A stretch of DNA of 64,000 nucleotides from Candidatus Niyogibacteria bacterium (GTDB taxonomy: Bacteria > Patescibacteriota > Minisyncoccia > HO2-45-28): positions 281,762 through 345,761 of the forward strand of contig CP066691.1 of NCBI GenBank assembly GCA_016432485.1, in the 5' to 3' direction. This document shows, one piece after another, positions 1-64,000 of this stretch (the stretch's first letter is position 1; each line of letters begins with the position of its first letter). The position numbers and the translations under genes are program-made. The notes under the pieces are model-generated. The model was not told the DNA's origin, did no database searches, and saw nothing but the letters and a program-made list of their open reading frames with translations.

Positions 1-176
1 AGGTCAAAGCCCGAGATATGCGGTTCGCCTATCCAATTTTGAATATCGTCTGAAACAATTGATTGCCCGCCGAACGACTCGGTAATTAAAAGCGTCTTTA
101 ATTTTTTGCGCGCCGAATACACCGCCGCCGCCGTCCCAGCCGGCCCTCCGCCAATAATGACAACATCGTAAAGCAT
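1..176 (-). CDS. FAD-dependent pyridine nucleotide-disulfide oxidoreductase, thioredoxin-reductase-like; N-terminal fragment, gene continues beyond the window start
   Basis: Reverse translation from the ATG at 174-176 gives MLYDVVIIGGGPAGTAAAVYSARKKLKTLLITE, a GxGxxG FAD Rossmann motif typical of TrxB/AhpF N-termini. Confidence 0.6.
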   Translation of the reverse strand, partial: MLYDVVIIGGGPAGTAAAVYSARKKLKTLLITESFGGQSIVSDDIQNWIGEPHISGFD

Positions 177-191
177 AAATTTTAAAAAAAA

Positions 192-899
192 TTAATTGCC
201 GGCCAATTCTTCCTGAATCACGGCTTCAAACGAAGAAAGCGGCAAGGCTCCGGTAATATGGCGACCGTTAATGAAAGACGACGGCGTGCCCGAAACGCCT
301 AATTGTCTGCCAAGAGCCGATTCATCCTGAACCGCAGAAAGATACTTTTCCGAATCCAAGCACTCATTGAATTTTTGGGACTCAAGGCCAAGATTTGCGG
401 CGAAACTTTTAAGGTTGGCGTCTGAAAACGCGCCCCGATTCTCACCCTGCTGATTTCCAAAAAGAGCATCGTGGTATTCCCAGAATTTGCCCTGCTCGCC
501 CGCACACCTTGCTGCAACTGCGGCATCATATGATTCCTGGCCCAAAAACGCGAAGTCGCGCCAGACGAAAACAACCTGCCCTGCTTTTACATATTTTTCT
601 TTAATCTGCGGAAGGGTTTGACTCCAAAATCGGCCGCAAAACGGACACTGAAAATCGCCGAACTCCACAAAGACAACAGGGGCCGAAGGATTTCCCAAAA
701 CAAAATCGTCTTCCTGAATTTTAAGAAGGGTCTGGGCATCATCGGACAGGCCCGCAACCGCGGCTTGCTCTTTTTTTGATTCAAAACCCGCCTGTTCCTT
801 CTTCGGTCCTCCGACGTACACGACGGCTAAAGCAATAATGGCACCGGCAATAATTACCGATACCGGAATTAAATATTTAGACTTAACTTCTAAATTCAT
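192..899 (-). CDS. DsbA-like thiol:disulfide oxidoreductase, membrane-anchored
   Basis: N-terminal TM helix and CPFC (CxxC) active site in a thioredoxin fold (FGDFQCPFCGRF). Confidence 0.8.
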   Translation of the reverse strand: MNLEVKSKYLIPVSVIIAGAIIALAVVYVGGPKKEQAGFESKKEQAAVAGLSDDAQTLLKIQEDDFVLGNPSAPVVFVEFGDFQCPFCGRFWSQTLPQIKEKYVKAGQVVFVWRDFAFLGQESYDAAVAARCAGEQGKFWEYHDALFGNQQGENRGAFSDANLKSFAANLGLESQKFNECLDSEKYLSAVQDESALGRQLGVSGTPSSFINGRHITGALPLSSFEAVIQEELAGN

Positions 900-904
900 A
901 ATAT

Positions 905-2170
905 TTATATCTCTTTAAAACCCGGCGTTAATTCCTCGACATTCATCTTAACATCGATGAACCTGTCTTTGCCATCCCCCTCACCTTTAAGCCTGATGGT
1001 GTATTCCTGCAAAGCGCTTTCTCTGGGGACTTCAATCCAAAAATCCGCTCCGTCCGAAAATTGCCCCGAAGTCAAAGTTATCATCGGCGGGGAAGAAAGC
1101 GGTCCCGAAGATTCCTGGCCGTTAGTGTTATTGCGCAAGTGATACACGGCGCCCGAGAGCGCGGGCGTAATACTATCCACCGAAAGGGCCACTTGTGAAT
1201 TGAAGCCGAAAAGAGAAACTACGGTTATTATAGTTTCAGTGGAAACGGCGAAAGGAGCGGCGGTAATGCTGACTTCGATATTATTTGAAGAAGAAAGAGA
1301 AAAATCTTCCGGCAGCTCCTGGACATTGATTGAAATTCTATTTTCACCAGCATTTGCTCCACGCTCAATTATAACTTTAGCTGTATAACTCCCGACAGAA
1401 GAATAAGTATGAACAACTTCTTTTGATGTTTCTGTTACGCCGTCAAACTTAGCGCCTATTGCGGGATTTGTCGGATCGCCGCAAGCGCCGGTCGCCGACG
1501 AAACATTCGCGCTTCCGTTATTGCAATTCCACCAAAAAGTATAATTTATCGAACCTGCTCCGCCGGCAACGCTTGCGGTCAGATTTGTTGAAAGAGGAAC
1601 AAAACCGGAAGACGGCAGCGCTGAAAGAGAAACGGAAAAATCGGCGCAGGCGTCGCCCGAACCGGTAATGCCGTAATTTGAGCCGGAAAAATTAATCCAG
1701 CCGATCACATCCGAACCCCACGCCCAGCCTTGCCAGACGCACTGGCTTGCGCTTACGCCGTAATTAGAGCCGGAAAGAGAAATCCAGCCGTCCCAGCCGC
1801 CACCGTTAGCCAAAGCCCTTGCCCAGCCGGTTACAGCGCCGTTATTTTTGTTAAAATTTGCCTGACACGGCGAATTAGGACATCCGCCCAAATCGCCCTG
1901 ATTAAAGGTTATCCAACCGACATTGTCCGACCAGGCATAACCGGAAAGGCGGCCGTTTGAAGCAACCGTAACGCCGTAATTTACTCCCCCGCCTTGATTG
2001 GTTGAGTTAAAACTAATCCAGCCGGTATTTCCGGACCACGCCCAACCGGATAAATTATGCTCAGAGCCTGCAAAAACAACGAGAGCGTAAAGGGAAAAAC
2101 TCAAAGCGAAAAACAAAAGCGCAAGACATAAGATATTTTTAGTTTTACGCTGTTGTTTTACATTTTGCAT
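905..2170 (-). CDS. secreted or membrane-anchored repeat protein with GWxW-N-GWI-F repeats and a PKD-like domain
   Basis: Signal/TM at the N-terminus. Four tandem motifs (GWAWSGNTGWISFN, GYAWSDNVGWITFN, GWDGWISLSG, GWAWGSDVIGWINFSG). Beta-rich C-terminal half. Confidence 0.6.
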   Translation of the reverse strand: MQNVKQQRKTKNILCLALLFFALSFSLYALVVFAGSEHNLSGWAWSGNTGWISFNSTNQGGGVNYGVTVASNGRLSGYAWSDNVGWITFNQGDLGGCPNSPCQANFNKNNGAVTGWARALANGGGWDGWISLSGSNYGVSASQCVWQGWAWGSDVIGWINFSGSNYGITGSGDACADFSVSLSALPSSGFVPLSTNLTASVAGGAGSINYTFWWNCNNGSANVSSATGACGDPTNPAIGAKFDGVTETSKEVVHTYSSVGSYTAKVIIERGANAGENRISINVQELPEDFSLSSSNNIEVSITAAPFAVSTETIITVVSLFGFNSQVALSVDSITPALSGAVYHLRNNTNGQESSGPLSSPPMITLTSGQFSDGADFWIEVPRESALQEYTIRLKGEGDGKDRFIDVKMNVEELTPGFKEI

Positions 2171-2195
2171 TTTACACTTTTATTTTAACACATAT

Positions 2196-3329
2196 CTATT
2201 CTTTCATATAAGCGTCTCTTGTATATTTATTGCCGGCGTCCCAAACCATCCAGCCAGTTAATCCGGCGTCATAAACGGCCTGCATTTGCGCTCTGACCAT
2301 TCCCGCGTCGTAAGTCGCGCCCAAATCAAAATCCTGCAGCCACGGCCGAAGTTTTGAAGGACTGGAACTCGCGGCCGTCAGACGTCCCGAGGCCACGGTC
2401 ATCGCCTGATGCACGATTTCGTAAGGATGCAGAGCCGGATTTTTAAAATTATTAAAGCCGGGCGGATAGTGGGACGGGTAAACCATGGGAGCTATGTAGT
2501 CAAAATACAAAGCGGCGTTTTCCAAAACCTGACCTATGTTAAGGTCGTCGTAATTAACCGTAACCATTCCGAATAAATCCACGGACAACGGTAATCCGAC
2601 TCCGTCCAATTCCCTCCTTAGATAGGCGAAAAAATCGCCGATGACTTCCGCCGGAGGCGTTACTTCATCCCAATAATCATATTTAATATCTTTCATATTT
2701 CCGTCTGAAGGAAAACGCACATAGTCAAAATTCAGTTCGTCAAAACCCGCTTTTTCCGACGCTTTAGCCACTAAAACGGTATAAGCCCAAAATTCTTTGG
2801 CCGCGGGATCAATCCAAGTTAAACCTTTACGGTCTTTCCAAACACTGCCGTCTTTTTTCTTGACCGCGAGATCCGGACGCTTGGAAACAAAATACGGGTC
2901 CTGAAAAACGCTAATGCGGCCGATTACATATATATTTTTCTGGTGGAGATATTCAATAAATTCTTTAATATCGATTATCCTTTTTTCGGACGAGCCCAAA
3001 TCTTTAATGTGGGCGTCATCCGTTTCAAACGATACCCGCCCGCTGTAATCCTTAATATCAATCACCACGGCGTTAAGTTCGGTTTCCTCCACAAATTTCA
3101 CCAGGTTTTCGCGCCAATCGGCAGTGCCCGCCACCCAGCTGGTCATATAAATAGCGCGAGTCGGCTCCGGCGTCCGAAGATGCTGAATTTTTTCTTGAGA
3201 AGGCGCGGCTATTTCATTTCCCGGAGCGATATAAGAAATGCGGTTGTTGCCGCCAAAAACCAAAAAAAGAGACGCGACTCCGATAAAAGCGGCCGCCCCT
3301 AATCCAAAGTAATTTTTGAATCTGCCCAT
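2196..3329 (-). CDS. putative TIM-barrel glycoside-hydrolase-like protein (DUF4015/GHL-like), membrane-anchored
   Basis: N-terminal TM. Strand-acid pattern (NAVVIDIKDYSGRVSF, FDELNFDYVRFP) resembles the GH-like DUF4015 family. The 5' end overlaps the next ORF, so the real start is probably an internal Met. Confidence 0.45.
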   Translation of the reverse strand: MGRFKNYFGLGAAAFIGVASLFLVFGGNNRISYIAPGNEIAAPSQEKIQHLRTPEPTRAIYMTSWVAGTADWRENLVKFVEETELNAVVIDIKDYSGRVSFETDDAHIKDLGSSEKRIIDIKEFIEYLHQKNIYVIGRISVFQDPYFVSKRPDLAVKKKDGSVWKDRKGLTWIDPAAKEFWAYTVLVAKASEKAGFDELNFDYVRFPSDGNMKDIKYDYWDEVTPPAEVIGDFFAYLRRELDGVGLPLSVDLFGMVTVNYDDLNIGQVLENAALYFDYIAPMVYPSHYPPGFNNFKNPALHPYEIVHQAMTVASGRLTAASSSPSKLRPWLQDFDLGATYDAGMVRAQMQAVYDAGLTGWMVWDAGNKYTRDAYMKE

Positions 3330-4474
3330 CCATTCATTATAGCTTGATTAATCTTTCCCAAAAACCTCTGGCCGTTCATGAGAACCGCGCCTATGACGCG
3401 ATTATCTTTCATAAAAATTTTTATATGCTCTTTTTTTTCTTTATCAAAGCGGATTTCTTCGGTTTTTACGCCGAACTTTTCGTCAAAGGGGCCGACATCG
3501 CCGACAAAAGAGATATTTACGCCCAAATGGCTGATGGCGTAAACCGGAATATTTTTAAACGATTCTTTGCCGCCCGCCATATTAAGTCCCGCCGTCCTGC
3601 CCTGCATAAAAGCGCCCGACCAGTTTCCGCCAGAACGTCTTCTCCCGGAAAAACGGTCTTTATACGAGGCGACATCTCCGGCCGCCCACACATTTGGAGT
3701 CCCGGTTTCCAAATGCTCATTTACTTCCAGGCCCCCGCTTGGCGGTTTAATCGCCGCATGGGGCAGAAAGTCCAAATTTCTATCAAGACCTATACCAACG
3801 CCAACGAAGTCGGCATCTAGTTCCGCGCTGTTTTTTATCTCACGGCCAAAAATGGTCTCAATCCCGTTTTTTTGCCACAAATCCTTTAAAATTCCGAAAC
3901 CCGTTTCATCCAAAAAATCCGGCCAAAAATACTTTTCGGCGCACAATAATTTTATTTTCCATCCGTATTTTGCCAAAATCGCGATAAACTCCAAAGCCAT
4001 AAAACCTCCGCCGACGACCAGCGCCGTACCCGACGGACGCGAAGACAAAAACTCCTTAATCTTCAAAGCGTCGTCCAGCGTTTGAAGGCGAAAAATATTG
4101 CCGGGTAACAAGGTTTCAAAGTTCCATAATTTTGGCCGGCCTCCGGAGGCAATAAGAATTTTTTTAGCGCGAAATTCTTTGCCGGAAATAGTTTTAAGCG
4201 TCATAGTCTGCGAATTAAAATCGCAAACTGACTCATTCAAAAAAATATCAATGCCGTTTTTTTTATAATCGCCGGCTGTTCTCAACATCACTTTATCCAG
4301 CTCAATCTCTTTGCGGATAAATTCCGGCAAAAGAACTCTTGAATACAAAAAATGCGGCTCGCCGCAGATTAATGCGACAGAACCATTTTGGTCTTTTTGG
4401 CGTATGGTTTCTGCGGCAGTCGTTCCGGCAATTCCGCCGCCTATAATCAGATAATCAAAGACGAGTTCGGCCAT
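3299..4474 (-). CDS. FAD-dependent pyridine nucleotide-disulfide oxidoreductase (NADH oxidase/CoA-disulfide reductase-like)
   Basis: IIGGGIAGTTAAE FAD-binding Rossmann motif, a second NAD-binding GGGFMALE motif, and about 390 aa. Confidence 0.75.
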   Translation of the reverse strand: MAELVFDYLIIGGGIAGTTAAETIRQKDQNGSVALICGEPHFLYSRVLLPEFIRKEIELDKVMLRTAGDYKKNGIDIFLNESVCDFNSQTMTLKTISGKEFRAKKILIASGGRPKLWNFETLLPGNIFRLQTLDDALKIKEFLSSRPSGTALVVGGGFMALEFIAILAKYGWKIKLLCAEKYFWPDFLDETGFGILKDLWQKNGIETIFGREIKNSAELDADFVGVGIGLDRNLDFLPHAAIKPPSGGLEVNEHLETGTPNVWAAGDVASYKDRFSGRRRSGGNWSGAFMQGRTAGLNMAGGKESFKNIPVYAISHLGVNISFVGDVGPFDEKFGVKTEEIRFDKEKKEHIKIFMKDNRVIGAVLMNGQRFLGKINQAIMNGWADSKITLD

Positions 4475-4496
4475 ACGGCGCCATCAATCTTATTTG

Positions 4497-4646
4497 TATC
4501 CCCGGGATAGTTCGGCAAGAAAATCTTTCATTTTTAATTTGCCGTACGGGCCTCCGCGGCGACTTTTGCCGCTTACAAACCCGCCTCTTTGGCGCCGCAA
4601 ATGGGCTTGTTCTTCGGGGGTATATTCGGGTAATTTTTCGTTCATA
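4497..4646 (-). CDS. small basic protein (about 50 aa), not in the ORF track
   Basis: Minus-strand ORF MNEKLPEYTPEEQAHLRRQRGGFVSGKSRRGGPYGKLKMKDFLAELSRGYK. It is intergenic and short, with no obvious RBS. Confidence 0.25.
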
Positions 4647-4686
4647 TCGTTATTATATTAAATTATACAAAAAAGGCAGAAAAAGC

Positions 4687-4720
4687 AAAATCCCTCCGAG
4701 AAACTTCGGGGGGATTTTGT
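4687..4720. terminator. intrinsic terminator hairpin with flanking T runs, usable in both directions
   Basis: AAAATCCCTCCGAG-aaac-TTCGGGGGGATTTTGTT; downstream of the small minus-strand gene 4737-4910. Confidence 0.55.
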
Positions 4721-4736
4721 TATTCACTCCTTTGAT

Positions 4737-4910
4737 TTACATCGCCTGTCCTGCCGACTTTCCTCCGGCCATCGCTGACCAAAAAGCAAGAATCGCAATG
4801 ACGATACCGGTTACCACCATTAATGAACGGTGGGCGGAAGGCGTAAGACCCAAGAAGGGCATCAAAATGACCCAGAGTCCCAAAACGCCGTTAATCCAAT
4901 TTTGCCACAT
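4737..4910 (-). CDS. small two-TM membrane protein (57 aa)
   Basis: Minus-strand ORF MWQNWINGVLGLWVILMPFLGLTPSAHRSLMVVTGIVIAILAFWSAMAGGKSAGQAM. Hydrophobic and followed by a terminator. The overlapping plus-strand ORF 4717-4935 looks spurious. Confidence 0.45.
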   Translation of the reverse strand: MWQNWINGVLGLWVILMPFLGLTPSAHRSLMVVTGIVIAILAFWSAMAGGKSAGQAM

Positions 4911-4980
4911 AATTCAGGTAAAAAATTTAATTTAAAATTAATAAAAGGTTGAAACGACCTTATGTTATTATTTTATCATG

Positions 4981-5013
4981 GCCGCGGAATATAAAAACGG
5001 GGGTTATCCACAA
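4981..5013. terminator. intrinsic terminator for the mutase-meaB operon (hairpin plus T-tract on the minus strand)
   Basis: GGGGGTT-atccaca-AACCCCC flanked by A/T runs. A second perfect 26-bp palindrome (CCTCTTTGCCGGCCGGCAAAGAGG core) lies at 5072-5097 just after the meaB stop. Confidence 0.6.
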
Positions 5014-5119
5014 CCCCCATTTTGGGTCCGGCCGCCATTTAACACATTTAAAAAGCTTAATTTTATATTAATAAAGTAAAATCCTCTTTGCCGGCCGGCA
5101 AAGAGGACAAATAAATCGT

Positions 5120-5833
5120 CTAAGATGTTCGGAACAAAAAATCACGGTGCTTATAGATACCGTCGCGGACAACGGCTTCAACGCCCTCGCCCGTCAAAGC
5201 GTTAGCCCCAAAGACCAACTGCGTCCATCCTTTAATTTCGCGCAGCAATCCGTTAAGCATCGCGGAAAACCTTTTTTCTTCGTCTGCTTTGCCTCTTAAA
5301 TTCAAAACCATGATGTGAGCGTGTTCGTGTATGCCGGATTTCATAAGGTTGACGATATCGGCCCTGATATCCGGTAAAAAGATGAAAGTATCCGCCGCGT
5401 CTTTAATTCCCAAATCCATTTGTCCGGCGCCGGGACTTTCGACTAAAACGATTTCAGCAAAATGAGAAGCGACGTTCACCAAATTCAACAAATGCGGAAC
5501 GCTTGAATCTTTTGAGCCCCTGGAACTCAGGGAACGAATGAAAACTCCCTCATCCAAATAGTGAGCGCGCATTCTTATTCTGTCGCCAAGAAACGCTCCG
5601 CCGCTTTCCGGGTCGCTCGGGTCAATCGCAAGCACCACAACGGATTTATTATCGCTCCTTAATGCTTTTATAATTTGGTTAGTCAAAGTGCTTTTTCCGG
5701 CAGCGGCCGCGCCGGTTACGCCGACTACGTGCGCCGGGCCGCGCGATTGAAATTCCGGCGGAAAATTTCTGCCGTCGGCAGCGCAACTTAAAAGACGCGT
5801 CAGTCGCTTGGGGTCAGCCACGTTAACGCTCAT
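5120..5833 (-). CDS. meaB: MeaB/ArgK-like G3E GTPase (methylmalonyl-CoA mutase chaperone)
   Basis: P-loop GVTGAAAAGKST; overlaps the upstream mutase gene by 11 nt; ArgK/MeaB-like overall pattern, although shorter than canonical MeaB. Confidence 0.7.
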   Translation of the reverse strand: MSVNVADPKRLTRLLSCAADGRNFPPEFQSRGPAHVVGVTGAAAAGKSTLTNQIIKALRSDNKSVVVLAIDPSDPESGGAFLGDRIRMRAHYLDEGVFIRSLSSRGSKDSSVPHLLNLVNVASHFAEIVLVESPGAGQMDLGIKDAADTFIFLPDIRADIVNLMKSGIHEHAHIMVLNLRGKADEEKRFSAMLNGLLREIKGWTQLVFGANALTGEGVEAVVRDGIYKHRDFLFRTS

Positions 5834-7853
5834 TTGCTTTCTCCTCTCCTTCCTTTAAAAATTCGGCGATATTTTTATAGAGATCGGGTCCGGCCGTAAA
5901 AAAACGCTCAACCCCCGATTTCTTCAATAGGTCCGCTTCGGTTCGGCGAATAATTCCCCCGCCGATAACTTTGGCTCTTTCATGTCCGACAATCCGCAAA
6001 TTTTGAATAAGGTCTTCAAAAAGTACGACCGGCGAACCTATATGAGTGGATACCGCGACAACATCAACGTTTTCCTGCAAAGCCACCCTTGCCAAATTCA
6101 AAGTTGAAAGATGTAGTCCGGGATAAATAACTTCCGCGCCCAGATTTTTTAAAAACGGAGCAATAAGATAGATCGGCCTGTCATGACCATCAAGTCCTCC
6201 CTTGGCCAATAAAACCCTCAACGGTTTTTTCAAACGATAAATTCTGACGAGATCGGCTGAATTTTTGTCCGGCTCTGCCGGCACGTAAAGTCCTTTATCC
6301 TCATACGCGCCCCAAACCTGTTTCATGGCTGAAACAATTTCACCAAGAGTCGCTCCGCTTGTCGCCGCGCGAATTAAAAACGGCATTATGTTTTCTTCGG
6401 TTTCGGCAACACGGCGAATATCGTCCAGGGCGGAGCGCGCTTCTGAAATTTTGCTGAATGCCGATCTTTCGCGCTTAAAAGCCGCGAGACTTTCAAGCTG
6501 TCTTTCTTCAAAACCCCGCCTGGTTTCAAGCTCGCGGGCAACGCTTTCCGGCTCATCCAATTCTTCTTGCAGGCAATATTTTGTGACTCCGACAATCTGC
6601 ATCGCGCCCGAACGCAAACCCCGATCATATTCTCGCGCTGATTCCTGCACAACCCTTTGAGGGTATCCGGCTTTGACCGCCTCAATCATTCCGCCGATTT
6701 GCTCTATTCTCTGAATTTCGGCAAGAGCTTCTTCAAAAATTCTTTGAGTACTTTCCTCTATAAAATACGAGCCGCCCAGGGCGTCGACAACGGCGCAAAT
6801 TCCGGTTTCTTCCTGCAAAATCTGCTGAGTGCGGGCCGCGACTCTGGCTGCTCCTTCGGTCGGCGTGCACATCACCTCGTCATACGAATTAGTGTGCATA
6901 CTTTGGGCTCCGCCTAAAGCTCCGGCCAGAGCCTGAATGGCAACGCGCACGATGTTATTCAGCGACTCCTCTCGGGTCAAAGTGCAGCCGGCAGTCTGAA
7001 CATGCATCCGGCACCACTCGGAACGGTAATTTTTAGCGCCAAACCAATGCCGCATAATATGCGCCCATAATTTGCGCGCCGCGCGCAGTTTCGCTATTTC
7101 TTCCAGAAAGTCATTATGGATATCAAAAAAGAAAGAAAGCCGGGGCGCGAAATCATCAATTTTCAAACCGCGTTTTACGGCCTCGCGCGCGTAGGCAACG
7201 CCGTCGGCCAAAGTAAAAGCCAGTTCCTGAACCGCCGTGGCTCCGGCTTCTCGGATATGGTAACCGCTGATTGATATGGGATTCCATCTCGGCATATATT
7301 TGGCCGCGAACTCAATCGTATCCGTAACCAATCTCATGCTCGGTCCTTCAGGAAAAATCCATTCCCGCTGAGCTATAAATTCTTTCAATATGTCGTTTTG
7401 GATCGTCCCGCCTAATTTTTCAACGGCGATTCCTCTTTTTTGAGCCATAGCGATATACATAGCCCAGATTATTGCCGCGGGCCCGCTGATAGTCATTGAA
7501 ACCGTAAGCTGGTCTATGGCAATGCCGTTAAAAAGCTCTTCCATATCGCGGATAGTGTCTACAGCGACGCCATCCCAGCCCACTTCTCCCCGGCAGATCG
7601 GGTCATCCGAATCAAATCCCATAAGCGTAGGCAGGTCAAACGGCGTTGAAAGTCCGGTAGTCCCGGCGCCTAAAAGCATTTTCCAGCGGGCATTAGTATC
7701 AAAAGCCAAGCCGTGTCCGGCAAATTGCCTGATGGTCCACTTTTTATCTCGGTACATTCCGGGATGAATCCCTCGGGTATATGGAAATTCTCCAGCCGGC
7801 GCCGGCTCATGAAGAGCCGCGAAACCTTCAGCCAGTTCGTCCGCTAATCGCAC
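5823..7853 (-). CDS. methylmalonyl-CoA mutase-like, fused substrate-binding barrel plus C-terminal B12-binding domain (MutB-like)
   Basis: Conserved MCM N-terminal motifs (FAGHGLAFDTNARWKMLLGAGTTGLS). C-terminal cobalamin-binding DxHxxG signature (GLDGHDRP) and a Rossmann-like B12 domain. Confidence 0.8.
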   Translation of the reverse strand: MRLADELAEGFAALHEPAPAGEFPYTRGIHPGMYRDKKWTIRQFAGHGLAFDTNARWKMLLGAGTTGLSTPFDLPTLMGFDSDDPICRGEVGWDGVAVDTIRDMEELFNGIAIDQLTVSMTISGPAAIIWAMYIAMAQKRGIAVEKLGGTIQNDILKEFIAQREWIFPEGPSMRLVTDTIEFAAKYMPRWNPISISGYHIREAGATAVQELAFTLADGVAYAREAVKRGLKIDDFAPRLSFFFDIHNDFLEEIAKLRAARKLWAHIMRHWFGAKNYRSEWCRMHVQTAGCTLTREESLNNIVRVAIQALAGALGGAQSMHTNSYDEVMCTPTEGAARVAARTQQILQEETGICAVVDALGGSYFIEESTQRIFEEALAEIQRIEQIGGMIEAVKAGYPQRVVQESAREYDRGLRSGAMQIVGVTKYCLQEELDEPESVARELETRRGFEERQLESLAAFKRERSAFSKISEARSALDDIRRVAETEENIMPFLIRAATSGATLGEIVSAMKQVWGAYEDKGLYVPAEPDKNSADLVRIYRLKKPLRVLLAKGGLDGHDRPIYLIAPFLKNLGAEVIYPGLHLSTLNLARVALQENVDVVAVSTHIGSPVVLFEDLIQNLRIVGHERAKVIGGGIIRRTEADLLKKSGVERFFTAGPDLYKNIAEFLKEGEEKANER

Positions 7854-7912
7854 CGTAATTCCTCCCAGTCCTTATCAAAGTTTCCGCGTTTAATATAACA
7901 AATAATCGCTTT

Positions 7913-8914
7913 TTAAGCTATAAGTTTTTTAAACTCCTCCACCATCGGCACTTGTTCGGGGTCCGCGCCGTAGTAAAGCGCCAAATGATAGGCGGTCCAC
8001 TCCGCCAGAAGTATGGAAGAAAAAATTTTATGCCAGATATTCGCGGGTAAGACGTTTGGGACGGCCGTCCCAATCGTATGACAAACGAATCCCCTCTTTT
8101 TCAAAAGTTTTTGGGTTATATCCATTCTTCTCGCGATTCGCGGATCGTCTTCGGGGTCGCGTAAAAATATAAAAGAGAAATTCCGCGAAAGTTCTTTTGC
8201 CTCTCCCACCGAGTCAAAACCGGTCATCTCGTTATGATTGAGTTCTGGAAAAACATTGTAAAAAGCAGGAATCTTTCCGGTCTCGTTAAATATGGCTTTC
8301 CAGTTGAGCGCGAGCGCGCTATTTTTTTCTGACGCGTAAATCACCGGAATTTTCCCTTCAAGTTTTTTAGCAAGCTCTTTTCCGACATTTTCCGAACCGG
8401 AATCAAAATTAACCGCAAGTTTTTTAACCTCCGCGATTTCTTCATCCTCGCCCATCAATTTCAAAAGAGCCAAAACGGAAAATCCGACGGCCATTCGCGG
8501 CTGAATCCCCGTATCCGGAATTCTTACAAAGGCGACGCCTTTGCTTCGGGCTTCTTCAAGCAGTTTTCCGCCGATTGAAATCGCGGCCAAATTTAATTTT
8601 TTCTCAAACGCCTCGCCAAACGAGTCCAGCGCTTCCTCCGTGTTTCCGGAATAAGAATTGATAATAACAAGCCGTTCGTTCAAGTCGCTTTTTTTGGGCT
8701 TATCCTGAGCGTAGTCGAAGGGCAATCCGTAGTTTGAATGGATGACTAAATCCAAATCGGAGCGCGCCGCCTTAATCAAGTCCGCCGCCAAATGCGACCC
8801 GCCCATTCCGCAGACAACAAATTTATTTTTAGGCCGGAGGTTTTCCGCATTTTCAATAACCGGCTCAAACCCCAGCTGCTTCGGAAAATCTTTTATAACT
8901 TTGTCCATTGGCAT
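7913..8914 (-). CDS. bifunctional phosphoglucose/phosphomannose isomerase (SIS domain, archaeal-type PGI/PMI)
   Basis: SIS-domain motif VVCGMGGSHLAADLIK, two SIS repeats, about 330 aa. Confidence 0.7.
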   Translation of the reverse strand: MPMDKVIKDFPKQLGFEPVIENAENLRPKNKFVVCGMGGSHLAADLIKAARSDLDLVIHSNYGLPFDYAQDKPKKSDLNERLVIINSYSGNTEEALDSFGEAFEKKLNLAAISIGGKLLEEARSKGVAFVRIPDTGIQPRMAVGFSVLALLKLMGEDEEIAEVKKLAVNFDSGSENVGKELAKKLEGKIPVIYASEKNSALALNWKAIFNETGKIPAFYNVFPELNHNEMTGFDSVGEAKELSRNFSFIFLRDPEDDPRIARRMDITQKLLKKRGFVCHTIGTAVPNVLPANIWHKIFSSILLAEWTAYHLALYYGADPEQVPMVEEFKKLIA

Positions 8915-8979
8915 ATAGAAATTATATCAATACCTCAACGCTTTATCCATCATCCCCTTGGCGCTTTTACCTTTTGCTC

Positions 8980-9008
8980 TTGCAATTACTAAAAGGGTGT
9001 GCTATAAT
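8980..9008 (+). promoter_or_regulatory. sigma70-like promoter (TTGCAA, 17 nt, TGcTATAAT extended -10) for the small membrane gene
   Basis: TTGCAA at 8980-8985 and TATAAT at 9003-9008 with a TG at -15/-14. Followed by a YerC-operator half-site TATCGTAGTT at 9011-9020. Confidence 0.45.
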
Positions 9009-9087
9009 CATATCGTAGTTCGTTAACTGGGTAGAGATGCCCCAAAACCGCCCGAGAGGGCTTCCCAGAGATGGGGAGGAGGACAAA

Positions 9088-9252
9088 ATGAAAGACATCG
9101 GAAAAGCTATCGCCACCATTGCAATTTGGGGCGGGACAGCAGGTCTTTCGTATCTTTTCCTTGGATTCGGTATTTTATCGGGACTTGGCGCTTTCTTGAT
9201 GGTGCTGGGAGCTATTCTGCTCACAGCCGCGCTATGGAAACTGAAGATCTAA
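9088..9252 (+). CDS. small membrane protein (54 aa), hypothetical
   Basis: Strong RBS GGAGGAGG before the ATG at 9088; two TM helices. The track ORF 9037-9252 probably starts too early. Confidence 0.5.
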   Translation: MKDIGKAIATIAIWGGTAGLSYLFLGFGILSGLGAFLMVLGAILLTAALWKLKI

Positions 9253-9261
9253 TCTCTTTCT

Positions 9262-9296
9262 TGCATAGGCCTAGCTCACATGAGCGGGCCTTTTTC
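9262..9296 (+). terminator. intrinsic terminator (nested hairpin GGCC-GCTCAcaTGAGC-GGCC plus TTTTTCTT)
   Basis: Palindromic hairpin followed by a T-run, downstream of 9088-9252. Confidence 0.5.
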
Positions 9297-9469
9297 TTAC
9301 CCCTGTGTCATGTGACATCTCTACACTTTAAATACTGTCACGCACGGATTTTCTTTATTTTAAGCCATTTTTCATCTGTTAATACTTCGAATTGGTCATT
9401 TTATAGAAAATGTCATGGGGAACTTATGCTTGATTATTCGCCCTTTCTGCGGTACTCTCAATAAAGAAC

Positions 9470-9721
9470 TTGGTTGGGAGGAAAAACACGGAAATGTTTA
9501 TACAAACAGCTGGCTGGATAGGAACAACTCTGATTGTTCTTGCTTATTTTCTTGTTTCTCGCCAATATGTAACCGGAAAAAGCAAGATTTATCAACTTAT
9601 GAATCTGTTCGGCGCTATCGGCGTTGGCATCAATGTCTTTCACCAAGAAGCCTGGCCCGCTCTAGCTCTACAGATTACTTGGGCTATCATAGCCATTATA
9701 TCGCTCATTCGACCCAAGTAG
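9470..9721 (+). CDS. small integral membrane protein, hypothetical
   Basis: Three predicted TM helices; RBS GGGAGG upstream. Confidence 0.5.
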   Translation: MVGRKNTEMFIQTAGWIGTTLIVLAYFLVSRQYVTGKSKIYQLMNLFGAIGVGINVFHQEAWPALALQITWAIIAIISLIRPK

Positions 9722-9825
9722 CTCGGTTCATTGAAATCGGGCTTTTTTCTTTGTTTTATCTCCCGTGACACTTCTTATATTTCTTCCCCTGTTTGATTTG
9801 CCGCGCGGATATCCAAATCTTAATC

Positions 9826-10524
9826 TCAAAAAGTCAGCCGGCGGAATGGCTCGGCATATTTTGTCCCGCTCTTTTTACCGTTTAGGCGCGCCCGTTCTAC
9901 AACTCCTTTTTCAAGCAGACGCATATCATGAAACTGGCTCTTATGCGCCCGCAGGGCTTTTAATTTCAGTCCGATGGTTTTAGAAATGTCCATAAATTTA
10001 TTCGGATTTTCAGGATTCCAAAACCAGGCCTCGTTTATTTGATGGGGTTTAAACTTCTTGGCCAATTCCGGAAAATAATATTTTGAACCGGCCGCGGGGT
10101 AAATGGCGTCAAAAACGGCTTCAGCCGACGTCCGATGGTCGCGATGCGAGCCGTAAAAACTAATAAAAGATTTATTGGCCGGGTCCGGAGAAACAATTAT
10201 ATCCGGCCCGACCATTCTGATAACTTTGACTATTTTTTTACGCAGGGCTTTGGTATTTTCAACCTCTCCGTCAAGTTCATCCAGAAACAAAACTTTTTTA
10301 ACTCCGACTATTTTGGCCGCGTTCATCTGTTCTTTGCGGCGCGTATTTTTCATTGCTCCGGCATTCAGGCCGGCTTTGTGCGCCCCTTTTGAGCCGTCAG
10401 TTATGACGCAATAAAAAATTTCATTGCCGTTTTTGGCAAGCTCCGCGGCGCTTCCGCTAAAACCAAAATCCGCGTCGTCGGGGTGCGGAGAAAATACCAG
10501 AAATTTTCTGACTTTCTTTGCCAT
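9826..10524 (-). CDS. PIG-L/LmbE family N-acetylglucosaminyl deacetylase
   Basis: N-terminal PHPDDADFGFSGS motif and downstream HRDH signature of the LmbE-like fold. Confidence 0.75.
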   Translation of the reverse strand: MAKKVRKFLVFSPHPDDADFGFSGSAAELAKNGNEIFYCVITDGSKGAHKAGLNAGAMKNTRRKEQMNAAKIVGVKKVLFLDELDGEVENTKALRKKIVKVIRMVGPDIIVSPDPANKSFISFYGSHRDHRTSAEAVFDAIYPAAGSKYYFPELAKKFKPHQINEAWFWNPENPNKFMDISKTIGLKLKALRAHKSQFHDMRLLEKGVVERARLNGKKSGTKYAEPFRRLTF

Positions 10525-10841
10525 AAAAAATAAAAAGTATTTTTACAATTTAACATATTATTCAAAAGATTAAAATGGTTGATATGCCCTTATTTTTTAT
10601 GTTTTAGGCAGGCGCATATGGCGGTTTTTTAGCTCCGCGGTATTTGATTTTTCAAACCGGCCGTTCTTTGCCCCAGCGGGCAAAGTCGGCCTGCGCTCTC
10701 GGCGCAAAATCGGCCTCAATGCCTGCGCGGCATAAAAAAGAGGCCGAACCGTGCTTTTGCGCCTCCGAGAGCTTTGAAAAACCAAACACCGCTTCGCTTT
10801 TGTAAAAACCGCCAAATGTGCTTGCCCATTACCTTAAAGTA

Positions 10842-10870
10842 TTGACAAAATATAATAATAGGAGTATAAT
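10842..10870 (+). promoter_or_regulatory. consensus sigma70 promoter (TTGACA, 17 nt, TATAAT)
   Basis: TTGACA at 10842-10847, a 17-nt spacer and TATAAT at 10865-10870, about 70 nt upstream of the 10940 ATG. RBS GAGGAGGGAG lies before the start. Confidence 0.6.
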
Positions 10871-10939
10871 AGGAGTTAAATAAATAGGCAGTTCTTAAGA
10901 CAAACCAAGCGCCCACGGGGCGAAAGAGGAGGGAGTAAA

Positions 10940-11725
10940 ATGAGTTTCCGGATGAAGGTGGTGCTGTCTTTGGCCTTGACAATGTTCGGTCTCACTGCCG
11001 TAACCCCGGCCTTCGGGGACGTGCTCACCTGCGGCAAGGACGTGATCGTGAACAGCGATTCAACCTACGCGCGGTTTGCGGGTCTTGACCCTGACTGCTA
11101 CGGCAGGGGCGTGGAGCCAGCCGTGGTCGTCTCGAGTAAGGAACGGCGCGAGGCCGCCGAGGCGAGGATACGCATCTTGGAATCCGAGCTCAAGAAAGCG
11201 GTGGAGCCGGCCGTGGTCATCCCGGAGAGCAGCAGGAAACGGCACGAGGCCGCCGAGGCGAGGATACGCATCTTGGAATCCGAGTCCAAGAAGGCAATGG
11301 ATGAACTCAAAAAGCTGGCAGCCCTACGGGCAAAACCGGCAATCAAACCGCCGGTGGTGAAAACCACCCTGACAGCGAAAAAAGCAACTACCGTCGCCGG
11401 CAAAAAGAAGTCCGGCCCCCCCACGCCATCCTGGGTATGGATTATGATTGGCGTGGTGCTCATCGCGATCCTGGCGTCATTACTCGCCAAAGTCGCAGAG
11501 AACTTTCCAAGCCGGCTTATCATGAAAGGTGGGCGCCGAGCCGCCGCACCGGCCGGCCCAACCGCGCCGCCCAACCCAGAGGCGCCACCCGCCCCCGAAA
11601 ACGCAACCCCGCCTGACACTCCCGCGCCTGCCGAAGAGCAGTCCGTCGATGAAAAACCGCCGACGGAACCAGACGAACCCTCAACGCCGTCAACTACGTC
11701 GGGCGTCAGCACTTCCAGACGCTAA
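10940..11725 (+). CDS. secreted/membrane protein with a tandem roughly 31-aa repeat, a central TM helix and a Pro/Thr-rich tail; high-GC gene
   Basis: Signal peptide. Two tandem 90-96-nt repeats (11111-11200 and 11201-11296), each containing EAAEARIRILESE. TM helix WVWIMIGVVLIAILASLLA. PAPT-rich C-terminus. Local GC is visibly much higher than the flanks. Confidence 0.6.
   Translation: MSFRMKVVLSLALTMFGLTAVTPAFGDVLTCGKDVIVNSDSTYARFAGLDPDCYGRGVEPAVVVSSKERREAAEARIRILESELKKAVEPAVVIPESSRKRHEAAEARIRILESESKKAMDELKKLAALRAKPAIKPPVVKTTLTAKKATTVAGKKKSGPPTPSWVWIMIGVVLIAILASLLAKVAENFPSRLIMKGGRRAAAPAGPTAPPNPEAPPAPENATPPDTPAPAEEQSVDEKPPTEPDEPSTPSTTSGVSTSRR
11111..11296 (+). repeat. tandem direct repeat, 2 units of 90 and 96 nt, inside the CDS
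   Basis: gtggagcc[a/g]gccgtggtc...cgaggccgccgaggcgaggatacgcatcttggaatccgag repeated, with a 40-nt identical core. Confidence 0.85.
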
Positions 11726-11746
11726 ACCCGCCTGGACGGAAACAAA

Positions 11747-11778
11747 GGGGCTCCCCCACCAGGGAGCCCCGTTTTTTA
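11747..11778 (+). terminator. intrinsic terminator
   Basis: GGGGCTCCC-ccacca-GGGAGCCCC followed by GTTTTTTATT. Confidence 0.7.
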
Positions 11779-11869
11779 TTAGATTTCTTTTTTCATATTT
11801 ACTTTTTACGTAATTCATACTATCCTGGGGACAGAAGAACACGGTTCATTTGCCGGGAGGAAATATCAG

Positions 11870-12190
11870 ATGGTCACATTGCCGGACGGCGTTACGTTTA
11901 TTTTCGAACGAAACAGTAAATTAAAATATGTTAAAACTACCGAATACACCTCTGATCGCCTGCTGATTTTTTCCCGACTGATTAAAAAAACGACGGGGGA
12001 AATTTTAAATTCAATCGCTGATAAATTCAACGATGATATTTCGGAAGAACTTATCAATCGCCATCTTGATGAACTGGACCCGCCGCTGCCAAACCCGGAA
12101 GATGTTGAAATCCGGGGTCCGGTTACGGATATTGAAATTCGAGCGCAATTTACAAGGTCACAGGAGCGCCTGATAGAACCATCAGAATAA
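11870..12190 (+). CDS. hypothetical protein
   Basis: RBS GGGAGG 8 nt upstream; followed by terminator CCCCTC-atttgc-GAGGGG plus a T-run at 12200-12236. Confidence 0.45.
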   Translation: MVTLPDGVTFIFERNSKLKYVKTTEYTSDRLLIFSRLIKKTTGEILNSIADKFNDDISEELINRHLDELDPPLPNPEDVEIRGPVTDIEIRAQFTRSQERLIEPSE

Positions 12191-12257
12191 CAAACACCCC
12201 GCCCCTCATTTGCGAGGGGATTTTTTATTTTTTAAAAATGTTTCTTCCTCTTCTTTT

Positions 12258-12716
12258 TTACGCCTCCCTTATTTCGTGGCTGATAATCGTGTCATTATCC
12301 TTGAAGAAAAAATCGGCATTGAAGTTTTTGCCGGCCAGAAACAGGGGAAACCAGTGGCGGTCGTCGGGCCACATCTTGTCAAACGGAATTTCATCTTTGG
12401 CGTACCATTCGGGCTTCATTTCTTCCCCTTCCGTCGGCTCGCCTTTAAATTTTGTCGCGGAAAAAAGATGCACTTCCAGCGTTTCGGGATTACCCTGAAA
12501 TTCAAAATTGATTACTCCCCTCTTTTTTAAATCTTCCGGCACAACACTAATTTCCTCTTTTATCTCGCGCATTGCCGCCTGTTCAATGGTTTCTCCTTCA
12601 ACCGGCTTTCCGCCAAAACCGTTCCAGCGGCCCTCTCCAAAACCGCGTTTTTTTAAACCCAAAAGCACATGAGTATCGTTATGAATAAGGCAGAGGGTTA
12701 AAATTTTTTTAGTCAT
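12258..12716 (-). CDS. NUDIX hydrolase
   Basis: Nudix box GGKPVEGETIEQAAMREIKEEISV (GX5EX7REUXEEXGU). Confidence 0.85.
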   Translation of the reverse strand: MTKKILTLCLIHNDTHVLLGLKKRGFGEGRWNGFGGKPVEGETIEQAAMREIKEEISVVPEDLKKRGVINFEFQGNPETLEVHLFSATKFKGEPTEGEEMKPEWYAKDEIPFDKMWPDDRHWFPLFLAGKNFNADFFFKDNDTIISHEIREA

Positions 12717-12727
12717 ATATGAAAATT

Positions 12728-13219
12728 TTAGCGTATCAGCTGAAAAATGGCTATACCAAAGGCAACGCTGACATTAAGCGATTCCTTTTTGCCCCTCTGG
12801 GGAATTTCCAAAATTTTATCCGATTGTCTCAAAATACTTTCCGGCAGACCTTTTGTTTCTTCGCCCAAAATAAGTGCGTATTTAAACTTTTTAACAGATT
12901 TGAACTTAAAGATATTAACCGACTTTTTATGCTGTTCAAGCGCGAGTATTTTATAGCCCTCTTTTTTTAATTTTTTAATCAAGGCGGCCGCGGACTTGTA
13001 ATGTTCATACGACACGGAGTATTCCGCGCCGAGCGCGACTTTCGCCAGTTTCTGATTTATTCTGCCGTATTTATCGCGGGGCCCGGGCGTAATTCCGCAT
13101 AAATAAATTTTCTCAACGCCGGCGGCGTCGGCCGTCCTGAAAATTGAGCCGACATTATGCGAACTACGGATGTTATTTAAAATCGCGACCATAAAAAGAT
13201 AGTGTATCAATTTTAACAT
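12728..13219 (-). CDS. SpoU/TrmH-family RNA 2'-O-methyltransferase (SPOUT)
   Basis: C-terminal SPOUT knot motifs LILGEETKGLP and LNVSVAFGIAIFQL; about 160 aa. Confidence 0.8.
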   Translation of the reverse strand: MLKLIHYLFMVAILNNIRSSHNVGSIFRTADAAGVEKIYLCGITPGPRDKYGRINQKLAKVALGAEYSVSYEHYKSAAALIKKLKKEGYKILALEQHKKSVNIFKFKSVKKFKYALILGEETKGLPESILRQSDKILEIPQRGKKESLNVSVAFGIAIFQLIR

Positions 13220-13273
13220 AAAAACTTTACAAATTTTCCGCAGATAGTTAATCTTAGGCAGGATTTAGCTTCT

Positions 13274-13909
13274 TTGACCGGAGGAGAAATGCTTAAAAAC
13301 GCCCTGTGGCGCGGCTTTATTATTCTCGGGTTTTTACTGGTTGCCTCAATAACCTTAAAACTGATTTCTTCAACCTTTCTAGAGCCGCTATTCGTCAATC
13401 CCATAGAACGCGCATTGCTTAATTCGGCATTAGCGGATTTTTTGGACCAATTCTGGCTCAAGATGTTATCGTTTATTTTGGGCATAACGGGTTTTATTGC
13501 GGTTGTGACCATAGTGGGCTTGCTATCCATAGGCAATTTTGTTTCTCGTCTCTTCAGCCGCTTTCCACGTCTGGCAAAAATACCACTGTTAAAAAAATTG
13601 GCCGATATCTGGTTTATGAAAATTTTTGAATGGAAAACGGGACTCCACGCCCGCTATGTCATTGAAATGGAAGATCGGCTTTTTTATAGCGGCGGCAAGA
13701 TAATCGGAATTGTGACTAATGAATTTACTAAAGAAGACGGCCGCGTCTTTTGCAATGTTTTCTTGCCAACCGCGATAAGCATCTGGACCGGAAATTTGCT
13801 CAAAGACGTCCCTAAAGACGAGTTCCGTATTTTGGATGGAGCGACTTTAAGCGAATGCACTATTTTATTCGGTTCCTTCGGCGCCAATGATCCCCTTCAT
13901 CGTCATTGA
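13274..13909 (+). CDS. DUF502-family membrane protein
   Basis: Two N-terminal TM helices plus a conserved C-terminal region (FLPTAISIWTGNLL) typical of DUF502. Confidence 0.55.
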   Translation: MTGGEMLKNALWRGFIILGFLLVASITLKLISSTFLEPLFVNPIERALLNSALADFLDQFWLKMLSFILGITGFIAVVTIVGLLSIGNFVSRLFSRFPRLAKIPLLKKLADIWFMKIFEWKTGLHARYVIEMEDRLFYSGGKIIGIVTNEFTKEDGRVFCNVFLPTAISIWTGNLLKDVPKDEFRILDGATLSECTILFGSFGANDPLHRH

Positions 13910-13964
13910 CAAAAATCAAGTCGGCTGATATGATATCCTTGGAATAAATGAGGAGGAGAAAAAA

Positions 13965-14192
13965 ATGATGGTGCTGGATGAACAGTTTTTACGTTGCGGA
14001 AATGAAGGTTGCGGTGAAATACTTAAACGCTTGCCCAGTCCATATTTTGAGTTAGGAGTTTGCTATTACGGATGTCCGAGATGCAATCTTGTTTTTAAAG
14101 CAAAGATTGAAAATAACGCTATTAGCGCGCTTGAAAAAGACGAAAGAACTTACGAAAAATATATGCTGGAACATCCCAAAAATTGGGAATGA
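13965..14192 (+). CDS. small zinc-ribbon protein (2x CxxC)
   Basis: CGNEGCGE...CYYGCPRCN; RBS GAGGAGG upstream. Confidence 0.5.
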   Translation: MMVLDEQFLRCGNEGCGEILKRLPSPYFELGVCYYGCPRCNLVFKAKIENNAISALEKDERTYEKYMLEHPKNWE

Positions 14193-14240
14193 TAAGTAAA
14201 AATCTCATCAAAACCGCTTCTGCAAAAGTCAGAGCGGTTT

Positions 14241-14609
14241 TTATGTCGAAAAGTAATTTTTTCGGCGAGACCAAAAATCCAACGCAAGAGCTAAAGCGCC
14301 TGCCAGAAGTCCTATGTCGCGAACGGTTATGGCGTTAATTCCCGAAACCAATAAAACCAGCGCCAAATGAAGAACGGCTAAAAGCGAGGCCGTGAATGTC
14401 CAAAAATTAATCAGCAGGAAAAAACCCACCGCCAAATCAAAAATACCCGCGCCAATCATCGTTTTTTCCGGAGTAGTAAAAAGAAAATTCACGGCCCACG
14501 GCTTTATAAACCCGCTCCAGGCCGCGGGATTTTGCAAAATCAAAACGCCTATCCAGACAAAAGTAATGCCCAATCCTATTCGTAAAATATGCGCCGAGGC
14601 GGTTTTCAT
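14241..14609 (-). CDS. DoxX-family membrane protein
   Basis: Four TM helices and a DoxX-like N-terminus (LRIGLGITFVWIGVLILQNPAAW). Confidence 0.65.
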   Translation of the reverse strand: MKTASAHILRIGLGITFVWIGVLILQNPAAWSGFIKPWAVNFLFTTPEKTMIGAGIFDLAVGFFLLINFWTFTASLLAVLHLALVLLVSGINAITVRDIGLLAGALALALDFWSRRKNYFST

Positions 14610-15748
14610 AATTTTCCCTCCTTTATTTTCCGGCGTATGTTCTCCACGAATTTATTAAAACAAAAAAGATTATGCATCGTCAATAAGCGTAAGGGCGTTA
14701 TCTCCCGCGCGCGCAGCAAGTGTGAAATATAATTTCGCCTGTAATTTTTGCAGACAAAACAGGAGCAATGCTCGTCAATCGGTTTTTTATCTTTCAAAAA
14801 GCGGCTTTGGCTGAGATTGACCGGTCCGGAATTCGTAAAGGCAACTCCCGTTCGCGCGTAATGCGTGGGCACGGTGCAATCAAATGTGTCTATGCCGCTT
14901 TTAATTATAAGTTCGATGTCTTCAAGTTTGCCTATACCCAATAAATGCCTTGGCTTTTTTTCATCAAGAAGCGGGAGCGTCCACGAAATTATGTCTTTGG
15001 TTGTTTTCTTGCTTACGCCCAAATCTCCTCCGATGCCGTATCCGTCAAAACCCAGCGAATTTATAAATTTCGCGCTTTCCTGTCTCAAGTCCTTAAAATC
15101 AGAGCCCTGCGTTATGCCGAATAGCGATTGTTTTTTATTTTTTTTTGATTCCAAACATATTTTCGCCCATTTGTGGGTGCGTGCCAGAGATTTTTTAATA
15201 TAGTCCTTTGACGACAGGGGGGCGGTACATTCGTCAAAAGCAAAAATAATATCGGCGCCGAGGGCCTCCTGTATTTTTATTGATTCTCTCGGACCTAAAA
15301 AAAGCGGGCGGCCGTCCACGGGCGAACGGAAATGGACGCCGTCGTCGGTAATTTTTACCGATTTCGGCTGGGAGTGTTCTGAAATCATAATTTCTTTGCC
15401 GGATTGTCCGCTTATTTTCTTTCCCACGCCCAAGTCATGTCCAAAACCCAAACTAAAAACCTGAAATCCGCCGGAATCGGTCATGAGCGCGCCGGGCCAA
15501 TTCATAAATTGATGCAAGCCGCCGGCCGATTCAATTATTTTTTCGCCGGGCTTCAAATGCAGATGAAAAGTGTTGGCAATCAAAAGCCGGCAGCCGGCGG
15601 CCGCGGCTTCTTCCGAAGTCAAAGTTTTTACAACCGCCTGCGTCGCCACCGATACAAGGGCCGGTGTCTCAACTTCGCCGCGCTCGGTATGCAAAATCCC
15701 CAGCCGCGCCCGGCTCCTTTTTGATTTTTTAAGTATTTCAAAACGCAT
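14606..15748 (-). CDS. tgt: queuine tRNA-ribosyltransferase (tRNA-guanine transglycosylase)
   Basis: Tgt catalytic motifs (MTDSGGFQVFSL, LGIGKLED) and C-terminal Zn site CSCFVC...H. Confidence 0.9.
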   Translation of the reverse strand: MRFEILKKSKRSRARLGILHTERGEVETPALVSVATQAVVKTLTSEEAAAAGCRLLIANTFHLHLKPGEKIIESAGGLHQFMNWPGALMTDSGGFQVFSLGFGHDLGVGKKISGQSGKEIMISEHSQPKSVKITDDGVHFRSPVDGRPLFLGPRESIKIQEALGADIIFAFDECTAPLSSKDYIKKSLARTHKWAKICLESKKNKKQSLFGITQGSDFKDLRQESAKFINSLGFDGYGIGGDLGVSKKTTKDIISWTLPLLDEKKPRHLLGIGKLEDIELIIKSGIDTFDCTVPTHYARTGVAFTNSGPVNLSQSRFLKDKKPIDEHCSCFVCKNYRRNYISHLLRAREITPLRLLTMHNLFCFNKFVENIRRKIKEGKL

Positions 15749-15795
15749 TTTTATTATTTTAAGACACGCCTACATTTCAACTGGTATTTTAAGAT

Positions 15796-15846
15796 AAATG
15801 TTTTAAATAAGGTGATGTTTTAAATAGAATGATGTTTTAAATAGGA
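15796..15846. repeat. three tandem 17-bp repeats (TGATGTTTTAAATAGRA) in the tgt upstream region
   Basis: aaatgttttaaataagg / tgatgttttaaatagaa / tgatgttttaaatagga, directly seen. Confidence 0.8.
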
Positions 15847-15860
15847 TATATTCACCTAAG

Positions 15861-15888
15861 TTTAAACTACGATATATCGTAGTTGAAA
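15861..15888. promoter_or_regulatory. 28-bp palindrome (one mismatched pair), copy 1 of the YerC-associated operator; sits in the tgt promoter region
   Basis: tttaaactacgatatatcgtagttgaaa with a perfect 20-bp core at 15865-15884. A near-identical copy lies at 16404-16431. Confidence 0.6.
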
Positions 15889-15909
15889 TAAATGCATCTG
15901 TTTTTTAAC

Positions 15910-16326
15910 TTATTCTTTATTCATCATGTCATAAAACCATTTCCATCGGCCGCGTCCTCTCGGCGGAAGACCGGCGCTCAGTAAAATTTCCAAATCGTCA
16001 ATAAATCCTCTTTTTTTCTTGGCATCAACAATAATTGCCTTTATGTTGTCAAAATCCCCGCCCCTCATCCCCTTCCACAAACGGCCTACGGTAGAAGGAC
16101 TGACCTTCAGCGTTTTTTCCACTACCGTAAAAGGGTATTTGTTAAAAAGCATCAGGATAACAGCTAAGCGTTTGGCCAGCATTATCCGTTCCGTGGACGA
16201 CAAAAGGTCACCAAAGAAAAGCCGGCCAAAATTCTTATCTTTTAAGCTGGCCATAACGGCGTAAAAACGATCATTCATTTTTAAAAATGCTTTCTTTTTT
16301 AATTTTCTCTTCGAAATATGCGGCAT
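15910..16326 (-). CDS. TrpR-like YerC/YecD-family DNA-binding protein
   Basis: LLSSTERIMLAKRLAVILML...VVEKTLKVSPSTVGRL matches the YerC/YecD TrpR-like HTH pattern. Confidence 0.6.
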   Translation of the reverse strand: MPHISKRKLKKKAFLKMNDRFYAVMASLKDKNFGRLFFGDLLSSTERIMLAKRLAVILMLFNKYPFTVVEKTLKVSPSTVGRLWKGMRGGDFDNIKAIIVDAKKKRGFIDDLEILLSAGLPPRGRGRWKWFYDMMNKE

Positions 16327-16403
16327 ATATTTATTTGTGTTTTGATATTAACATCCATACTGCCAATGCTATTAACGGTTATATTAGCTTATAAAAACCA
16401 AGC

Positions 16404-16431
16404 TTTCAACTACGATATATCGTAGTTGAAA
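16404..16431. promoter_or_regulatory. perfect 28-bp palindrome, copy 2 of the YerC-associated operator, in the yerC promoter region
   Basis: tttcaactacgatatatcgtagttgaaa; perfect inverted repeat checked base by base. Confidence 0.6.
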
Positions 16432-16473
16432 ATAGGTTGAAAATGGATTGTGAGCACTAGTAAAAGGCCTTAA

Positions 16474-16506
16474 ATAAAAAAACGCCTCGAGAAAAACTCG
16501 AGGCGA
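16474..16506 (-). terminator. intrinsic terminator
   Basis: GCCTCGAG-aaaaa-CTCGAGGC followed on the minus strand by TTTTTTTATTT, downstream of 16517-17011. Confidence 0.7.
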
Positions 16507-16516
16507 AAATCAAAAC

Positions 16517-17011
16517 TCAATTGCCGTCGGATCCTCTGCCATACGGAATTTCCGACCTCTTCTCTTCCCACTTTTCGTCAGACAAAAGATAATCTTTATA
16601 GCTTGGTCTGGTCGAGAGACCGGCCCTTTTGGCGATTCCGTGCATTTCCCAAAAACAGTGTTTACGTGCCGCGGCATTTTTCTTACATATATTCAAATTT
16701 TCCACAGCACCCCAACTCGGGGCAGGATCATCCGCCACTATCTTAGACCATCTGGCTTCGTTTTCAAATGCCGCATTAAGAAAATCGGCTTCTCGTTTCA
16801 AAGCACGGTCAACAGCACCTCGAACAATTTTTCTCCAACCATCCGCGCATCCGCAATGTCTCGGTGTAAACGGATTTATGCCAAAAGTTCTTTGGAAATC
16901 AAACAGATTTATTTCATCTTCCCACATCAGCCATCTCGGTTTGCCATGAAATAAACCCAAACAGAACCCGAATGCTACTATGATAAAGGCCAAAACAAGC
17001 AGCGCCCCCAT
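16517..17011 (-). CDS. membrane-anchored hypothetical protein
   Basis: N-terminal TM helix; Cys/Trp-containing soluble domain; no recognisable family. Confidence 0.45.
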   Translation of the reverse strand: MGALLVLAFIIVAFGFCLGLFHGKPRWLMWEDEINLFDFQRTFGINPFTPRHCGCADGWRKIVRGAVDRALKREADFLNAAFENEARWSKIVADDPAPSWGAVENLNICKKNAAARKHCFWEMHGIAKRAGLSTRPSYKDYLLSDEKWEEKRSEIPYGRGSDGN

Positions 17012-17234
17012 CCACCTTTCCTCCTTTTTTCAAGGCGCTCTTCGCCTTGGGAGACGCTCTTCGCCTCCGAGGAGAACCGAACCCCGCCCAACGAAAGCCT
17101 ATCTTTCGCGGCGGGCCAAAACGCTTTTTCAAATCCTTCGTGAGAATATCAAAAAACAGGCGCTTCGTCAAGCCCTTTATGTTTTAAAAAATAATTTCCA
17201 TTCTCTCTAAAACCTACGATCGTAAGATTTAAAT

Positions 17235-17712
17235 TTACCCCCACCAGCGGTGAAGTCCGGGGAAATTTTTGCAAATAGGCAGATTCGCGCACCAGTTTTC
17301 CAAACCCCAGTAGCGTCCGGCGCGGACTGTCGCGAAATAAACCAGAACCAAAGCGTAAATTATATGGTCATCAATAATATATGAATTCTGGCCGATATAA
17401 GGAAAGGTCAAAACCGGAAAGTAGTAAAGAAGCATCAGCAAGGCGCCGAAAATCGAGGAAAACCTGACTCCGATACCCAAAATTAACGACGCGCCAAGCA
17501 AAGTCAGCCCCCCATTCATTTATAAAATTGATTGTCGGCAGGATATTCGGCTGTAAAAACCATTGATAAAACGCCGGAAAAGTTTTTGCCGAACCCAAAT
17601 ACCCCGCCGCCGACCAAGCCGGATTTAAAATCTTGGTAATTCCTGCGTAAAACATCACCCAGCCCATTGAAACCCGCAGGATAAATAACGCAAATTTTTG
17701 GCCGCCGTTCAT
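17235..17712 (-). pseudogene. DoxX-like membrane protein gene split by a frameshift (two overlapping ORFs 17371-17712 and 17235-17519)
   Basis: The upstream ORF has a DoxX-like N-terminus (FALFILRVSMGWVMFYAGITKILNP). The downstream ORF in another frame continues the TM helices. They overlap across 17371-17519. Confidence 0.45.
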
Positions 17713-17730
17713 ATTTAAAAATATTTTTAA

Positions 17731-18492
17731 TTAAGCCGCCAACCATCCGCCGTCGACATATAAAGTTGAGCCAGTTATATAACCGGCCTCATCGGAAGCC
17801 AAAAATACCACTGCCGCCGACACTTCTTCGGGCCTGCCCATTCTTTTTAACGGCACCCTTGAAAGCATCGCGTCCATTTCTTCTTTGGAGGTGTTTGCGG
17901 CATCAACCATTGGCGTATCAATAACACCAGGAGCAATAGCATTGACATTTATGCCGAGAGGCGCCAGTTCTATTGCCATCGTTTCGGTCATACCGATTAT
18001 CCCGCCTTTAGAAGCCGTATAATGGGCGCCGTATGAAAAACCTATCCCGACCCCGCCAGAAGCAATTGAAGCAATATTGATTATTCGACCCCATTTATTT
18101 TTAGCCATTTCTTTGGCCGCGCGCTGAGCACAAAGAAATTCTCCTTTCAAATTTATTGCCAGTGTCCTATCCCATTCTTTCTCAGTCATTTCAAGCGCGG
18201 ATTTGGGCAAAAATACGCCGGCATTATTTACCAAAATATCCAATCGGCCGTAAAATTTAATTACTTCGTCAAAAACTTTATTAACCTCATCGGCATTTGA
18301 TACGTCCATCCTCAAACAAACCGCCTCTCCTCCCCTTGCTTTAATCTCTTCAACCACCGGCAAACATTCTCCGGCATCAATATCGGTTACGATAACTTTC
18401 GCGCCCTGTTCGGCCAAAGCCAAAGCATGCGTCCGGCCCATACCGCGCCTGGCGCCCGTAACTAACGCGATTTTATTTTTAAGACCAAACAT
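17731..18492 (-). CDS. short-chain dehydrogenase/reductase (FabG-like)
   Basis: TGARRGMG cofactor motif, NNAG, and the YxxxK catalytic motif (YTASKGG). Confidence 0.85.
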   Translation of the reverse strand: MFGLKNKIALVTGARRGMGRTHALALAEQGAKVIVTDIDAGECLPVVEEIKARGGEAVCLRMDVSNADEVNKVFDEVIKFYGRLDILVNNAGVFLPKSALEMTEKEWDRTLAINLKGEFLCAQRAAKEMAKNKWGRIINIASIASGGVGIGFSYGAHYTASKGGIIGMTETMAIELAPLGINVNAIAPGVIDTPMVDAANTSKEEMDAMLSRVPLKRMGRPEEVSAAVVFLASDEAGYITGSTLYVDGGWLAA

Positions 18493-18501
18493 TAAATCGG
18501 A

Positions 18502-18726
18502 TTATTTTTTATCAATATGCTGCCAAAGCCAAACTATTACCAAGACGCCGACAATCAGAAAAATGGTTGAGTAGGCGAACATAAAAAATCCTCCCCACCC
18601 GTAACCCATCATGCTCCACGGCATCATATTCCAGCCGGAAACATCCGCGCCGTTGGCCAAAACGGCAAAAGGCGACAAAGCCGCAAGGGCTAAAATTATT
18701 TTTTTCATAAAATAAACATATTTCAA
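18502..18726 (-). CDS. small secreted/membrane protein
   Basis: Signal peptide plus one TM helix. Confidence 0.4.
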   Translation of the reverse strand: MKYVYFMKKIILALAALSPFAVLANGADVSGWNMMPWSMMGYGWGGFFMFAYSTIFLIVGVLVIVWLWQHIDKK

Positions 18727-18750
18727 CTAATAATGCCCGACTTTTTTATT

Positions 18751-20904
18751 TTATATCTTTTTTCGGCGCATTAAAATAGCGTTTATCGCGACTATCACCG
18801 TGGATAGCGACATTAGGATTGCGGCCGCCGCCGGCTGTAACAATACGCCCTTAAACGCCAAAACTCCCGCAGCCAGCGGAATTGCCGCAACATTATAGCC
18901 CGCCGCCCAAAAAAGATTTTGAATCATCTTATTATATGTGAGGCGCGAAAGTTTAATTATCTTTACGATATCCCTTGGGTCGTTTCGGACAAGAATTATG
19001 CCCGCGGATTCAATGGCCACATTCGTTCCCGCGCCTATGGCTATGCCCAAATCTGCTTGCGTTAAGGCCGGCGCATCGTTAATTCCGTCCCCCACCATCG
19101 CAACCTTCATCCCTTTTTCCTGCAAAATTTTTACTTTTTCCGATTTTTCGCCCGGCAAGACCCTCGCGAAATATTCATCTATTCCCAATTCGTTTGCCAC
19201 CCACTTTGCGACATTATCCGAATCACCGGTAATCATAGCGACCCTAACGCCTTCTTCCTTAAGCGCGCGCAATGCTTCTCTTGATTCCTCACGAATTAAA
19301 TCGGATAAAGCCAGAGCGCCCAAAATAGAACCGCGGTCAAGCGCGTAAATTATAGTTTTGCCTTTTTTGTTTTCTATCTCTATTTCGCCTCGCAATTTAT
19401 CAGTTAAAGGAGACTTTACTCCTTCCAAAATCGCTTGTCCGCCGACTAAAATTTCTTTGCCGTCTATTTGGCCGCTAACCCCCTTGCCGGCAATGCGCTT
19501 GAAATTTTTTATCTCAAAGAGCGATAGGTGTTTTTCCGCCGCCGCCCTTACAATGGCTTTGGATATAAAATGCTCCGAATGAGCATCAACCGAAGCCGCC
19601 AAACGCAAAAGTTCATTTTCATTCTCCGCGCCGACATTCCAAATGTCAGTCAGTCCGTATTCTCCTTTGGTCAATGTTCCGGTTTTATCAAAAAGCACCA
19701 CATCAATTTTTCGGGCCAGCTCAAGCGCGAGACGCTGTTTAATCAAAAATCCCCGGCGCGCGGCCATAGTCGTTGATATTGAAGCCACAAGAGGAACCGC
19801 CAAACCCAAAGCGTGCGGACAAGCAATGACCAAAACCGCAACCAGCCGCTCAACGGCAAAACCAAAACCGGCTTTAGCAACAAGCCAGAAAATAAAGGCC
19901 GAGGCACCGAAAGCAATCGCGATAATGGTCAGGAAATAAGCCGCGCGGTCGGAAAGAATCTGCAGTCGGGATTTTGACGCCTGGGCTTCGCGCACCAAAC
20001 GCATGATTCCGGCCAAAAAAGTATGTTCTCCAACCTTAGTTACTTTAATTTTCAAAGCGCCGTCGCCGTTTATGGTGCCGGCGATGACTTCTGACGATGC
20101 GGATTTTTTTACCGGGGCCGATTCTCCGGTAATCATTGATTCGTTGGCTTCCGATTCTCCTTCAACAACAACTCCGTCCGTGGGAATTCTTCCGCCCGGA
20201 CGCACAAAAACAATATCTCCTTCCTTTATTTCTTCTAGACGGACTTTTTTGGGCTCGCCGTTTTTAATCACCTCGGCTTCGTCGGGTATAAGTTTTGAGA
20301 GTTCTTTAAGCGCTCCTTGCGCGCCCGAAACCGCTCTCATTTCTATCCAATGGCCCAAAAGCATAACCGTAATCAGCGAGGAAAGCTCCCAGAAAAGGCC
20401 TTCTTCGGGGCGTCCGACCAAAACGACATAAATACTATAAATGTAAGCAGCGCCTATGGCGACGGCTATCAAGGTCATCATTCCCGGCAGACGCGCTTTT
20501 AATTCCCTCGCGGCGCTCGCCAAAAAAATCCACCCGCCGTAAAAAAATATGATTGAGCCCAAAACAGCAGGAATATAAGAAGAGCCGTAAAATGCGGGCG
20601 CCCGCCACTCAAAAAGCTGATTTAAAATATCGGAATAAATCACAACCGGAATAGAGAGAATCAAACTCACCCAAAATTTTTTCAAAAACGCCTCGGTTGA
20701 ATGCCCGGCGTGCTTATCATGCTCTTTATGGTCAGTATGCTTTTTATGACTCGTGGTAATTAAATTCATTCCGCATTCATGGCAAATTCCCGGCGATTCT
20801 TCCAAAATCTCCGGATGCATGGGGCAGGTGTAAAAACTCCCGCCTTTTTCGGCAGAATCAGAATCATTTTTATGTTCCTGATGACAATAATTATGATGGT
20901 TCAT
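18751..20904 (-). CDS. heavy-metal-translocating P1B-type ATPase (CopB-like, CPH motif) with an N-terminal His-rich/CPMHPE metal-binding region
   Basis: DKTGTLT phosphorylation site, GDGINDAPAL, TM6 CPH (IACPHALG), N-terminal YTCPMHPE...CHECGM and a His-rich stretch. Confidence 0.85.
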   Translation of the reverse strand: MNHHNYCHQEHKNDSDSAEKGGSFYTCPMHPEILEESPGICHECGMNLITTSHKKHTDHKEHDKHAGHSTEAFLKKFWVSLILSIPVVIYSDILNQLFEWRAPAFYGSSYIPAVLGSIIFFYGGWIFLASAARELKARLPGMMTLIAVAIGAAYIYSIYVVLVGRPEEGLFWELSSLITVMLLGHWIEMRAVSGAQGALKELSKLIPDEAEVIKNGEPKKVRLEEIKEGDIVFVRPGGRIPTDGVVVEGESEANESMITGESAPVKKSASSEVIAGTINGDGALKIKVTKVGEHTFLAGIMRLVREAQASKSRLQILSDRAAYFLTIIAIAFGASAFIFWLVAKAGFGFAVERLVAVLVIACPHALGLAVPLVASISTTMAARRGFLIKQRLALELARKIDVVLFDKTGTLTKGEYGLTDIWNVGAENENELLRLAASVDAHSEHFISKAIVRAAAEKHLSLFEIKNFKRIAGKGVSGQIDGKEILVGGQAILEGVKSPLTDKLRGEIEIENKKGKTIIYALDRGSILGALALSDLIREESREALRALKEEGVRVAMITGDSDNVAKWVANELGIDEYFARVLPGEKSEKVKILQEKGMKVAMVGDGINDAPALTQADLGIAIGAGTNVAIESAGIILVRNDPRDIVKIIKLSRLTYNKMIQNLFWAAGYNVAAIPLAAGVLAFKGVLLQPAAAAILMSLSTVIVAINAILMRRKKI

Positions 20905-21077
20905 ACCTTACTCTTTAAAGAAAAAATAAATGACTATCCATACAGTCAAAGTATAAGACTCCAAATAAGCCGGGCATACCGCACAGTCGAATTAGGTTAC
21001 GCGCCTTTCCAGCCGGACAAAAATTTATTTTTATTTAGTTCCATATGTTTTTGTTAAGTTATTAATTTTTCCGACCT

Positions 21078-21338
21078 TTATTTTTGTTTTAACTCGTCAA
21101 ACTTTTTCTTCAACTGTTCTTCGGTCGCGCCACCAAAAGCGAAGAACTCGTCATTTACAAGAATCCCGGGGCTTGAAAGGATATTATACTTTTTAACCAT
21201 TTCTTGACCTTCGGGCGTGGTCATATCAATTTCTTCAATGGTAAGTTCGGGGTAGTCAGCTCTCATATTTTCCAAAGTTACCTTAACCGCGGCGCAATGC
21301 TGACAGCCCGGAGGACGAATAAGAGTTACCTTTAACAT
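21078..21338 (-). CDS. glutaredoxin/thioredoxin-like small protein (CxxC)
   Basis: PGCQHC active site in a roughly 85-aa thioredoxin fold. Confidence 0.6.
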   Translation of the reverse strand: MLKVTLIRPPGCQHCAAVKVTLENMRADYPELTIEEIDMTTPEGQEMVKKYNILSSPGILVNDEFFAFGGATEEQLKKKFDELKQK

Positions 21339-21360
21339 AAATTTATAATTTCTAATTATT

Positions 21361-21549
21361 CTAATTTCTAGTCACGACCTTTTTAATTCTTTTTGAAATC
21401 ATAATTACCAAAGCAATAATTATAATTGCGATAATTGGCCCCCACCAATCCGCTTCGGCCAGATTCGTTATTTCCTCTTCCCCTTCATGGGCAAATATTT
21501 TAACCAAAGGCAGAAGCAACAATATGCTTATTGAAAAAAGTTTCTTCAT
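21361..21549 (-). CDS. small membrane protein
   Basis: Signal peptide plus TM; HEGEEE motif; 4-nt overlap with the upstream gene. Confidence 0.35.
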   Translation of the reverse strand: MKKLFSISILLLLPLVKIFAHEGEEEITNLAEADWWGPIIAIIIIALVIMISKRIKKVVTRN

Positions 21550-22520
21550 AAATTTTGATTAGCGGCGTCGGTTTTACGCAAGTGAACCGCGTCCCACAAA
21601 ATAATCGCGCCAATAATGCCCGCGAATACAACCCACGGGACAATTCCGCCAATTCCCTGCGGAAGATTCAGAGACGATTCAATAATCGCCGATTCCGCTA
21701 TTTTTGGAAACGCAACCTCCAAAAATCTGTTCCATCCCTGATGGATAATTGAATCCTCAAACCAGGCCATTCCAAAAAATCCATAATTAAATATAAACGC
21801 GCCTAACGCCACCAGGGCCCATGCGACCCATCGTTTTACTTTTTCCTGATAAAAACTTAATTTGTTCATTGCGTTAATTCCCAATACCGCAAGCACAACA
21901 AGGAATAAAAGCGGCACAATTCTTCCAAGTCCGTGAAGCGCGCCCAACGACGCGCCGACCGTCGGAATACCGAGAGTCGCGACATAACCAAAGAGAATAT
22001 AGAAAGCGGGATTCGGACATCCCACGCCGGCATTGCCGAGAAAGAATCCCAAAAAGAAACTGCGGATATAATCATTTTTGCCCTGTAAAGATCGCGGGAG
22101 AATTGTTTGTTTGAAAGGCAGTTTGAATTTAATCAGATTAAGTTCGGAAACGCCGAATACCAGCGCCGCGATTCCGCCCAAAAGCAACATCCATGTTATA
22201 ACTTTATACAAAGCGACAAAACCCCCGAGCCAGCCAAGAGCCATTCCGTAAAGAGTAAAAGTAAGGGTTAATCCCAAACCGAAAAGAAAGGCCATAGTAA
22301 GTCCTTTGCCGATTTTACGCGAAAGCGCTAACGGCACGATGATAAATACCAGCGGAAAGGTGCATGGCAAAAAAATCATTGAGATGCCGGCAAGAAAAGC
22401 AAGAGAATATCCCGGAATAAATTCCGGCGATGTCCATAAGCTAAAGAGTCCCACCAAAATTATTGAAAGCAGAATAAAAGCCGCGGCTGTTAGCCAGATT
22501 TTAATTATATTTACACCCAT
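21546..22520 (-). CDS. DsbD/CcdA-family thiol-disulfide transporter-like membrane protein
   Basis: Polytopic; two conserved Cys in TM segments (FLPCTFP and GVGCPNPAF), resembling the CcdA/DsbD transmembrane domain. Confidence 0.5.
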   Translation of the reverse strand: MGVNIIKIWLTAAAFILLSIILVGLFSLWTSPEFIPGYSLAFLAGISMIFLPCTFPLVFIIVPLALSRKIGKGLTMAFLFGLGLTLTFTLYGMALGWLGGFVALYKVITWMLLLGGIAALVFGVSELNLIKFKLPFKQTILPRSLQGKNDYIRSFFLGFFLGNAGVGCPNPAFYILFGYVATLGIPTVGASLGALHGLGRIVPLLFLVVLAVLGINAMNKLSFYQEKVKRWVAWALVALGAFIFNYGFFGMAWFEDSIIHQGWNRFLEVAFPKIAESAIIESSLNLPQGIGGIVPWVVFAGIIGAIILWDAVHLRKTDAANQNL

Positions 22521-22552
22521 AAATTTATCTTATTGTCCCTACTTATATTATA

Positions 22553-23347
22553 TCAGATGGCGCAACCGCCGGATTGCGGCTGGGAATCTACGGCGCAAGG
22601 AGAACCGGCATCCTGATTTAATTCGGGAAACCACATTGCGTTAACCTTTGCGGCAAAATCGTACATTTCTTTTTCACCCACTCCTTGTGAGGCCATCAAT
22701 TCCAAAAGCCCGAGCATGGCCATACCGTGATTGCAGTCGGGGAAATAGGTTGAATTACTGCAGCAAGGCCGATAAACATTTTTGCTGACGCGTTCAACTA
22801 ATTCCTGCTGTTCCTCGTTCAAAATCACGAATGGGTGCCTGGCATAATGCTCCATTGCGTGTCCTTTTGCCAGCGTCCACCCTCCGGTTGATGCGAATCG
22901 GGAAGCCTTGATCAAGACCTCTTCGGCCGAAGCGGGACTTTTGCCGTCATAAGTCGTCATCGGGCCATAAATTAAAATATCGTTTCTGTTGCCAAGACCC
23001 AAAGCCCATAAAAGATTTAGGATAACGCCCGAGTTTTCAGGAGTAATTTTAAGATCGCCGTTATTTTCGCCGTAAAGAAGCTGGCGCGTTTTTTCATCCA
23101 AACCGCCGCGACCCGCGTAAAGCGATTCAAATTTTTCGGCGTCAATCACGCCCACGCTTATCATTTTTACACCTAAATCGCCCCATTTAACCGGCAAGAC
23201 CGTTCCTTCCGAGAACCCTGGCGCAACCGCGGCAAGATTTTTATTTTTTTCAGCAGCCGGTTTTTGAGTATAAATCCATGCGCCTCCAAGAATAAGCGCT
23301 GAAACTACTATGGCAACCGGCAAATTAAAACTGTTTTTTATGTCCAT
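22553..23347 (-). CDS. membrane-anchored extracytoplasmic Cys-containing hypothetical protein
   Basis: N-terminal TM; CC and C..C motifs near the C-terminus; sits within the redox gene cluster. Confidence 0.4.
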   Translation of the reverse strand: MDIKNSFNLPVAIVVSALILGGAWIYTQKPAAEKNKNLAAVAPGFSEGTVLPVKWGDLGVKMISVGVIDAEKFESLYAGRGGLDEKTRQLLYGENNGDLKITPENSGVILNLLWALGLGNRNDILIYGPMTTYDGKSPASAEEVLIKASRFASTGGWTLAKGHAMEHYARHPFVILNEEQQELVERVSKNVYRPCCSNSTYFPDCNHGMAMLGLLELMASQGVGEKEMYDFAAKVNAMWFPELNQDAGSPCAVDSQPQSGGCAI

Positions 23348-23356
23348 AAATTATTT

Positions 23357-23722
23357 TTATTTTTTATTCTCTAATAAGCACCCGCTTGCCTCTGATAATT
23401 TTTCAAGACCCGTCTCACCTTCAAATCTGCGGCCGTCGGAAAGAATCCATGTCGGATAGCCGTTAATTTTTTCAGCTAAGCATTTGTCCGTTTCTTCGGT
23501 ACACTCCACATAATTCACGAGGCGAAATGAACCGGCGAAGGCCTTTTTCTCGTTTTGGCAATGCGGACACCAGTAGGCGCCGTACATAACGACGCCTCTA
23601 TCCGTAAGGCATTGCGCGAAATCGTCATATTTTCCCTCAACCGATTCTTTCGGCCAAAAAATAAATACAAATACTGCTGCTAAAATTACGGCTAATAAAA
23701 TAATCCAAATAATTTTTTTCAT
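23357..23722 (-). CDS. membrane-anchored thioredoxin-like protein
   Basis: N-terminal TM plus WCPHC active site. Confidence 0.7.
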   Translation of the reverse strand: MKKIIWIILLAVILAAVFVFIFWPKESVEGKYDDFAQCLTDRGVVMYGAYWCPHCQNEKKAFAGSFRLVNYVECTEETDKCLAEKINGYPTWILSDGRRFEGETGLEKLSEASGCLLENKK

Positions 23723-23746
23723 ACTATAGTTCGACTACGCTCACTA

Positions 23747-24304
23747 TTAACAGCAATTTTTTAACTCGTCTTCCAATTTTTCGGCTTTGGCCGAATGTTT
23801 TTTGAGATTCTCGCTTCCGCTATTTTTTCTGACAAAAAAGACGTAAACGAGCATCGTGAAAAAAACAATTTCAATGACAAATGTCGGCCAGCTCAAAGCG
23901 CCTATGGCGATGTGCGCCAAATAAAATCCGGCGACGATAACGGCAAACCTGAACCAGAAAGATTTTTCGCCTCGCCAGTTGAATTTTTTTTCCGCCTGAT
24001 ACGCAATGCCCGCAACCGTCCCGCCCATCAGAAGCGTTATTACCGGCAAATATAAATCTACCGGCGCAAAGTCGGCCAAAACCGCGAGCGTCATCAAAAT
24101 CCACGCCCCCGAAACGCCGGCGCAAAGAGCGCAAACAGAAAAAGGCAAAAATTTATTCGCGACCTTGACGCCCAAAGTTATTGCCACAAATAAAATCAAA
24201 GCAATGATTATATCCATAATTAAAGAAGAAATATTAAAGCGCCCAAAACGACCATGGCTATTCCGCCCCAAAGCCGCATATTTTTTCGTTCTTCGGCCTG
24301 CCAA
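23747..24304 (-). CDS. polytopic membrane protein with a CxxC motif, possible disulfide-bond-formation (DsbB/VKOR-like) function
   Basis: Four to five TM helices; CALC in the first TM region; C-terminal CC; adjacent to a thioredoxin-like gene. Assignment is tentative. Confidence 0.35.
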   Translation of the reverse strand: MAGRRTKKYAALGRNSHGRFGRFNISSLIMDIIIALILFVAITLGVKVANKFLPFSVCALCAGVSGAWILMTLAVLADFAPVDLYLPVITLLMGGTVAGIAYQAEKKFNWRGEKSFWFRFAVIVAGFYLAHIAIGALSWPTFVIEIVFFTMLVYVFFVRKNSGSENLKKHSAKAEKLEDELKNCC

Positions 24305-25002
24305 GCCCGAACTTTTTTAAGCAATTTCTCCTCGCTCGCGATTAAAAGAATTATCGCGAGCGGCAAAACAAATATCAGATTGTACATCAGAAGATACCCA
24401 AAACCTCTCAAATAAGTCGCGCTGTCGTGCAAAAGCCCCAAAACCATGAGATACGGACCGCCGGTGCAGGGAAACTCGCAAAGCCCGACTAAGACCCCCA
24501 AGAAAAACGCCGTCGGCATAGAGGCCTTCTCCATAAGTTGCGCCATTTTGTGATGAGCCGCGTGCGGAACTCGAAGTTTTATGGGAAATGTCGGGAAAAA
24601 TTCATTGATGACGTTAATCGCGCCAAAGGCAATGAGAAGCGACGCTCCAACTTTAGCCATAAAATGCGGGGTGTTGAATAAATGCAGGGCTTGCAAAATC
24701 CCAAGGCCGATTAAAACATAAATTACGAACACACCCAGAATGTAGAAACCGCCTATGCGCAAAATCCCCGATCGCATTTGCCCCAGACCAAAAAGAAAAG
24801 CGACGGTCAGTAAAAGAATTGAGAAAGCGCAGGGATTGATTGAATCAATCAAAGCCGCGATGCCGACCAAAGGCAGAATCCAGCGGCCGCCATCGGACCA
24901 ATTCCACAAAATTTCCGTTCCCGCGCCACCAAATCTGAAAAAAATGACCACGGCCGCAAGTAAAACCGCGAAAACAACCAAAAAAACGAATCTGGAATTC
25001 AT
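24220..25002 (-). CDS. ccdA: CcdA-like cytochrome-c-biogenesis/DsbD transmembrane-domain thiol-disulfide transporter
   Basis: Six TM helices; conserved INPCAFS and EFPCTGGP Cys motifs; about 260 aa. Confidence 0.65.
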   Translation of the reverse strand: MNSRFVFLVVFAVLLAAVVIFFRFGGAGTEILWNWSDGGRWILPLVGIAALIDSINPCAFSILLLTVAFLFGLGQMRSGILRIGGFYILGVFVIYVLIGLGILQALHLFNTPHFMAKVGASLLIAFGAINVINEFFPTFPIKLRVPHAAHHKMAQLMEKASMPTAFFLGVLVGLCEFPCTGGPYLMVLGLLHDSATYLRGFGYLLMYNLIFVLPLAIILLIASEEKLLKKVRAWQAEERKNMRLWGGIAMVVLGALIFLL

Positions 25003-25007
25003 AGTCC

Positions 25008-25496
25008 TTACGGGGTTACCGTTGCTTTAATCATAAATTCGGCAACCGGACCCGAATCATCCTCAATTATGACTTCCCTTTCAATGTAACCGATACCGGT
25101 CGGGCCGTGCGCCGCCGGATCAAATTCAACCAGAATTTCGGCTTCCTCGTTTGGTGCCAATGTTTGACCAGCTCTCGGCACAAACCCATGCCCGGGCATG
25201 CCGTAAGGCCCGTATTTCTTTCCACCTTGAATTAAAGTGGCTTCGGTACACATGCAGGAAGTGTAGATTTTTTCCATCTTAAGCGGATCGGTTCCCGAGT
25301 TGGTAATCTTGAATTTGTGATTTACCTTGCCTTTTGCCATTGAAATTGAGCCGAAATCATAGAGTTCCTCATCAAGTTTCAGAAATCCGGCCGAGGCCGA
25401 AAGCGAGGCACTTTTTTGCGGCTGTATGTATTTTAGTCCCCATAATCCCCCGACAACCAAAATTGCTACAGTTAAAGTTAAAATAATTTTTCGCAT
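25008..25496 (-). CDS. DUF1573-domain secreted protein
   Basis: Signal/TM anchor; FDFGSISMAKGKVNHKFKITNSGTDPL...SCMCT pattern typical of DUF1573. Confidence 0.6.
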   Translation of the reverse strand: MRKIILTLTVAILVVGGLWGLKYIQPQKSASLSASAGFLKLDEELYDFGSISMAKGKVNHKFKITNSGTDPLKMEKIYTSCMCTEATLIQGGKKYGPYGMPGHGFVPRAGQTLAPNEEAEILVEFDPAAHGPTGIGYIEREVIIEDDSGPVAEFMIKATVTP

Positions 25497-25584
25497 ATTT
25501 TAAGCAATAAAAAATAAAAACCCCTTATAGAGGTTTTGCGCCGCGATATAAATATGCCCGACCGGCAAATTTAAAATCGCGGTT

Positions 25585-26049
25585 TCAGTTAAAAGACGGG
25601 CTGTTTTCGTGTAGCGAAAGCCAGCGTAAATATTTTTCAGGAAAACGAACCGCGGCCGCGAACCAACGGCTCAAAACCGAAAAAGAAAAATCTTTGTTAA
25701 CGTAAATATCCGCGGCCGAAGCTGTCAGATAAATAGCAACCGTAAACAAAACGGCAAGTACGGCAAAATTAAAAGCCGCGGAAAAAACGGCTAAAGAAAA
25801 ACTCTTAAAGGCGTTGGAGTAAAAAGAAACTGCCCCGCTTATGCCTGGAGGACAGGCCGAACGGTTGACCGCGGCAGCTAAACATCCGCCGCGCATTTCG
25901 GCATTATGACCCATGGCCAAAAACCCAAAAATCGCGATTGCGATGAAACCAAAAAGTATGAAATTAACCAAAAACTTGTTCACTATTGCATTATAGTCCT
26001 CGTCCAAATCAAGGTCAACAAACCCCTCAACTTCGTTCAGGGCAAACAA
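25585..26049 (-). CDS. hypothetical membrane protein
   Basis: Two to three TM helices. Confidence 0.4.
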   Translation of the reverse strand: MFALNEVEGFVDLDLDEDYNAIVNKFLVNFILFGFIAIAIFGFLAMGHNAEMRGGCLAAAVNRSACPPGISGAVSFYSNAFKSFSLAVFSAAFNFAVLAVLFTVAIYLTASAADIYVNKDFSFSVLSRWFAAAVRFPEKYLRWLSLHENSPSFN

Positions 26050-26080
26050 AAAACGCGCTGTCGGGCGCGTTGTTTCAACC

Positions 26081-26503
26081 TTAATCAGTGCCGAGATTCA
26101 CAATCATCTTACGTTCAAGGGTTTCACCGGCTATTATTTGAATCCCGCCTGTGTGTCTTAAGTTGTTAAAATTTACGTAGGGCTTGCCGTTGTATTCTAC
26201 AAAAATACTATACTCCGCCGCTTCAAGCTCTATACTAAATTCTCCGTTTTCATCCGTATCTACCACAACGACTGGCTCTTGAGATCCGAGATACAGATCG
26301 CCGGGCGGCCATCCGTCTTTTCCATATTTATAGTCAAGAATTTCTTTGCAAGACGCTTCCCATGCGCCAATACATTCTTTGCAGAAAATTGGCGGGCTGT
26401 AAATAAAAATCCTTGTTTTAAATGGCACAACTTTTCCTCTAGGCATTGGTGGCATAAAATCGCCCGTCCGTTTAAAAGCCTGGCCTTTCAGCAGCCCCCT
26501 CAT
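26081..26503 (-). CDS. hypothetical protein with a carboxypeptidase-regulatory-like beta-sandwich
   Basis: VVVDTDENGEFSIEL...IFV pattern. Confidence 0.35.
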   Translation of the reverse strand: MRGLLKGQAFKRTGDFMPPMPRGKVVPFKTRIFIYSPPIFCKECIGAWEASCKEILDYKYGKDGWPPGDLYLGSQEPVVVVDTDENGEFSIELEAAEYSIFVEYNGKPYVNFNNLRHTGGIQIIAGETLERKMIVNLGTD

Positions 26504-26631
26504 TCCTAAAACCTCCTCTCAAAAAACACCCGACCCCATCTTTGCATATTCAGTAAAAAATCGCAACCTAACCAATTTTTAATTGGCTTTTAATCAAATC
26601 AAAAACCGGCCAAACAATCACAAGTCACACA

Positions 26632-26661
26632 ATTCAGACGGCCGTCCGAATTATATGACTT
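26632..26661. repeat. 30-bp direct repeat, copy A, containing an 18-bp imperfect palindrome
   Basis: attcagacggccgtcCgaattatatgactt; matches 27253-27282 with one mismatch. The reverse complement contains TATAAT directly abutting the palindrome. Confidence 0.85.
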
Positions 26662-26682
26662 ACTATATTTGCCATATTTGTG

Positions 26683-27210
26683 TTACACAACTTCTTCTAT
26701 AAGAAACAATTTAATATATGGGATAACGCGGTAGGATCGTATAATTTCTTCAGTTTCTTTGTAAACATCGTAGGGGCACACCCACGCACTTTGCTGGAGT
26801 TTTTGATAACCCAGATTTATCAACGCCTCTCTCAATAATCCCCTCGTCCGCCTTTGCTTCTCCGGAATATCAAAAATGATCATTACCCATCTCCCGTCTT
26901 TTCGTCTTTTCTTTTGCTTTGATTTCCACCTTGCCAAAAGCACCCTTTTGGCGCCTTTGGGCGTAAGAATAATCCCCCTTGTGCCCTCAAGAGCTTTCAC
27001 CTTTATATATCCTCTTTCTCCTAAATTCTTAATAAACTGACTGAATTTGGTTCTGGCTTTCAATATTTGATACTCGCGTCTCAAGCGATGCTCTTCGGGG
27101 TAAACAACTTGATGCATCGTGTGCGGTGCTAAGACATCATATGCTTTATCCATTTTCTCAATAAATAGATAGAGTTTCCATAAAAACGCATCGGTAATTG
27201 GTAATTTCAC
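26683..27210 (-). CDS. winged-helix plus Cas2-like-fold (PaaX_C-like) putative transcriptional regulator
   Basis: C-terminal WVMIIFDIPEKQRRTRGLLREALINLGYQKLQQSAWVC matches the Cas2 core pattern (YDI..KRR.K...L..YG.R.Q.SVFEC). The N-terminal half is wHTH-like. Bracketed by 30-bp direct repeats. Confidence 0.5.
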   Translation of the reverse strand: MKLPITDAFLWKLYLFIEKMDKAYDVLAPHTMHQVVYPEEHRLRREYQILKARTKFSQFIKNLGERGYIKVKALEGTRGIILTPKGAKRVLLARWKSKQKKRRKDGRWVMIIFDIPEKQRRTRGLLREALINLGYQKLQQSAWVCPYDVYKETEEIIRSYRVIPYIKLFLIEEVV

Positions 27211-27252
27211 GATGTTTTAATTATACATCAATTTAAAACACAAGGTAATATG

Positions 27253-27282
27253 ATTCAGACGGCCGTCTGAATTATATGACTT
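27253..27282. repeat. 30-bp direct repeat, copy B, with a perfect 20-bp palindrome ATTCAGACGGCCGTCTGAAT
   Basis: Directly seen; lies in the promoter region of 26683-27210. Confidence 0.85.
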
Positions 27283-27287
27283 GGGTT

Positions 27288-28430
27288 TTATTTATCTTCA
27301 AAATATTTTCTGCCTTTAAGCTTATCGGGCATCAAATCCTCGCTGGTGTATTTCTCATAACCTTTGCCGTAGTTTAAATTCTTCATCAATTTTGTGGACG
27401 CGTTTCGGATTTTAAGCGGAATCGGGAGGTTACCGTGATCTTTTGCGTCTTTCATCGCCGACATCAATCCGTCGTAAGCCCTGCGGTCTTTTTTGCACTG
27501 CGCCAAATACGCGACTCCATGAGCCAGATTTATCGCGCATTCGGGAAGTCCTATTGTTTCAACCGCGCGAAAGACCTCGTTAGCGACAACAAGCGCTGTC
27601 GGCTGGGCTAAACCAATATCTTCGGATGCAAAAATAACCATTCTGCGAGCGATAAATTTCGGGTCTTCGCCCGCGTCCACCATTCGCGCCAAATAATATA
27701 AAGCCGCATCCGGCTGGCTCGCGCGCATGCTTTTTATAAACGCGCTGATGGTATTATAATGTTCCTCGCCTTTTTTATCGTATCGTAAATGTTTTGATTG
27801 CAACGCGGATTTCAAATTTTCTAAATTAACTTTGCCATACAAATTATCCGTTGTTTCAAGCAAATTAAGAGCTTGGCGGGCGTCGCCGTTGGCCATGGCA
27901 ATAAGCCAATTTTGCGCGTCTTTTGGCATATTCATTTTAGTTCTGCGTATAATCCGCGTCATTTCGGCATTGTTTAATTCATTCATTACAAAAACACGGC
28001 AACGGGATAAAAGCGCGGGGATGACTTCAAAACTGGGATTTTCAGTGGTTGCGCCGATTAAAGTTAAACGCCCCGACTCAACAAAAGGCAATAAAAAATC
28101 CTGCTGGGCTTTATTGAAACGATGAATCTCGTCTAAAAATAAAATTTTACTTTTCTCGCCCAACTTGCCCTGATTGGTTCCAAGAATTTCTTTTATGTCT
28201 TCTTTTCCGGCCGAAACCGCCGAAAGTTCGTGAAGTTCGGCGTCAAGATTTCTTGCGTAAATCCGCGCGAGTGTTGTTTTGCCCACCCCCGGCGGGCCCC
28301 AAAAAATAAATGAAAAAAGGTGTCGTTTGCGAACGGCCTCATAAATCGGCTTTCCCTTGCCAGCCAAATGCCCCTGCCCCACGAATTCCCTTAAATTTTT
28401 TGGCCTGATTTTTGCCGCTAGCGGTTCCAT
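27288..28430 (-). CDS. rarA: recombination factor RarA/MgsA (AAA+ ATPase)
   Basis: Walker [12 protein letters not shown] and the RarA C-terminal helical domain. Confidence 0.85.
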
Positions 28431-28481
28431 AACGACTTAATTCTAATAAAAAAACCGCCTCGCGTGAAGCGGGACGGCTGG

Positions 28482-29075
28482 CTATTCGTGGTTTTTTGAA
28501 AACCATTTGGCAAATTTCGTAGCGGCGTTACTATCTCTTTTTTTGCGCCACAAGGCGCGCTCCCCATCGTTCATTTCGGCAATAGTTTTTGTATAACCCT
28601 CCGGAACAAAAATCTGCCACAAACCCGACCACGCCTCTTTCGTCAACTCGCCTTTTGGCTTATTCGAAACAGAGCCCAAAATTGTGTCTTCAAAAAATTT
28701 TACATTCTCGCCGTCATCGGTATAAGCAAGACACTCGCGAAATTCGCATTTGCGCGTCCTTTTTTTGACAAGCACCATAATCCCCTCCGGCCCAAGCGTC
28801 ATAAAAGCGAATCTGACAAACGTCCCCGGAAAGTTCGGCCAAGCGTGGAGATAAAAACCAGAATCCTGCACAATCACGGGCTTTTTTATCAATTTATATG
28901 CCGCCAAAACTTTCTGTCTGGCAATTTCTTTTAGGTCCATCAATTGCGGCTCCGGCAATTCTCTATCTATGTGCTCAATTTCAATCCCATACGGCTCAAA
29001 AACGGTCTTAAATGAAGCGACTTTACCGGGATTCGTGGTTACCAGACAAATTTTAGACATACGCCTTCTCCGCAA
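28482..29075 (-). CDS. Ham1/RdgB-family non-canonical purine NTP pyrophosphatase
   Basis: N-terminal TTNPGKVASFK and C-terminal FVPEGYTKTIAEM motifs. Confidence 0.7.
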   Translation of the reverse strand: MRRRRMSKICLVTTNPGKVASFKTVFEPYGIEIEHIDRELPEPQLMDLKEIARQKVLAAYKLIKKPVIVQDSGFYLHAWPNFPGTFVRFAFMTLGPEGIMVLVKKRTRKCEFRECLAYTDDGENVKFFEDTILGSVSNKPKGELTKEAWSGLWQIFVPEGYTKTIAEMNDGERALWRKKRDSNAATKFAKWFSKNHE

Positions 29076-29114
29076 ATATAACCAAATCCTAAATTAGGTT
29101 ATCAGAAAATACAC

Positions 29115-29336
29115 TTATTGCAATATTTCAAAAATTTTGGAGGGGCGGCGGGCTCCTTTTATCATACGAACGCGCGATGCGGGGATTTTTAAATGTTCGG
29201 CAAGAGCGCGGATAACCGCGCGGTTGGCCTCGCCCCGTTCGGCTTTTGCTTTTACGCAAATCTCAAAATGATTTTCTGATTTACGCGAAATCCCCTCTTT
29301 TTTCGCGCCGGCAAAAACTTTTACTTTAATTAACAT
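29115..29336 (-). CDS. DUF167 (YggU/UPF0235) protein
   Basis: VKAKAERGEANRAVIRALAEHLKIPASRVRMIKGARRPSK matches the YggU pattern. Confidence 0.7.
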   Translation of the reverse strand: MLIKVKVFAGAKKEGISRKSENHFEICVKAKAERGEANRAVIRALAEHLKIPASRVRMIKGARRPSKIFEILQ

Positions 29337-29387
29337 AATTATTCATATCTCACCGGAGGCATTTTTAAGAAATTTAAAAACTCAAGT

Positions 29388-30089
29388 TTATTTTATTCTT
29401 ATTTTTTTCTCGTTTCGTCCGGCGTAATAATCGCACTTTTTGCACTCCAAATCGTCTCCCGGGTAAGGTTTTTCAAGAAAATCAACCATTTCTTTGAGTT
29501 TCTTTTCAAAATTTTTGGCGTCAATTTTCACTTCGTCCACATGACTCGCGAATTTCACTTCTGTTGACGGGTCGTTTTTGTCTTTGACGAAATAGTGCAG
29601 CAAAAAGGCGCGGTCTGACGGCTTATATCCGTTTTTCAAAAACATATAGCCATAGGCGGCAAGTTGGTCGCGGTAATATTTCTGCTTGTCTTCAGCCGGC
29701 GCGTTGCCGGATGATTTGTAATCGGCCGGAATAAAGCGGCCGTCCGATTCCACAAAAACATCGTCAATTTTTCCGACAAGTTCGTAACCCGAATTTTCAT
29801 TTACCACTTTAAGCGCGCTGGAATTGGTCCGCCACTCGTTGAGAAGTTCCAGATCGTCAAAAGTCCTTATGCCCATTTTCTCAAGCTCCTTGGATTCCGG
29901 CGGAAATTTTTTGTCGGCGCGGTATTTGTCGTATCTGGTCTTTAAAATGCTGTCCATCGCCGTATTTAAAGCCAACGGCAGCATCGGCGGTTTTCTATGA
30001 TGATTCTCAAGCCAAAAACAGGCCTTGCATTCCGTATAAGAATAAAGCCCGCTCGGGCTCAACTTCCATAATCCATTTTTTGTTTTCAT
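29388..30089 (-). CDS. PD-(D/E)xK nuclease, Cas4/RecB-like, with four Cys
   Basis: IDD...ADYK nuclease motif. N-terminal CKAC and C-terminal CKKC pairs, consistent with Cas4-type Fe-S ligation. Confidence 0.55.
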   Translation of the reverse strand: MKTKNGLWKLSPSGLYSYTECKACFWLENHHRKPPMLPLALNTAMDSILKTRYDKYRADKKFPPESKELEKMGIRTFDDLELLNEWRTNSSALKVVNENSGYELVGKIDDVFVESDGRFIPADYKSSGNAPAEDKQKYYRDQLAAYGYMFLKNGYKPSDRAFLLHYFVKDKNDPSTEVKFASHVDEVKIDAKNFEKKLKEMVDFLEKPYPGDDLECKKCDYYAGRNEKKIRIK

Positions 30090-30271
30090 GATTTTGGTTT
30101 TTTGTTCTTTTTTAAGTGTTTAAAAATCTCAATTTGACGAAGGCGCCTTTCGGCTTCTTTTTTTGTGTTATATCTTCCAAAAACTCTGCCTGTTTTTTCC
30201 GACGTCACCACATACTGTCCCTTGACTTTTTTAATCACGTACCTATAATAACACCGGACGTTGTTAAGCAT
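30086..30271 (-). CDS. small basic protein, hypothetical
   Basis: 61 aa, Lys/Arg-rich; overlaps the upstream nuclease gene by 4 nt. Confidence 0.35.
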   Translation of the reverse strand: MLNNVRCYYRYVIKKVKGQYVVTSEKTGRVFGRYNTKKEAERRLRQIEIFKHLKKNKKPKS

Positions 30272-30556
30272 AAGGGGGATGCCGTGAAAATTCTACGCGC
30301 TCTTCTTAAGGCGCTAAATCCTCTCATCTGGCTTATTAATCTGTTTATGTACTTTGCGCATCTTGAGGGTCAGAGATCTTGTAAAGAATATCATCCTTAT
30401 GATTTTTTCTGGGATCTAAAATATTTTTAAGGCCGAACCGCCCAACCCTCTTGGGCGGTTTCAATTGTTGCAAAGCATTTAATTATTCATATAATGTATA
30501 GAGAAGTTCCCTTTAAATTCATTCCGCAGTAGCTCAATGGTAGAGCAGCTCCCTGT

Positions 30557-31128
30557 GAATAAAATAGTTCGTTTTTTGTGGTATACTTAAATGTGTATGC
30601 CAAAAGAAAAACGAACATACGCCGACCGCCGAGAGTATTTAAAAATGGCAGTGACCAAAAGACGACGAAGATTAAAAACACTGCTTGTAGAATATAAAGG
30701 CGGGAAATGCACGGTCTGCAGTTATAATAAAACCCCGTGGGCAATGGATCTTCATCATGTTGATGAATCCAAGAAATCATTTGATATGTCCTCACGCGGA
30801 CTTACCCGCTCATGGGAACGTCTTAAAAAAGAGGCAGATAAGTGTGTGTTGCTTTGTGCAAATTGTCACAGAGAAATACACGCCGGCGTAACGCAGCTTC
30901 CTAAAGTAATTTAGGTTGAAAAATCTCGGGATAACGGTGAAGCCCTAAATCTTTTGCATTAGATTGGGTAATACCGTGGGAACCTTTGCTTGTTCGGGGT
31001 TTACTCCGAGCGAAGTCGAGGAGCGCCGTAGAGACTAGATACCGAGATCCCGCCATTCATTTGAAATATTATTTAATGGAGGGGGGGAAAGATATAGTCC
31101 AACCCTAAAAGTAATTTTAGGACCGTTG
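30557..31128 (+). mobile_element. group I intron (about 572 nt) with an embedded HNH homing-endonuclease ORF
   Basis: Lies between tRNA halves. Exon 1 ends in T and the intron ends in G (accgttG). P7-like pairing GAGACTAGA / GATATAGTCC, with the latter close to the Tetrahymena AGATATAGTCGG segment. P9-like hairpin CCTAAAAgtaaTTTTAGG just before the 3' splice site. Confidence 0.6.
30591..30914 (+). CDS. HNH homing endonuclease (intron-encoded)
   Basis: CTVCS...DLHHVD...CANCHREIH HNH/zinc-finger motif; 107 aa, basic. Confidence 0.75.
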   Translation: MCMPKEKRTYADRREYLKMAVTKRRRRLKTLLVEYKGGKCTVCSYNKTPWAMDLHHVDESKKSFDMSSRGLTRSWERLKKEADKCVLLCANCHREIHAGVTQLPKVI

Positions 31129-31234
31129 TAAGGAGTTGGTTGTAGGTTCGAATCCTACCTGCGGAGCCAATAAACTAGATACGAACTCATTTTTTGAAGA
31201 TTAGACCTCTATCAGAGGTCGTATCCAGCGCGGT

Positions 31235-31270
31235 TGACAATCGCTTGACAATTGAATATAGATTGCTTGG
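31235..31270 (+). promoter_or_regulatory. candidate promoter for the SNF2 operon
   Basis: Two TTGACA hexamers (GCGGTTGACAATCGCTTGACAATTGAATATAGAT); the first is 17 nt from TATAGA. Confidence 0.3.
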
Positions 31271-31292
31271 GTTTTGTGCCGCAAAACGCCCC

Positions 31293-31331
31293 GCCCCCGC
31301 CTCCGGCATATGCCGGAGGCGGGGGGTTTTA
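31293..31331 (+). terminator. intrinsic terminator downstream of the tRNA
   Basis: CCCCGCCTCCGGCATATGCCGGAGGCGGGGGG followed by TTTT. Confidence 0.7.
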
Positions 31332-31464
31332 GGTTGAAATCAGGCCAAAAATGTGGGAAAGTAAGGGGGATATGAAGAATCTCATGGAAAAATTGAAAAA
31401 GGTGCTTATCAAAGAGATGTTTACACATTCGGTGTTCCGCTTGATGATTTAATCAAGTAGAAAT

Positions 31465-34398
31465 ATGTCGGTTTTTCTTAAAAAATATTTGGCTGAAAAA
31501 GTAGCTCTTCAAAAAATGGCCGGCTCTTTGAACCGCCTATCTTCTGTCTTGGCAAAATCAACGATTGACCTCAACCCGTATCAAATTCATGCGGCTCTTT
31601 ACGCATTTAACAGTCCGCTTTCTCGTGGCGCAATTTTGGCCGATGAAGTCGGCTTGGGTAAGACGATTGAAGCCGGCATTATCATATCCCAACTTTGGGC
31701 CGAAGGGAAGAGAAAGATATTAATTCTTGCCCCGGCCTCGTTAAGAAAACAGTGGCAAGATGAGTTGCTTTCAAAATTTGGAATTGAATCAGAAGTTTGG
31801 GACGGCCCCTCTTTTAGGGCGCAAACAGACATGGGAGAAAAGACACCCCTAACTTACAGTGGCGTTTTTATAATTTCTTACCATTTTGCTTACAGCCACC
31901 TTGAATTGATAAGGAAGCAAGGTTGGGCTGTTGTTGTAATAGATGAAGCCCATCGTTTTAGGCGTGTGTTCAAGGGAAGAGATGCCTCAAAAATGGCATA
32001 CGACATTCGGGAAATAATAAAAGATAAACCAAAGGTTTTGCTGACGGCAACACCCCTGCAAAACAGCCTTGAGGAATTATACGGGATAGCAAGTTTTATA
32101 GACGACAAGCTTCTCGGATCATCCTATAGTTTCAAAACGAAGTTCATACAGCCGATAAAGGACCAGTCGGGGTTAGCTAAATTGAGATTGGAGGAATTGA
32201 GGGCATTGATACGCGGGGAAGAAGGCGACGACCCGTCGTCAATCTCCGGAGTAATTACACGGACTTTGAGAAAACAAGTTTTGGAGTATGTGCAATTTAC
32301 CGACAGGACATCAATGACTTTTGACTTTACTCCCACCGAGGAAGAAGTTGAATTGTACGAGAAAGTTTCCGCATACCTCCAGCGTCCTAATGTGGCGGCC
32401 ATTACCGCGACGCAGAGAAATTTGATGATTCTCGTTTACAGAAAATTATTGGCCAGTTCGTCGTTCGCCATAGCCGACACCCTGAAGAAGTTAAGTGAGA
32501 ATCTAAAAAACGAATTGAAGTTGCGAAATAAAGAAGCAGTGGCCGAGGAGTTGAATCCGGAGTCAACGGCAGATGAGGGCCTTTTGGAAGAATTTGAAGA
32601 ATCAGAATTGGAGGGAGTAGAACAAGGTCAGAAGAAAGAAAAGCAACGCGTTGACGATACTTTTAGCGATGACGACATAAAAAAGGAAATAGAGGAGTTG
32701 GAAGGATATTATTCATTGGCAGTCAAAATTAAAGAAAACACAAAGGGTAAAGCGTTGATTAACGCCTTGTCGCAACTTTTCAAACAGGCCAGAGAAAAGA
32801 AGTGGCCTGAAAAAGCTGTGGTGTTCACAGAGTCAACGCGCACTCAGGACTATCTTTTAAAACTTCTCAAAGAAGCCGGAATTTCTTTTACGGAATTCAA
32901 CGGGTCAAATAACTCGCCCGAAGCACGAGAGGCATTCAATCGTTGGAAAAAGGAGTTTCCAGAAGCGGCATCTGTTGGTTCAGCATCTGCCAACACGCGC
33001 CAAGCTCTTATTCATGACTTCAGAACAAATACACAAGTCTTGCTTACCACAGAAGCGGGGGCGGAAGGATTAAACCTCCAGTTTGCAAATATTGTCATCA
33101 ATTATGATTTGCCGTGGAATCCTCAAAGAGTGGAACAGAGAATCGGCCGTTGCCACCGCTACGGCCAAAAGCACCAAGTGGTAGTTGCGAATTTTCTTAA
33201 TACAAAAAATTACGCCGATAAGCGAGTACTGGAATTGTTGAGCGAGAAACTAAATTTATTTAACGGACTTTTTGGAAGTTCCGATGAGATTCTTGGCGCT
33301 TTGGAATCCGGTCTTGATTTTGAAAAGAAGATACTTGAAATTTATCAAAACAGCAGAAGCCCTGAAGAATACGACAAAGCGTTTACAGAACTACAGGAAA
33401 GCTTGAAAGATGTTATCTCAAAAACAACCTTGCAATATAGAAACTTGTTATTGGAAAGCGCGGATCAAGCTGTTGCCGCATTATTCAAAAAAACGGAAGC
33501 GGAAACTAAAAAAGCGATTTCAGATTTTGACAGGGATTTGCTTTTTCTCTGCAAGCTCACGCTGGAAGAAAAGATAAAACCAACCGAGGATGAGGCGATT
33601 TTTGTGATAGATGGTTATAAATTTCCGATTGCTTTTCGAGAGCTTCGCGATGATGAAGAAGGTAAAATTTCCCGCGCGCACAAAGACCATCCAGTCATCA
33701 GTAAAATTATTGAAGATAATTTGAAACTGCAAACTAAGCCGATACCTTCTTTGATTTTTGAGCTTTCAAAACACGGCGGTAAAATATCCCAGTTGAGCGA
33801 CGCTAAAGTAAAAGAAGGATTTATATTTCTTTGGAAGTTAAAGATAGCCGGAGTCGAGACGGAAGAAATTTTAGTGCCGCTCGTTTTTCTCGAAAAAACA
33901 GAAGGCGAATTCAGCGCATTGGATGTGGCAATTGCCAATGAATTCATTGATGTGGAAAGTGTTGATTCTGAAAAAACACTTGAGAGTTCGCCTATTAAAA
34001 AAGAGTTTTTGCTTCAAACTTGGGAAAAATGGAAAAAGCCAGTTGTAGAAAGGTATCAGAAAAGAAATGAGCGTCTTTTTGACAGGGAGACGAACAGGAT
34101 AAACCGATATTACGACGACTACGCGCTTCGTGTTGAAGATAGGATGAAAAAGTCGGAAAATGAACAAAAGGATGTAAATCGTAGGAGAGATAATTCCTCC
34201 GACTTGGAAGAAAGGCGGAAGTTGCTCAAGCGAATTCAAGACATCAATATTGCTTTGGACAAGCTAAGAATCCAGCAGTTGAAGTTGAGACAAGAAGGTG
34301 CGAAATTGCGAGAAAAAGAACTGGACAATCTTTGGAAAACTCTGGAGCCGAAAATTTCCGAAGAAATGATTGCGATAACGCATTTCACCATTCAATAA
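31465..34398 (+). CDS. SNF2-family DNA-dependent ATPase/translocase with a roughly 350-aa C-terminal domain of unknown function
   Basis: Motif I DEVGLGKT, Ia PASLRKQWQDE, II DEAH, III TATPLQNSLEELY, helicase-C motifs (TEAGAEGLNLQ, QRIGRCHRYGQ). Acidic insert between lobes; coiled-coil C-terminus. Confidence 0.85.
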   Translation: MSVFLKKYLAEKVALQKMAGSLNRLSSVLAKSTIDLNPYQIHAALYAFNSPLSRGAILADEVGLGKTIEAGIIISQLWAEGKRKILILAPASLRKQWQDELLSKFGIESEVWDGPSFRAQTDMGEKTPLTYSGVFIISYHFAYSHLELIRKQGWAVVVIDEAHRFRRVFKGRDASKMAYDIREIIKDKPKVLLTATPLQNSLEELYGIASFIDDKLLGSSYSFKTKFIQPIKDQSGLAKLRLEELRALIRGEEGDDPSSISGVITRTLRKQVLEYVQFTDRTSMTFDFTPTEEEVELYEKVSAYLQRPNVAAITATQRNLMILVYRKLLASSSFAIADTLKKLSENLKNELKLRNKEAVAEELNPESTADEGLLEEFEESELEGVEQGQKKEKQRVDDTFSDDDIKKEIEELEGYYSLAVKIKENTKGKALINALSQLFKQAREKKWPEKAVVFTESTRTQDYLLKLLKEAGISFTEFNGSNNSPEAREAFNRWKKEFPEAASVGSASANTRQALIHDFRTNTQVLLTTEAGAEGLNLQFANIVINYDLPWNPQRVEQRIGRCHRYGQKHQVVVANFLNTKNYADKRVLELLSEKLNLFNGLFGSSDEILGALESGLDFEKKILEIYQNSRSPEEYDKAFTELQESLKDVISKTTLQYRNLLLESADQAVAALFKKTEAETKKAISDFDRDLLFLCKLTLEEKIKPTEDEAIFVIDGYKFPIAFRELRDDEEGKISRAHKDHPVISKIIEDNLKLQTKPIPSLIFELSKHGGKISQLSDAKVKEGFIFLWKLKIAGVETEEILVPLVFLEKTEGEFSALDVAIANEFIDVESVDSEKTLESSPIKKEFLLQTWEKWKKPVVERYQKRNERLFDRETNRINRYYDDYALRVEDRMKKSENEQKDVNRRRDNSSDLEERRKLLKRIQDINIALDKLRIQQLKLRQEGAKLREKELDNLWKTLEPKISEEMIAITHFTIQ

Positions 34399-34399
34399 T

Positions 34400-35374
34400 A
34401 TGTCAACGGAAATTAAACAAAAAAAACAGGACTTGGGAATTTTTTACACCGACCAGAGAATCGTGAGTTTTATATATGATATTCTTTCTGTCTGGAAAGC
34501 AAAAGAGGACGAGGATTTAAAGCGTTGGGAGAGTCGAAAACCTCATGCTCACTATCCGTCAGTTATTGATCCGGCTTGCGGCGAGGGAATCTTCTTAAAG
34601 AAAGCAGTGGAGTCCGGTTTTACCGGATACAATCCTACACATAAAGTGCCATATATTTTCGGTATTGATATAGATGAATCGGTTGTTGATAAATGGGAAT
34701 CTGTTGAGCTTCTAAATTTTTTCCACGAAGACAGAAGGGCAATGAAAAATCACTTTTATGGCCAAAACGGATTGCTTAATCTGCCGAATAGAAAATTGCC
34801 TTACAAAAAAATGGAAGACGGACTTGTACAATTTGATGCGGTTGTTGGTAATCCGCCGTATGGAGGCATCGGTCTTAAAGAAGAAGAAATGAGGGGCAAA
34901 TTGGCGGCATCCCTTTTGGAGTACGAGATATGGAAATACGCTTTTGATATACAAATAAGCAAGCAGGGAAATATGTTTGGATCCATGGCCTCTCAAAAGG
35001 ACATTGTAAATAGATTGAGAAATATGCCCATCGAAATTTTATTTCTAGAGAGATTTATACAACTTGCAAAGCCGGGCGGTTGGATAGCTATCATTATTCC
35101 AGACGGCATTTTAACCAATTCAAATTCTCACTATGTACGCGAATTTGTTAGCGAGAAAGCAAGAGTGGAAGCAATTGTTTCTTTGCCGCGAGACGCTTTC
35201 AAAAATGTTGGCACAACAGCCAAAACCAGCATTTTATTTTTACAAAAATATAAAGACCAAGGGAAAGAGCGAGATTTAAACTATCCGGTTTTTCTCGCTT
35301 CAGTCGAATCTCTTGAAGAAAAATATTTTAAAATTATAAAAGATGCTTACCAAAAGCATTATACAAAAATATGA
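34400..35374 (+). CDS. gamma-class N6-adenine DNA methyltransferase (HsdM/Eco57I-like catalytic module without TRD)
   Basis: Motif I DPACGEGIFL and motif IV VVGNPPYGG; the start is 2 nt after the SNF2 stop. Confidence 0.8.
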   Translation: MSTEIKQKKQDLGIFYTDQRIVSFIYDILSVWKAKEDEDLKRWESRKPHAHYPSVIDPACGEGIFLKKAVESGFTGYNPTHKVPYIFGIDIDESVVDKWESVELLNFFHEDRRAMKNHFYGQNGLLNLPNRKLPYKKMEDGLVQFDAVVGNPPYGGIGLKEEEMRGKLAASLLEYEIWKYAFDIQISKQGNMFGSMASQKDIVNRLRNMPIEILFLERFIQLAKPGGWIAIIIPDGILTNSNSHYVREFVSEKARVEAIVSLPRDAFKNVGTTAKTSILFLQKYKDQGKERDLNYPVFLASVESLEEKYFKIIKDAYQKHYTKI

Positions 35375-36198
35375 GCAAGAAAAATTTAGTTCAAATAACA
35401 ACAGATGAAAAAGGTCGGGAAATCGTAATGGTACGAGTGGATAAAACCCTGAAAGAAATGATGGAAGAAAAACCATCAAGTAGATGGAATGCTGCTTACT
35501 GGCATCCAACCTATGTTAAAAATTCAGAAGAAATAGCAGCAAGTAATTTTTCTGTAATTAAAATAGGCGACGCGGAAGAAAGATTGACTTATGGCGCAAT
35601 CGTTACTGGCGGGAAAAATTATGAGGGGAAGGGAGTATTTTTAGTCAATCAGGGAGATATCCAATTTACCGGATTAGATAATACGAATTTGAAAGAAGTT
35701 AAAAAAGCTTCTCCTTGGAATATTGAACGCGCAAAGGTTAAACTTAATTCTTTGATTTTAGCTCGATCTGGAGTTGGAGGAGTTGGTAAAAATCGAATTA
35801 CTATTATAACCAAGCCAATGAATGCGGTGGTAGATAGTTTTGTTGATGTTTTAGACCTAGACGATAAAAAAATTAATCCTGTTTATGTACTTGTCTTTTG
35901 GAAAACTATGTTTGGGAAATTACAAATTGAAAGAATAATAAATGGCGTTGGAACTGTAAATATTAGTTTTGATGAAATTAGAGAAATGAAAATACTTGAT
36001 ATTTCGGAAGGTGTTCAAGGCAATATTGAATCCGAATATAAAAAAATATCTGTCTTTCACGACAAGGCAATGGAAGCAAAGAAAAAGGGCAAGGATGTGG
36101 AATACAAAGCTAACATGGAAACCGCCGAGAGAATGCTGAAAGATTTAATCGCTAAAACCGAAGCCGTTATTCGCGGCGAGAAAAAAGATGTAATTTAA
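35371..36198 (+). CDS. HsdS-like DNA specificity protein with a single target-recognition domain
   Basis: TRD-like pattern (LTYGAIVTGG..., LILARSGVGGVGKNRITI, INGVGTVNISFDEIREMKILDISE) plus a helical conserved region. Overlaps the MTase stop by 4 nt. Confidence 0.7.
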   Translation: MSKKNLVQITTDEKGREIVMVRVDKTLKEMMEEKPSSRWNAAYWHPTYVKNSEEIAASNFSVIKIGDAEERLTYGAIVTGGKNYEGKGVFLVNQGDIQFTGLDNTNLKEVKKASPWNIERAKVKLNSLILARSGVGGVGKNRITIITKPMNAVVDSFVDVLDLDDKKINPVYVLVFWKTMFGKLQIERIINGVGTVNISFDEIREMKILDISEGVQGNIESEYKKISVFHDKAMEAKKKGKDVEYKANMETAERMLKDLIAKTEAVIRGEKKDVI

Positions 36199-36203
36199 TT
36201 TTT

Positions 36204-37997
36204 ATGCCAGAACAAAGGTCGGAAAATTCTTATATCGTAAACGACATCTTACCGTTTCTGGCAAGCAATTTTGGCTACCCGATTCATGACGCGGAGCGAG
36301 TAAAAATAAACGATGTTCCGATTTTTCGGCCAAGCGGCGGCAGAAGTGGGTCCACAATTGATATTGTCTACTATCATAACGGGGAGCCAGTTCTTCTCAT
36401 TGAAGCAAAAACTAAACATAAAACTCATGAGTCCGCATTGATAGAAGCAAAGAATTATCTAAAAAACTTTCCCATAGACAAACCGGAGTTTGCTCCGTCT
36501 GGCTTGCCCCCAAAAATTTTGGCAACAACAGTCGGTAAAAACATTAAATTTTACAAATGGAGCATAGATTATTCAAAACCAATTCCGGATTTTATAACCG
36601 AAGAAATTGAGGTTTTATCATTTGAGAAGTTGCTTTCCTACTACGGATTAATTAAAGAATATAAGGCGCGCATTTTAGAGCCCAAAAACTTTGCCACGGA
36701 TTTTTTTGACGAACTAATTTCTATTTTCAAATTTCATAAAAAAGAGAAAAAAATAACAAAGGATGTTGTCAAAGAAGTTGTTTATCAAATTCACAATTAT
36801 TTGCTGAATCCAAAAAAATACACCGGCGATTATCCTTACACCGAATTGGACTTACAAGGACAAAAAGCCGTTCGCGATCTGTTTAAGCGATTTGATTTTG
36901 TCGCTTCGCTTGGCCCGGAAATAGCCAAAGAATTTCGCAAGTCGATTTTGAGATCTTTTCAAGGCGAAGAATTCAATCAGTACCTTACCGAAAAATGCGT
37001 TATAGATTTTGTTTTCGGTCTGATTGGCAAATTGAACAAACACACGAAAGTTTTGGATTTCGAGTGTGGTAGTGGAGGATTTTTGGCGACGGCAGTCAAT
37101 CAGAACAATTTGGATTTGGAAAATGTGATGGGGATTGATATTGAGGACTTGCCTTATATCATCGCCAAAACTTACTTTGCTCTGTACTTCGGAAAAACCG
37201 GTGAGGGGTTGAATCTTGTCCCAATAAAGAAAGATAACGGCTTGTTTTATCACGGCAAGAATTGGGATTTAGTTGTGGGCAATCCCGCCGGAAGCAGTAA
37301 ATACGAACATGGCGATGAAGATAAAATTTTTGAGAATCTAAATAGTGATTTAAATAACGACGACAAAAAAGATAAAATTTCGGAGTACAATTTGTCAATT
37401 CAGCAAGCGATTCAATCCGCTCGCGTTGGCGGCAAGATTTGTTTGATACTGCCTGAAGGAGTGTTTTCAAATTCTCAAGACGAGTTTTTAAGAAAATATA
37501 TCGCCAAATATTGCAATATATTGGCAATCGTGAGCTTGCCACCGGGGTCGTTCAGAAGAGGAACAACAGTAAGCCAGTTAAGGAGAGGCGCACAATCTGC
37601 TTCAATGAAAATGTCTATTGTGTACGCGGAAAAAACCAGAGAGGTCAGGAAAAAAGAAGGATTGGAAGTTGATTTGAGGCATTTGGACTACCCGATATTT
37701 TTAGCGCACATTGATAAGGTTGATTCCGGATCAGGCGAAATCAGTGAATGGCTGGAGGAAAGATTAAACGTTGTGTTGGAGCAATGGAAAGAGTGGCAGA
37801 ATAAAGCTGAATTGAATGATATTGAAAAAATAACCACAAAGCTTGATAAAGAAGAAAAGATAAAAGAAAATCAAAAAACTTTGTTTAGCAAGGTCGAGCT
37901 CGACAAGACAAACATAGAAAAAAGTAAAAAGATAAAACCAAAAGAGGGTAAGTCAGAAACAAAGATAAGCAAAAACTTGGAAGATTTATTAAGTTAA
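36204..37997 (+). CDS. HsdR_N-type PD-(D/E)xK nuclease fused to a paralogous N6-MTase-like domain with a degenerate motif IV (NPAG) and a Lys-rich coiled-coil tail
   Basis: N-terminus GSTIDIVYYHNGEPVLLIEAKTK (D...ExK). MTase-like domain has motif I LDFECGSGGFLATAV but VVGNPAGSS in place of NPPY. Collinear similarity to the 34400-35374 protein (MGIDIE vs FGIDID, GGKICLILPEGV vs GGWIAIIIPDGI, AIVSLPP vs AIVSLPR). Confidence 0.7.
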   Translation: MPEQRSENSYIVNDILPFLASNFGYPIHDAERVKINDVPIFRPSGGRSGSTIDIVYYHNGEPVLLIEAKTKHKTHESALIEAKNYLKNFPIDKPEFAPSGLPPKILATTVGKNIKFYKWSIDYSKPIPDFITEEIEVLSFEKLLSYYGLIKEYKARILEPKNFATDFFDELISIFKFHKKEKKITKDVVKEVVYQIHNYLLNPKKYTGDYPYTELDLQGQKAVRDLFKRFDFVASLGPEIAKEFRKSILRSFQGEEFNQYLTEKCVIDFVFGLIGKLNKHTKVLDFECGSGGFLATAVNQNNLDLENVMGIDIEDLPYIIAKTYFALYFGKTGEGLNLVPIKKDNGLFYHGKNWDLVVGNPAGSSKYEHGDEDKIFENLNSDLNNDDKKDKISEYNLSIQQAIQSARVGGKICLILPEGVFSNSQDEFLRKYIAKYCNILAIVSLPPGSFRRGTTVSQLRRGAQSASMKMSIVYAEKTREVRKKEGLEVDLRHLDYPIFLAHIDKVDSGSGEISEWLEERLNVVLEQWKEWQNKAELNDIEKITTKLDKEEKIKENQKTLFSKVELDKTNIEKSKKIKPKEGKSETKISKNLEDLLS

Positions 37998-38001
37998 AAA
38001 T

Positions 38002-38283
38002 ATGAAAAAAGATAATAAAACAATAGGTATTACAATTCGTTTTTTCACCAACGATCTGCCGGGTCGTGTAGGAACCAAAAAGGAACACACACCATTTTGG
38101 ACTTGTGGCAACGTTCATCTCGAGGCGAACAAAACAAAAGGAATAAAACCTCAAGATGAAATGTTCAATTACTTTGAAGATATTCCCCGCGCAATTAAGG
38201 TGGTTTTAAGCAAAAGTAAATTGGTAGCCGTTGAAGATGTTGCGTATAGCATGAGAGCAGAGAAAAGAAGAAAAACAAGTTGA
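38002..38283 (+). CDS. small hypothetical protein, last gene of the operon
   Basis: 93 aa; begins 4 nt after the upstream stop. Confidence 0.4.
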   Translation: MKKDNKTIGITIRFFTNDLPGRVGTKKEHTPFWTCGNVHLEANKTKGIKPQDEMFNYFEDIPRAIKVVLSKSKLVAVEDVAYSMRAEKRRKTS

Positions 38284-38568
38284 TCAGCTCGTCTATGGTT
38301 CGATAAACTCACCACAGGTAAACTCTACACCCTCACCCCGGAGGAAATTAAGGTTGTGGAAAATTGATTTGCATTTTCAAAAATTTATGTCCTAACTTTA
38401 AAACCAAGTTGATTTTTTAAATAAAATATGCTAGACTTAAACTAAAGTAGATAAAAAATTGAGAGATTAATAAATCGGGGGTTCGCTAAACATTTTTTGT
38501 GACGCAACCTCATTCATCCCTCCGATTCACGGAAAGATGCTCGTCCGAAAACGGCGGCATCTCAAGAA

Positions 38569-38597
38569 AAACGGACGGGATAGGTCCGTTTTTTTGT
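38569..38597 (+). terminator. intrinsic terminator
   Basis: AACGGAC-gggatag-GTCCGTT followed by TTTTTTG. Confidence 0.65.
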
Positions 38598-38634
38598 TTG
38601 CTGAGTCGAAAAACAGTAATTATTAATTCATTGC

Positions 38635-38919
38635 TTGTCAAAATATATGATAACTTTAGAGCTTGTTTTCGCAGTTATAACAACCGTCCTTACTCTAGCC
38701 AATATTTTTCAGTGGTTTGATCACAGATCAAAAAATAAAGCACTGCAAAGCTTTCTGGAAGCTATTCACGACATCTCTAAAAGGTTAGAGGGGGTAAGTG
38801 ATGGACCAACAATTAAACAAAAATCTCAAGATATTTGTTCGGTAGTAAACGCCGCAATAGTAACGGTTGGTGGATATAAAAAGCCGTTTTTTAACCGCAT
38901 TAAAAAGGGTGGGGCTTAA
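38635..38919 (+). CDS. hypothetical membrane-anchored protein
   Basis: N-terminal TM; followed by terminator AAACGGCTAAATC-ggtg-GATTTAGCCGTTT at about 38996-39032. Confidence 0.4.
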   Translation: MSKYMITLELVFAVITTVLTLANIFQWFDHRSKNKALQSFLEAIHDISKRLEGVSDGPTIKQKSQDICSVVNAAIVTVGGYKKPFFNRIKKGGA

Positions 38920-39101
38920 AAATCCTGAAAACCACATGAGTCTTGATCTGCTTAGATAAGCGGAGATGGCGCTTTGCTAATTCAGGGACCCGACACCAAA
39001 CGGCTAAATCGGTGATTTAGCCGTTTGGTTTGCCCTTGATTTTTCCCAAAATTTTTTGTAGGCTTGGAATATCTTTATGGATATCTTTATCTTCTTAAAA
39101 A

Positions 39102-39785
39102 GTGAAAAAAGATCAAAAAATATATATAAAAGAGAACGATGTTAACTTTCGGAAGCCATCCGGTGAACCAGATGGCGTGGAAAAAATGAAAGCGGGACAG
39201 AATCTCGTTTTTGTGGATGGGCCGTGGTTTAGGGCAACAAAAGATGGAAAGATTGGTTGGGTCTATGCTGACTATATATCTGAAACGAATCCGAACCCCG
39301 CACAGCAGCCACAGCAATTGATTTCTTTTGTGGAGGGATGGCCAAACTTATACAACAGCCCTGTTACTGTTGCCGTTCGCGAAATTATTAATAATGAGTT
39401 TGGGCTTGAAGCGGAGAAAATCCCGTTAAATTGTACCGAATACGTCCAGTATTGCATCAAGACAAAACTGGGCATTGTTATCGAGTGGCCATCTGACCGC
39501 CCGCGTCATGGCGGAAAATGGGCAGATATTTTTAGACGAAATAATTTGTACAAGGTTATAAATGAACCAGTTTCAAATTGTGCTGCTTGTTTTACTGATG
39601 TCCGCAAGAAAGACGGAACTTTAACAAAGGAAGGTCACGTTGCATTTGTTGAAGAAATATTTCCTGATGGCTCAATAAAAATTTCAGAGGCAAATTGGCC
39701 CAACAGCGGTATTTATAGTGAGCGTATTTTAAGCAAAGCGGATTGGCAAAATAAATATAGGTGCCGTTTTATTGATTTTTTATGA
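39102..39785 (+). CDS. SH3b plus CHAP-domain peptidoglycan hydrolase (no signal peptide)
   Basis: SH3b-like GQNLVFVDGPWFRATKDGKIGWVYADYI. CHAP Cys (CTEYVQYC) and His (GHVAFVEEI). Confidence 0.65.
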   Translation: MKKDQKIYIKENDVNFRKPSGEPDGVEKMKAGQNLVFVDGPWFRATKDGKIGWVYADYISETNPNPAQQPQQLISFVEGWPNLYNSPVTVAVREIINNEFGLEAEKIPLNCTEYVQYCIKTKLGIVIEWPSDRPRHGGKWADIFRRNNLYKVINEPVSNCAACFTDVRKKDGTLTKEGHVAFVEEIFPDGSIKISEANWPNSGIYSERILSKADWQNKYRCRFIDFL

Positions 39786-40279
39786 CAATACCGGGTCAAC
39801 AAAAAGTACGAAAAATTATTCGTGGGGACGAACAAAATAGGATTACTATTGCGGTGGTATTTTTGGCCACCTATCTAACTATTATTTTTGGGCTGTCTGA
39901 TAAAATCAGGGTATCTATAAATGATATAAACGGGATGAGCATCTTGAATGACTTGGTTTTTGCAATTTTTATAGTTTTCGGCGTCTTAATTTCATCTCTG
40001 TTTTTCTTATATCTAGTTTTCACGGCACTAAGTTTAGATTTTAATAAACAAAAAGAGGTTATTTTTGAGCAAGAGGTGAGTGAGAAAAAATTAGTTAAAG
40101 TAAGAGAAAAACTTTTTAATGCTGGAGTGCGATCTGTTTTCATTTCATTTACGTTCCCGGTTTATTATCTCTTCGTTTTGTTTAGGAAAGGTTACGGAGT
40201 ATGGACCTCCGTATTGCTGTGGGGCTTCAGTCTAGCCTTAATATATATTTTGTTATTTTTAGTTTTTAAAGACGATTAA
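39782..40279 (+). CDS. four-TM membrane protein, hypothetical
   Basis: Overlaps the CHAP gene by 4 nt. Confidence 0.45.
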   Translation: MTIPGQQKVRKIIRGDEQNRITIAVVFLATYLTIIFGLSDKIRVSINDINGMSILNDLVFAIFIVFGVLISSLFFLYLVFTALSLDFNKQKEVIFEQEVSEKKLVKVREKLFNAGVRSVFISFTFPVYYLFVLFRKGYGVWTSVLLWGFSLALIYILLFLVFKDD

Positions 40280-40311
40280 CTGGCCAACAAAAAAATTAGG
40301 AAAATAAATTT

Positions 40312-41136
40312 ATGAACGAATTTGAATATATTAAACAGCATCTGCTCAATAGATTAGAAATTGATCGCGGATACTCTCATGGTGGGGCCCAGCGTATTTT
40401 AAGAGAACAACTAAATGAATGGGAAAAAAGAAAAAATGGCATTAAAGATTTATATGGCTTGTATAGACAATTTCTTATAAGCGCGCAAAATCGGCAGGGC
40501 ATGCCTAACATTATAGGGGGAGAAAAAGGGGTTGATGAAATTTTAGAAAAAGTCATTAAGACACGACGACTTGATAAAATTGTGGAAAACTTTAAATCAC
40601 CGGAAATTCTCTTTGAGAAAATTAAAAAGGTGAGTATAACAAAAAAACATACACTGAAAAGCTCTAAAAATACATGGATTGGTTTTTGTAAATCTGTTAT
40701 ATCCAGCGCGGAGTTTTTAAAGCAGTTTAAAGATTTAAACGATTTTAGAAAGTTTGCGGATTCTTTGTATAAAGTGAGGGGAGCGCGTATGGCTCTGCCT
40801 CTTATCATAAGTGCGGAAGTTAGCGGGATTGGGTTGGCATTGGCTTGTGATATTTTAAAAGAAAGCGGATACCCAGATTATGTTAAACCCGATATTTGGA
40901 TTAAGCGCTTTGCAAAAGCTTTTGAAATTACAAAGTCAAACAGCGACTACAGAATAGCGGAGGATCTCGTGGCTTATAGTAAATCTATTAACGAACTGCC
41001 GTATGTGGTTGATAAGGCGTTCTGGTTAACTGGTAGCGGAGATTTTTATCTTAGTGGAGATAAAATCGAAAGAGTTAAAAAAGAAGATATAGAAAGTTTT
41101 GTTGAAAAATATAAAAAAGAGAAATTAACCCCATGA
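40312..41136 (+). CDS. hypothetical protein with an HhH-GPD-like motif (possible DNA glycosylase fold)
   Basis: LPLIISAEVSGIGLALACDIL followed by VKPDIWIKRF resembles the EndoIII LPGVG...VDTHIFRV arrangement. Confidence 0.35.
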   Translation: MNEFEYIKQHLLNRLEIDRGYSHGGAQRILREQLNEWEKRKNGIKDLYGLYRQFLISAQNRQGMPNIIGGEKGVDEILEKVIKTRRLDKIVENFKSPEILFEKIKKVSITKKHTLKSSKNTWIGFCKSVISSAEFLKQFKDLNDFRKFADSLYKVRGARMALPLIISAEVSGIGLALACDILKESGYPDYVKPDIWIKRFAKAFEITKSNSDYRIAEDLVAYSKSINELPYVVDKAFWLTGSGDFYLSGDKIERVKKEDIESFVEKYKKEKLTP

Positions 41137-41474
41137 CCTCAATTTTAATTTCCATAATTATTTTTCTTGCCGTGGCAGTTTTGGTGCTGGCTGTTTTTGC
41201 GCGTAAAGAAGCGGAAAAACACGGCACGAATACGAAAGATGAATTTGTCGGTATCTGCGCCTCGGCAATTGAGACGGCTTCGGAAAAAGAATCTCGCAAG
41301 CAAAAGGCGCTGGCTATGTTTGAGCGGAAAAAAGAACTCTCCAACGCCGAAATCCGCAAGACGCTCGGCGTATCTAGCCGCACGGCCGTGCGCTATTTAG
41401 ATGAATTGGAAGCGGAGGGCAAAATAGAGCAAGTCGGCAAAATCGGCCACGCCGTCACCTACCGTCTAAAATAA
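41133..41474 (+). CDS. membrane-anchored winged-HTH DNA-binding protein
   Basis: N-terminal TM plus C-terminal LSNAEIRKTLGVSSRTAVRYLDELEAEGKI HTH. Confidence 0.55.
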   Translation: MTSILISIIIFLAVAVLVLAVFARKEAEKHGTNTKDEFVGICASAIETASEKESRKQKALAMFERKKELSNAEIRKTLGVSSRTAVRYLDELEAEGKIEQVGKIGHAVTYRLK

Positions 41475-41475
41475 A

Positions 41476-41513
41476 ACAACATTCCAACATTCTGCAGAAT
41501 GTTGGAATGTTGT
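41476..41513. promoter_or_regulatory. perfect 38-bp palindrome, ArsR operator candidate, copy 1
   Basis: aacaacattccaacattctgcagaatgttggaatgttgtt, checked base by base. Located immediately upstream of the arsR-like gene. Confidence 0.6.
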
Positions 41514-41536
41514 GGCGGATGTGTTATGTTGTAAAT

Positions 41537-41806
41537 ATGGTAAAGACTTCAAGACAACTGGAAAGATATTTTAAGGGCGCGGCCAACCATCGGCGAATTG
41601 ATATCTTGTTTACGGTTGAAAAAAATGACGGGATTACGGTTGAAGAGATTGCGGATGCTCTGGAGGCAAATTTCAAGACCATCTCCCAGCACACACGCTC
41701 GCTGGTCCATGCCGGTCTGTTGAATAAACAATACCGCGGCCGTCGGGTAGCGCACTCACTTTCTCCCTATGGCAAATTTTTCCTTAAGTTCATGAAAACA
41801 TTCTAA
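41537..41806 (+). CDS. ArsR/SmtB-family transcriptional regulator
   Basis: HRRIDILFTV...ITVEEIADALEANFKTISQHTRSLVHAGLL ArsR HTH. The track start at 41507 overlaps the palindrome, so the likely true start is the ATG at 41537 (MVKTSRQL). Confidence 0.7.
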   Translation: MVKTSRQLERYFKGAANHRRIDILFTVEKNDGITVEEIADALEANFKTISQHTRSLVHAGLLNKQYRGRRVAHSLSPYGKFFLKFMKTF

Positions 41807-41830
41807 CATTCTGCAGAATGTTAGAATGTT
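41797..41830. promoter_or_regulatory. perfect 34-bp palindrome, ArsR operator candidate, copy 2, upstream of tspO
   Basis: aaacattctaacattctgcagaatgttagaatgttt; shares its core with copy 1. Confidence 0.6.
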
Positions 41831-41865
41831 ATGAATGCGCCAGACGAGTGGCGTATTGAAAAAAA

Positions 41866-42375
41866 ATGAAAATCGGTAATATTTTAAAACTCACTATTGC
41901 GATTGCGGTGTCGGAATTGGCCGGTGTGATCGGCTCGTTTTTTACTGTTTCTTCAATTCCAAATTGGTATGCCGGGCTGGTGAAGCCGGCGCTCAATCCT
42001 CCTGCTTGGGTATTTGGACCCGCGTGGACTATGCTTTACGCGTTGATGGGCATTTCGCTTTTTTTGATCTGGAAGATCAACCCTTCCGAAGCTCGCGTCG
42101 GCGAGCGTAGGAGGGCCGTCACATTATTTTTCATCCAGCTTTTCTTAAACGCAATCTGGTCAATTATTTTCTTTGGCCTGCATGGTTCAACATGGCTCAC
42201 CATAAACAATCTCGGCTGGGCATTGGTTGATATCATTCTTCTCTGGCTCGCGATCGTCTGGACAATGGTTGTATTCTACAAAATTTCTCGCCCGGCGGCA
42301 TATCTCCTCGTGCCGTATCTTCTCTGGGTAAGTTTCGCGATGTATTTAAACTACGCGATCTGGGCATTAAATTGA
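41866..42375 (+). CDS. tspO: TspO/MBR tryptophan-rich sensory protein
   Basis: Five TM helices; conserved NPPAWVFGPAWTMLY and W-rich segments. Confidence 0.85.
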   Translation: MKIGNILKLTIAIAVSELAGVIGSFFTVSSIPNWYAGLVKPALNPPAWVFGPAWTMLYALMGISLFLIWKINPSEARVGERRRAVTLFFIQLFLNAIWSIIFFGLHGSTWLTINNLGWALVDIILLWLAIVWTMVVFYKISRPAAYLLVPYLLWVSFAMYLNYAIWALN

Positions 42376-42382
42376 AAAAATT

Positions 42383-42847
42383 ATGACCACATACAGACAC
42401 ACTCAAATTGGTTACCTGATGCTCTCTATTACGCTCGTCGTGCTGGTGTTTTTCGCGTGGCTTCAGATCACGGCCAGAGCTGAACCTCCTTCGTATGACT
42501 CCGGCACCAATTTTGCCATTACCGCCATAATGGCACTCATTCTGTTTATCCTTGCATCGTTTTCAACGCTTACCGTCTTCATTGACGAACAATTTTTGAA
42601 AATCTGTTTTGGCTGGGGCATTTTCCGCAAAAAGTTTCCGTTAACCGATATCGCCACTATCGGGAAAGTAAAAAATCATTGGTATTACGGCTGGGGCATA
42701 CGGCTATGGTTCTGGCCGTATATGTGGATTTTTAATGTTTCCGGCATTGACGCGATTGAAATTCGAATTAAGAACGGAAAAATCTATCGTATCGGCACGG
42801 ACGAGCCGGAAAAACTTGAGGCCGCGATCAAGCAAGCAATAAGTTAA
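42383..42847 (+). CDS. hypothetical membrane protein
   Basis: Two N-terminal TM helices plus a Trp-rich region. Confidence 0.4.
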   Translation: MTTYRHTQIGYLMLSITLVVLVFFAWLQITARAEPPSYDSGTNFAITAIMALILFILASFSTLTVFIDEQFLKICFGWGIFRKKFPLTDIATIGKVKNHWYYGWGIRLWFWPYMWIFNVSGIDAIEIRIKNGKIYRIGTDEPEKLEAAIKQAIS

Positions 42848-43002
42848 GCAAATCGTCCTAAGGGTTCAAGTTTCGTTTTACGGCTCGTCAGTATCGCAAT
42901 TGGCGCAAAGGGCTCTTACCCTCGGCACAAATCACCGCGGGGACAATTACGGGGCAGTCAGCTCGTTTAAAGTAGATTAATACGTTTAACAAGTTATAAA
43001 AA

Positions 43003-44415
43003 TTGGGCGATAATGGGGATGTGAAGCATAAATCCTCGATTCTACCAATAGTGGCGGTATTATTCTTTTTTGAGATAATGCTTGTCAATGCGCAAGCAGA
43101 TTTTATATTCTCAAAAACACTTCGGAAGGGAAATTCTGGAGCAGATGTCCATAAATTACAGGAAGCCCTTGCCGCAATGCCCGATATTTACCCCGAAAAG
43201 CTTGTTACGGGATACTTTGGTGTTCTAACAAGGCAAGCAGTGCGAAGATTTCAGAAAAAATACGGAATTGTTTCTTCGGGCGATGAAAGCACTACGGGAT
43301 ACGGATTGGTCGGGCCCAAAACAAGAAAAAAGCTGAATGAATTTATGGGAGGGCCGCAAGCCGGAATATCACAAGCGACAACGACTCCTTCCGGTTCCGA
43401 ACTAAAAATAAATTCCGCGTTATGTCCGGATAACATTTGGGATGAAGCAGAACAAAAAGATTTGAACCTGTGCCCGGAAGACAATCCGATAAATAATCCG
43501 AAATCCGCAGTCGCGAAAATTGCGCCGCAGGCATCTTCATCTCCGTCTGCGTCGACTACGACACCTCCGCAAATTACACAACCGCTCCCCCCGCCTGTTT
43601 CGACGACAACGCCGCCGTTTAAATGGACAAAAGATTCGGGAATTAGAATTTCTGGAGGACAAGTTCCGTATGTTTACAAACTCAAAGATGGCAGATACCG
43701 CATGTATTATTGCGGCACGAATGGCAGTATTATGTCGGCTATTTCTTCAGACGGACTTAATTTTCAGACAGAATCAGGAGCGCGCTTGTCGCCAATCTAT
43801 GGCGATTTTGAGGCCGTCATTTGCGACCCAACGCTTGTAGAACTGTCAGATGGCCGATTTCGTCTTTACTACAAAGGCGCTAATACCGGCGGTGTGCCGG
43901 CAATACATAAAGTATTTTCGGCCATTTCGTCTGACGGGTTAAATTTTGAACGGGAGGGATTGGTTATAGACTCGGAGAAAACTGACGACCAGAGTTGGGC
44001 AAGCGTACCCGAGGCGATTAAATTATCCGATGGTCGCGTTCGACTTTATTATGTATCAAGGGCTTGCGGCCGCGGCTGTATAGTTTCCGCCATATCAAGT
44101 GACGGCCTAAATTTTACAAAAGAGGAAACGAAAATTTACGATTATGTTGATCCGTCGGTAACACAACTTTCAGACGGCAGGTTTTTTCTTGTTACTGCGA
44201 ATTTTACTTCGCAGGGCGGAACCGAACTTTATAGTTTTATTTCGAGTGACGGTATTCATTTTGACAATGCGAATCCGCAATCGGTAATCGTTGAATCGGT
44301 GGCAGATCCGGCAATTGTGAGGGTGGACGACAAAACTTATAGAATTTATTACTGGAAGATACCAGACAGCTCTCCCGTCATCTATAGCATTACCGGAACA
44401 ATCGCAGGACAGTAG
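43003..44415 (+). CDS. secreted protein with a peptidoglycan-binding domain and five Asp-box (SxDGxNF) repeats, probable beta-propeller
   Basis: Signal peptide; PG_binding_1-like LRKGNSGADVHKLQEAL...LTRQAVRRFQKKYGI; repeated ISSDGLNF motifs. Confidence 0.55.
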   Translation: MGDNGDVKHKSSILPIVAVLFFFEIMLVNAQADFIFSKTLRKGNSGADVHKLQEALAAMPDIYPEKLVTGYFGVLTRQAVRRFQKKYGIVSSGDESTTGYGLVGPKTRKKLNEFMGGPQAGISQATTTPSGSELKINSALCPDNIWDEAEQKDLNLCPEDNPINNPKSAVAKIAPQASSSPSASTTTPPQITQPLPPPVSTTTPPFKWTKDSGIRISGGQVPYVYKLKDGRYRMYYCGTNGSIMSAISSDGLNFQTESGARLSPIYGDFEAVICDPTLVELSDGRFRLYYKGANTGGVPAIHKVFSAISSDGLNFEREGLVIDSEKTDDQSWASVPEAIKLSDGRVRLYYVSRACGRGCIVSAISSDGLNFTKEETKIYDYVDPSVTQLSDGRFFLVTANFTSQGGTELYSFISSDGIHFDNANPQSVIVESVADPAIVRVDDKTYRIYYWKIPDSSPVIYSITGTIAGQ

Positions 44416-44509
44416 TCAAACTAATTTTCTCTACACTCGGCAGCAACTGATTCATTTGCGCTAAGATAACAGTGGGATATTCGTATTTTTCCGCCCAGTC
44501 AAACTCCCA

Positions 44510-44538
44510 CCCCGTTAGATGCGAGCTATCTAACGGGG
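44510..44538. repeat. hairpin with an 11-bp perfect stem
   Basis: CCCCGTTAGAT-gcgagct-ATCTAACGGGG. Confidence 0.8.
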
Positions 44539-44555
44539 TGAAAAAGTCATCAAGC

Positions 44556-44616
44556 GGGGGGAGCAAAAACAAAAGCAGACGGCCATGTGTCGTCTGCTTT
44601 TGTTTTTGCTCCCCCC
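44556..44616. repeat. hairpin with a 26-bp perfect stem and 9-nt loop
   Basis: GGGGGGAGCAAAAACAAAAGCAGACG-gccatgtgt-CGTCTGCTTTTGTTTTTGCTCCCCCC. Confidence 0.85.
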
Positions 44617-44694
44617 AATCCCCTCCTGCTGAGCCGTCTTTGCTCAAAAAGTTTTGGCGGCTACATCTTTAAATAAACCCAAAAAATTGGTAAA

Positions 44695-45363
44695 ATGATA
44701 ACAACCGCTATGAAATTACTCCTTACTTCAAACGGGTTTTCAAATCAAGCAATCGCTGACACACTCTTTGAATTGGTCGGCAAGAAGCCGGAAGATACGA
44801 GTTTAGTTTTCATCCCCACCGCCTCAAATGTTGAGGCGGAACATAAAGATTGGTTTATTGACGACCTTATCAATATTAAAAAACAAAACTTCAAATCGGT
44901 CGCCATAACTGACATTTCGGCTGTGCCGGAAAATATCTGGCGCCCGCAACTGGAAGAAGCGGATGTTTTGTTTTTTGAAGGCGGCAACACTTATCACCTC
45001 ATGCGCTGGATAAATGAGTCGGGGCTTATAAAACTTTTGCCGGAAATGCTGAAGTCAAAAGTATATGTTGGCTTGAGCGCGGGAAGCATGGTAACCGGCC
45101 CCGATCTAGACCTCCGCCTTTTCAAAGCGATTTATGGTGAAGAGGCGGAAAAAGATTCGGTGGCTGGACTTGGTCTTGTAGATTTTTATTTTTTACCGCA
45201 TCTCAATAACCCTCACTTCTCCGCGCGGATTGAAGCTAATCTCAAAGAAGTGATGAAAGAAATTAAGAGAAAGACCTATGTACTTGACGATTACTCCGCG
45301 CTAAAGGTAGTTGACGGAAAAGTGGAACATGTCGGTGGCGGGAAATATCTGGAATTTAATTAA
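44695..45363 (+). CDS. peptidase S51 (dipeptidase E/cyanophycinase-like)
   Basis: GLSAGSM nucleophile motif and class-I glutamine-amidotransferase-like fold pattern. Confidence 0.7.
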   Translation: MITTAMKLLLTSNGFSNQAIADTLFELVGKKPEDTSLVFIPTASNVEAEHKDWFIDDLINIKKQNFKSVAITDISAVPENIWRPQLEEADVLFFEGGNTYHLMRWINESGLIKLLPEMLKSKVYVGLSAGSMVTGPDLDLRLFKAIYGEEAEKDSVAGLGLVDFYFLPHLNNPHFSARIEANLKEVMKEIKRKTYVLDDYSALKVVDGKVEHVGGGKYLEFN

Positions 45364-45375
45364 ATTGGAATAATT

Positions 45376-45837
45376 ATGAATACCGAAATTCTCGCAATAT
45401 TTCTAAACGAAGCGAACAAAGCGACTTATGCCAACAAAAACACCCCCAAAGTCGCGCCCACTCGCCTGAAGTCAGAGGACTACCATTTTGAAAAAGATGG
45501 CTTGATTTACCACGATACATATTTTGGTGGACGCGACTTTATCGGTGAGGAAATCGTATACGAAAACGAAAAACCAGTATGGGGCGCAAATTATTTCGGC
45601 TTTGTCCTTGATAAGAAAGTGAGCGAGAAAGATGTTTACGATTTCCTCCGAAAAGCACTGATGCAAGAATACAACGATATTATTCCGGTTCGAGGACCAG
45701 CAAAATTTTCTGATGGTGAGTGGACTTATCAATTTACAGCAAATGGTGGCTTAGAAAACTTTGCTGGTCAAGAAGAAATTTTGCTAAACGCAAAAATTGT
45801 GTATCGTTGTTTGATACACGGAGGATTCATCAGATAG
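45376..45837 (+). CDS. hypothetical protein
   Basis: 153 aa, no recognisable family. Followed by twin GC-rich hairpins at 45855-45901. Confidence 0.4.
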   Translation: MNTEILAIFLNEANKATYANKNTPKVAPTRLKSEDYHFEKDGLIYHDTYFGGRDFIGEEIVYENEKPVWGANYFGFVLDKKVSEKDVYDFLRKALMQEYNDIIPVRGPAKFSDGEWTYQFTANGGLENFAGQEEILLNAKIVYRCLIHGGFIR

Positions 45838-45955
45838 CCGCCGGATTTTTTCTTCCCCGCCGCGCTTGCGGGCGGGGCTTCCTCGCCGCCGCAGGCGGCG
45901 AAATGCGTTCGAACTATCTTAAGAATACAGAACCAAAACATGAAGTTAGAATTTT

Positions 45956-46765
45956 TTGCGAGAACGAGATAAAATAGAACCAATGAACGAGAAAGCCATG
46001 CCTGCCGGCAGGCAGGGATTCGCGCCGCTTATAATTATTGTCATCGCGACTTTAGTTATCGGCGCCGGAGTCGTCTGGTTTTTAAGATTCCGGAGTGAAG
46101 GGGGGTTATCTTCCCGAGCAGCCGTCCCTCAATTTATCCAAGCCGATTTTATTGACTTATCAAAAATATCCGCCATATCAAAATTTCGTTCGGGAAGCGG
46201 ACATGACTTTTCACGAGGATCGGGAGAAACCTGCCGCAGTATGAAGCATTATTTTAATGTTCAAAGGCCGGAATCAGCGGAAGAATTAATTAACAAAAAC
46301 AGGGGCATCCCGCCAAAACCTGACGGCAAAACAGATATCCCTATTTACAGTCCGGTTGACGGAAAGATTATCAGCATTGAATCTGACCAATTTGGTGAAC
46401 AATTTTATATTCGGCCAGATTCTCATCCCAACTTCACCGTTCGGCTATTCCATATTTATCCGCTCTCGGATATTAAAAAAGGCATTAAAGTTAAAGCCGG
46501 ACAGAAAATTGGCGTCATTGGACAATATCAAAACACCGACATCGCGATTACAAAGGGCTGGACCAATTACTTTTCCTACTTTGAGGTTATGCCCGATGAT
46601 ATTTTTGCGAAATACCAGGCCTTGGGAATTAAAAATCGCGACGAATTAATTATTTCAAAAGCAGACCGCGACGCCAATCCATTACAATGCAACGGGGAAT
46701 GGTTTACCAAGAATTATGACAGCGATCCAAATTCCGGAAACTTTGTTTATTTAACCAGACATTGA
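45956..46765 (+). CDS. membrane-anchored hypothetical protein (weak M23/LytM-like beta-barrel resemblance)
   Basis: N-terminal TM; VKAGQKIGVIGQ resembles the M23 C-terminal strand, but the HxH motif is absent. Confidence 0.35.
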   Translation: MRERDKIEPMNEKAMPAGRQGFAPLIIIVIATLVIGAGVVWFLRFRSEGGLSSRAAVPQFIQADFIDLSKISAISKFRSGSGHDFSRGSGETCRSMKHYFNVQRPESAEELINKNRGIPPKPDGKTDIPIYSPVDGKIISIESDQFGEQFYIRPDSHPNFTVRLFHIYPLSDIKKGIKVKAGQKIGVIGQYQNTDIAITKGWTNYFSYFEVMPDDIFAKYQALGIKNRDELIISKADRDANPLQCNGEWFTKNYDSDPNSGNFVYLTRH

Positions 46766-46781
46766 TAAAATAGCTTAAGCT

Positions 46782-47387
46782 ATGATGCCTATTTCTAAAT
46801 CGGGCCTCCTCGTTTCTCTGGCTTCCGGAATTTTTATTGGCGGCGCTTTGTTTGATGTGTTGCCGGAGACAATAAAAAACCTCGGAATATCCACAGCCGT
46901 CTTTTGGCTGCTTGTCGGCTATATTGGCTGGTGGATTATTAAGCTCGTTTTACAAAAATTAAAAAAGGCCTCTCTGCCGTATCTCACCGCCGCCGCGTTG
47001 TGGCTTCATTCCGTTTTGGAAGGAATGGTTACCGGACTTGCTTTTGGGGTTTCTCAATTATTCGGGTTTGTCATACTTATCGCGATGACTCTGCATATTC
47101 TTCCGGAATTTTTTTTGTCTATGATACTTATGAAAGGAGCCGGCTCAACCACAAAATGGTCGCTCGCGACCACCTTTGCCGGGTTTGGATTGCTTTACGC
47201 AAGTTTTGGAATAACTTATTGGCTGATACCTGACTTCGGGACGATACTGCCGATTGCTCTCGCGCTGTCGGGCGGGGCTTTCTTGTTTGTTGGATTGGCC
47301 AGTTTCTGGAAAAGAAAGTCGCTTGCGAACTTTGTATCGCTTCTTGTTGGTATCGGTGTTATCTTTCTGCAAAGCGTAGCAGATTGA
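46782..47387 (+). CDS. ZIP-family metal transporter-like membrane protein
   Basis: Six to seven TM helices; HSVLEGMVTGLAFG and HILPEFF motifs resemble the ZIP/ZupT metal-binding motifs. Confidence 0.5.
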   Translation: MMPISKSGLLVSLASGIFIGGALFDVLPETIKNLGISTAVFWLLVGYIGWWIIKLVLQKLKKASLPYLTAAALWLHSVLEGMVTGLAFGVSQLFGFVILIAMTLHILPEFFLSMILMKGAGSTTKWSLATTFAGFGLLYASFGITYWLIPDFGTILPIALALSGGAFLFVGLASFWKRKSLANFVSLLVGIGVIFLQSVAD

Positions 47388-47448
47388 ATTTTTCGCTTTG
47401 GGGATAACCGAATTTACGTTCTTTCTCGGGAAAATGATAAAATAAAAT

Positions 47449-49665
47449 ATGCAAAATAAAAAATGGTTGGCCGCGAGAGCGGCGGTGTTTTATTTGACCT
47501 TAGCCCTGATTCTTCCGGCCGGAGCGTGGGCCGCCGAGGAAACGGCCGAAGAAGTGCCCGAAACCGTTCAGGCGGCAATTGAAGAAGCGGCGGAGAAATC
47601 TTTAGAAGAGGAGCGGAAACCCGAGGAAGTAAAACTGGATACGGAAATCAAAGCGGAAGATCTGGGGGTAGAAAAGGCTAGGGTTTTGCCGGGCAGTTTT
47701 TTCTACGGGTTCAAGAATTTTTTCCGCGGGACGCAGGAGGTCTTGACTCTGAACTCGGTGAAAAAAGCCGAACTTCGGCTGCAACACGCCAATGAAAAAA
47801 TTATTGAAATCCAGCAGCTCGCGGAGGAACAAGGGGCTGAAAAAGCGTCGGAAATTTCGGCAGGAGTCATCAGGGGAATTAACCGGAACTTTGAAAGAAT
47901 CGCGAATCAGGGTGATAAATTAAAAAAGGCCAAAGCCAAAGACGGCCAAAGAGTGGAAAAACTCCTTGATAAAATCGCCGACAATTCATTAAAACAGCAG
48001 ATTGTCCTGCAAAACTTGCAAGGACAGGTTCCGGAAAAGGCCTTTGCCCAAATTGAGGAAGCCAGGCAACGGAATTTAGAAATGTTTGGCCAAGTGATGA
48101 CCAAAGTGGCCGAAAATCCTCAAGAGCTGGCCCAACGTTTGCCGCGAATCATTGAAAACAGGGAGGGCAGCGATTTTAAGGAGTTAAAGGCCGTGGAGAT
48201 TTTAAGAGAATTGGAAGACAAGGCGCCGGAAGAGACTAAGGAGGCCTTAAGATTAGCCCAAAACGCGCTCGCCCAGAGATTTGAGCAAAGATTCGCCGCC
48301 CTGCCCGAAAAAACCAGAACGGAAAAACTCAATAATTATGTTGAGTTCTTGCCGGGCAACGCCGTCCGACAGTTTGAAACCCTTGAGACAATGAAACAGA
48401 ATTTCCAGTCGCCGAAAACAATGCAAGAAATGGAAATCGCCAAAGACGGAGCCCTCCGCAAATTTGAAAATCAGTTCTCGCGGTTTGATGGCGATGAGGC
48501 CCGCCAGGCGTTTATGCAGCCCTGGAGGGAAGGCAGTCCCGAGGCCTTAAGAACGATGACGGAAATGGAAATGAGAATGGAACCCCCAAAGGATGACCCT
48601 AGCGCTCCGCCCGTGCCAGTTTTCCAGAATTTCCAGCAGTTTCACCAGGAAGCCCAAAACAATTTCCGGGAACGTTTTGACGACAATCCAGAGGCCCTGC
48701 GACAAAATCCGGTTTTTCAAAGAATGGCGGAAAATCCAGATATTGTTGATTTGAAATTAACGCAGGACTTGAGTCGGGCTTTCCAGCCCGGCCAAGAGGC
48801 GCCCGGGCCTATCGAGCCAGAGGGAGCCGCGCCGCCGCCTCAACCAAGAACATTTGATTTTATGAAAGAGGTCCGGAATCAAGCGACGGAAAAATTCATT
48901 GAAAACACGGAAAATAATGACCAAACCAACAGATTTATCTTTGGACCTCCTGTTCCCGGCGGTTTGAAAGTTCTGGAAGAAATCAGAGGACGGGCTCCTT
49001 TTCAGGCGCAAGCAGGATTAAACCGAGCCATTGAAGCCCAAACCCAAACAGTGGAAAGACACGCGGAGCGCGTTGAAATGATTGAACAAAAAGAAAGGGA
49101 GAGAAAGTTCCAAAAGATAGAGGAGATAAACCGTCAGATATTTATGCCGCCATCCGAGTCCCCCGGAGGCGAAGGCCAGGTAACAGGACAGCCACAACCG
49201 ACAGGACAACCAAGAGAAGAAATTATGAAAATATTCAGGCCAGAAATGCGTCAGGAAATAGAGGGATTCAGAAAGAGAATACCGGAGGGACAGCAGCCAA
49301 TTTTCAGACCCGAAAAAAGCAGTCAAGAACAAGGGGGTGTCCCCGGCGGACCACCGCCAAGACCAAATGTTCCTTTGACGCCGGAAAGAGCCAAAATGTT
49401 TGAAGGAAGACAGCCGACGCCTCAACCAATCGGCGAACCGCAATTCCGGGAACAGCCCGGCAATATGAAGCCAATTTTGCCCGCGCCAACGCCAACGCCA
49501 GCTCCGATTCAGGAAAGGGCTTTGCCTCTGCCGGTCGGTCCGGCTCCAGTGCCGGCCCCCGCCCCCACTCCAACGTCTGCTCCAACGCCAACCATAATGC
49601 CAGCTCCAACGCCCGCACCAGCTCCAGCGCCCGTTTCAGAACCAGGCCTTAATAATTCTTTCTAA
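47449..49665 (+). CDS. large secreted low-complexity protein (Glu/Gln/Pro-rich; DUF5667-like N-terminus)
   Basis: Signal peptide; VLPGSFFYGFKNFFRG N-terminal motif; long coiled-coil/PQ-rich and PAPT-rich C-terminus. Confidence 0.55.
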   Translation: MQNKKWLAARAAVFYLTLALILPAGAWAAEETAEEVPETVQAAIEEAAEKSLEEERKPEEVKLDTEIKAEDLGVEKARVLPGSFFYGFKNFFRGTQEVLTLNSVKKAELRLQHANEKIIEIQQLAEEQGAEKASEISAGVIRGINRNFERIANQGDKLKKAKAKDGQRVEKLLDKIADNSLKQQIVLQNLQGQVPEKAFAQIEEARQRNLEMFGQVMTKVAENPQELAQRLPRIIENREGSDFKELKAVEILRELEDKAPEETKEALRLAQNALAQRFEQRFAALPEKTRTEKLNNYVEFLPGNAVRQFETLETMKQNFQSPKTMQEMEIAKDGALRKFENQFSRFDGDEARQAFMQPWREGSPEALRTMTEMEMRMEPPKDDPSAPPVPVFQNFQQFHQEAQNNFRERFDDNPEALRQNPVFQRMAENPDIVDLKLTQDLSRAFQPGQEAPGPIEPEGAAPPPQPRTFDFMKEVRNQATEKFIENTENNDQTNRFIFGPPVPGGLKVLEEIRGRAPFQAQAGLNRAIEAQTQTVERHAERVEMIEQKERERKFQKIEEINRQIFMPPSESPGGEGQVTGQPQPTGQPREEIMKIFRPEMRQEIEGFRKRIPEGQQPIFRPEKSSQEQGGVPGGPPPRPNVPLTPERAKMFEGRQPTPQPIGEPQFREQPGNMKPILPAPTPTPAPIQERALPLPVGPAPVPAPAPTPTSAPTPTIMPAPTPAPAPAPVSEPGLNNSF

Positions 49666-49695
49666 ATTTTTAATGAGTGTTAAAATGTAAATACT

Positions 49696-49887
49696 ATGAA
49701 TATAAAAACTTTTTATTCAACAGTCGGAATTATCTTTGCGCTTATTTTTATTTTACACTCGGCTAGAATTATCTTTGGCTGGAGCGCCGTTATCGGCGGA
49801 TTAGAAATTCCCATGTGGGTAAGCTGGATTGCCGTTTTTGTGGCAGGATTCCTTATCTATCAAGGAAATAAATTCAGAAAACAATAG
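49696..49887 (+). CDS. small two-TM membrane protein
   Basis: Hydrophobic, 63 aa. Confidence 0.4.
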   Translation: MNIKTFYSTVGIIFALIFILHSARIIFGWSAVIGGLEIPMWVSWIAVFVAGFLIYQGNKFRKQ

Positions 49888-49893
49888 ACAGAA

Positions 49894-50610
49894 GTGTCAA
49901 AAAGCGTAGTCAGAGTTTATCTTTTGCTTTTTATCGCCGCTATCGCGGTCTGGCTCTATAATTCCAATCTTGATTTTTATTACGGCCGGGGCGGAAACTT
50001 TCCTTCCTTTTTGGAGAACTGGCCGGTCTCTTCCCGCCTTTTACTGCTCAATTTAACATCAAACATTTTTTATGCGTTTATCGCGCTGGGACTTCTCATT
50101 GAGTTTTTTAATCCAAAAATAGAAATCAAGCGGCAAAGAAACAAGTTTTTGGCGGGGCTTGGCATTTTGCTAGTGGCCAACGCTTTGATGGTTGGCTGGA
50201 ATAACACCCTTTTTTCCGGGAATCTTTATTATCTAATTGATACGGTAATTTACGGATTGGGATTCGGGCTTATGTTTTTATTTATGTCGCCGCAAAAAAC
50301 ATTGGGCTTGAGCGTCGTTTTGTGGGCCCGCCTTATTGAGGTGGGCGGATTTTTTATCGGTTATTTTTTCATGCCCGCCGTCTTGAGCATGTGGCCGGAG
50401 GGCTACACTCTCGGTCATTTTGCGCGCGGACCGGCTTTTATGTTTACCAACTACTTTTTTTGGACGGATTACATTACGGCCGTCGGAAGTTTAATTGGGG
50501 TCATAATTTTGTTAAAAAAATTTAATTTTTCAAAATTTTGGATGTCCTCTTTTTTTATCGGCGCGATTATTGTGGGATACAACATCGCCCGCGCGCTCAT
50601 TAAAGCGTAG
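49894..50610 (+). CDS. polytopic membrane protein, hypothetical
   Basis: Six or more predicted TM helices. Confidence 0.45.
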   Translation: MSKSVVRVYLLLFIAAIAVWLYNSNLDFYYGRGGNFPSFLENWPVSSRLLLLNLTSNIFYAFIALGLLIEFFNPKIEIKRQRNKFLAGLGILLVANALMVGWNNTLFSGNLYYLIDTVIYGLGFGLMFLFMSPQKTLGLSVVLWARLIEVGGFFIGYFFMPAVLSMWPEGYTLGHFARGPAFMFTNYFFWTDYITAVGSLIGVIILLKKFNFSKFWMSSFFIGAIIVGYNIARALIKA

Positions 50611-50707
50611 AGGTTCAAAATAATCCGCCGTCGGGCGAGAGGTATTTTTTTTCGCCCATAAATATGGAAGTAAGAAACACCCCGCAGTCGCGGGGCAAGT
50701 AGCAAAT

Positions 50708-52498
50708 ATGGAAATACGCAATATCGCTATTATCGCTCATGTAGACCACGGCAAAACCACTTTGACCGATGCTTTGATGCGTCAGTCCGGGGTTGCCGAA
50801 GAAGGGGTCTCAATGGATTCAAACGCCCTTGAACTTGAGCGCGGAATTACGATTTATTCAAAAAACGCGGCGATTTTTTACAAAGATACAAAAATAAATA
50901 TCGTAGACACTCCCGGGCACGCCGATTTCGGCTCCGAGGTTGAACGGGTTTTACACTCAATTGATTCGGTCCTTTTGGTGGTTGACGCGCAAGAGGGGCC
51001 GATGCCCCAGACCCGTTTTGTTCTAAAAAAGTCGCTTGAGCTGGGATTGAAACCGATTGTGGTTATAAATAAAATTGATAAGCCCGCGGCCGACCCGAAA
51101 CGCACCGAAGAACAAACGCTTGAGCTTTTTTTGGAGCTTGGCGCGAACGACGAACAAGCCGATTTTCCGGTGATTTATGCCATAGGCCGCGAAGGTATAG
51201 CCAAATTAAAACTTGAAGACGAATCCAAGGATTTGACTCCCCTGCTTGACGCCATTCTCAAACATATTCCGCCGACATCAAGTTCCACGATTGACCTGCC
51301 GCTTAGATTGCAGCCATTTAATCTTGCCTATGATAATTTTTTGGGGCGGCTTGCGGTATCGCGGGTTTACGAGGGCTCGGTAAGCGCGGGCCAAAATGTG
51401 TTTGTCAAAAAACCCGAGAGCGAGGCCCGCGCGGGAAAAATAACGCGTATATTCACTTTCCGAGGATTGAAACGGATTGAAACCGAACGCGCTGAAGCCG
51501 GAGACATCGTGATGATAGCCGGAATTCCGGATATTGATATCGGCGAAACCGTGGCTTCAAACTCCGATACTCCTCCCCTACCCGCAATCGCGGTGGATGA
51601 GCCGACGATTGTTTTGAATTTTTTGATTAATAATTCGCCTTTTGCCGGACGCGAAGGAAAATTCGTAACCTCGCGCCAGCTTCGCGAACGGCTCAAACGA
51701 GAACTGGAAGTGAATGTCGGCCTGCGCGTTGATTTTAATTCGTCAGAAAATTTTACGGTGTCCGGCCGGGGCGAACTGCACATCGCGATTCTGCTTGAAA
51801 ATATGCGCCGAGAGGGCTATGAAGTGCAGGTGTCCCAGCCGCAAGTCATATTCCATCAGGAAGAAAACGGCGAGCGAAGCGAGCCGTTTGAAGAAGTGAT
51901 TATTGACACTCCATCACAGCATCAGGGCACTATTATTGAACGCCTTGGCAAACGCAGATTCGTGATGAAAGACATAAAAACGCGCGGCAATTCGGTTCGC
52001 ATAATCTTTGAAGGGCCGACGCGCGGAATTTTGGGGTACCGCAGTCAATTCGTGATTGACACCAAAGGCGAAGGAATTATTTCTTCAAGAGTTATCGGAT
52101 TCAAACCTTACGCCGGCGAAATTAAAAAGCGCTCTACGGGCTCAATGATCTCTATGGCTGACGGAAAAGCATTGGGATATTCGCTTTGGAACCTGCAAGA
52201 CCGAGGCGTGCTTTATATCGGCCCGAGCGCCGAAGTTTATGAAGGCATGGTTATCGGCAATACATCCAAAGGCGAAGAGATGAGCGTGAATCCGACCAAA
52301 GGAAAACAGCTTACCAACGTGCGCGCGTCGGGATCGGATGAAGCCATCGCGCTTACTCCTCCTTATGAACTTACGATTGAGCGCGGACTTGAAGTGATAG
52401 CCGTAGACGAATATCTGGAAATAACACCCAAAAGCGTCCGCCTGCGAAAACAGCATCTCACCAAAATTGACCGCTCCAGAGCGCGAAATAAAATATAG
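50708..52498 (+). CDS. typA: translational GTPase TypA/BipA
   Basis: G1 AHVDHGKTT, G3 DTPGHADF, G4 NKID; about 600 aa with an EF-G-like domain order. Confidence 0.9.
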   Translation: MEIRNIAIIAHVDHGKTTLTDALMRQSGVAEEGVSMDSNALELERGITIYSKNAAIFYKDTKINIVDTPGHADFGSEVERVLHSIDSVLLVVDAQEGPMPQTRFVLKKSLELGLKPIVVINKIDKPAADPKRTEEQTLELFLELGANDEQADFPVIYAIGREGIAKLKLEDESKDLTPLLDAILKHIPPTSSSTIDLPLRLQPFNLAYDNFLGRLAVSRVYEGSVSAGQNVFVKKPESEARAGKITRIFTFRGLKRIETERAEAGDIVMIAGIPDIDIGETVASNSDTPPLPAIAVDEPTIVLNFLINNSPFAGREGKFVTSRQLRERLKRELEVNVGLRVDFNSSENFTVSGRGELHIAILLENMRREGYEVQVSQPQVIFHQEENGERSEPFEEVIIDTPSQHQGTIIERLGKRRFVMKDIKTRGNSVRIIFEGPTRGILGYRSQFVIDTKGEGIISSRVIGFKPYAGEIKKRSTGSMISMADGKALGYSLWNLQDRGVLYIGPSAEVYEGMVIGNTSKGEEMSVNPTKGKQLTNVRASGSDEAIALTPPYELTIERGLEVIAVDEYLEITPKSVRLRKQHLTKIDRSRARNKI

Positions 52499-52537
52499 CC
52501 AAAAGGATATAGAATAACCGCGACGGGAACAAAAACA

Positions 52538-52568
52538 AAAAGGGCGAATAGCCCTTTCTTTTTTTATC
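52538..52568. terminator. bidirectional intrinsic terminator between convergent genes
   Basis: AAGGGC-gaata-GCCCTT with T-runs on both sides. Confidence 0.65.
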
Positions 52569-52932
52569 TGGTTAAAAATTCATTGAGCGCTTTTTCGTTT
52601 TCGGCGAAGTCCATATAACGGCGTTCTTTTCCTTCTTCAGAAAAACCTTGCTTAATCGCCAGACGATTGCACAAATCCTGCAATACAGAAAAAATGATTG
52701 AACGCAGAACTTTTGAGCCAATCCAGTATTGGCCGTTCATGCGGAGGGCGCCCATTATTTTCAAACTGTCGGGAGAATTCATAGCATTGGAAAAATCAAC
52801 AAATCCGCGCTCTTCTTGATACAGTTTAAAAAATTTTCTCAACAGCTCTCTATGTTTCTTGCCAAGTTTTCTAAGATTTAATCTTTCGCCTTCTAAGGTT
52901 ATGTAGTAAAACCCGGCCTGTCCTCTGCTCAT
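52564..52932 (-). CDS. hypothetical protein
   Basis: 122 aa, no recognisable family. Confidence 0.4.
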   Translation of the reverse strand: MSRGQAGFYYITLEGERLNLRKLGKKHRELLRKFFKLYQEERGFVDFSNAMNSPDSLKIMGALRMNGQYWIGSKVLRSIIFSVLQDLCNRLAIKQGFSEEGKERRYMDFAENEKALNEFLTR

Positions 52933-53021
52933 TTATCCCCTCCTCAAATTGCTAAAGCCAAAACAACACTATCATTGACAACCATAAAAATCAAATCTCA
53001 AGAGGTTTATCAAATTATTAT

Positions 53022-53420
53022 ATGATATATAATATGCTTATTATGGAAAATAAGAAAAAAATTGAATGGATTTTGCGTATCGGGGTTGCCGGCGAGTTTG
53101 CCGGACACGGTTTATTGGCAATAGGCGGAAAAGCAGACTGGGTAGGCTGGATCGGCCAAATGATAAAGGTCAGCGAGCCGACTGCGACAGCGCTCCTGCT
53201 CTGGGCAGGCATTTCGGACCTGATTGTGGCAACAATTATTTTGATAAAACCGATTCGTCCGGTTATTTTGTGGGCGGCTTTCTGGGGTTTTTGGACCGCT
53301 CTTGTGCGCCCTTTGGTTGGCGTGGGATGGCTGGATTTCATAGAGCGATTCGCGAACTGGGCCGCACCGTTGGCTTTATATTACTTATACCGCCTGCCGG
53401 GCAAAACAAATAATAAATAA
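53022..53420 (+). CDS. hypothetical membrane protein
   Basis: Four TM helices. The alternative overlapping ORFs (53066-53413 plus, 53018-53341 minus) are judged less likely. Confidence 0.4.
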   Translation: MIYNMLIMENKKKIEWILRIGVAGEFAGHGLLAIGGKADWVGWIGQMIKVSEPTATALLLWAGISDLIVATIILIKPIRPVILWAAFWGFWTALVRPLVGVGWLDFIERFANWAAPLALYYLYRLPGKTNNK

Positions 53421-53422
53421 TA

Positions 53423-54325
53423 TTGTTGAGAAAACTTATACTAACAGCCGCGATTTTGATGCCGTTATTCGCGCTGGCCTCTGCCCTGACCAACGCCGGC
53501 TTCCTGCAAGGCGGCATTTGGTATTCCAAAGACCCGTTTTTTGCCGGAGAAACCGTCAGGATTTATGCCGCGCTTTTTAATAGCGGTCCGGATGACATTT
53601 CCGGAACCGTTGAATTTTTTGACAATCAAAAATCAATAGGCGTTTCTGATTTTTTTGTGGAACGCGGAGGAAAATTCACCCAAGTATGGAACGATTGGAA
53701 AGCTGCCGAAGGCCAACATTCCATAGAAGCGAAAATAATAAAAGCGTCTCTCTTACGGGTGGGAAAGCCGCCCATAGCAGTTGAACTGGCAAAACAAAAA
53801 ACTCAAAGTAGTTCGCTTTCAATACAAAAAGACACCGACGGCGACCTGATAGGAAACGACAGCGACCCCGATGATGATAATGACGGCATTCCGGACATTG
53901 AAGAAATAAAAAACGGCACGGATCCATTGATCTCAAATCCGCGAGCGCAAAAAAAGGAAAACGTCATTCCGGATAACGAAGAACCAGAAAAAAATATCAC
54001 GGATGAATTGATTTCTTTGCTGCCGCGAGATTCGGAACCGCAAATATCGGCGGCCAGGAACGCGGTAAAGGAGGTATTGGCGCCGACCGTGGAATTTTTG
54101 GAAGAAAAAAAGAATGAAGTCAGAAAACGGCTGCAAGCCTTAGCCCAAAATCCGCAAGCCGATTCAAAAGAAAAAATAATAGATTATTCTTACCTCTCCG
54201 CGCTGACGGCCGCGTCTTTTATTTTTAAAAACGAAGTCGTCTTATATATCGTGGCGGCCTTTGCGGCCTATCTTGTCTTAAAAATGATATTTCGCAGGAT
54301 TTTCAGAAGATTCCACAGGCCCTAA
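53423..54325 (+). CDS. secreted protein with thrombospondin-type-3-like Asp-rich calcium-binding repeats and a C-terminal TM anchor
   Basis: Signal peptide; DTDGDLIGNDSDPDDDNDGIPDIEE; C-terminal hydrophobic helix. Confidence 0.5.
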   Translation: MLRKLILTAAILMPLFALASALTNAGFLQGGIWYSKDPFFAGETVRIYAALFNSGPDDISGTVEFFDNQKSIGVSDFFVERGGKFTQVWNDWKAAEGQHSIEAKIIKASLLRVGKPPIAVELAKQKTQSSSLSIQKDTDGDLIGNDSDPDDDNDGIPDIEEIKNGTDPLISNPRAQKKENVIPDNEEPEKNITDELISLLPRDSEPQISAARNAVKEVLAPTVEFLEEKKNEVRKRLQALAQNPQADSKEKIIDYSYLSALTAASFIFKNEVVLYIVAAFAAYLVLKMIFRRIFRRFHRP

Positions 54326-54334
54326 AGACCTCCT

Positions 54335-54362
54335 TGACATTGTATCTGGCCTATGATAAGAT
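54335..54362 (+). promoter_or_regulatory. candidate promoter for csp (TTGACA, 16 nt, TAAGAT) with a long 5' UTR
   Basis: TTGACA at 54335-54340; about 100-nt leader, as is typical for cold-shock genes. Confidence 0.35.
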
Positions 54363-54462
54363 GGACTTAATCAAATCAGGGCTGTAAGAGAAACGGGGGT
54401 CGGGTTTTGTTCTACAGCAAGCTGTTTTTGAGGAATTATTTAATTTATTCCTTTCACAATAA

Positions 54463-54663
54463 ATGAACGAGGGAACAATTGCTCGACTGACTGACCGAGG
54501 CTTCGGGTTCATCGCTCGCGCGGGTGAAGAAAAAGATCTTTTCTTCCACTCAAACGAGCTTCAGAACGTAAAGTTCGATGAGCTCAAAGAGGGGGACAAA
54601 GTCACTTTTGAGATTGCTGAAGGTCCTAAAGGCCTTAGCGCTGTAAAAGTTAACCGAGTGTAA
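54463..54663 (+). CDS. cspA: cold-shock protein (CspA family)
   Basis: RNP motifs GFGFI and FFH within a 66-aa cold-shock domain. Confidence 0.9.
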   Translation: MNEGTIARLTDRGFGFIARAGEEKDLFFHSNELQNVKFDELKEGDKVTFEIAEGPKGLSAVKVNRV

Positions 54664-54707
54664 CTAAAACAAAAATCCGTCTCGCGTCCGCGGGACGGGT
54701 TTTTGTT

Positions 54708-55463
54708 TTGGTGTATAATATAATTGATCATATGGCCTCAATATTTGTCGTAACGCCGACCTATAACGAAAGGGATAATCTGGAAAAGCTCGTCAAAAAA
54801 ATAATCGGCGCCGGAATCGCGAGCCTCAAAATAATCGTGGTTGATGACAATTCTCCGGACGGCACCGGAGAACTGGCCGAGAAGCTGGCCAAAATTTATC
54901 CGCTAAAAGTCCTGCACCGCGCGAACAAATCCGGCCTCGGCACCGCCTATGTCCACGCTTTTAAAAAAATACTAAGCGGCGAATTTAACGATGGGGGCCT
55001 GCCCGATTATATCGTGCAAATTGACGCCGATTTATCGCACGACCCCGAGGTAATTATGCGAATGCTTGCCAAAATGCCGGAATGCGACGTGGTTTTGGGA
55101 TCGCGCTACATCCCGGGCGGAGAAATAAAAAATTGGGGCTTTCTGCGCCGGCTGATCAGCCGCTTCGGCAATATATACGCGCGTTTAATCCTTGCCCTCC
55201 CCCATCAAGACCTGACCGGAGGATTTAAATGCTGGAAAAAAGAGGCTCTGGCGGCCATAGACTGGAATTCCCTTTCTTCAATCGGCTACAATTTTCAGAT
55301 TGAGACCACTTATCGCGCTTACAAAAAGGGATTTAAGATTTGTGAAATCCCGATAATTTTTACCGAGCGCAAAACCGGCGTTTCAAAATTCAATCCCAAA
55401 ATAATCCTTGAAAGTTTCTGGAAAGTGCTGGTTTTGAGGTTTAAAAATAGAAAAAATAAATAA
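54708..55463 (+). CDS. GT2 polyprenol-phosphate mannosyltransferase (DPM-synthase-like)
   Basis: VVTPTYNE, VDDNSPDGT and DADLSHDP motifs. Confidence 0.8.
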   Translation: MVYNIIDHMASIFVVTPTYNERDNLEKLVKKIIGAGIASLKIIVVDDNSPDGTGELAEKLAKIYPLKVLHRANKSGLGTAYVHAFKKILSGEFNDGGLPDYIVQIDADLSHDPEVIMRMLAKMPECDVVLGSRYIPGGEIKNWGFLRRLISRFGNIYARLILALPHQDLTGGFKCWKKEALAAIDWNSLSSIGYNFQIETTYRAYKKGFKICEIPIIFTERKTGVSKFNPKIILESFWKVLVLRFKNRKNK

Positions 55464-55494
55464 ATTCATACGTACATCTTTTTTGTACGATTTT

Positions 55495-56925
55495 TTATTT
55501 CCTCCCGAATATAATATATCTTTCACGAATAACTTGAATATTGTACTCGCCGGAAAGCGCGTAAGAATCGGCATAAGACTGCAAGGCCTCGGGATTGTAA
55601 AAACCGAATAAATCCCCGCCGTCTATGATAACCGCATCCGGACGGAAAGGCTTACCGTCGACCCAAAAAGGTTCGCTGCCAAGCATATAAACACGCTCGC
55701 GCTTTGCCAGATGCGGCAAAATATTGGCATGGGCGGAAACTGATATCTCCCCGGGAATATTTTTAACGATTTGCCGCAGAGTCTGGCGGCGTTCATTTGA
55801 TTTAAAAATTTCTGTCGGAAAATAAAAGGGACTGACGGGAGAACGAAATAAAAATCCGGCAAGTATGACGGCGGCAAACAGCCATTTTACCCAAATTATT
55901 TTTTCAGGCCAAATTTTTAATAAGGACTTAAGGCCGTAAACCGAGGATATAAAAATTCCGGCGATGAGCATTGAGTCATATTGATAAAATCCTGAAAATT
56001 GGCTGGAAAAATTGGTCAAAAGATTTTCCAGAAGCCCCGGAACTAAAAGTAAAAGGGAAAGCGGGCGGATAAACGGCAAAAATAAAACCGGAAAAAAAAT
56101 CCAAAATAAATAAGTGAGTTTCGGCGCGGTAAAAGCCGTTTTGAAAAAAAGCGGCGGATGCGTAAATAAATTTCGCGCAATCTCCGAAAAACTTCCGCCA
56201 AGCGCGGCATATCGGTCAAGACGCAACAACCCCCCTCCGAAAACCGGCATAATCAATTTAACTGAAATTATAAAATAGCCCAGCGCCGCGGCCGCGACCC
56301 ACAAACCATTTTTTCTTTCGTCCCTTTGTCGCCAATGTAAAACGGCCAAAAATAAACCGCTAAACGCGACTGCTAAAATGGCGTCTTCCTGGGTGACAGA
56401 TGCCAAAACCATAAATACCCAAAACCAGAGCCATTTTTTTTCGTTAAAAAAATAAAAAGCCGCAAGCAGCGCCGGAATCAAAAAAGCTATCGGATGAAAA
56501 TCAAAAAAATTTACCCAGTGAAGCGCGGGATATAAAAGGTACCCGAAGGCGATAATTAAAGCCGAACCCCTGCGCTCCAGAACTTTTTTGGCAAACAGAT
56601 AGAGCGGCAGCGCGCCAAGGGCAAGCGCCAATGTCTGAATAATCAGCAGGTAATAAGCGCTGGGGAAAACCAAAAAACCCGGAAGCAAAACAAAAATAAT
56701 CGGACTCATGTGAACCCCCAGATGGTTCGACACTTCTTCAATACTGTTTTGCATTATTCTGCCTTGAGCCGTGTTCCAGAAGGTCTGAAAAAAAATTCCC
56801 ATATCCCAGGCCTGCGTTTGAAAATCGTAGTGGCGCGCGACGGAAACAGAGCCGACAACCGCGATATAAACGAAAATCGCGGCTAAAACCGCAAAAAACG
56901 CCTTTCGCTCGCTTAAAATTTTCAT
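55495..56925 (-). CDS. polytopic membrane protein (DUF2079-like, putative glycosyltransferase/flippase-type)
   Basis: About 12 TM helices plus a C-terminal soluble domain. Confidence 0.4.
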   Translation of the reverse strand: MKILSERKAFFAVLAAIFVYIAVVGSVSVARHYDFQTQAWDMGIFFQTFWNTAQGRIMQNSIEEVSNHLGVHMSPIIFVLLPGFLVFPSAYYLLIIQTLALALGALPLYLFAKKVLERRGSALIIAFGYLLYPALHWVNFFDFHPIAFLIPALLAAFYFFNEKKWLWFWVFMVLASVTQEDAILAVAFSGLFLAVLHWRQRDERKNGLWVAAAALGYFIISVKLIMPVFGGGLLRLDRYAALGGSFSEIARNLFTHPPLFFKTAFTAPKLTYLFWIFFPVLFLPFIRPLSLLLLVPGLLENLLTNFSSQFSGFYQYDSMLIAGIFISSVYGLKSLLKIWPEKIIWVKWLFAAVILAGFLFRSPVSPFYFPTEIFKSNERRQTLRQIVKNIPGEISVSAHANILPHLAKRERVYMLGSEPFWVDGKPFRPDAVIIDGGDLFGFYNPEALQSYADSYALSGEYNIQVIRERYIIFGRK

Positions 56926-56954
56926 ATATAAAGAATATAATATAATAATCCTTT

Positions 56955-58586
56955 ATGAAAACCAGAAATTGGCTAATTTTGATACTTATACTTGCCGCGG
57001 TTTTACGTTTTTGGGGGCTCTCCCGAGGCGACACCGTAAACGATGAGGTCTTTTATGGATTTCGGGCCGTCGGCCTTATGGATTTTGACGAGGCAGCCGA
57101 ACAAACAACGCCTCTTGAATGGCTTGATCCGAACATCCCCTCATGGACCAAACTCTCCTTCCACGACCATCCGCCGCTGGTATTCTGGGTCCAGCATTTC
57201 TCCATTTTGCTTTTCGGAGAAAATAATTTTGCTCTGCGCTTTCCGTCAGCCGTACTGGGCATTTTATCGGTTTATCTTTTGTATTTAATCGGCCGGCGGC
57301 TTTACTCGGCGCGCGCCGGCTTGGTGGCCGCGGCCTTAATGGCCGTAACGCTCAACTCGGTTTATATTTCGCGGACAGGACTGCAGGAAGCATTCGTGAT
57401 ATTTTTCCTGCTTTTGGCGTCTTATTTTTTTCTGCGCTCGCTTGATGAAGAAAATTATCTAATCTGGCTTGGCGCCGCGCTCGGACTCGGATTTTTGACA
57501 AAATATAACGTTTTTGTGCTTGTTCCGATTTTTACAACCTATTTGCTATTTTTCAGGCGCGATTATTTTTTGAATAAAAAATTGTGGCTCGGCGGGGCGC
57601 TGGCCGCGATTATTTTCAGCCCGGTGATAATTTACAATATTAAACTTTACCAAACGGTCGGGCATTTTGACTTTCAATTTTCTTATATTTTCGGCCAAAA
57701 TCCAGAGGTCTGGAAAATCGCTCCGGGCAAAGAAATCGGGGGCCTTACGGACCGACTTAAGAACTTCGTTTTGCGCTTTATCGCAAGCAATTCGTGGCTG
57801 TTTCTCGGGATTTTCGCGGCGGCGGCATCTGCGGCACTTGTAGGTGCGATAAAGAAACGAAAAGAGTTTTTAAAAGAAAATTCCTTTCTTCTTCTTGCCT
57901 CCGCTTACTTGCTTTTGTTACTAGCCGCAATCGGCCCCTCATACCGCTTTTTAACCATGCTTACGCCGTTTATGGCCCTTGGCACCGGAGTTTTTCTGAA
58001 TTACATTTATAAAAGCAAAATTTTTCTTCTCGCTCTCGGTGTATTTCTTGCGTTTGAAATTTTTTATTCTTTCAACAACCAAATCACCTACTACCCCATC
58101 GGGCCCCAGCTGTGGCTTTCTTCAAAAGTCCGCTATGAAAATTACAACTGGGGTTATAACGCGCTCGGAGATTTTTTTAAAAAAGAACTCAAAGAAAAAA
58201 TGCCGGCTATAAGATTTGACGCGCGCTATAAATTTATTGAAAAAGCGCAGGATAAATCTTTAGAGCTTGCTCAAAAAAACGGCTTTGAACCGTTCCCGGC
58301 TATGATTATAACCTACGGCAATTTTGACCGCGGAGCGAAACTCTGGGTTTTAGACCGGCTGCATATTTATCACGGCTGGCCGGTGATTGATCTGGATACC
58401 TATTTTAAGTATTTATCCGAAAACGGCCCTGACTATTACGAGCGAGTTGGTTTTAAGCATTACTATTTCGTGTTGGCTGCTAATATCGTTCCCTCTTACG
58501 AATTCCAAAAAATAGTCGGGGATACCAAATCCTTGAGCGTTTTAAATCCTCGGGGTGATGAGACGTTTAGGATCTATAAATTTTAA
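56955..58586 (+). CDS. PMT/ArnT-family (GT39/GT83-like) membrane glycosyltransferase
   Basis: N-terminal DE-containing loop (VNDEVFYGF), 10 or more TM helices, C-terminal soluble domain. Confidence 0.6.
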
Positions 58587-59755
58587 CTGTAACCGTCAAG
58601 TTTATGCGCTTTTGAATGCTGGCGGATTCTTTCAAGGGCTTTGGCCTCAATCTGGCGGATGCGTTCGCGAGTAACGCCGAATTCTTTGCCTACTTCCTCC
58701 AGAGTGTGGGTTATGGCGTCTTCCAGACCGAAACGCATTTTTAAAATCTTCTGCTCTCTGGGCGTAAGATCAACTATTATATCGCGAAGCTGGTCTTTTA
58801 AAAGTTTTCGCGCGGTTTCTTGATCGGGAGAAAGAATAGTATCGTCCATTATAAACTCACCCAGCGTTGAATCCTCTTCGTCCTCGCCCACTGGAGCGTC
58901 AATTGAAATCGTATCCTGCGAAATCTTCTGAATATGATGAATTTTTTCAACCTCAAGACCCATTTCATCGGCAATTTCTTCAGCCAGCGGGTCGCGCCCC
59001 AAATCCTGCGTTAATCTGCGCACGGCCTGCTGATATTTTGAAATGGTTTCAACCATATGCACCGGAATACGAATGGTGCGCGCCTGGTCTGCCAGCGCCC
59101 TGGTAATAGCCTGCCGAATCCACCAGGTGGCGTAAGTCGAAAACTTGAATCCGCGCCTCCAGTCAAATTTTTCCACAGCGCGGAATAAACCGATATTCCC
59201 TTCCTGAATCAGATCCAGAAGAGTGAGATTCGGGGAGCGTCCGGCGTAACGCTTGGCGATTGACACCACCAAACGCAGGTTGGCTAAAGCCAGACGATTC
59301 TTGGCGTCTTCGTCTCCTTTTTCTATTTTTCTGGCCAGTTCCTTTTCGTCCTCAGCGCTAAGTAACGGTATTTTCCCTATTTCACGAAGATACATCTGCA
59401 CCGAATCCGTACCCGTAAGCTCCAGCGCCTCGCGCAGCTTAACCTGGCGCGTCTTTTTTTCCTCAACTTCCAGCAGGTCTTTGCCTTCAACCACATCAAT
59501 ACCGGCCTCCTGCAAACGGTTATAAAGATCTTCAAGAAAAAGAATGTTGCGTTCAATATGGTGAAACTTGGACAGTATTTCACCATAGGTTACAAATCCT
59601 CGGATTCTTCCGCGCTTAATGAGTTCAGCGACTTTTTCCTCGCTAAACTCCTTTTTAGCCGAGAATCTGCCTGCCGCGGATAACTTGGGCTTTTTTGCAG
59701 ACTTGGCCCCGGGCCTTTTTTTGGCCCTGGATTTTGATTTGATCTTTTTAGGCAT
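58583..59755 (-). CDS. rpoD: RNA polymerase primary sigma factor (sigma-70)
   Basis: Region 2 [10 protein letters not shown]...[12 protein letters not shown]; regions 3 and 4 present. Confidence 0.9.
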
Positions 59756-59821
59756 GTAAATATCTATCTTACATTAAATTGCCGGACATTTCAACTTAAA
59801 AACTATTTAATTTTAACGGCG

Positions 59822-61555
59822 CTAAAGGGAGTTAAGTTCGGCTGAAACGGCCTTGAATTCGTTAAATTTTTTCTCAAGTTCTTCTTTACCTCCGGAATCC
59901 TCCAGCTCTCTGACCGATTCCCCGAGCTTGATCAGCCGGTTTTTCAAATGTTCTTTTTGAAGTTCTTTGGCTAAATTTTTAAACTGGTCCGACAGATTAT
60001 CTTCTAGAGAGTAAATCACTTCGGCTTCAAGCGCCAATTTTTTGACGTAGTGATCTTCGGCCGCGCTACCTTGCGCGCTTGATTCAAAAATATGCCGGCG
60101 TTCCGGAGAAAACCAATCAGCCCGACAATCACCAAAAACCGTTGACAAATCATTTCTTCGCCATGCGGCCAGACCTATTAGCCTTTCCTCTAAAAGGCTT
60201 TTGCGGCTTCGCGTTTGCGGGCGAATTTCATAAGCCGCATCTTTTGAATCAGGCTTTGCTTTTATTCTTTTGAGCTCCTGCCAAACATTTTCTTCGCGCA
60301 TTTTAAGGGCGCTTGCGACTTCGCCGACCCAATGGGCCTTATCTATTTCGCTCGGCATAGCGGAAATATACGGCAATACGGATCGCCCCGCTTCTTTTTT
60401 AAAGGCAAGGACATCTTTATGCTTTGAAGCCAAGGTTTTCAGCAGAAACGCGACAATCGGCTCGGCTTTTTCCAAAACAACCGGCCAGCTTTCGGGGTTT
60501 TCTTTTATTAAATCAGCCGGATCTTTTACTTCCGGTATCAAAACTATTTTTACGTCAAATCCGCAGGTCAAAGCCAGGTCAAGGCTTTTTTTCGTGGCCT
60601 CAAAGCCGGCGTTATCCATATCAAAAGACATAATTAAGGTATCGCAAAGCCGTTTAATGCTTATTAGATGCTGCATGGTTAAAGCCGTTCCGGAAACAGC
60701 CACGGCGTTAACGACGCCGGCTTGATGCGACATAATCAGGTCCATTTGCCCTTCAAGAATTATTGCCGCGTTTTTTTTGCGGATTTCGGATTTCGCCCGA
60801 TCAAAACCGTAAAGCACTCTGGATTTGTCGTAAAGGGTCGTTTGGGGGGTGTTGATATATTTTGCCGGTTCAATGTCCGCGCCGCCCGGACGCAGATCTT
60901 TCTCAAAAATTCTGCCGGAAAAACCCACAATGCGCCCCGCGCCGTCAAAAAGCGGAAACATTACGCGGGCGCGAAATCGATCGTAAAATCTGCCGGTAGC
61001 CGGCTGTTGGTCGCCGGCTGCCGCGATAGCTAATCCCGCTTTTTCTATTTCATCTTGTTTAAAACCGGCTTGTTTAAGGTGGGAAATGGTAGCGTCCCAA
61101 GAATCGGGAGCGTAGCCCAAACGAAACGATTTGGCGGTTTGCCCCGTCATGCCGCGCTCTTTTAAATACGCGCCGACATCTTTTCTTTCATATAAATTTT
61201 TTTCATAAAATGAGGCGGCTGTTTCCAGCAAATCCAGAAGGCGCGTGCGTTCGCTTCTCAATTTGGGGTCCTGGCGTTCAAGCTCCACTCCGGTTTTTTC
61301 AGCAAGAATCCGCAGAGCTTCGGGGAATTCAACTCCCTCAATATTCATTACGAATCTGAAAATGTCTCCTCCGGCGTTGCATCCGAAGCAGTGCCACATT
61401 TGGCGCGCGGGAGAAACATAGAAAGACGGCGTGCGCTCGGAGTGAAACGGGCAGACGGCCTTAAAGTTGACGCCGGCTTTTTCCAGCTTGATATAGGAAC
61501 CGACAAGTTCGGCAACATCCATTTTTTCTTTTATTCTCTCTACGGGCGAAGGCAT
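59822..61555 (-). CDS. dnaG: DNA primase
   Basis: Zinc ribbon CPFHSE...CFGC plus TOPRIM motifs (EGQMD, DMDNAG). Confidence 0.9.
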   Translation of the reverse strand: MPSPVERIKEKMDVAELVGSYIKLEKAGVNFKAVCPFHSERTPSFYVSPARQMWHCFGCNAGGDIFRFVMNIEGVEFPEALRILAEKTGVELERQDPKLRSERTRLLDLLETAASFYEKNLYERKDVGAYLKERGMTGQTAKSFRLGYAPDSWDATISHLKQAGFKQDEIEKAGLAIAAAGDQQPATGRFYDRFRARVMFPLFDGAGRIVGFSGRIFEKDLRPGGADIEPAKYINTPQTTLYDKSRVLYGFDRAKSEIRKKNAAIILEGQMDLIMSHQAGVVNAVAVSGTALTMQHLISIKRLCDTLIMSFDMDNAGFEATKKSLDLALTCGFDVKIVLIPEVKDPADLIKENPESWPVVLEKAEPIVAFLLKTLASKHKDVLAFKKEAGRSVLPYISAMPSEIDKAHWVGEVASALKMREENVWQELKRIKAKPDSKDAAYEIRPQTRSRKSLLEERLIGLAAWRRNDLSTVFGDCRADWFSPERRHIFESSAQGSAAEDHYVKKLALEAEVIYSLEDNLSDQFKNLAKELQKEHLKNRLIKLGESVRELEDSGGKEELEKKFNEFKAVSAELNSL

Positions 61556-61706
61556 AAAGTTATCTAAAATCTAGCAGATTTTTGACTTTCGGGCAATGTA
61601 AAGAGCCGCAAGCTCAAAAAAATCCTCATGAAATCGGCCTTGCCTTGGGCCTAAAAAACTGCTAGTTTTTTGACAGACCCGTTACTTAACAGCAAAGGGA
61701 CAAACA

Positions 61707-62819
61707 GTGATGAAACCAAAAATCAGATTTAATGAAAAACGAGCGCTTGATATTTTTCGTATTCTGGCCGACTTGTGGAAAAAACGCGCGGGAATTTTCC
61801 AGGGAGTTCTTCTTCCGCAAGAAAAATGGCTCCTGCCGAGCTCCACTGATTCTCGCGATTATGCTAATTGGCTTTTTTTTGCTTCCATGCCGATGCGCGG
61901 CGGAATCATGTCCGAATTGCCGTTCAAATTATGGTGGACTCTGCAAAGAAAAACGCCCGAACTTTTTCGTCCGGAAATAATTTCAAAGGATTTCTCGCCG
62001 AAAACAATACTTGAGGTCGTGCGCCTGACGCTTTTGGAGATTCTTGAAGAAAACGGGGCGCCTTTGCCGGCAAACGGCGATGATTTTGGGTTCAAACTGG
62101 ATGAATTATCCCGCTGGTGGCACCAAAACGCAAAAACGCTCAATCAATGTTGGGGAAACAGTGTGTTAAACATTTTTAACGGCGCGCGCGAATTTGAGGG
62201 AGCTTTCGCCAAAATATCCCCGAACGGAAAATCGCCGGATGGTTTTCGCGGAGTGCGAAGAAAAATCTTTTCTCTTTTCGTAATCTGGCTCCAGGAAAGA
62301 AATCTCATTCCGATTTTTCCCGCGCCCATCCCAGTGGATTTTCACGCCATAAGAGTGCTGTGGGCAACAGAAATTCTGGATTTAAGCGGCATCGCCAAAC
62401 CATTTGAACCGAAAACGGAAGGGCAAAAAAAGCTCGCAGTCATTGCCGGTTTGCCGACGATAAGAGTTTCTGAAAAATTTACGGACGCGATTGCGATATG
62501 GTCGCAAAAATTCCTGCAAAAACACGGAATTTCACACCTCAATATCAATCCCGCGCTCTGGGTTTTAAGCCGCGACTTTTGCAAATGGCAAATCCAAAAT
62601 AAAATTCGCGGAGGCGGAACACTATTTTTTTCCGCCGAAACGCTGGAAAAAAATCCGGAACTCTGGCCGACCAAACATAACAACCCGTGCAAACTGTGTC
62701 CGATTGAGAAGTTTTGCACCGGGGTTGTTCCCAACCACCCATATTCAAGGCAGGGATTGCTTGCGCGAGGAAGACGAGCCAAACATCCTCAACTGGAACT
62801 AATCCTGGAAGGGAGGTGA
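61707..62819 (+). CDS. hypothetical protein with an EndoIII-like VDxHxxRV motif and a C-terminal Cys cluster
   Basis: PVDFHAIRV and CKLCPIEKFC (C-x2-C-x5-C). Confidence 0.35.
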   Translation: MMKPKIRFNEKRALDIFRILADLWKKRAGIFQGVLLPQEKWLLPSSTDSRDYANWLFFASMPMRGGIMSELPFKLWWTLQRKTPELFRPEIISKDFSPKTILEVVRLTLLEILEENGAPLPANGDDFGFKLDELSRWWHQNAKTLNQCWGNSVLNIFNGAREFEGAFAKISPNGKSPDGFRGVRRKIFSLFVIWLQERNLIPIFPAPIPVDFHAIRVLWATEILDLSGIAKPFEPKTEGQKKLAVIAGLPTIRVSEKFTDAIAIWSQKFLQKHGISHLNINPALWVLSRDFCKWQIQNKIRGGGTLFFSAETLEKNPELWPTKHNNPCKLCPIEKFCTGVVPNHPYSRQGLLARGRRAKHPQLELILEGR

Positions 62820-62824
62820 AATAA

Positions 62825-63832
62825 TTGTCCGGATATTCGGCGCCGGACTTAGTAAAAAGAGATGTTGCTTCAATACTTAGATGGGCGGAAGTGACTATAG
62901 AAATTACTCCTGCCGGCGTTGAAGAACATGTTAATCCGGATCCCGGCCTTAGAGTTATCGGCGTGATAGGCCAAGGAGCCAGTGGCCACAAAAATCTCTG
63001 CGGTCAAAAGTTTGAAAAAGCCGTCCTTATGGAAATCGGCATAAGCCGAGGACGCCCCTACGGCGCGACTGTAACGCCAATTGATTCTTTTGACCCTGAA
63101 ATGCCCAAAACACTTGCCAGACGACGAGGCGAATATTTTTCCATCACCGAAGAACAATATATTCAAGCAGCGCCATACCTCTGGGAACATATCCAGCGCA
63201 TTGCCGATGAACGAATCAGTAGATGGAAACGCGGCCCAAAATATCCAATTAAATTGCCGACTCAACGCACTTTTATGCACGCGCTCACCCATAAAATCAG
63301 ACAATACTTATTTCTCTGGCGTCCCCAACCCAAAGGAGCGCGATTCAGTGTTTCCAAACACGATACATATTTAATTCAAGATATTTTCTTCGCCGAGCTT
63401 TCGTGCAATCCGCAATTTAGGCGCGCGGTAACGGGACTTGCTAAATTCATCCATCAAGTTTTCAGCCGCTTGCGCTACGGCGCCAGCGATAAAAACCTGT
63501 ACGCGCTGGTCGAAAATATCAAAGAGCGCGGAATTCCGACTCGTATTATTTACGAAGCGCGCAGTTTCGCGTTGAATAACCTGCGCATAATTCCGGGTTA
63601 TGATGCGGAGGAAGCAATTCCTCTCTGGAAAATATTTTTTGAAAAACTCGGCCTGCCCGACTTAGAGATTTGCCCGGAACGGGCTCTTGCCGACGGCGCG
63701 CTTCCCGGCGCGCATGAACGCCTCGGTAATGTCCGGCTTCGTGTAAGCACCGGAATAGATGCAAATAAAAATTATGTAGTTTTTGAGGTCTATTCATCCG
63801 CCAAACTTAATACGGGTGTCAATAAAACATAA
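62825..63832 (+). CDS. hypothetical protein
   Basis: 335 aa; starts 5 nt after the upstream gene; no recognisable family. Confidence 0.4.
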   Translation: MSGYSAPDLVKRDVASILRWAEVTIEITPAGVEEHVNPDPGLRVIGVIGQGASGHKNLCGQKFEKAVLMEIGISRGRPYGATVTPIDSFDPEMPKTLARRRGEYFSITEEQYIQAAPYLWEHIQRIADERISRWKRGPKYPIKLPTQRTFMHALTHKIRQYLFLWRPQPKGARFSVSKHDTYLIQDIFFAELSCNPQFRRAVTGLAKFIHQVFSRLRYGASDKNLYALVENIKERGIPTRIIYEARSFALNNLRIIPGYDAEEAIPLWKIFFEKLGLPDLEICPERALADGALPGAHERLGNVRLRVSTGIDANKNYVVFEVYSSAKLNTGVNKT

Positions 63833-63883
63833 CCGCGACCGGCAAAATCCGCCGGCCGCTTTTAATTTATTTTTTAATTTTAA

Positions 63884-64000
63884 TCAGAGCTTTGGCCTCA
63901 ACGCCTTTTCAAGAGGCGGATAGAGTTCCGGATCAATGGTCCTGTCAAAACAATAGTATCCCGATGGGTGGTCCCACGCGCCCGAAAGATAGCCGAAAGG
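63884..64000 (-). CDS. C-terminal fragment of a minus-strand gene that continues beyond the window end
   Basis: Reverse translation ends ...PFGYLSGAWDHPSGYYCFDRTIDPELYPPLEKALRPKL-stop at 63884-63886. Confidence 0.3.
   Translation of the reverse strand, partial: PFGYLSGAWDHPSGYYCFDRTIDPELYPPLEKALRPKL

Follow-up and report, generated by a model that had tools for sequence, protein, structure and literature searches.

A Cas2-fold, PaaX-like protein of Patescibacteria encoded between two palindromes: a putative autoregulated repressor family

A putative regulator gene bracketed by palindromic repeats

In the window (the whole 64-kb stretch of DNA that was analysed, 44% GC), an ORF of 175 aa with a GTG start (26683–27210, minus strand) was bracketed by two direct repeats of 30 nt (26632–26661 and 27253–27282). 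As the initial annotation had reported, the repeats were real (29 of 30 positions identical) and both copies read AAGTCATATAATTC[A/G]GACGGCCGTCTGAAT on the coding (minus) strand. The 18-mer core TTCAGACGGCCGTCTGAA, with up to three mismatches allowed, occurred three times in the 64-kb window (0.02 expected): two matches were the flanking copies, with 0 and 1 mismatch, and the third, at 6983 with 3 mismatches, was unrelated. With only two copies within the 64-kb window, the repeat did not behave as a generic genome-wide family.

Each repeat was the core of a 40-bp imperfect palindrome centred on ACGGCCGT. The 20-bp palindrome described earlier was present in both copies, perfect in the upstream one and with one mismatch in the downstream one, but its extent had been under-called. 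The upstream putative operator (27243–27282, including the repeat 27253–27282; dyad 27262/27263) read AAGTCATATAATTCAGACGG up to the dyad and CCGTCTGAATCATATTACCT beyond it on the coding strand. Its centre lay 53 nt 5′ of the start codon, and it was conserved in the closest relative (L081). The downstream putative operator (26622–26661, including the repeat 26632–26661; dyad 26641/26642) likewise read AAGTCATATAATTCGGACGG and CCGTCTGAATTGTGTGACTT, with its centre 41 nt past the stop codon and 138 nt ahead of the next ATG; L081 carried a perfect 38-bp version of it. The only other short-range non-coding repeats in the window were two more pairs of palindromes, one around a TrpR-like and one around an ArsR-like regulator gene; both genes were unrelated to this one and showed the same two-operator layout.

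The initial annotation had also described a TATAAT fused to the palindrome as a −10 box. Since each site was a 40-bp palindrome, this hexamer fell inside the left arm, and it was CATGAT in the upstream copy of L081; a fused −10 is thus not supported. The promoter-like element that was conserved is another TATAAT (27220–27225, minus strand), 9 nt 5′ of the GTG. This is a probable −10 of a leaderless or near-leaderless mRNA: the motif GTATAATTAAAACAyyATG was conserved in L081 and L087, and L084 had TATAGT. A weak −35-like TTACCT (27243–27248, minus strand), 17 nt before this TATAAT and within the outer part of the upstream palindrome's right arm, may complete the promoter; it was unlisted by the consensus scan because only 3 of its 6 bases matched TTGACA. 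A second case of TATAAT-N6-GTG was found at 25990–25995.

The next gene downstream (26081–26503, minus strand) encoded a 140-aa protein with a weak match to a carboxypeptidase-regulatory-like β-sandwich, and is the putative target of the downstream operator; its transcription unit was closed by a terminator-like hairpin with a T-run (26052–26071, minus strand). The downstream palindrome overlapped a single canonical −10, the non-conserved TATAAT of its left arm, and a separate conserved promoter-like sequence, TTGCGA-17-AAAGAT, lay about 100 nt beyond it. In L081 the 140-aa gene was replaced by unrelated genes, and the 140-aa protein showed no homology to its L081 counterpart.

The encoded protein is predicted to comprise the first two domains of PaaX

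The C-terminal Cas2 pattern that the initial annotation had pointed out was present in the 175-aa protein, and profile searches matched it to both PaaX and Cas2 models. Residues 103–171 (26698–26904, minus strand) matched PF20803 (PaaX_M; E 1.1e-19, 70.7 bits against a cut-off of 24). The cas2 model TIGR01573 matched above its cut-off (32.6 bits) over its first half only (model positions 2–51 of 96), and the PaaX model TIGR02277 gave 25.6 bits against a cut-off of 264.55 (model positions 62–149 of 279 only). No match to the effector domain PaaX_C was obtained, the protein stopping at residue 175 directly after the Cas2-like domain. The N-terminal half was predicted with moderate confidence only (pLDDT 55–84). 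Sequence searches of the PDB gave marginal matches only, so a fold search was needed. By these computations the protein is predicted to consist of a winged helix and, after it, a Cas2-fold domain, matching PaaX over its first two domains.

The profile aligned with the genuine Cas2 motif FFDLP...QKSV, the conserved Asp at the end of β1 being present as D114 (codon 26869–26871, minus strand) in an invariant FDIPE motif. Invariant across the family were D114 and P116 of FDIPE, R123, R127, Q139, S141 and W143. Between Q139 and S141 lies Gln140 (codon 26791–26793, minus strand), which is predicted to form the tip of the β2–β3 hairpin (LQ-Q-SAW). All homologues began with MKLPITD, which supports the choice of the GTG start. 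No other copy of the regulator was found in the 64-kb window by tblastn.

The neighbours in the window encoded RarA, Ham1, a PD-(D/E)XK nuclease, DUF1573 and DsbD-like proteins and thioredoxin, with no paa (phenylacetate catabolism) genes among them. As stated initially, there was no CRISPR-like array in the 64-kb window and no cas1 among the immediate neighbours; nor was cas1 found in the listed Pfam families of the homologues' 142 neighbours, and Cas1 was absent from the best 25 matches listed in a PADLOC scan of 57 window ORFs.

A palindrome-gene-palindrome layout across the family

The homologues, here called mini-PaaX, formed a large family of about 4,500 clusters at 50% identity, confined to Patescibacteria among the matches seen. 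PF20803 was found in 98 of 98 homologues, and the length ranged from 171 to 190 aa. Several paralogues, only about 50% identical to each other, occurred per genome, next to cell-wall and DNA-metabolism genes. In public annotation the family is often named "CRISPR-associated endonuclease Cas2", because the proteins score above the TIGR01573 cut-off. Literature searches on PaaX and Cas2, Cas2-like domains with helix-turn-helix, PaaX in CPR and operators of Patescibacteria returned nothing on the mini-PaaX family.

An upstream palindrome was detected in 51 of 79 homologous loci (65%) and a downstream one, abutting the stop codon, in 47 of 78 (60%), compared with 5 of 355 control windows (1.4%). 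Some 35–40% of loci gave no detection on a given side; the counts are lower bounds, as AT-centred palindromes were filtered out. The arms were typically 17–22 nt long around a conserved centre, CG(G/A)(C/T)CG, and the downstream dyad lay mostly at +9 to +15 nt past the stop codon (~80 homologous loci). Within a locus the two copies shared 81% identity, compared with 46% between loci, and paralogues of one genome had differing arms. Thus the layout is family-wide and the operator sequences are locus-specific. Among metagenome matches to the 18-mer, the low-GC ones were informative, being distant family members and solo sites.

Dyad-to-dyad distances (n=35) ranged from 568 to 765 bp without helical phasing (Rayleigh p>0.1), and looping of DNA between the operators therefore gains no support. 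Seventeen upstream palindromes had a rightward −10-like hexamer in their right arm, at a fixed offset of +16, and the rightward −10 score exceeded the leftward one in 29 loci, the reverse being true in 7. The next co-directional gene could start ≤50 nt past the end of the downstream palindrome (14 of 40 loci), and L029 showed TATAAT-N9-TTG. In L084 and L086, a perfect downstream palindrome was kept although the next gene (MurJ) was convergent, indicating that the downstream site is not only a promoter operator.

Residue 140 covaries with the palindrome centre

Residue 140 was Q at 27 loci with a central GC and K/R at 27 loci with a central AT. Mixed centres were seen at 10 loci (8 K/R, 1 Q and 1 other), and neither a pure Q-AT nor a K/R-GC locus was present among those tabulated. 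When proteins of at least 55% identity were compared in pairs, the centre differed in 117 of 138 pairs of differing residue class and in 10 of 180 pairs of the same class. Of 16 changes of residue class on a neighbour-joining tree, 14 shared a branch with a change of centre (2.4 expected, P 9e-13), and this was the sole residue-base pair to survive Bonferroni correction over 2,788 tests. Five distinct distant members recovered via CGGCCG-type palindromes all had Q. These results suggest that the Cas2-shaped domain reads the centre of its palindromic site.

Naive mutual information had also linked arm positions 15 and 17 to residues of the recognition helix (58, 59 and 61) and of the wing (77 and 78), and position 4 to R120; none of these pairs passed tree-aware testing with multiple-testing correction.

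Proposed function and alternatives

We consider it probable, at about 70%, that the gene encodes a local, autoregulated two-domain repressor acting at its flanking palindromes. A dimer of the protein would bind the 40-bp palindromes on both sides of its own gene, with the Cas2-like domains forming the dimer core over the dyad and residue 140, at the β2–β3 tip, reading the central two base pairs. On either side, the winged helices would extend to the outer arm, some 16 bp away from the dyad. Because the upstream site overlaps the promoter predicted for the regulator's mRNA, which is probably leaderless, binding there would make the protein repress its own gene. At the second site, directly after the stop codon, it may control transcription that enters the next gene, either by occluding a promoter or by forming a roadblock. 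The initial suggestion of a self-contained repressor cassette is backed by the comparative evidence, namely the layout, the identity of the two copies within a locus and the covariation at residue 140.

A bolder version goes further: a one-residue code on the β-hairpin tip at the dyad (Gln for GC, Lys/Arg for AT, possibly in the minor groove), in an evolutionary intermediate between Cas2 and PaaX that maybe nicks the dyad and is carried by self-contained modules, each a regulator with two operators, spread between housekeeping genes of Patescibacteria. The family could be such an intermediate since it keeps the catalytic-type Cas2 Asp that is absent from Rv0674, a PaaX-like protein of Mycobacterium tuberculosis; taken as a whole, this version is doubtful.

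The initial annotation had offered a mobile or exchangeable gene cassette as an alternative, in which the palindromes are element ends or recombination sites and the unit inserts between housekeeping genes. The several paralogues per genome do stand in many housekeeping contexts (FemAB, DegT, Mur ligase, LigA, RarA and MurJ), the 3′ palindrome keeps a fixed distance from the stop codon of the gene that it accompanies and persists beside a convergent gene, and the window and its 81%-identical relative L081 have different genes following the downstream palindrome. However, the breakpoint between these two lies about 110 nt beyond the palindrome, at the start codon, and not at the palindrome itself. 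No transposase, integrase or recombinase stood beside the cassettes among 142 neighbouring proteins, and no homologue was found in 2.9 million viral contigs. Paralogues only ~50% identical argue against recent transposition, and subfamilies retained their neighbours across distant genomes (DegT-X-FemAB, Mur ligase-X-FemAB and X-LigA, X being the regulator). The unrelated TrpR-like and ArsR-like regulators of the window, moreover, share the layout. Mobility is thus an unlikely explanation of the repeats.

A slightly smaller chance is given to a site-specific nuclease or toxin of Cas2 type, in which the Cas2-like domain is catalytic and nicks or cuts the palindrome centre, or RNA, and the winged helix only provides targeting. 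The covariation at residue 140 would place this domain at the dyad, and its Cas2 β1 Asp sits in the invariant FDIPE, with R123, R127, Q139, S141 and W143 invariant too and the profile aligned with the motif of genuine Cas2, whereas Rv0674, PaaX-like and full-length, carries Thr in place of this Asp. Yet the Asp could be structural, at the dimer interface or metal-binding without catalysis; no sign of cleavage products, of duplicated targets or of rearrangements was seen at the dyads, the palindromes were stably conserved at orthologous positions, and the overlap of operator and promoter accounts for the sites without cleavage.

It is very unlikely that the palindromes act independently of the protein as RNA hairpins, either intrinsic terminators or mRNA-stabilising stem-loops, although they are situated where the upstream gene and the regulator gene end and a terminator scan flagged the downstream copy (20-pair stem). 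Mismatches showed no G·U bias (in upstream sites 33 were sense G·T and 36 A·C, in downstream ones 33 and 25), T-runs were few, following 8% of the palindromes upstream and 19% of those downstream, and Rfam gave nothing above chance in 25900–27400. Terminators need not share sequence, as the two copies of a locus do, and a residue of the protein covaries with the bases at the loop centre; L084, besides, has a separate GC-rich hairpin directly after its palindrome.

That the sites are DNA uptake sequences, their core consisting of two overlapping inverted copies of the Neisseria 10-mer DUS, GCCGTCTGAA, is hardly credible: most metagenome matches to the 18-mer were indeed unrelated, high-GC, Neisseria-like DUS hairpins such as AAAAAGGTTTTCAGACGGCCGTCTGAAAACCTTTTT, but the window has 44% GC and the regulator's relatives are Patescibacteria, the exact 10-mer occurred only 4 times in 64 kb (3 of them inside the two palindromes) whereas a Neisseria-type DUS recurs as an exact 10-mer about once per kb genome-wide, and the relatives have differing arms and a centre that can be CGATCG.

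Significance and comparison with known systems

Patescibacteria have tiny genomes with few recognised regulators. On the repressor reading, thousands of their "Cas2" entries are most likely transcription factors, and counts of CRISPR components in Patescibacteria genomes are therefore inflated. The homologues look like a large, expanded regulator family in which each member has its own long operator, giving a handle on regulation in uncultured organisms. The covariation of residue 140 with the centre offers a simple, testable specificity code; it would exemplify a Cas2-fold domain reading DNA sequence, and bears on how PaaX binds an unusually long operator and on how Cas2 and PaaX are related. 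Synthetic circuits could take parts from the many protein-operator pairs, which are naturally orthogonal.

The nearest parallel in layout is within the window, where the genes of the ArsR-like and TrpR-like autoregulators are likewise preceded by one operator and followed by another, which lies at the stop codon or overlaps it, and then by the next gene; their DNA-binding folds and palindromes are unrelated, and they have no Cas2-like domain. Genuine Cas2 (TIGR01573, PF09827) shares the β1 Asp motif and the Q-x-S-V-W strand, but stands alone at ~80–110 aa, whereas the 175-aa protein here is fused to an N-terminal winged helix, is encoded between its own palindromes and would be a sequence-specific DNA binder. 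Rv0674 (PDB 3KFW), an uncharacterised PaaX-like protein of 234–247 aa, has a C-terminal domain, and Thr at the position of the Cas2 Asp.

PaaX itself (PDB 8A39, from E. coli W; family TIGR02277, COG3327) represses the paa genes and responds to phenylacetyl-CoA. At ~305–316 aa (305 for the 8A39 chain), it is longer than the ~175-aa protein, in which the C-terminal helical effector domain is missing. The E. coli PaaX operator is TGATTC-N27-GAATCA, with inverted half-sites ~33 bp apart centre to centre; PaaX is autoregulated and acts by promoter occlusion, and no structure of a PaaX-operator complex was reported as of a 2022 review (PMC9493321). This half-site geometry of about three helical turns matches the putative 40-bp operator palindrome found here. 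Unlike PaaX, the mini-PaaX family is multi-copy per genome, has no paa genes nearby and keeps the Cas2-type FDIPE, and its whole 40-bp site is palindromic, the conserved centre covarying with one Cas2-like-domain residue.

A regulator gene between two long palindromes

The 175-aa regulator (mini-PaaX) is encoded on the complementary strand, from a GTG start at 27210 to 26683, and no further copy was found in the 64-kb window. Read on this coding strand, the RarA stop codon (27288–27290) precedes an imperfect 40-bp palindrome (27282–27243, halves AAGTCATATAATTCAGACGG and CCGTCTGAATCATATTACCT). A TATAAT (27225–27220) follows 17 nt past this palindrome and 9 nt ahead of the GTG. A second palindrome (26661–26622, halves AAGTCATATAATTCGGACGG and CCGTCTGAATTGTGTGACTT) lies 3′ of the gene, and a leader of ~120 nt with a GAGAGGAGG ribosome-binding site leads from it to the next gene, a 140-aa ORF (26503–26081, same strand), just past which is a terminator-like hairpin (26071–26052). 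The 30-nt direct repeats described in the initial annotation (26632–26661 and 27253–27282) were confirmed, being identical at 29/30 positions; within 64 kb their 18-mer core matched only these two sites and one unrelated sequence with 3 mismatches, far above chance. The symmetry of each site reaches 40 bp, beyond the 20-bp palindrome first reported, and therefore the TATAAT thought to be fused to it (27271–27276) falls within the left arm. This TATAAT was not accepted as a −10 box because the upstream copy of the closest relative (L081) reads CATGAT.

The core consists of two overlapping inverted copies of GCCGTCTGAA, the Neisseria DNA-uptake 10-mer. Metagenome matches to the core were mainly high-GC Neisseria-like hairpins, and the resemblance is a sequence coincidence. 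The 10-mer itself occurred 18 times in the window with ≤1 mismatch (3.7 expected).

The C-terminal half was recognized as Cas2-like, as had been proposed, by Pfam PaaX_M (“PaaX central Cas2-like domain”, E 1e-19, residues 103–171) and by NCBIfam TIGR01573 (cas2, 32.6 bits vs a cut-off of 24.5); Pfam CRISPR_Cas2 gave 23.7 bits (cut-off 23.8), and the PaaX equivalog TIGR02277 merely 25.6 of 264.55 bits. In an AlphaFold2 model built on an alignment of 33 homologues (mean pLDDT 78, Cas2-like half 84–89), helices are followed by a β-hairpin wing and a βαββαβ domain. The protein has no PaaX effector domain, since it terminates directly after its Cas2-like part. The genuine Cas2 motif FFDLP...QKSV aligns with its β1 motif FDIPE, in which D114 is invariant, and with the strand LQxSxW.

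A PD-(D/E)XK nuclease gene (29388–30089, 233 aa) located 2.2 kb upstream of the regulator has a C-terminal Cys cluster and a weak sub-threshold Cas4 (DUF83) match; no other CRISPR component was seen, so this proximity is probably a coincidence. Among the matches listed in a PADLOC search of all window ORFs were a DrmD-like protein (DISARM SNF2 helicase, E 2e-184), BrxH-like, MzaA-like and RT_UG29-like proteins and several DNA methyltransferases, which may represent a defence island or housekeeping homologues. Downstream of the cassette, on the same strand, envelope and redox genes follow one another (21546–25496). They encode a DUF1573 protein (25008–25496), two DsbD/CcdA-like membrane proteins (24220–25002 and 21546–22520), a thioredoxin-like protein (23357–23722) and small Cys-rich membrane proteins, and may form a cluster for thiol-disulfide chemistry or metal handling.

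The same layout across the family

All 98 close homologues (171–190 aa) contained PF20803, and several carried the NCBI or JGI name “CRISPR-associated endonuclease Cas2”. Among 1.84 billion cluster representatives, a search with the family profile retrieved 4,480 clusters at E≤1e-10, and 320 matches were obtained in a set of one genome per GTDB species. All 80 loci listed among the latter came from Patescibacteria-type MAGs (Paceibacterota, Wildermuthbacteria, Staskawiczbacteria and others), a few bearing other labels in their record titles, with up to three paralogues per MAG. No homologue was found in the viral contigs searched.

Even palindromes whose centre is G+C-rich were sought in 79 loci, with windows elsewhere in the same loci as controls. 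An upstream palindrome (≤260 nt before the start) was detected in 51/79 loci and a downstream one, between −20 and +200 nt relative to the stop, in 47/78; the control windows gave 5/355. Of the 79 loci, 35 had both. Arms were mostly 17–22 nt and at most 28 nt long, so that perfect palindromes reached 56 bp, with a T-tract 8–10 positions from the dyad and TA-rich outer ends. The centres were CGATCG at 45 sites, CGGCCG at 34, the hybrids CGACCG or CGGTCG at 10 and AAGCTT at 4. Over 40 nt, the two copies of one locus were 81% identical and copies from different loci 46% (95th percentile 65%); arms differed even between paralogues of one MAG. The downstream dyad lay chiefly +9, +14 or +15 nt past the stop codon, so that the left arm abuts or overlaps it. 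Upstream dyads spanned −17 to −224 and clustered at −27 to −34; in most of this cluster a TATAAT or TATAGT located 6–13 nt before the start forms the end of the right arm. Distant members shared the layout: at L100, for instance, a gene for a 155-aa protein with FDIPE...IQQSLW was found between two ATTCAGACGGCCGTCTGAAT palindromes.

Intergenic regions that lack a nearby family member also contained palindromes of the same class, one of them (in L205) directly upstream of an ORF; some regulators therefore probably own more than two sites. At two loci (L187, ~4082–4123, and L192, ~10202–10243), two divergent genes are separated by ATTATATCATAGTTCAGACGGCCGTCTGAACTATGATATAAT, a palindrome of 42 bp that is perfect and carries TATAAT at either end. 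No family member is encoded within 900 nt, and the site resembles a solo operator serving a pair of divergent promoters.

Genomic context

The palindromes had alternatively been proposed to delimit a mobile or exchangeable gene cassette. In L081 (81% nucleotide identity), synteny with the window extends from RarA through the regulator, downstream palindrome and leader as far as the ribosome-binding site and returns at 25982; in between, two unrelated genes of 205 aa and 84 aa (L081 1108–2329) take the place of the 140-aa gene (26081–26503). The position of this gene looks like a small variable slot. The breakpoint does not coincide with the palindrome. Neighbours of the 80 loci were ordinary housekeeping genes: FemAB (10 loci) and NAD-dependent DNA ligase (4) downstream, DegT-type aminotransferases (11) and Mur ligases (7) upstream, and also TatD, DprA, ComEC, KsgA and topoisomerase. 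No recombinase was among them. Subfamily contexts (DegT-X-FemAB, Mur ligase-X-FemAB and X-LigA) were kept across distant genomes, which speaks for stable local regulators.

Two unrelated regulators of the window share the layout. A TrpR-like gene (15910–16326, complementary strand), whose 138-aa product matches Pfam Trp_repressor at E 5e-8, has a 28-bp palindrome, TTTCAACTACGATATATCGTAGTTGAAA, on either side (16404–16431 and 15861–15888), each copy followed by a similar promoter-like stretch, and the next gene is tgt (14606–15748). An ArsR-like gene (41507–41806, forward strand), immediately downstream of an HTH_11-type gene (41133–41474), is flanked by 34–38-bp palindromes AACATTCyAACATTCTGCAGAATGTTrGAATGTT (41476–41513 and 41797–41830), has its stop codon inside the left arm of the second, and is followed by TspO/MBR (41866–42375). 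These and the mini-PaaX pair were the only short-range non-coding repeats in 64 kb. It follows that this compact genome uses “operator, regulator, operator, next gene” as a general regulatory arrangement. On these grounds a mobile cassette appears quite improbable, and the family-wide layout and stable contexts favour the self-contained repressor arrangement suggested at the outset.

The palindromes were also considered as RNA hairpins, and this reading was rejected: G·U-compatible mismatches were not preferred in imperfect palindromes (33 vs 36 for the upstream set and 33 vs 25 for the downstream set), a T-run followed just 8% of upstream and 19% of downstream palindromes, and an Rfam search of 25900–27400 returned nothing above chance.

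Residue 140 and the palindrome centre

Residue 140 (Gln140 in the window protein; LQ-x-SxW) lies at a hairpin tip between predicted strands 136–139 and 142–145 of the AlphaFold2 model. Q140 occurred with a central GC at 27 loci, AAGCTT sites included, and K/R140 with a central AT at 27; 10 loci had mixed centres (8 K/R, 1 Q, 1 other), and no pure Q-AT or K/R-GC combination was present among the scored loci. Among protein pairs ≥55% identical, the centre differed in 117/138 when the residue class differed and in 10/180 when it was the same. On a neighbour-joining tree built with the residue-140 column left out, 14/16 residue-class changes fell on the same branch as a centre change (2.4 expected, P 9e-13). 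A tree-aware all-against-all scan of 2,788 residue–base pairs gave this as the sole pair passing Bonferroni correction (p 2e-6 on raw residues). Five of five distinct distant proteins, found independently via CGGCCG-type palindromes, carried Q. The L087 protein is 91% identical to that of another locus, L084, yet has K140 instead of Q140; its upstream site (of the pair 844–881 / 1429–1464) is perfect and GCGATCGC-centred, and its downstream site is still ACGGCCGT-centred, with two arm mismatches. L087 may represent a change of operator specificity that is still under way. Naive associations of helix or wing residues with arm positions 15 and 17 failed the tree-aware test.

This covariation suggests that the palindromes are probably protein-binding sites partly read by the Cas2-like domain, and the comparative signal would place this domain on the operator dyad. 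Reading in the minor groove at the dyad would be compatible with Lys/Arg at an AT step and Gln at a GC step. The minor groove would face the protein at 0 and again near ±10, where the conserved T-tract lies, and the major groove near ±16, the proposed winged-helix contact. We put the probability that the protein is a DNA-binding regulator recognising its flanking palindromes at roughly 0.7.

Promoters and the role of the two sites

A rightward −10-like hexamer was found at a fixed offset of +16 to +21 from the upstream dyad in 17 loci, and at upstream sites the −10 score was higher rightward than leftward in 29 loci and the reverse in 7. This puts the operator across the promoter of the regulator, as autorepression would predict; in the window the palindrome would cover the −35 region (TTACCT, 27248–27243), and a regulator bound there would repress its own gene. 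The conserved GTATAATTAAAACAyyATG/GTG (window, L081 and L087; TATAGT in L084) implies a leaderless or near-leaderless regulator mRNA. TATAAT stands 6–9 nt before a GTG start both in 27211–27225 (this same TATAAT of the regulator) and in 25983–25995 (a membrane-protein gene), a spacing suggestive of leaderless mRNAs in this organism; the second case, TATAAT-N6-GTG at 25995–25983, shows such a promoter type in use, and the membrane-protein gene probably starts at GTG ~25983, not TTG 26049. Other genes, e.g. that at 26503, have a strong GAGAGGAGG ribosome-binding site.

A downstream site acting as an operator on the neighbour's promoter would fit 14/40 loci, in which the next co-directional gene could start ≤50 nt past the palindrome; TATAAT-N9-TTG is seen at L029. 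Three observations call for caution. Downstream palindromes showed no rightward −10 asymmetry. The window's downstream dyad is 138 nt away from the next ATG, with a separate, conserved promoter-like TTGCGA-17-AAAGAT between them. L084 and L086 each have a perfect downstream palindrome that overlaps the stop codon, even though MurJ, the gene that follows, is convergent. The second site may thus serve the regulator gene too, as a roadblock, insulation element or auxiliary operator; no helical phasing of operator spacing was seen. Repression of the specific downstream gene stands at about even odds.

Comparison with known families

No paper on the mini-PaaX family was found in the literature. Mini-PaaX shares the fold, motif and TIGR01573 score of Cas2, but has no cas1 or CRISPR array nearby, as initially noted, is fused to a DNA-binding domain and is double the size; the public “Cas2” names of the family are misannotations. 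With PaaX it has the first two domains in common, and resembles it in autoregulation (here inferred) and in a long operator of two half-sites. The E. coli PaaX operator, TGATTC-N27-GAATCA, agrees in overall geometry with the mini-PaaX palindromes; no structure of a complex was available as of a 2022 review (PMC9493321). Unlike PaaX proper, mini-PaaX lacks PaaX_C, scores far under the equivalog cut-off and is without paa context, and the PaaX-like Rv0674 has Thr in place of the Asp of FDIPE. Mini-PaaX is thus a minimal, effector-less PaaX-type regulator, greatly expanded in Patescibacteria.

Follow-up and report, generated by a model that had tools for sequence, protein, structure and literature searches.

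Introduction

tRNA genes are the commonest integration sites of genomic islands, and CHAP and SH3b domains are typical of endolysins and peptidoglycan hydrolases. At the EcoprrI locus, the anticodon nuclease PrrC is embedded in an hsd operon. In Patescibacteria, group I introns have been described at position 35/36 of tRNA-Asn(GUU), and 4 of the 15 tRNA-Asn introns found in complete genomes exceed 500 nt and carry an HNH endonuclease (Nakagawa et al., mSystems 2026, PMC13011429).

Here, we analyzed a 64,000-nt stretch of DNA (the window) from a Candidatus Niyogibacteria (Patescibacteria/CPR) bacterium, which has a tiny genome. The original prediction for this DNA had proposed an accessory island at 29388-41474, anchored at an intron-bearing tRNA gene. 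All the features it had listed are present where it had placed them (Table 1). The region from 31.4 to 41.1 kb (41.5 kb with the HTH gene) is, in our judgement, probably a mosaic of defence-type modules acquired by horizontal gene transfer and not a classical integrase-borne tRNA island.

Table 1. Features of the tRNA-Asn locus and the adjoining gene block (window coordinates)
Feature	Coordinates	Strand	Evidence or remark
Cas4-like PD-(D/E)xK nuclease, 4 Cys	29388..30089	-	PF12705 PDDEXK_1 4e-15; PADLOC Cas4 9e-10
Small basic protein, 61 aa, pI 10.5	30086..30271	-	Weak DUF2188 similarity; overlaps Cas4-like start by 4 nt
Promoter-like site TTGCAA-16-TATAAT	30468..30495	+	28 nt 5' of tRNA; consensus match only
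tRNA-Asn(GUU) exon 1	30523..30556	+	Acceptor and D arms, 5' anticodon stem, C32 U33 G34 U35
Group I intron, 572 nt	30557..31128	+	At tRNA position 35/36; Rfam RF00028
Intron-encoded HNH homing-endonuclease-like ORF, 107 aa	30591..30914	+	PHROG and PADLOC matches
tRNA-Asn(GUU) exon 2	31129..31169	+	U36 A37 A38, 3' anticodon stem, variable loop, T arm, acceptor, G73, encoded CCA
Strong hairpin terminator of tRNA unit	31294..31325	+	14-bp stem, 13 G-C pairs, T-run; Logan assemblies break here
DrmD/RapA-like SNF2 ATPase, 977 aa	31465..34398	+	PF00176 7e-34; Helicase_C 9e-24
N6-adenine DNA methyltransferase (M), 324 aa	34400..35374	+	PF02384 2e-19; Eco57I 5e-13; NPPY intact, no TRD
Half-size S subunit, one TRD	35371..36198	+	PADLOC Specificity_I 1e-12; ATGA overlap with M
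Nuc-M*: PD-ExK nuclease (HSDR_N) and predicted dead MTase-like domain	36204..37997	+	PF04313 7e-6; PF02384 4e-14
o93, 93-aa basic protein, fifth cassette gene	38002..38283	+	Conserved in other cassette copies
Terminator-like hairpin after cassette	38573..38591	+	Sequence
90-aa protein, one N-terminal TM helix, low GC3	38647..38919	+	Gene call in L081
Leaderless SH3b-CHAP cysteine peptidase	39102..39785	+	PF05257 3e-11; GTG start confirmed by homologue N-termini
165-aa membrane protein, 4-5 hydrophobic segments	39782..40279	+	4-nt overlap with CHAP gene, translationally coupled
HhH-GPD superfamily DNA-glycosylase-like protein (o274), 274 aa	40312..41136	+	AF2 fold, Foldseek
Membrane-anchored winged-HTH protein (TM-HTH), 113 aa	41133..41474	+	HTH_11 8e-8; DIP2311-like_C; TM at 1-28

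A predicted group I intron in tRNA-Asn

ARAGORN made no call for the intron-bearing tRNA, and the intron was detected with Rfam model RF00028 (30815-31121, 57.3 bits against a gathering score of 50, E 6e-12). [quoted passage not shown] An intronless tRNA-Asn(gtt) lies at the same position in a relative (L095). The open reading frame in the intron matched PHROG HNH families (1.5e-29 and 4e-27) as well as PADLOC endonuclease profiles, and CxxC...CxxCH is present in its translation. Since no Pfam family, PF01844 included, was matched at E <= 0.01, the HNH assignment rests on the PHROG and PADLOC profiles. Phylum, tRNA, the 35/36 site and the U/G boundary rule are all shared with the published introns, as are the miss by ARAGORN, the detection by RF00028 and a length of more than 500 nt with an HNH ORF, and nothing material sets the window intron apart (PMC13011429). 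With its splicing predicted, it is another member of this class.

Foreign composition downstream of the tRNA

At 33-41 kb the GC content is 0.36 to 0.39, compared to 0.42 to 0.51 in the rest of the window. GC3 of the genes in the block ranges from 0.275 to 0.429, against a core mean of 0.476 (sd 0.039), which corresponds to z values of -1.2 to -5.1 over 31.4-41.1 kb, with eight consecutive genes lying 3 to 5 sd under the core. In sub-windows spanning 30-41 kb, the SNF2 gene included, the tetranucleotide L1 distance rose to z = 6 and the correlation of GC-normalised tetranucleotide usage fell to z = -6.5. The pooled codon chi2/df of the block was 7.76, compared to 1.88 on average and at most 3.66 for 300 size-matched core gene sets. 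The compositional check suggested with the original prediction thus revealed a strong deviation downstream of the tRNA. The SNF2 gene, with a GC3 of 0.429 (z -1.2), is inside the core range and deviates only in tetranucleotides and codon chi2.

The predicted limits, 29388 and 41474, held in part. Composition is foreign at 31.4-41.1 kb, directly beyond the terminator of the tRNA unit, whereas it is native-like in the Cas4-like/DUF2188-like pair (GC3 z +0.9; 0.513 for the Cas4-like gene) and in the TM-HTH gene (z +1.3). The latter, although core-like, is linked to the glycosylase gene elsewhere, which makes the right edge ambiguous. The proposed strand switch around the tRNA is real but does not mark the island, since the plus-strand run extends past 41.5 kb into genes of core composition, such as BipA. 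Contig ends in Logan assemblies, which had seemed to delimit the island, coincide with perfect palindromes, and were therefore rejected as borders and attributed to assembly breaks. In a synteny comparison with the closest available genomes, gene order was unconserved even for core neighbours, and L095, the closest relative to share the Cas4-like/tRNA-Asn arrangement, offers 40 nt of sequence beyond the tRNA.

Upstream of the tRNA, both the Cas4/RecB-like nuclease with four Cys and the small basic protein were recovered. The nuclease has exactly four Cys, in a CxxC near the N-terminus and another near the C-terminus, along with D...DYK and QxxxY motifs; it matched phrog_31195 at 1e-25 and TIGR00372 at 25.9 bits, under the cutoff of 65. 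Elsewhere, this family is repeatedly the last (3'-terminal) gene of R-M or Abi operons, its upstream neighbours being HsdR, SNF2 plus Type IIG, HsdS, an MTase plus TdeIII, AIPR, or Nuc-MT/o93, and the small basic protein is absent from these neighbourhoods. The nuclease is probably an accessory of R-M/Abi systems.

An R-M-like cassette of split parts

The 'RM-like operon' expected downstream of the tRNA is a five-gene cassette at 31465-38283 (Module 1). Its SNF2 ATPase matched the PADLOC DrmD profile PDLC02619 at 2e-184 and NF038318 at 614 bits, under the equivalog cutoff of 950; the C-terminus is BrxH-like, the best PDB matches were Snf2/Rad54 and RapA, and the protein is presumed to be the dsDNA translocase of the cassette. 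M is collinear with the N-terminal half of fused M.S proteins. In Nuc-M*, D53, E67-A68-K69, DFECGSGGF and NPAG are invariant in six copies, down to 47% identity; in the wider family, motif I and ExK are conserved and motif IV reads NP[AS]G or NPPG, an aromatic residue never being seen. The best PDB match was the Type IIB enzyme RM.BsaXI. The MTase-like domain is predicted to bind SAM but, given its NPAG motif IV, to be catalytically dead. Family-profile searches returned no match for o93, which is also found in L088 and is 87-88% identical in L101/L121, where it lies directly 5' of a Cas4-like gene. In a further locus (L117), the same SNF2 subfamily is paired with a single-chain Type IIG RE-MTase.

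In its arrangement, Module 1 is an ATP-dependent R-M-like system of split parts. In the mechanism we propose, M (NPPY) and the half-size S would methylate host target sites, and Nuc-M*, a live PD-ExK nuclease on a dead SAM-binding MTase scaffold, would join the same S-defined recognition complex, as the RM subunit does in Type IIB enzymes or the second M in Type I M2S1 complexes. Where the DNA is unmodified, translocation may be driven by the DrmD/RapA-like ATPase, in the role that the HsdR helicase has in Type I and Type ISP systems, and would license cleavage. This mechanism, the way the subunits assemble, and a part in defence for the CHAP, glycosylase and Cas4-like proteins are inferred solely from domain content and gene neighbourhood.

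A cassette from another CPR lineage (L085) aligned by blastn with 83%, 90% and 80% identity over 31464-38363, where the homology stops, with gaps only in the middle of the MTase and in the TRD. TspO and BipA, which follow the cassette in both the window and L085, are 65-68% identical at the DNA level. Protein identities are 88% for SNF2, 83% for Nuc-M* and 91% for o93, compared to 51% for BipA; the S subunit (GC3 0.275) is the most diverged cassette gene, at 46%. The common position of TspO and BipA could reflect a shared ancestral locus instead of independent insertion. Cassette homologues at ~70% identity are labelled Elusimicrobia and Actinobacteria, and further copies of the cassette, in which M and S are either split or fused, lie next to serine recombinases, a transposase, AbiEii, Mrr and ParB-MTase. 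The block thus far described comprises at least three modules in a mosaic, and these appear to have arrived separately; each recurs elsewhere in differing neighbourhoods, often with serine recombinase, transposase, AbiEii, Mrr or PIN genes next to it.

Integration at the tRNA gene

Foreign composition begins ~300 nt or less from the tRNA 3' end, tRNA genes are in general the preferred entry sites, and large serine recombinases lie near the cassette in other genomes. These observations would suit a classical tRNA-targeted island, or else a prophage remnant or degraded integrative element, whose entry by site-specific recombination at the tRNA-Asn 3' end was followed by loss of the integrase and of the distal att repeat. 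Such an origin is nevertheless unlikely. In agreement with the original prediction, no recombinase or integrase was found among the island ORFs and ~30 flanking ORFs. The att-like direct repeat that it had proposed to look for was not found either, as the window contains no second copy of the tRNA 3' end even when 3 mismatches are allowed, and the candidate right boundaries at 38.3-39.1, 40.2-40.3 and 41.05-41.9 kb showed no local similarity above shuffles. Furthermore, between the tRNA and the first foreign base lie the strong terminator and a spacer lacking a promoter, and the homology to L085 starts exactly at the SNF2 start codon. Elsewhere, the modules occur apart from one another, and no tRNA adjoins any of the cassette copies examined in other genomes. 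Phage genes for structure or replication are absent, and the only PHROG matches among the island ORFs other than the four large cassette genes were generic HTH matches of the TM-HTH gene. Of the proposed 'mosaic of mobile and defence cargo integrated at a tRNA', the accessory, mosaic and horizontally acquired character is upheld by composition, codon usage and cassette identity, whereas tRNA-targeted integration, with neither an integrase among the ORFs scanned nor an att repeat, is unproven.

The SH3b-CHAP and glycosylase modules

Module 2 (39102-40279) consists, as proposed, of a leaderless SH3b-CHAP peptidase followed by a multi-TM protein. The catalytic Cys111 and His179 are invariant. Full-length homologues (62-63% identity) carry PF08239 SH3_3, for which the window copy reaches only E = 0.0065. 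No family matches were obtained for the 165-aa membrane protein in Pfam, PADLOC and PHROG searches, or for the preceding 90-aa protein in family-profile searches.

The domain types, the overlap of the CHAP gene with a small multi-TM gene, and a homologue (L132) beside murG and near an M23 peptidase, which also fits a housekeeping cell-wall role, would be in line with a prophage endolysin/holin, or with a secreted effector/immunity pair against the host bacterium of this episymbiont, unrelated to defence. We regard this as quite improbable. An alignment-based scan of 2.9 M viral contigs revealed no relative, no homologues were found on plasmids, and there is no PHROG match or adjacent phage gene. 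The CHAP protein has no hydrophobic N-terminus, signal peptide or TM segment. Of the four homologues sampled, three, each from a different clade, are placed between hsdM and hsdS in overlapping reading frames (hsdM-CHAP-hsdS-x-hsdR in L128, L129 and L130/131), in operons without the 4-TM partner. Since the usual home of the family is inside Type I R-M operons, Module 2, a cytoplasmic CHAP protein coupled to a multi-TM protein, is more likely to be linked to defence, as a passenger or an effector, than to be a phage endolysin, and the endolysin/holin reading first offered is disfavoured. The literature searched held no report of a CHAP peptidase function in R-M-linked defence.

For Module 3 (40312-41474), the HhH-GPD-like protein and the membrane-anchored HTH were borne out, by AF2/Foldseek and HTH_11, respectively. 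The AF2 model of o274 (pLDDT 93.2; 35-sequence alignment) had HhH-GPD glycosylases as all of its top 44 Foldseek PDB matches, headed by Ogg2 (3n0u/3knt, E 3e-4) and followed by EndoIII, AlkA, Mag and MutY. D194 is invariant, and a homologue (P0156) matched PF22175 Ogg-HhH at 24.9 bits, under the cutoff of 27. In another genome (L126), the glycosylase/TM-HTH pair is kept at 82% DNA identity with the same GC3 contrast (0.32 vs 0.57), showing that GC steps are not always insertion scars; a PIN-domain gene was also found as a neighbour. Module 3 is probably a monofunctional HhH-GPD glycosylase with a membrane HTH regulator.

That the block is native and vertically inherited, with amino-acid composition or expression level behind its low GC and odd codon usage, is hardly credible, for although the SNF2 GC3, the TspO and BipA genes 3' of the cassette in both genomes (a hint of a shared locus) and the recurring o274/HTH contrast speak in its favour, the cassette proteins are 83-91% identical to those of L085 where BipA is 51% identical, ~70%-identical homologues occur in MAGs labelled Elusimicrobia and Actinobacteria, GC3, which is independent of amino-acid content, is depressed in eight genes running, and GC-normalised tetranucleotide usage deviates as well. 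We conclude that an anti-phage-type gene block of ~10 kb was likely acquired horizontally directly 3' of the intron-containing tRNA-Asn gene, insertion by a tRNA-targeting integrase being without support. In the sense of Makarova, the block would be a small defence island or a hot spot of gene flux.

Comparison with known systems

Like Type I R-M systems, the cassette combines, in a single operon, a separate gamma-class N6A MTase, a separate S with a Type I-like TRD, an HSDR_N-type PD-ExK nuclease and an SF2-superfamily ATPase potentially translocating dsDNA. It differs in that separate polypeptides carry the nuclease and the motor, which resembles Snf2/RapA/DrmD and not HsdR, in that the nuclease shares its chain with a second MTase-like domain, predicted to be catalytically dead, and in that S has one TRD instead of two. 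With Type IIB enzymes (BcgI, BsaXI), it shares the nuclease-then-MTase order of Nuc-M*, as in BcgI-A and RM.BsaXI, and the separate S alongside; Type IIB enzymes, however, have no ATPase, and their RM subunit methylates. The module set (nuclease, motor, MTase, TRD) is that of Type ISP among the Type ISP/IIG enzymes (LlaGI, MmeI-like), but Type ISP is one polypeptide with an HsdR-like motor. The SNF2 plus single-chain IIG enzyme of L117 is a sister arrangement. Unlike in Type IIB, ISP and IIG enzymes, motif IV lacks the aromatic residue in every member of the Nuc-M* family, and methylation would be left to the separate M.

The best profiles for SNF2 are those of DrmD from class 1 DISARM (DrmD, DrmMI, DrmA, DrmB, DrmC), and its N6A MTase partner recalls the DrmD/DrmMI, ArmA/ArmB and BR helicase/MTase pairs of DISARM, ARMADA and BREX-related (BR/Hma) systems. 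The cassette differs from DISARM in having no DrmA/DrmB (DUF1998 helicase) and no PLD DrmC, NF038318 falling below its equivalog cutoff, from ARMADA in having no ArmC or ArmD, and from the BREX-related systems in having no DUF499 ATPase or DUF1156 MTase.

The placement of the CHAP family between hsdM and hsdS, beside a PDC-S05-like gene, resembles that of PrrC at EcoprrI, whereas in the window the CHAP gene lies apart from the R-M cassette, with the gene of a membrane protein as its partner. As in defence islands, multiple defence-type modules are clustered here in a compositionally foreign stretch.

A horizontally acquired block follows tRNA-Asn

The original prediction described a mosaic of mobile and defense cargo integrated at a tRNA, and every feature it listed was present (see the table). 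When GC, codon usage and tetranucleotides were compared with the core, the stretch of about 31.4 to 41.1 kb deviated by each measure. Between 33 and 41 kb, GC was 0.36-0.39, down from about 0.44. GC3 averaged 0.476 in core genes (sd 0.039, n = 47); for the nine genes spanning 31465-41136 it was, in order, 0.429, 0.351, 0.275, 0.401, 0.319, 0.308, 0.364, 0.331, and 0.305 (z = -1.2 to -5.1). The tetranucleotide distance rose to z = 6, and the correlation of GC-normalized tetranucleotide usage went down to z = -6.5; windows holding SNF2 only deviated too (tetranucleotide z of about -3.5), despite this gene being in the reference set. Codon usage was measured as a chi-square distance, given that per-codon log-likelihood rewards over-use of the commonest codons and was uninformative. 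Pooled, the block gave a chi2/df of 7.76, compared to a mean of 1.88 and a maximum of 3.66 in 300 size-matched core-gene sets. The block is a horizontally acquired mosaic of defense-type modules.

Its left edge lies between the strong tRNA terminator and 31464, where homology to another copy of the cassette starts, and the Cas4-like gene has core-like GC3 (z = +0.9). On the right, the edge is ambiguous: the change in composition falls at 41133, with a core-like TM-HTH gene (z = +1.3), yet the glycosylase and HTH genes are also paired in the contig L126 (82% DNA identity), with the same GC3 contrast of 0.32 versus 0.57.

A switch in gene content at the tRNA had also been proposed. The change from minus to plus strand is there, but it does not mark the island: the plus-strand run continues to the right with genes of normal composition (ArsR, TspO, peptidases, a ZIP transporter, and BipA), and the switch is therefore a property of the chromosome. 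To the left, the minus strand carries TGT, an SDR, a P-type ATPase, DsbD-like proteins, MgsA, Ham1, and YggU, and the nearest relatives of the MgsA/RarA gene are from Patescibacteria/Parcubacteria MAGs. Cumulative GC skew has its minimum near 30 kb, and the skew of core genes is near -0.15 on the minus strand and near +0.03 on the plus strand. A replication origin at the strand switch was rejected by inference, since the skew follows the coding strand with a constant offset and no sign change.

Two observations in the flanks are recorded here. The two 37-nt near-perfect palindromes, 92% identical, read AACATTC(C/T)AACATTCTGCAGAATGTT(G/A)GAATGTT and bracket an ArsR-family gene (probable start at 41537), the second copy being just 5' of TspO; they look like operator sites for ArsR autoregulation and putative TspO control, and they also break k-mer assemblies. 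Further left, an ORF with a GC of 0.62 and a GC3 of 0.72 encodes an Ala/Pro-rich repetitive surface protein with a signal peptide and a TM segment. It had no Pfam or Rfam match, and its high GC reflects amino-acid composition.

Coordinates of features in the window and in the compared contigs
Sequence	Positions	Strand	Feature
Window	10940-11725	+	Repetitive surface protein ORF
Window	26683-27210	-	175-aa protein, PaaX-type Cas2-like central domain
Window	30523-30556		tRNA-Asn 5' half
Window	30815-31121		Group I intron match
Window	31129-31169		tRNA-Asn 3' half
Window	31294-31325		tRNA terminator
Window	31465-38283	+	Cassette: SNF2 ATPase, N6A MTase (M), S-like subunit (S), HSDR_N + MTase protein (Nuc-MT), 93-aa protein (o93)
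Window	38995-39029		Perfect inverted repeat, ccaaacggctaaatc...gatttagccgtttgg
Window	40265-40315		Segment just 5' of the glycosylase gene, matched in L125
Window	40312-41136		274-aa HhH-GPD protein (putative glycosylase)
Window	41133-41474		TM-HTH protein
Window	41478-41514		37-nt palindrome, first copy
Window	41797-41833		37-nt palindrome, second copy
Window	41866-42375		TspO
Window	50708-52498		BipA
L001	8635-9915		YggU-MgsA slot
L085	4971-11948		Cassette
L085	13529-14005		TspO
L085	14807-16618		BipA
L088	12573-14533		Segment aligned with L089
L089	11717-13675		Segment aligned with L088
L117	3596-10699		SNF2, Type IIG RE-MTase, Cas4-like gene
L125	839-868		Match to window 40265-40315
L125	1892-1921		Match to window 40265-40315
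L128	4472-11768		CHAP-bearing Type I operon
L129	5254-8915		CHAP-bearing Type I operon
L130	577-8121		CHAP-bearing Type I operon

The tRNA-Asn is split by a group I intron of a published class

ARAGORN called no tRNA in the window. From the flanks of a group I intron (Rfam RF00028, 57.3 bits versus a gathering score of 50), however, the two halves of a tRNA-Asn could be read, the 3' half ending in an encoded CCA. Splicing at U30556/G30557...G31128/U31129 gives the anticodon loop C-U-G-U/U-A-A of tRNA-Asn(GUU), and it is the unique solution in which the anticodon loop has 7 nt, U is the last base of the 5' exon, and G is the last base of the intron. Running 450 in-silico splice variants through ARAGORN was not decisive alone; the U/...G/ rule and the 7-nt loop decided. 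The intron, 572 nt long, sits at tRNA position 35/36, and the spliced 75-nt product has U1-A72 and G73, as does E. coli tRNA-Asn. The nearest Cas4-like relative (85% identical) is on the contig L095, where ARAGORN calls an intronless tRNA-Asn(gtt) with matching relative position and orientation. This tRNA is 86% identical over 70 nt to the spliced window tRNA, so the intron is optional. The 107-aa ORF of the window intron matches phage HNH endonuclease families at 1e-29 (PHROG).

[quoted passage not shown] These introns, overlooked by ARAGORN, have already been described; four of those published carry HNH genes, and self-splicing in vitro has been demonstrated for the class (PMC13011429). The intron-split tRNA-Asn is thus an already published Patescibacteria feature.

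Tested hallmarks of integration at the tRNA are absent

While the acquired, defense-type mosaic stood, integration targeted to the tRNA was not demonstrated. The prediction had reported no integrase, and neither a recombinase nor an integrase was found from the Cas4-like gene to the glycosylase gene (Pfam, PADLOC, and NCBIfam), nor a recombinase in the TM-HTH or about 30 flanking ORFs (Pfam). Likewise, none of the ORFs in the window groups with the serine recombinases on the contigs L088 and L093. The proposed search for att-like repeats found the 25-nt tRNA 3' end only once in the window with up to 3 mismatches allowed, a repeat finder returned no relevant direct repeat there, and when the tRNA 3' region was aligned locally with every candidate right boundary, scores did not exceed those of shuffles. 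Among the marks of an island, atypical composition was present, and an integrase and a distal att repeat were absent from the scanned ORFs and the window, respectively. The locus shows that a tRNA neighborhood and foreign composition do not suffice to establish integrase-mediated insertion.

Synteny was compared across 80 genome loci surrounding MgsA and, from metagenomes, 30 loci surrounding the Cas4-like gene. Gene order was not kept even for housekeeping neighbors, and synteny therefore cannot tell an island from general shuffling. The genome locus L001, with an MgsA 90% identical, retains only YggU-x-MgsA of the window order, and in L095 the intronless tRNA adjoins the Cas4-like gene, the contig stopping 40 nt past the tRNA. 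As a separate observation, the YggU-MgsA slot, which contains Ham1 in the window, is occupied in L001, the closest genome, by a nucleoside deoxyribosyltransferase and a Fic/DOC gene; this shows gene turnover even inside the "housekeeping" flank.

Logan contigs break off at 31324 (the start of three) and at 41447 (the end of one). We rejected these ends as boundaries of a population-variable island: each abuts a perfect palindrome or repeat (31294-31325, 38995-39029, 41478-41514), and as such sequences break k-mer assembly graphs, the ends are assembly-graph breaks and not population variants. The inverted repeat at 38995-39029, between a 90-aa ORF and the CHAP gene, is probably a terminator; the Logan contig L082 stops just beyond it.

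A putative glycosylase is paired with a membrane-anchored HTH protein

The 274-aa protein had no sequence match in Pfam or the PDB. Its AlphaFold model from a 35-sequence alignment had a pLDDT of 93 (43 and unusable from the single sequence) and predicts the two-domain, all-helical fold with an HhH motif and then a conserved Asp that defines the HhH-GPD superfamily, in line with the label first given to it. The top 44 Foldseek PDB hits of the model were all HhH-GPD glycosylases, led by Ogg2 and including EndoIII, AlkA, Mag, and MutY, with E values from 3e-4 and target TM-scores of 0.35-0.67 among the six best, lower further down. One homolog matches Pfam Ogg-HhH just under threshold. The block G172...D180...K192-P193-D194 is invariant in the family, and since D194 is at the position of the catalytic Asp and no Lys aligns with the EndoIII lyase lysine, the sequence suggests a putative monofunctional glycosylase. 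Homologs are scattered over Bathyarchaeia, Gammaproteobacteria, and CPR; a PIN-domain gene precedes the 85% homolog, and three distant relatives are on viral contigs. The next gene encodes the expected membrane-anchored HTH protein, of 113 aa with an N-terminal TM helix and a winged HTH. We also noted that in the contig L125, matches of about 30-50 nt to the segment just 5' of the glycosylase gene flank that gene on both sides, a pattern that a partial duplication may explain, or else a cassette-like repeat.

Three of four sampled CHAP homologs lie within Type I operons

The SH3b-CHAP peptidase is leaderless, as first described: it has 227 aa, invariant Cys111 and His179, and no hydrophobic leader, and full-length homologs match Pfam SH3_3. 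The multi-TM protein after it (4-5 hydrophobic segments) has a 4-nt overlap with the CHAP gene. An endolysin/holin-like pair, one of the readings offered for these two genes, was disfavored: the CHAP family had no relative in an alignment-based scan of 2.9 million viral contigs, none on PLSDB plasmids, no PHROG match, and no phage genes nearby, and its homologs lie in hsd operons or beside murG. In three of the four sampled homolog contexts, CHAP is flanked by hsdM and hsdS in a Type I operon whose frames overlap. These three homologs are 52-60% identical to the window copy and 51-66% to each other, and they fall into three separate clades of an NJ tree, the window CHAP being sister to one R-M-embedded clade. 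Next in the operons is a gene for 249-282 aa, whose copy in L128 matches the PADLOC candidate PDC-S05, followed by hsdR where the contig is long enough (L128 and L130). The multi-TM partner is absent from these hsd operons, whereas it is coupled to CHAP in the window. The fourth context (50% identical) adjoins murG. The contig of the L130 operon ends beside a large serine recombinase.

Judged by these contexts, a defense-linked role would be more likely than an endolysin role, and a cell-wall housekeeping role is possible. No CHAP in hsd operons was matched in the open-access literature. The presence of a cytoplasmic CHAP family in Type I R-M operons is a hint of a biochemically new kind of effector coupled to R-M.

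Cas4-like nucleases follow diverse R-M and Abi systems

The Cas4/RecB-like nuclease was confirmed as a 233-aa minus-strand protein (PDDEXK_1, 4e-15; PADLOC Cas4, 9e-10) with exactly four cysteines, overlapped and preceded by the small basic protein (61 aa, pI 10.5). A CRISPR Cas4 was rejected: the protein scored 25.9 bits against TIGR00372, the Cas4 equivalog (cutoff 65), the window holds no CRISPR repeat array for it or for the gene with a Cas2-like domain, and no cas genes neighbor its 30 relatives. The latter gene (PF20803, 1e-19; CRISPR_Cas2, 6e-5) lies 2 kb from the Cas4-like gene.

The 30 relatives, 63-85% identical, are in unrelated neighborhoods. Directly 5' of them on the same strand were a Type I HsdR (L112), SNF2 and a Type IIG enzyme (L117), HsdS after an M.S fusion (L102), an MTase and a TdeIII REase (L109), an AIPR Abi protein (L098), and the Nuc-MT/o93 end of the cassette (L121 and L101); for the remaining relatives the upstream gene encodes an SPFH protein or is unknown. 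Members of the family thus recur as the terminal companions of R-M and Abi systems. That the window gene lies close to the cassette is unlikely to be an accident, even though the tRNA separates the two, the gene runs on the other strand, and its composition is native. Query-specific peptides, which exclude close relatives only, found no close Cas4-like relative on viral contigs. The position of this nuclease behind many different R-M and Abi systems is a testable lead, as are CHAP within hsd operons and the cassette itself.

The cassette is shared between distant lineages

All five cassette genes are present in L085, a contig labeled Magasanikbacteria, at DNA identities of 83% (31464-34623), 90% (35027-35515), and 80% (36031-38363), with alignment gaps confined to the MTase middle and the TRD; TspO and BipA are shared at 65-68%. 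At the protein level, SNF2 is 88% identical, Nuc-MT 83%, o93 91%, M 56%, and S 46%, compared to 51% for BipA. Further SNF2 homologs at about 70% identity are labeled Elusimicrobia and Actinobacteria. Neighbors of the cassette in other genomes include serine recombinases, a transposase, AbiEii, Mrr, and a ParB-MTase. No Nuc-MT relative was found on PLSDB plasmids, and no close SNF2 relative on viral contigs, again by query-specific peptides that exclude close relatives only. The cassette is a mobile defense module that passes between distant lineages.

M and S are split or fused (608-681 aa) in other copies. The contigs L088 and L089 are 98% identical in DNA with 8 gap positions and have an identical SNF2 protein, and M/S is split in one of these near-identical contigs and fused (652 aa) in others. 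Phase variation is a possible cause of the difference, as are a frameshift polymorphism and an assembly error. We further observed that the cassette, TspO, and BipA follow each other on the same strand in both L085 and the window, despite the low identity of BipA. This shared order may reflect a common insertion hot spot or coincidence.

Parts of the cassette and comparison with known systems

The R-M-like operon of the original prediction was confirmed. The SNF2 helicase core matches DrmD (PADLOC, 2e-184), its C-terminus matches BrxH, and among solved structures it is closest to RapA and to the Snf2/Rad54 core of Sulfolobus. M carries NPPY, and S matches the second half of Type I S subunits. 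In Nuc-MT, D53 and E67-A68-K69 of the HSDR_N nuclease and the SAM-binding motif DFECGSGGF are invariant, and motif IV is NPAG in all six aligned copies. An exhaustive search of 1.84 billion representatives gave about 14 full-length family clusters, in which motif IV is NP[A/S]G, or NPPG in the most distant relatives, and never has an aromatic residue. In the PDB, Nuc-MT is matched best by RM.BsaXI, a Type IIB enzyme.

We infer a mechanism in which M and S would methylate DNA, Nuc-MT would act as a pseudo-methyltransferase docking the nuclease onto the same S-defined recognition complex, and the Snf2 motor would provide ATP-driven translocation licensing cleavage, as HsdR does in Type I or the motor domain in Type ISP systems. 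Some backing by analogy comes from the contig L117, where a DrmD-like SNF2 of the same subfamily (1039 aa; 5e-161), a single-chain Type IIG RE-MTase with Type_ISP_C (1093 aa, 774 bits), and a Cas4-like gene have overlapping frames, a sister architecture to the split cassette of the window.

CPR/Patescibacteria are mostly without CRISPR-Cas and are thought to depend on R-M-type defenses; to our knowledge, these systems are largely uncharacterized. Taken jointly, it is conceivable, but on balance rather doubtful, both that the cassette is an undescribed ATP-dependent R-M class, with a Snf2 remodeler-type motor replacing HsdR and the nuclease on a conserved dead SAM-binding MTase scaffold, and that SH3b-CHAP (normally between hsdM and hsdS) and the four-Cys Cas4-like nuclease (normally last in diverse R-M/Abi operons) are unrecognized R-M-coupled accessory effectors in CPR and other uncultured bacteria. 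The open-access literature yielded no named system with the cassette architecture, which does not prove that none exists.

Compared to Type I R-M, where HsdR holds nuclease and SF2 motor in one chain, the cassette splits HSDR_N (in the 597-aa Nuc-MT) from the Snf2 motor. HsdM is defined by a catalytic NPPY/F/W and HsdS by two TRDs; M carries NPPY and scored 26 bits against TIGR00497 hsdM, far under the cutoff of 243, and S is half-size with one TRD. DISARM class 1 has a DrmA and DrmB (DUF1998) core plus DrmC (PLD), none of which is in the operon or window region, and SNF2, at 614 bits, is under the NF038318 (DrmD_b) cutoff of 950. BR/Hma consists of a DUF499 ATPase and a DUF1156 MTase, and ARMADA of the DUF1998 helicase-nuclease ArmC and the UvrD-like ArmD (PMC12839542, PMC13463889); Pfam and PADLOC found none of these domains in the cassette. 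Type IIB enzymes (BcgI/BsaXI) have an RM subunit with active nuclease and MTase and no ATPase, in contrast to the Nuc-MT motif IV without an aromatic residue and to the SNF2 ATPase encoded by the first gene. Judged by what defines Type I, Type IIB, Type ISP, DISARM, ARMADA, and BR/Hma, the cassette fits none of them, and it is a new form of R-M beside an already known tRNA and intron: a compact, cross-phylum mobile variant showing how Type I, IIB, and ISP functions can be redistributed, with a Snf2 motor, a live MTase, and a nuclease carried on a dead MTase.

Follow-up and report, generated by a model that had tools for sequence, protein, structure and literature searches.

A tRNA-Asn(GUU) gene split at anticodon position 35/36 by a group I intron with an HNH endonuclease gene

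The 64-kb stretch of DNA analysed here (the window) contains two halves of a tRNA separated by 572 nt, and the locus raises the question of which tRNA these halves encode, what lies between them, and how a mature tRNA could be made from them. The relevant features are collected in Table 1. The halves contained everything that a first-pass annotation of the sequence had described, namely perfectly complementary acceptor strands (TCCGCAG and CTGCGGA), the D arm (GCTC/GAGC), the T arm (GTAGG/CCTAC) and an encoded CCA (31167-31169), which follows the discriminator G at 31166 (position 73). The joined exons folded into a 75-nt cloverleaf that ARAGORN called tRNA-Asn(gtt), the same GUU product with G73 that had been proposed. 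With introns allowed, ARAGORN called the gene directly from the raw window as tRNA-Asn [30523,31169] (gtt) i(35,572). The locus is a tRNA-Asn(GUU) gene interrupted between anticodon nucleotides 35 and 36. Default ARAGORN made no tRNA call over the whole 64 kb, and neither the default nor the intron option found a second tRNA of any kind in the window, in agreement with the single visible copy noted earlier. The promoter-like site, which ends 27 nt 5' of the tRNA start and was kept in a 97%-identical relative, may drive transcription of the gene, and the terminator-like hairpin with its T run may end it.

The position of the intron was fixed by its ends. Junction 35/36 was the only one giving a 7-nt loop with both U at -1 and G at the end of the intron, and the junction CTGT/...G/TAA (slashes mark the splice sites) was found in 60 of 60 testable homologous loci, all with U(-1) and the terminal G. 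The intron runs from G30557 to the terminal G (omega G) at 31128; because its 3' end reads TTG/TAA, the U/G rule alone fixes the junction here. The unspliced loop CTGTGAA reads as His(gtg), and three related loci were miscalled in this way by ARAGORN. The trap for automated tRNA callers that had been anticipated proved real, with zero default calls in the window and with related loci called Thr or His.

The intervening sequence is a group I intron by its covariance-model score, its conserved helices, and the U.G wobble and terminal G at its splice sites. The Infernal search proposed in the first-pass annotation matched Rfam RF00028 (Intron_gpI) at 30815-31121 on the + strand with 57.3 bits (E 6.3e-12, model positions 1-253, not truncated), above the gathering score of 50. 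The P7 pairing and the P9 hairpin recognised at first sight could both be placed in the core. The Rfam alignment misplaced P1 and P2 (30815-30904, inside the ORF), and comparison with relatives gave the positions listed in Table 1. Among 11 related introns, the 47 pairs of the assigned helices P1-P9 were formed in 96.3% of cells, compared with 34-45% when the partners were slid, and 21 of the 47 pairs had changed on both sides; none of 500 shuffles reached the observed values. P7 was uninformative for covariation because it never varies. P2 alone folded at -4.8 kcal/mol (z -3.6), and the peripheral hairpins folded as expected.

Table 1. Positions of the tRNA, intron, ribozyme and endonuclease features in the window
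Feature	Position	Strand	Basis or remark
Promoter-like site for the tRNA transcript (TTGCAA, 16 nt, TATAAT)	30468-30495	+	Consensus scan, 10/12 matches
tRNA-Asn 5' exon (acceptor 5' strand, D arm, anticodon stem 5' strand, loop C32 U33 G34 U35)	30523-30556	+	Joined-exon fold, ARAGORN
P1 5' strand (exon CUGU and intron G+1)	30553-30557	+	U30556 in U.G wobble with G30893
Group I intron, 572 nt, between positions 35 and 36	30557-31128	+	ARAGORN i(35,572), Rfam RF00028, U(-1)/terminal-G rule
P1-loop hairpin pairing the HNH start-codon region with upstream non-coding intron	30567-30616	+	MFE -22.9 kcal/mol
Extended -10-like box TGgTATACT	30579-30587	+	Ends 9 nt 5' of ATG 30597
HNH endonuclease ORF, 105 aa, ATG 30597 (MPKEKRTY...), stop TAG 30912-30914	30597-30914	+	Start common to homologs
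P1 3' strand, internal guide sequence CGCAG, within last codons of HNH ORF	30892-30896	+	Comparison with relatives
P2 hairpin CCUAAA GUAA UUUAGG, 3' strand contains ORF stop codon	30900-30915	+	6/6 pairs changed on both sides, 11 introns
Ribozyme core as a whole	30924-31121	+	Rfam alignment, covariation
P3	30924-30929/31042-31047	+	
P4	30934-30939/30972-30977	+	
P5	30942-30945/30966-30969	+	
P6, with long extension	30978-30979/31026-31027	+	
P7, GACTA/TAGTC	31033-31037/31095-31099	+	
P8, with extension	31048-31051/31085-31088	+	
P9 hairpin (31104-31121)	31104-31110/31115-31121	+	
tRNA-Asn 3' exon (U36 A37 A38, anticodon stem 3' strand, variable loop, T arm, acceptor 3' strand, G73, CCA)	31129-31169	+	Joined-exon fold, ARAGORN
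Terminator-like hairpin (14 pairs, 13 G-C), then T run	31294-31325	+	About 125 nt 3' of tRNA

The P1 helix was 100% paired in the 11-intron comparison. Its guide sequence GCAGC was invariant in 54/54 homologs, among which the +1 pair was G-C in 43, A-U in 6, G-U in 2 and a mismatch in 3. The helix is short, with 5 pairs here; a sixth pair, made by exon base -5 and the guide, is present in 19 of 54 homologs. A P10 pairing of the 3' exon with bases lying 5' of the guide was not evident from the sequence.

This anatomy suggests the following route to the mature tRNA, for which the present copy is predicted to be catalytically active. One precursor would be transcribed from the promoter-like site about 27 nt upstream, and its intron would fold into the P3-P9 core. 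The short P1, in which CUGU and G+1 pair with CGCAG 335 nt downstream and place a U.G wobble at the cleavage site, would set the 5' splice site. An external guanosine bound in P7 would attack after U30556, and the terminal G31128 would then occupy the guanosine site while the exons are joined. The result would be the loop CUGUUAA in a normal 75-nt tRNA-Asn with its encoded CCA. The HNH protein would cut intron-less tRNA-Asn genes, and repair would copy the intron in. In the precursor, the start codon of the nuclease gene would be hidden by a conserved hairpin, and transcription from a conserved extended -10 box within this hairpin would yield a leaderless mRNA free of the hairpin 5' strand. 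We put the probability of this overall reading, a single tRNA-Asn(GUU) gene with a mobile 572-nt group I intron at 35/36 that carries an HNH gene, at roughly 0.88; the need for P1 to form across so long a distance counts against it.

The arrangement is already known from related Patescibacteria, where its splicing has been demonstrated (2025-2026), and the locus is of that known kind. Nakagawa et al. (mSystems 2026, PMC13011429; preprint 10.1101/2025.07.03.662931) reported group I introns at 35/36 in tRNA-Asn(GUU) of Patescibacteria, four of them with HNH genes; a homing endonuclease gene was present in only 12 of 333 bacterial tRNA introns, so that the combination is rare. An ORF-less 35/36 tRNA-Asn intron self-spliced in vitro in that study, with the products sequenced and a terminal G-to-C mutant as the negative control. 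The present intron shares with that family the host gene, the insertion site, the CUGU/...G/UAA junction, the guide GCAGC, the P2 module, a nuclease of the same family encoded in the P1 loop ahead of the guide sequence, the length (568-606 nt there and 572 nt here), and the failure of standard tRNA callers. It differs in that, as far as the tRNA list and Table S3 of PMC13011429 were covered, the locus lies outside the 22 tRNAs listed there and its exon sequence is absent from the table. The core also differs. Nakagawa et al. placed 25 of the 28 introns at 35/36 in subgroup IA, and the hallmark of this subgroup, an extra helix or helices (P7.1/P7.2) between P7 and the P3 3' strand, is absent from the present intron, whose P7-to-P3' spacer is GAUA only (31038-31041). 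Of the other 53 unique HNH-bearing introns analysed, 8 had the same spacer, whereas the remaining ones, as well as the spliced relative (GCA_016700035.1), have a hairpin there. Because the spliced relative has this different core variant, the experimental proof is that of a cousin rather than of a sister.

Other tRNA introns can be compared with the present one. The cyanobacterial and plastid tRNA-Leu(UAA) intron, the positive control in PMC13011429, is likewise a self-splicing group I type that interrupts a bacterial tRNA in its anticodon loop, and there too the tRNA body keeps the exons together. It differs in its insertion site (34/35), its subgroup (IC3), its length of about 250 nt and its lack of an ORF. 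The cyanobacterial tRNA-fMet(CAU) introns (PMC13011429) are also anticodon-loop group I introns with a homing endonuclease gene, but these lie at 33/34, encode a PD-(D/E)XK nuclease (PF11645) and occur in a different phylum. The archaeal type of protein-spliced intron was considered too and rejected, since the position is 35/36 instead of 37/38, a full group I core is present, and a bulge-helix-bulge was not seen by eye.

The ORF within the intron sits in the P1 loop, and its 3' end, made up of the last codons and the stop codon, overlaps P1 and P2. In its longest form it starts at 30591 (30591-30914, 107 aa) and contains CANCHREIH. The first-pass description of an in-frame 107-aa HNH ORF was correct as to the ORF and its family, but the term in-frame has no meaning within a tRNA intron. 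PHROG profiles annotated as HNH endonuclease (phrog_2255, E 1.5e-29) and phrog_3106 (E 4e-27) were matched, but only over the C-terminal halves of the profiles, so that the protein may have no separate DNA-binding domain. Pfam, searched with default thresholds, assigned the ORF itself to no family, its PF01844 HNH score of 15.0 bits (E 0.027) lying below the gathering score of 21.4, while PF01844 searched against five aligned family members matched all of them at E up to 0.1, the best at 2.1e-4. Among PDB entries, 6me0 and 6ghc gave weak matches in their HNH domains, which belong to a group II intron maturase and to McrA. The protein shared 51-63% full-length identity with the HNH proteins of four published introns, as translated from the Table S3 sequences of PMC13011429, with C38, C41, H53, H54, C87, N89, C90, H91 and H95 invariant, and it thus kept the two CxxC pairs and the H...N...H residues. 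The ratio of changes (pN 0.09-0.27 against pS 0.62-0.80) indicates that the ORF is under purifying selection. Its homology suggests a homing endonuclease that would cut intron-less tRNA-Asn genes.

Relatives of the nuclease were widespread. An exact protein match was found in only three Logan contigs of about 1 kb each, and relatives were encoded by at least 562 further species genomes (genome contigs) and on at least 586 viral contigs. The nuclease lay inside a split tRNA in 64 of 80 retrieved loci, and the closest loci came from MAGs labelled Saccharibacteria, Wildermuthbacteria, Paceibacter and similar; the host is a cellular bacterium, most likely a member of Patescibacteria/CPR. In a locus 97.3% identical (L001), the whole element was intact; its flanks had diverged, but the ORF was unchanged and so was most of the intron. 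The phage relatives were 44-61% identical and were encoded by free-standing genes within tRNA arrays, and at 46 of 80 viral loci the next tRNA downstream was an uninterrupted tRNA-Asn. Free-standing homing endonuclease genes are known from phage tRNA clusters, for example T4 SegB, a GIY-YIG enzyme (PMC2330249), and the HNH gene ORF44 of FelixO1, which adjoins tRNA-Ile. The phage relatives found here likewise lie inside tRNA arrays and, unlike the HNH ORF of the present locus, are not in introns. Elsewhere in the window, DUF5667 and PMT_2 genes were present, no repeat of the tRNA 3' end that could serve as the att site of a neighbouring island was found, and DnaA boxes were not enriched where strand and skew switch, their number being 15 with 11.7 expected.

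Two other readings of the gene itself were weighed. Placing the intron at 33/34 would yield tRNA-Thr(UGU); this is how ARAGORN and tFind called most homologous loci, ARAGORN -i giving Thr(tgt) at 33 or 34 for 42 of them, and the exons joined at 30554/31127 likewise form a cloverleaf. Such an intron, however, would terminate in T31126 rather than G, ARAGORN itself gave Asn at position 35 for this window, and the sequenced splicing products of the relative place the junction at 35/36 (PMC13011429). The spliced tRNA was identical to the uninterrupted tRNA-Asn of another locus (L067) at 62 of 72 positions (86%), while a blastn search against E. coli genomes, made as an Asn-versus-Thr test, gave tRNA-Arg as its best match (74% identity, E 0.01). 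Its U1-A72 pair and G73 agree with the E. coli tRNA-Asn pattern, and the tRNA-Thr product is extremely improbable. The locus could also be a decaying pseudo-tRNA with an inactive intron or nuclease, while a second intact tRNA-Asn elsewhere does the decoding. Another copy may lie outside a 64-kb window that holds no other tRNA, and decay does occur in the family, as one homologous nuclease gene (L002) has an in-frame stop. Against this, every core helix is intact and fits the family consensus, the exons make a perfect cloverleaf, the ORF has the full length seen in its homologs, and the 97%-identical relative retains the ORF and most of the intron despite its diverged flanks. Moreover, complete genomes of relatives have no tRNA-Asn other than the intron-bearing gene: for GCA_000503835.1 and GCA_001029735.1, which have HNH-bearing introns, Table S2 of PMC13011429 gives 0 tRNA-Asn by tRNAscan-SE and 1 by ARAGORN, with its columns taken as alphabetical by amino acid. 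Decay is therefore a quite improbable explanation, if somewhat less so than a tRNA-Thr product.

A further alternative concerns the protein alone and is compatible with the reading of the RNA as a group I intron in tRNA-Asn. The HNH protein may no longer take part in homing and may have been kept as a splicing helper (maturase), a domesticated nuclease or something similar. Strong purifying selection over deep divergence would fit such a role, and so would the small size of the protein, about 105 aa, which matches just the C-terminal half of longer phage HNH profiles. But ORF-less relatives splice without any protein (PMC13011429), the phage relatives beside uninterrupted tRNA-Asn genes show the usual layout of a homing nuclease and its target, and the identical exons of this window and of another locus (L066) enclose diverged introns. 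A non-homing protein is thus unlikely, though it deserves more weight than either alternative for the tRNA, and homing remains the preferred function of the nuclease.

The start of the nuclease gene carried two conserved elements. The hairpin in the P1 loop consists of an outer stem (30567-30577/30606-30616), an inner stem (30579-30586/30595-30602) and a loop (30587-30594). The start codon was paired to upstream sequence in 46 of 57 homologous introns, compared with a mean of 19.8 and a maximum of 28 when the upstream sequence was shuffled. Among 56 unique homologous introns, 45 had a TAYMMT hexamer that ended 6-10 nt 5' of the start codon (shuffles: mean 1.2, maximum 7), and the TGn extension was present in 33 of 58. 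As the -10 box partly overlaps the hairpin 5' strand, its conservation may partly reflect pairing. The box is a candidate internal promoter, which would give a leaderless or near-leaderless HNH mRNA. A similar arrangement is known from the td intron of phage T4, where the I-TevI ORF lies in an intron loop, its start is hidden by a hairpin in host-gene transcripts, and an intron-internal promoter frees the start. The present locus has the nuclease ORF in the intron loop, the start-codon hairpin and the candidate internal promoter in common with it; the T4 case, in contrast, involves a late-phage promoter, a GIY-YIG enzyme and a protein-coding gene, whereas here the promoter would be a conserved -10-like box only and the mRNA would be leaderless. 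Nakagawa et al. (PMC13011429) make no mention of the start-codon hairpin, the -10 box or the phage relatives. We tentatively suggest, at somewhat less than even odds, that the nuclease gene is a self-contained cassette, in which the -10 box gives a leaderless mRNA and the hairpin hides the start in the pre-tRNA, so that nuclease synthesis would be uncoupled from tRNA production and ribozyme folding would be left undisturbed. The cassette may derive from, or exchange with, the free-standing phage HNH genes beside tRNA-Asn.

The first-pass annotation had also suggested that the organism depends on self-splicing for Asn decoding. This is plausible in view of the relatives; the 64 kb say little about it because the window has no other tRNA. 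If the gene is the only copy, all Asn decoding rests on RNA catalysis, a point already made for the relatives (PMC13011429). Since standard callers miss or misname the gene, the genome would seem to be without tRNA-Asn, and a missed tRNA-Asn affects the completeness estimates of small-genome bacteria. The four published cases greatly understate how common the nuclease family is, and a cassette derived from or exchanged with phages would, if true, connect the spread of the Patescibacteria introns with phages.

The tRNA-Asn gene of the window was confirmed to be split by an intron as interpreted in the first-pass annotation, and chance does not explain the arrangement. Reading of the sequence over 30300-31400 placed the two tRNA halves exactly where they had been proposed, and the joined exons formed a 75-nt cloverleaf that ARAGORN called tRNA-Asn(gtt). 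With default settings ARAGORN found zero tRNAs in the whole 64-kb window; with introns allowed it returned one gene, tRNA-Asn [30523,31169] (gtt), whose intron measures 572 nt and lies at position 35. The spliced tRNA was identical at 62/72 positions to the uninterrupted tRNA-Asn of L067, a genome locus encoding a relative of the intron ORF. The promoter-like site and the terminator-like hairpin flanking the gene are listed with the other features below.

Features of the split tRNA-Asn gene and its intron, in window coordinates
Feature	Position	Strand	Basis
tRNA-Asn exon 1, TCCGCAG TA GCTC AATGGTA GAGC A GCTCC CTGT	30523-30556	+	sequence read over 30300-31400
tRNA-Asn exon 2, TAA GGAGT TGGTT GTAGG TTCGAAT CCTAC CTGCGGA G CCA	31129-31169	+	sequence read over 30300-31400
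Promoter-like site, TTGCAA, 16 nt, TATAAT, ending 27 nt upstream of the tRNA		+	sequence scan
Strong terminator-like hairpin downstream of the tRNA	31294-31325	+	sequence scan
Longest ORF, 107 aa	30591-30914	+	ORF search
Start-codon hairpin, -22.9 kcal/mol	30567-30616	+	predicted fold
Extended -10-like box TGgTATACT, ending 9 nt before ATG 30597	30579-30587	+	motif scan
P1 3' strand	30892-30896	+	homolog comparison
P2 hairpin	30900-30915	+	homolog comparison

CTGTGAA... and ...CCGTTGTAA could be joined into a 7-nt anticodon loop at several points, and CTGT/...TTG/TAA (slashes marking the splice sites) was the only such junction with U preceding the 5' splice site and G ending the intron. The alternative junction between positions 33 and 34, which would give a "tRNA-Thr(UGU)", was rejected, as it would make T31126, not a G, the last intron base. 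Among 80 genome loci with a relative of the intron ORF, taken from at least 562 such loci in GTDB species genomes, the ORF lay inside a split tRNA in 64, and the CTGT/...G/TAA junction proposed for the window was found in all 60 loci testable by script (60/60). ARAGORN named most of the related split loci Thr(tgt) at 33/34 because their introns end in GTG/TAA, a two-base splice-site ambiguity already described in the literature (PMC13011429). The intron end is TTG/TAA in the window and in its close relative L001, and therefore no ambiguity between 33/34 and 35/36 arises there.

The assignment to group I introns was borne out by the Rfam Intron_gpI model, which matched in its entirety at 30815-31121 of the + strand with 57.3 bits (gathering score 50, E 6.3e-12). 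This match misaligned P1 and P2 by placing them at 30815-30904, within the HNH coding sequence, and 5' intron boundaries taken automatically from it would be wrong. In a comparison of 54 unique homologs, GCAGC was invariant and preceded a variable hairpin right 3' of the ORF; the window counterparts of these two elements are the P1 3' strand and P2. P1 is formed by the exon C-U-G-U and the intron G+1 paired with C-G-C-A-G, and its cleavage-site pair is U30556.G30893; among the homologs the +1 pair was G-C in 43, A-U in 6, G-U in 2 and a mismatch in 3. The ORF fills the P1 loop, the guide sequence lies within its last codons, and its stop codon (30912-30914) sits in the 3' strand of P2.

In an alignment of 11 introns of the window's core type, with a hand-written P1-P9 structure and P7 as a pseudoknot, paired cells amounted to 96.3%, versus 34-45% when the partners were slid by 1-3 columns; both sides changed in 21 of the 47 pairs, and none of 500 shuffles matched the observed pairing values. 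Most of the covariation was carried by P2, P3, P8 and P9. The P7-like GACTA/TAGTC pairing noticed earlier is present as GACUA (31033-31037) with UAGUC (31095-31099), invariant among the 11 introns. The peripheral hairpins P2, P5, P6, P8 and P9 gave the expected folds when folded singly. Most HNH-bearing relatives and the ORF-less intron of GCA_016700035.1, which splices in vitro, contain a hairpin between P7 and the 3' strand of P3, whereas the spacer in the window intron is GAUA alone, and for this reason the window intron was not placed in subgroup IA. No P10 pairing was seen in its sequence. The otherwise near-identical intron of L001 has an entirely different and shorter P6 extension hairpin (L001:1427-2487, compared with window 30978-31027), and a large insertion in P8 lengthens the related intron at L002:1431-2215 to 712 nt.

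The N-terminus of the homologs, MP(E/D)KRTY, pointed to ATG 30597 as the start of the ORF in the window, giving 105 aa. Pfam HNH scored 15 bits only, below its cut-off of 21.4, and the HNH domains of two PDB entries, a group II intron maturase and McrA, were matched weakly. In PHROGs, "HNH endonuclease" families matched with E 1.5e-29 and 4e-27, the ORF covering the C-terminal half of the longer profiles, and full-length comparison with the translated ORFs of four published tRNA-Asn introns from Patescibacteria gave identities of 51-63%; these two lines of evidence sustain the HNH ORF of the first-pass annotation. Two CxxC pairs and H53, H54, N89, H91 and H95 were invariant in the window and published-intron proteins. 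Relative to its relatives the window ORF showed pS of 0.62-0.80, near saturation, and pN of 0.09-0.27, and the HNH protein is therefore under purifying selection. The HNH ORF of L002 contains an in-frame stop, an instance of nuclease decay among the related introns.

A hairpin formed by the initial 60 nt of the intron pairs the HNH start and first codons with upstream non-coding sequence. The start codon was paired in the minimum-energy fold of 46 of 57 homologous introns (upstream-shuffled mean 19.8, maximum 28). In 45 of 56 unique introns (shuffles mean 1.2, maximum 7) a hexamer resembling a -10 box, frequently extended by TGn, ended 6-10 nt 5' of the start codon, and it was kept even where the start-codon surroundings differed. 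We infer that the nuclease may be controlled by an internal promoter, which would yield a leaderless mRNA, together with a start codon that would stay hidden in the hairpin of the precursor RNA. I-TevI of the T4 td intron offers a parallel for both elements. The text of PMC13011429 makes no mention of promoters within introns, hairpins or phages.

Relatives of the nuclease were also found at no fewer than 586 loci, i.e. at least 586, in IMG/VR viral contigs, and the nuclease is much commoner than the four published cases. Across the 80 of these viral loci that were analysed, the relatives (46-61% identical) were free-standing genes within tRNA arrays. The next downstream tRNA was an uninterrupted tRNA-Asn(GTT) in 46/80, typically 15 nt off, and the nearest upstream tRNA was tRNA-Asn in 16; tRNA-Asn made up just 74 of the 522 tRNAs across these loci. 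Cultured phages with relatives included FelixO1, whose ORF44 adjoins tRNA-Ile (L164:1309-1863), large Vibrio phages and Lak phages, and the same free-standing layout occurred at two Patescibacteria loci (L053:1501-1892 and L067:306-750). This layout is similar to that of T4 SegB, a free-standing homing nuclease in a tRNA cluster (PMC2330249).

The window itself is cellular DNA, encoding BipA, DnaG, MgsA, a P-type ATPase, methylmalonyl-CoA mutase, DUF5667 and PMT_2 proteins. The mutase (5823-7853, - strand, E 7e-191) is full-length with a B12-binding domain, which to our knowledge is unusual in small-genome Patescibacteria. Among the matches listed, the closest locus was L001 (97.3% identical over 29399-31170), from a MAG labelled uncultured Saccharibacteria bacterium; other near loci were labelled Wildermuthbacteria, Paceibacter, Kazan and similar. 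The host is probably one of the Patescibacteria. Compared with window 31150-31380, L001 has an insertion of ~194 nt directly after the tRNA and then a repeat of the tRNA's last 20 nt, a pattern suggesting a scar left by integration of an element at the 3' end of the tRNA. A defence-type gene set immediately 3' of the window tRNA (31465-37997) encodes a 977-aa SNF2 helicase that matches DISARM DrmD (E 2e-184), a pair of N6-adenine methyltransferase-like proteins and a type I specificity subunit-like protein; the set resembles a genomic island next to the tRNA gene, and no att repeat for it was found within the window. G+C is low (0.37-0.39) from ~34 to 42 kb. A PD-(D/E)XK, Cas4-like nuclease gene lies on the opposite strand ~430 nt upstream of the tRNA (29388-30089, -). 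Long ORFs left of the tRNA are all on the - strand and those to its right on the + strand up to ~55.5 kb; this switch (~30000-31460) coincides with the cumulative GC skew minimum, a pattern of the replication-origin type, and DnaA-box matches showed no enrichment there.

The same kind of element was described by Nakagawa et al. (mSystems 2026, PMC13011429; preprint July 2025), who reported HNH endonucleases encoded by four tRNA-Asn introns and demonstrated self-splicing in vitro at 35/36, with product sequencing and a terminal G-to-C control, for two introns, an ORF-less one of tRNA-Asn and one of tRNA-Asp. Table S3 of that paper, with its 22 tRNAs, lacks the window exon sequence, and the window intron accordingly adds a member to a kind already described. 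This kind being recently described and experimentally supported, the finding is a modest surprise for a specialist, and the parts worth pursuing are the start-codon hairpin, the -10 box and the connection with tRNA arrays of phages. Genomes usually carry no second copy of the tRNA gene that bears the intron (PMC13011429), and by analogy Asn decoding in the window's organism may depend on splicing.
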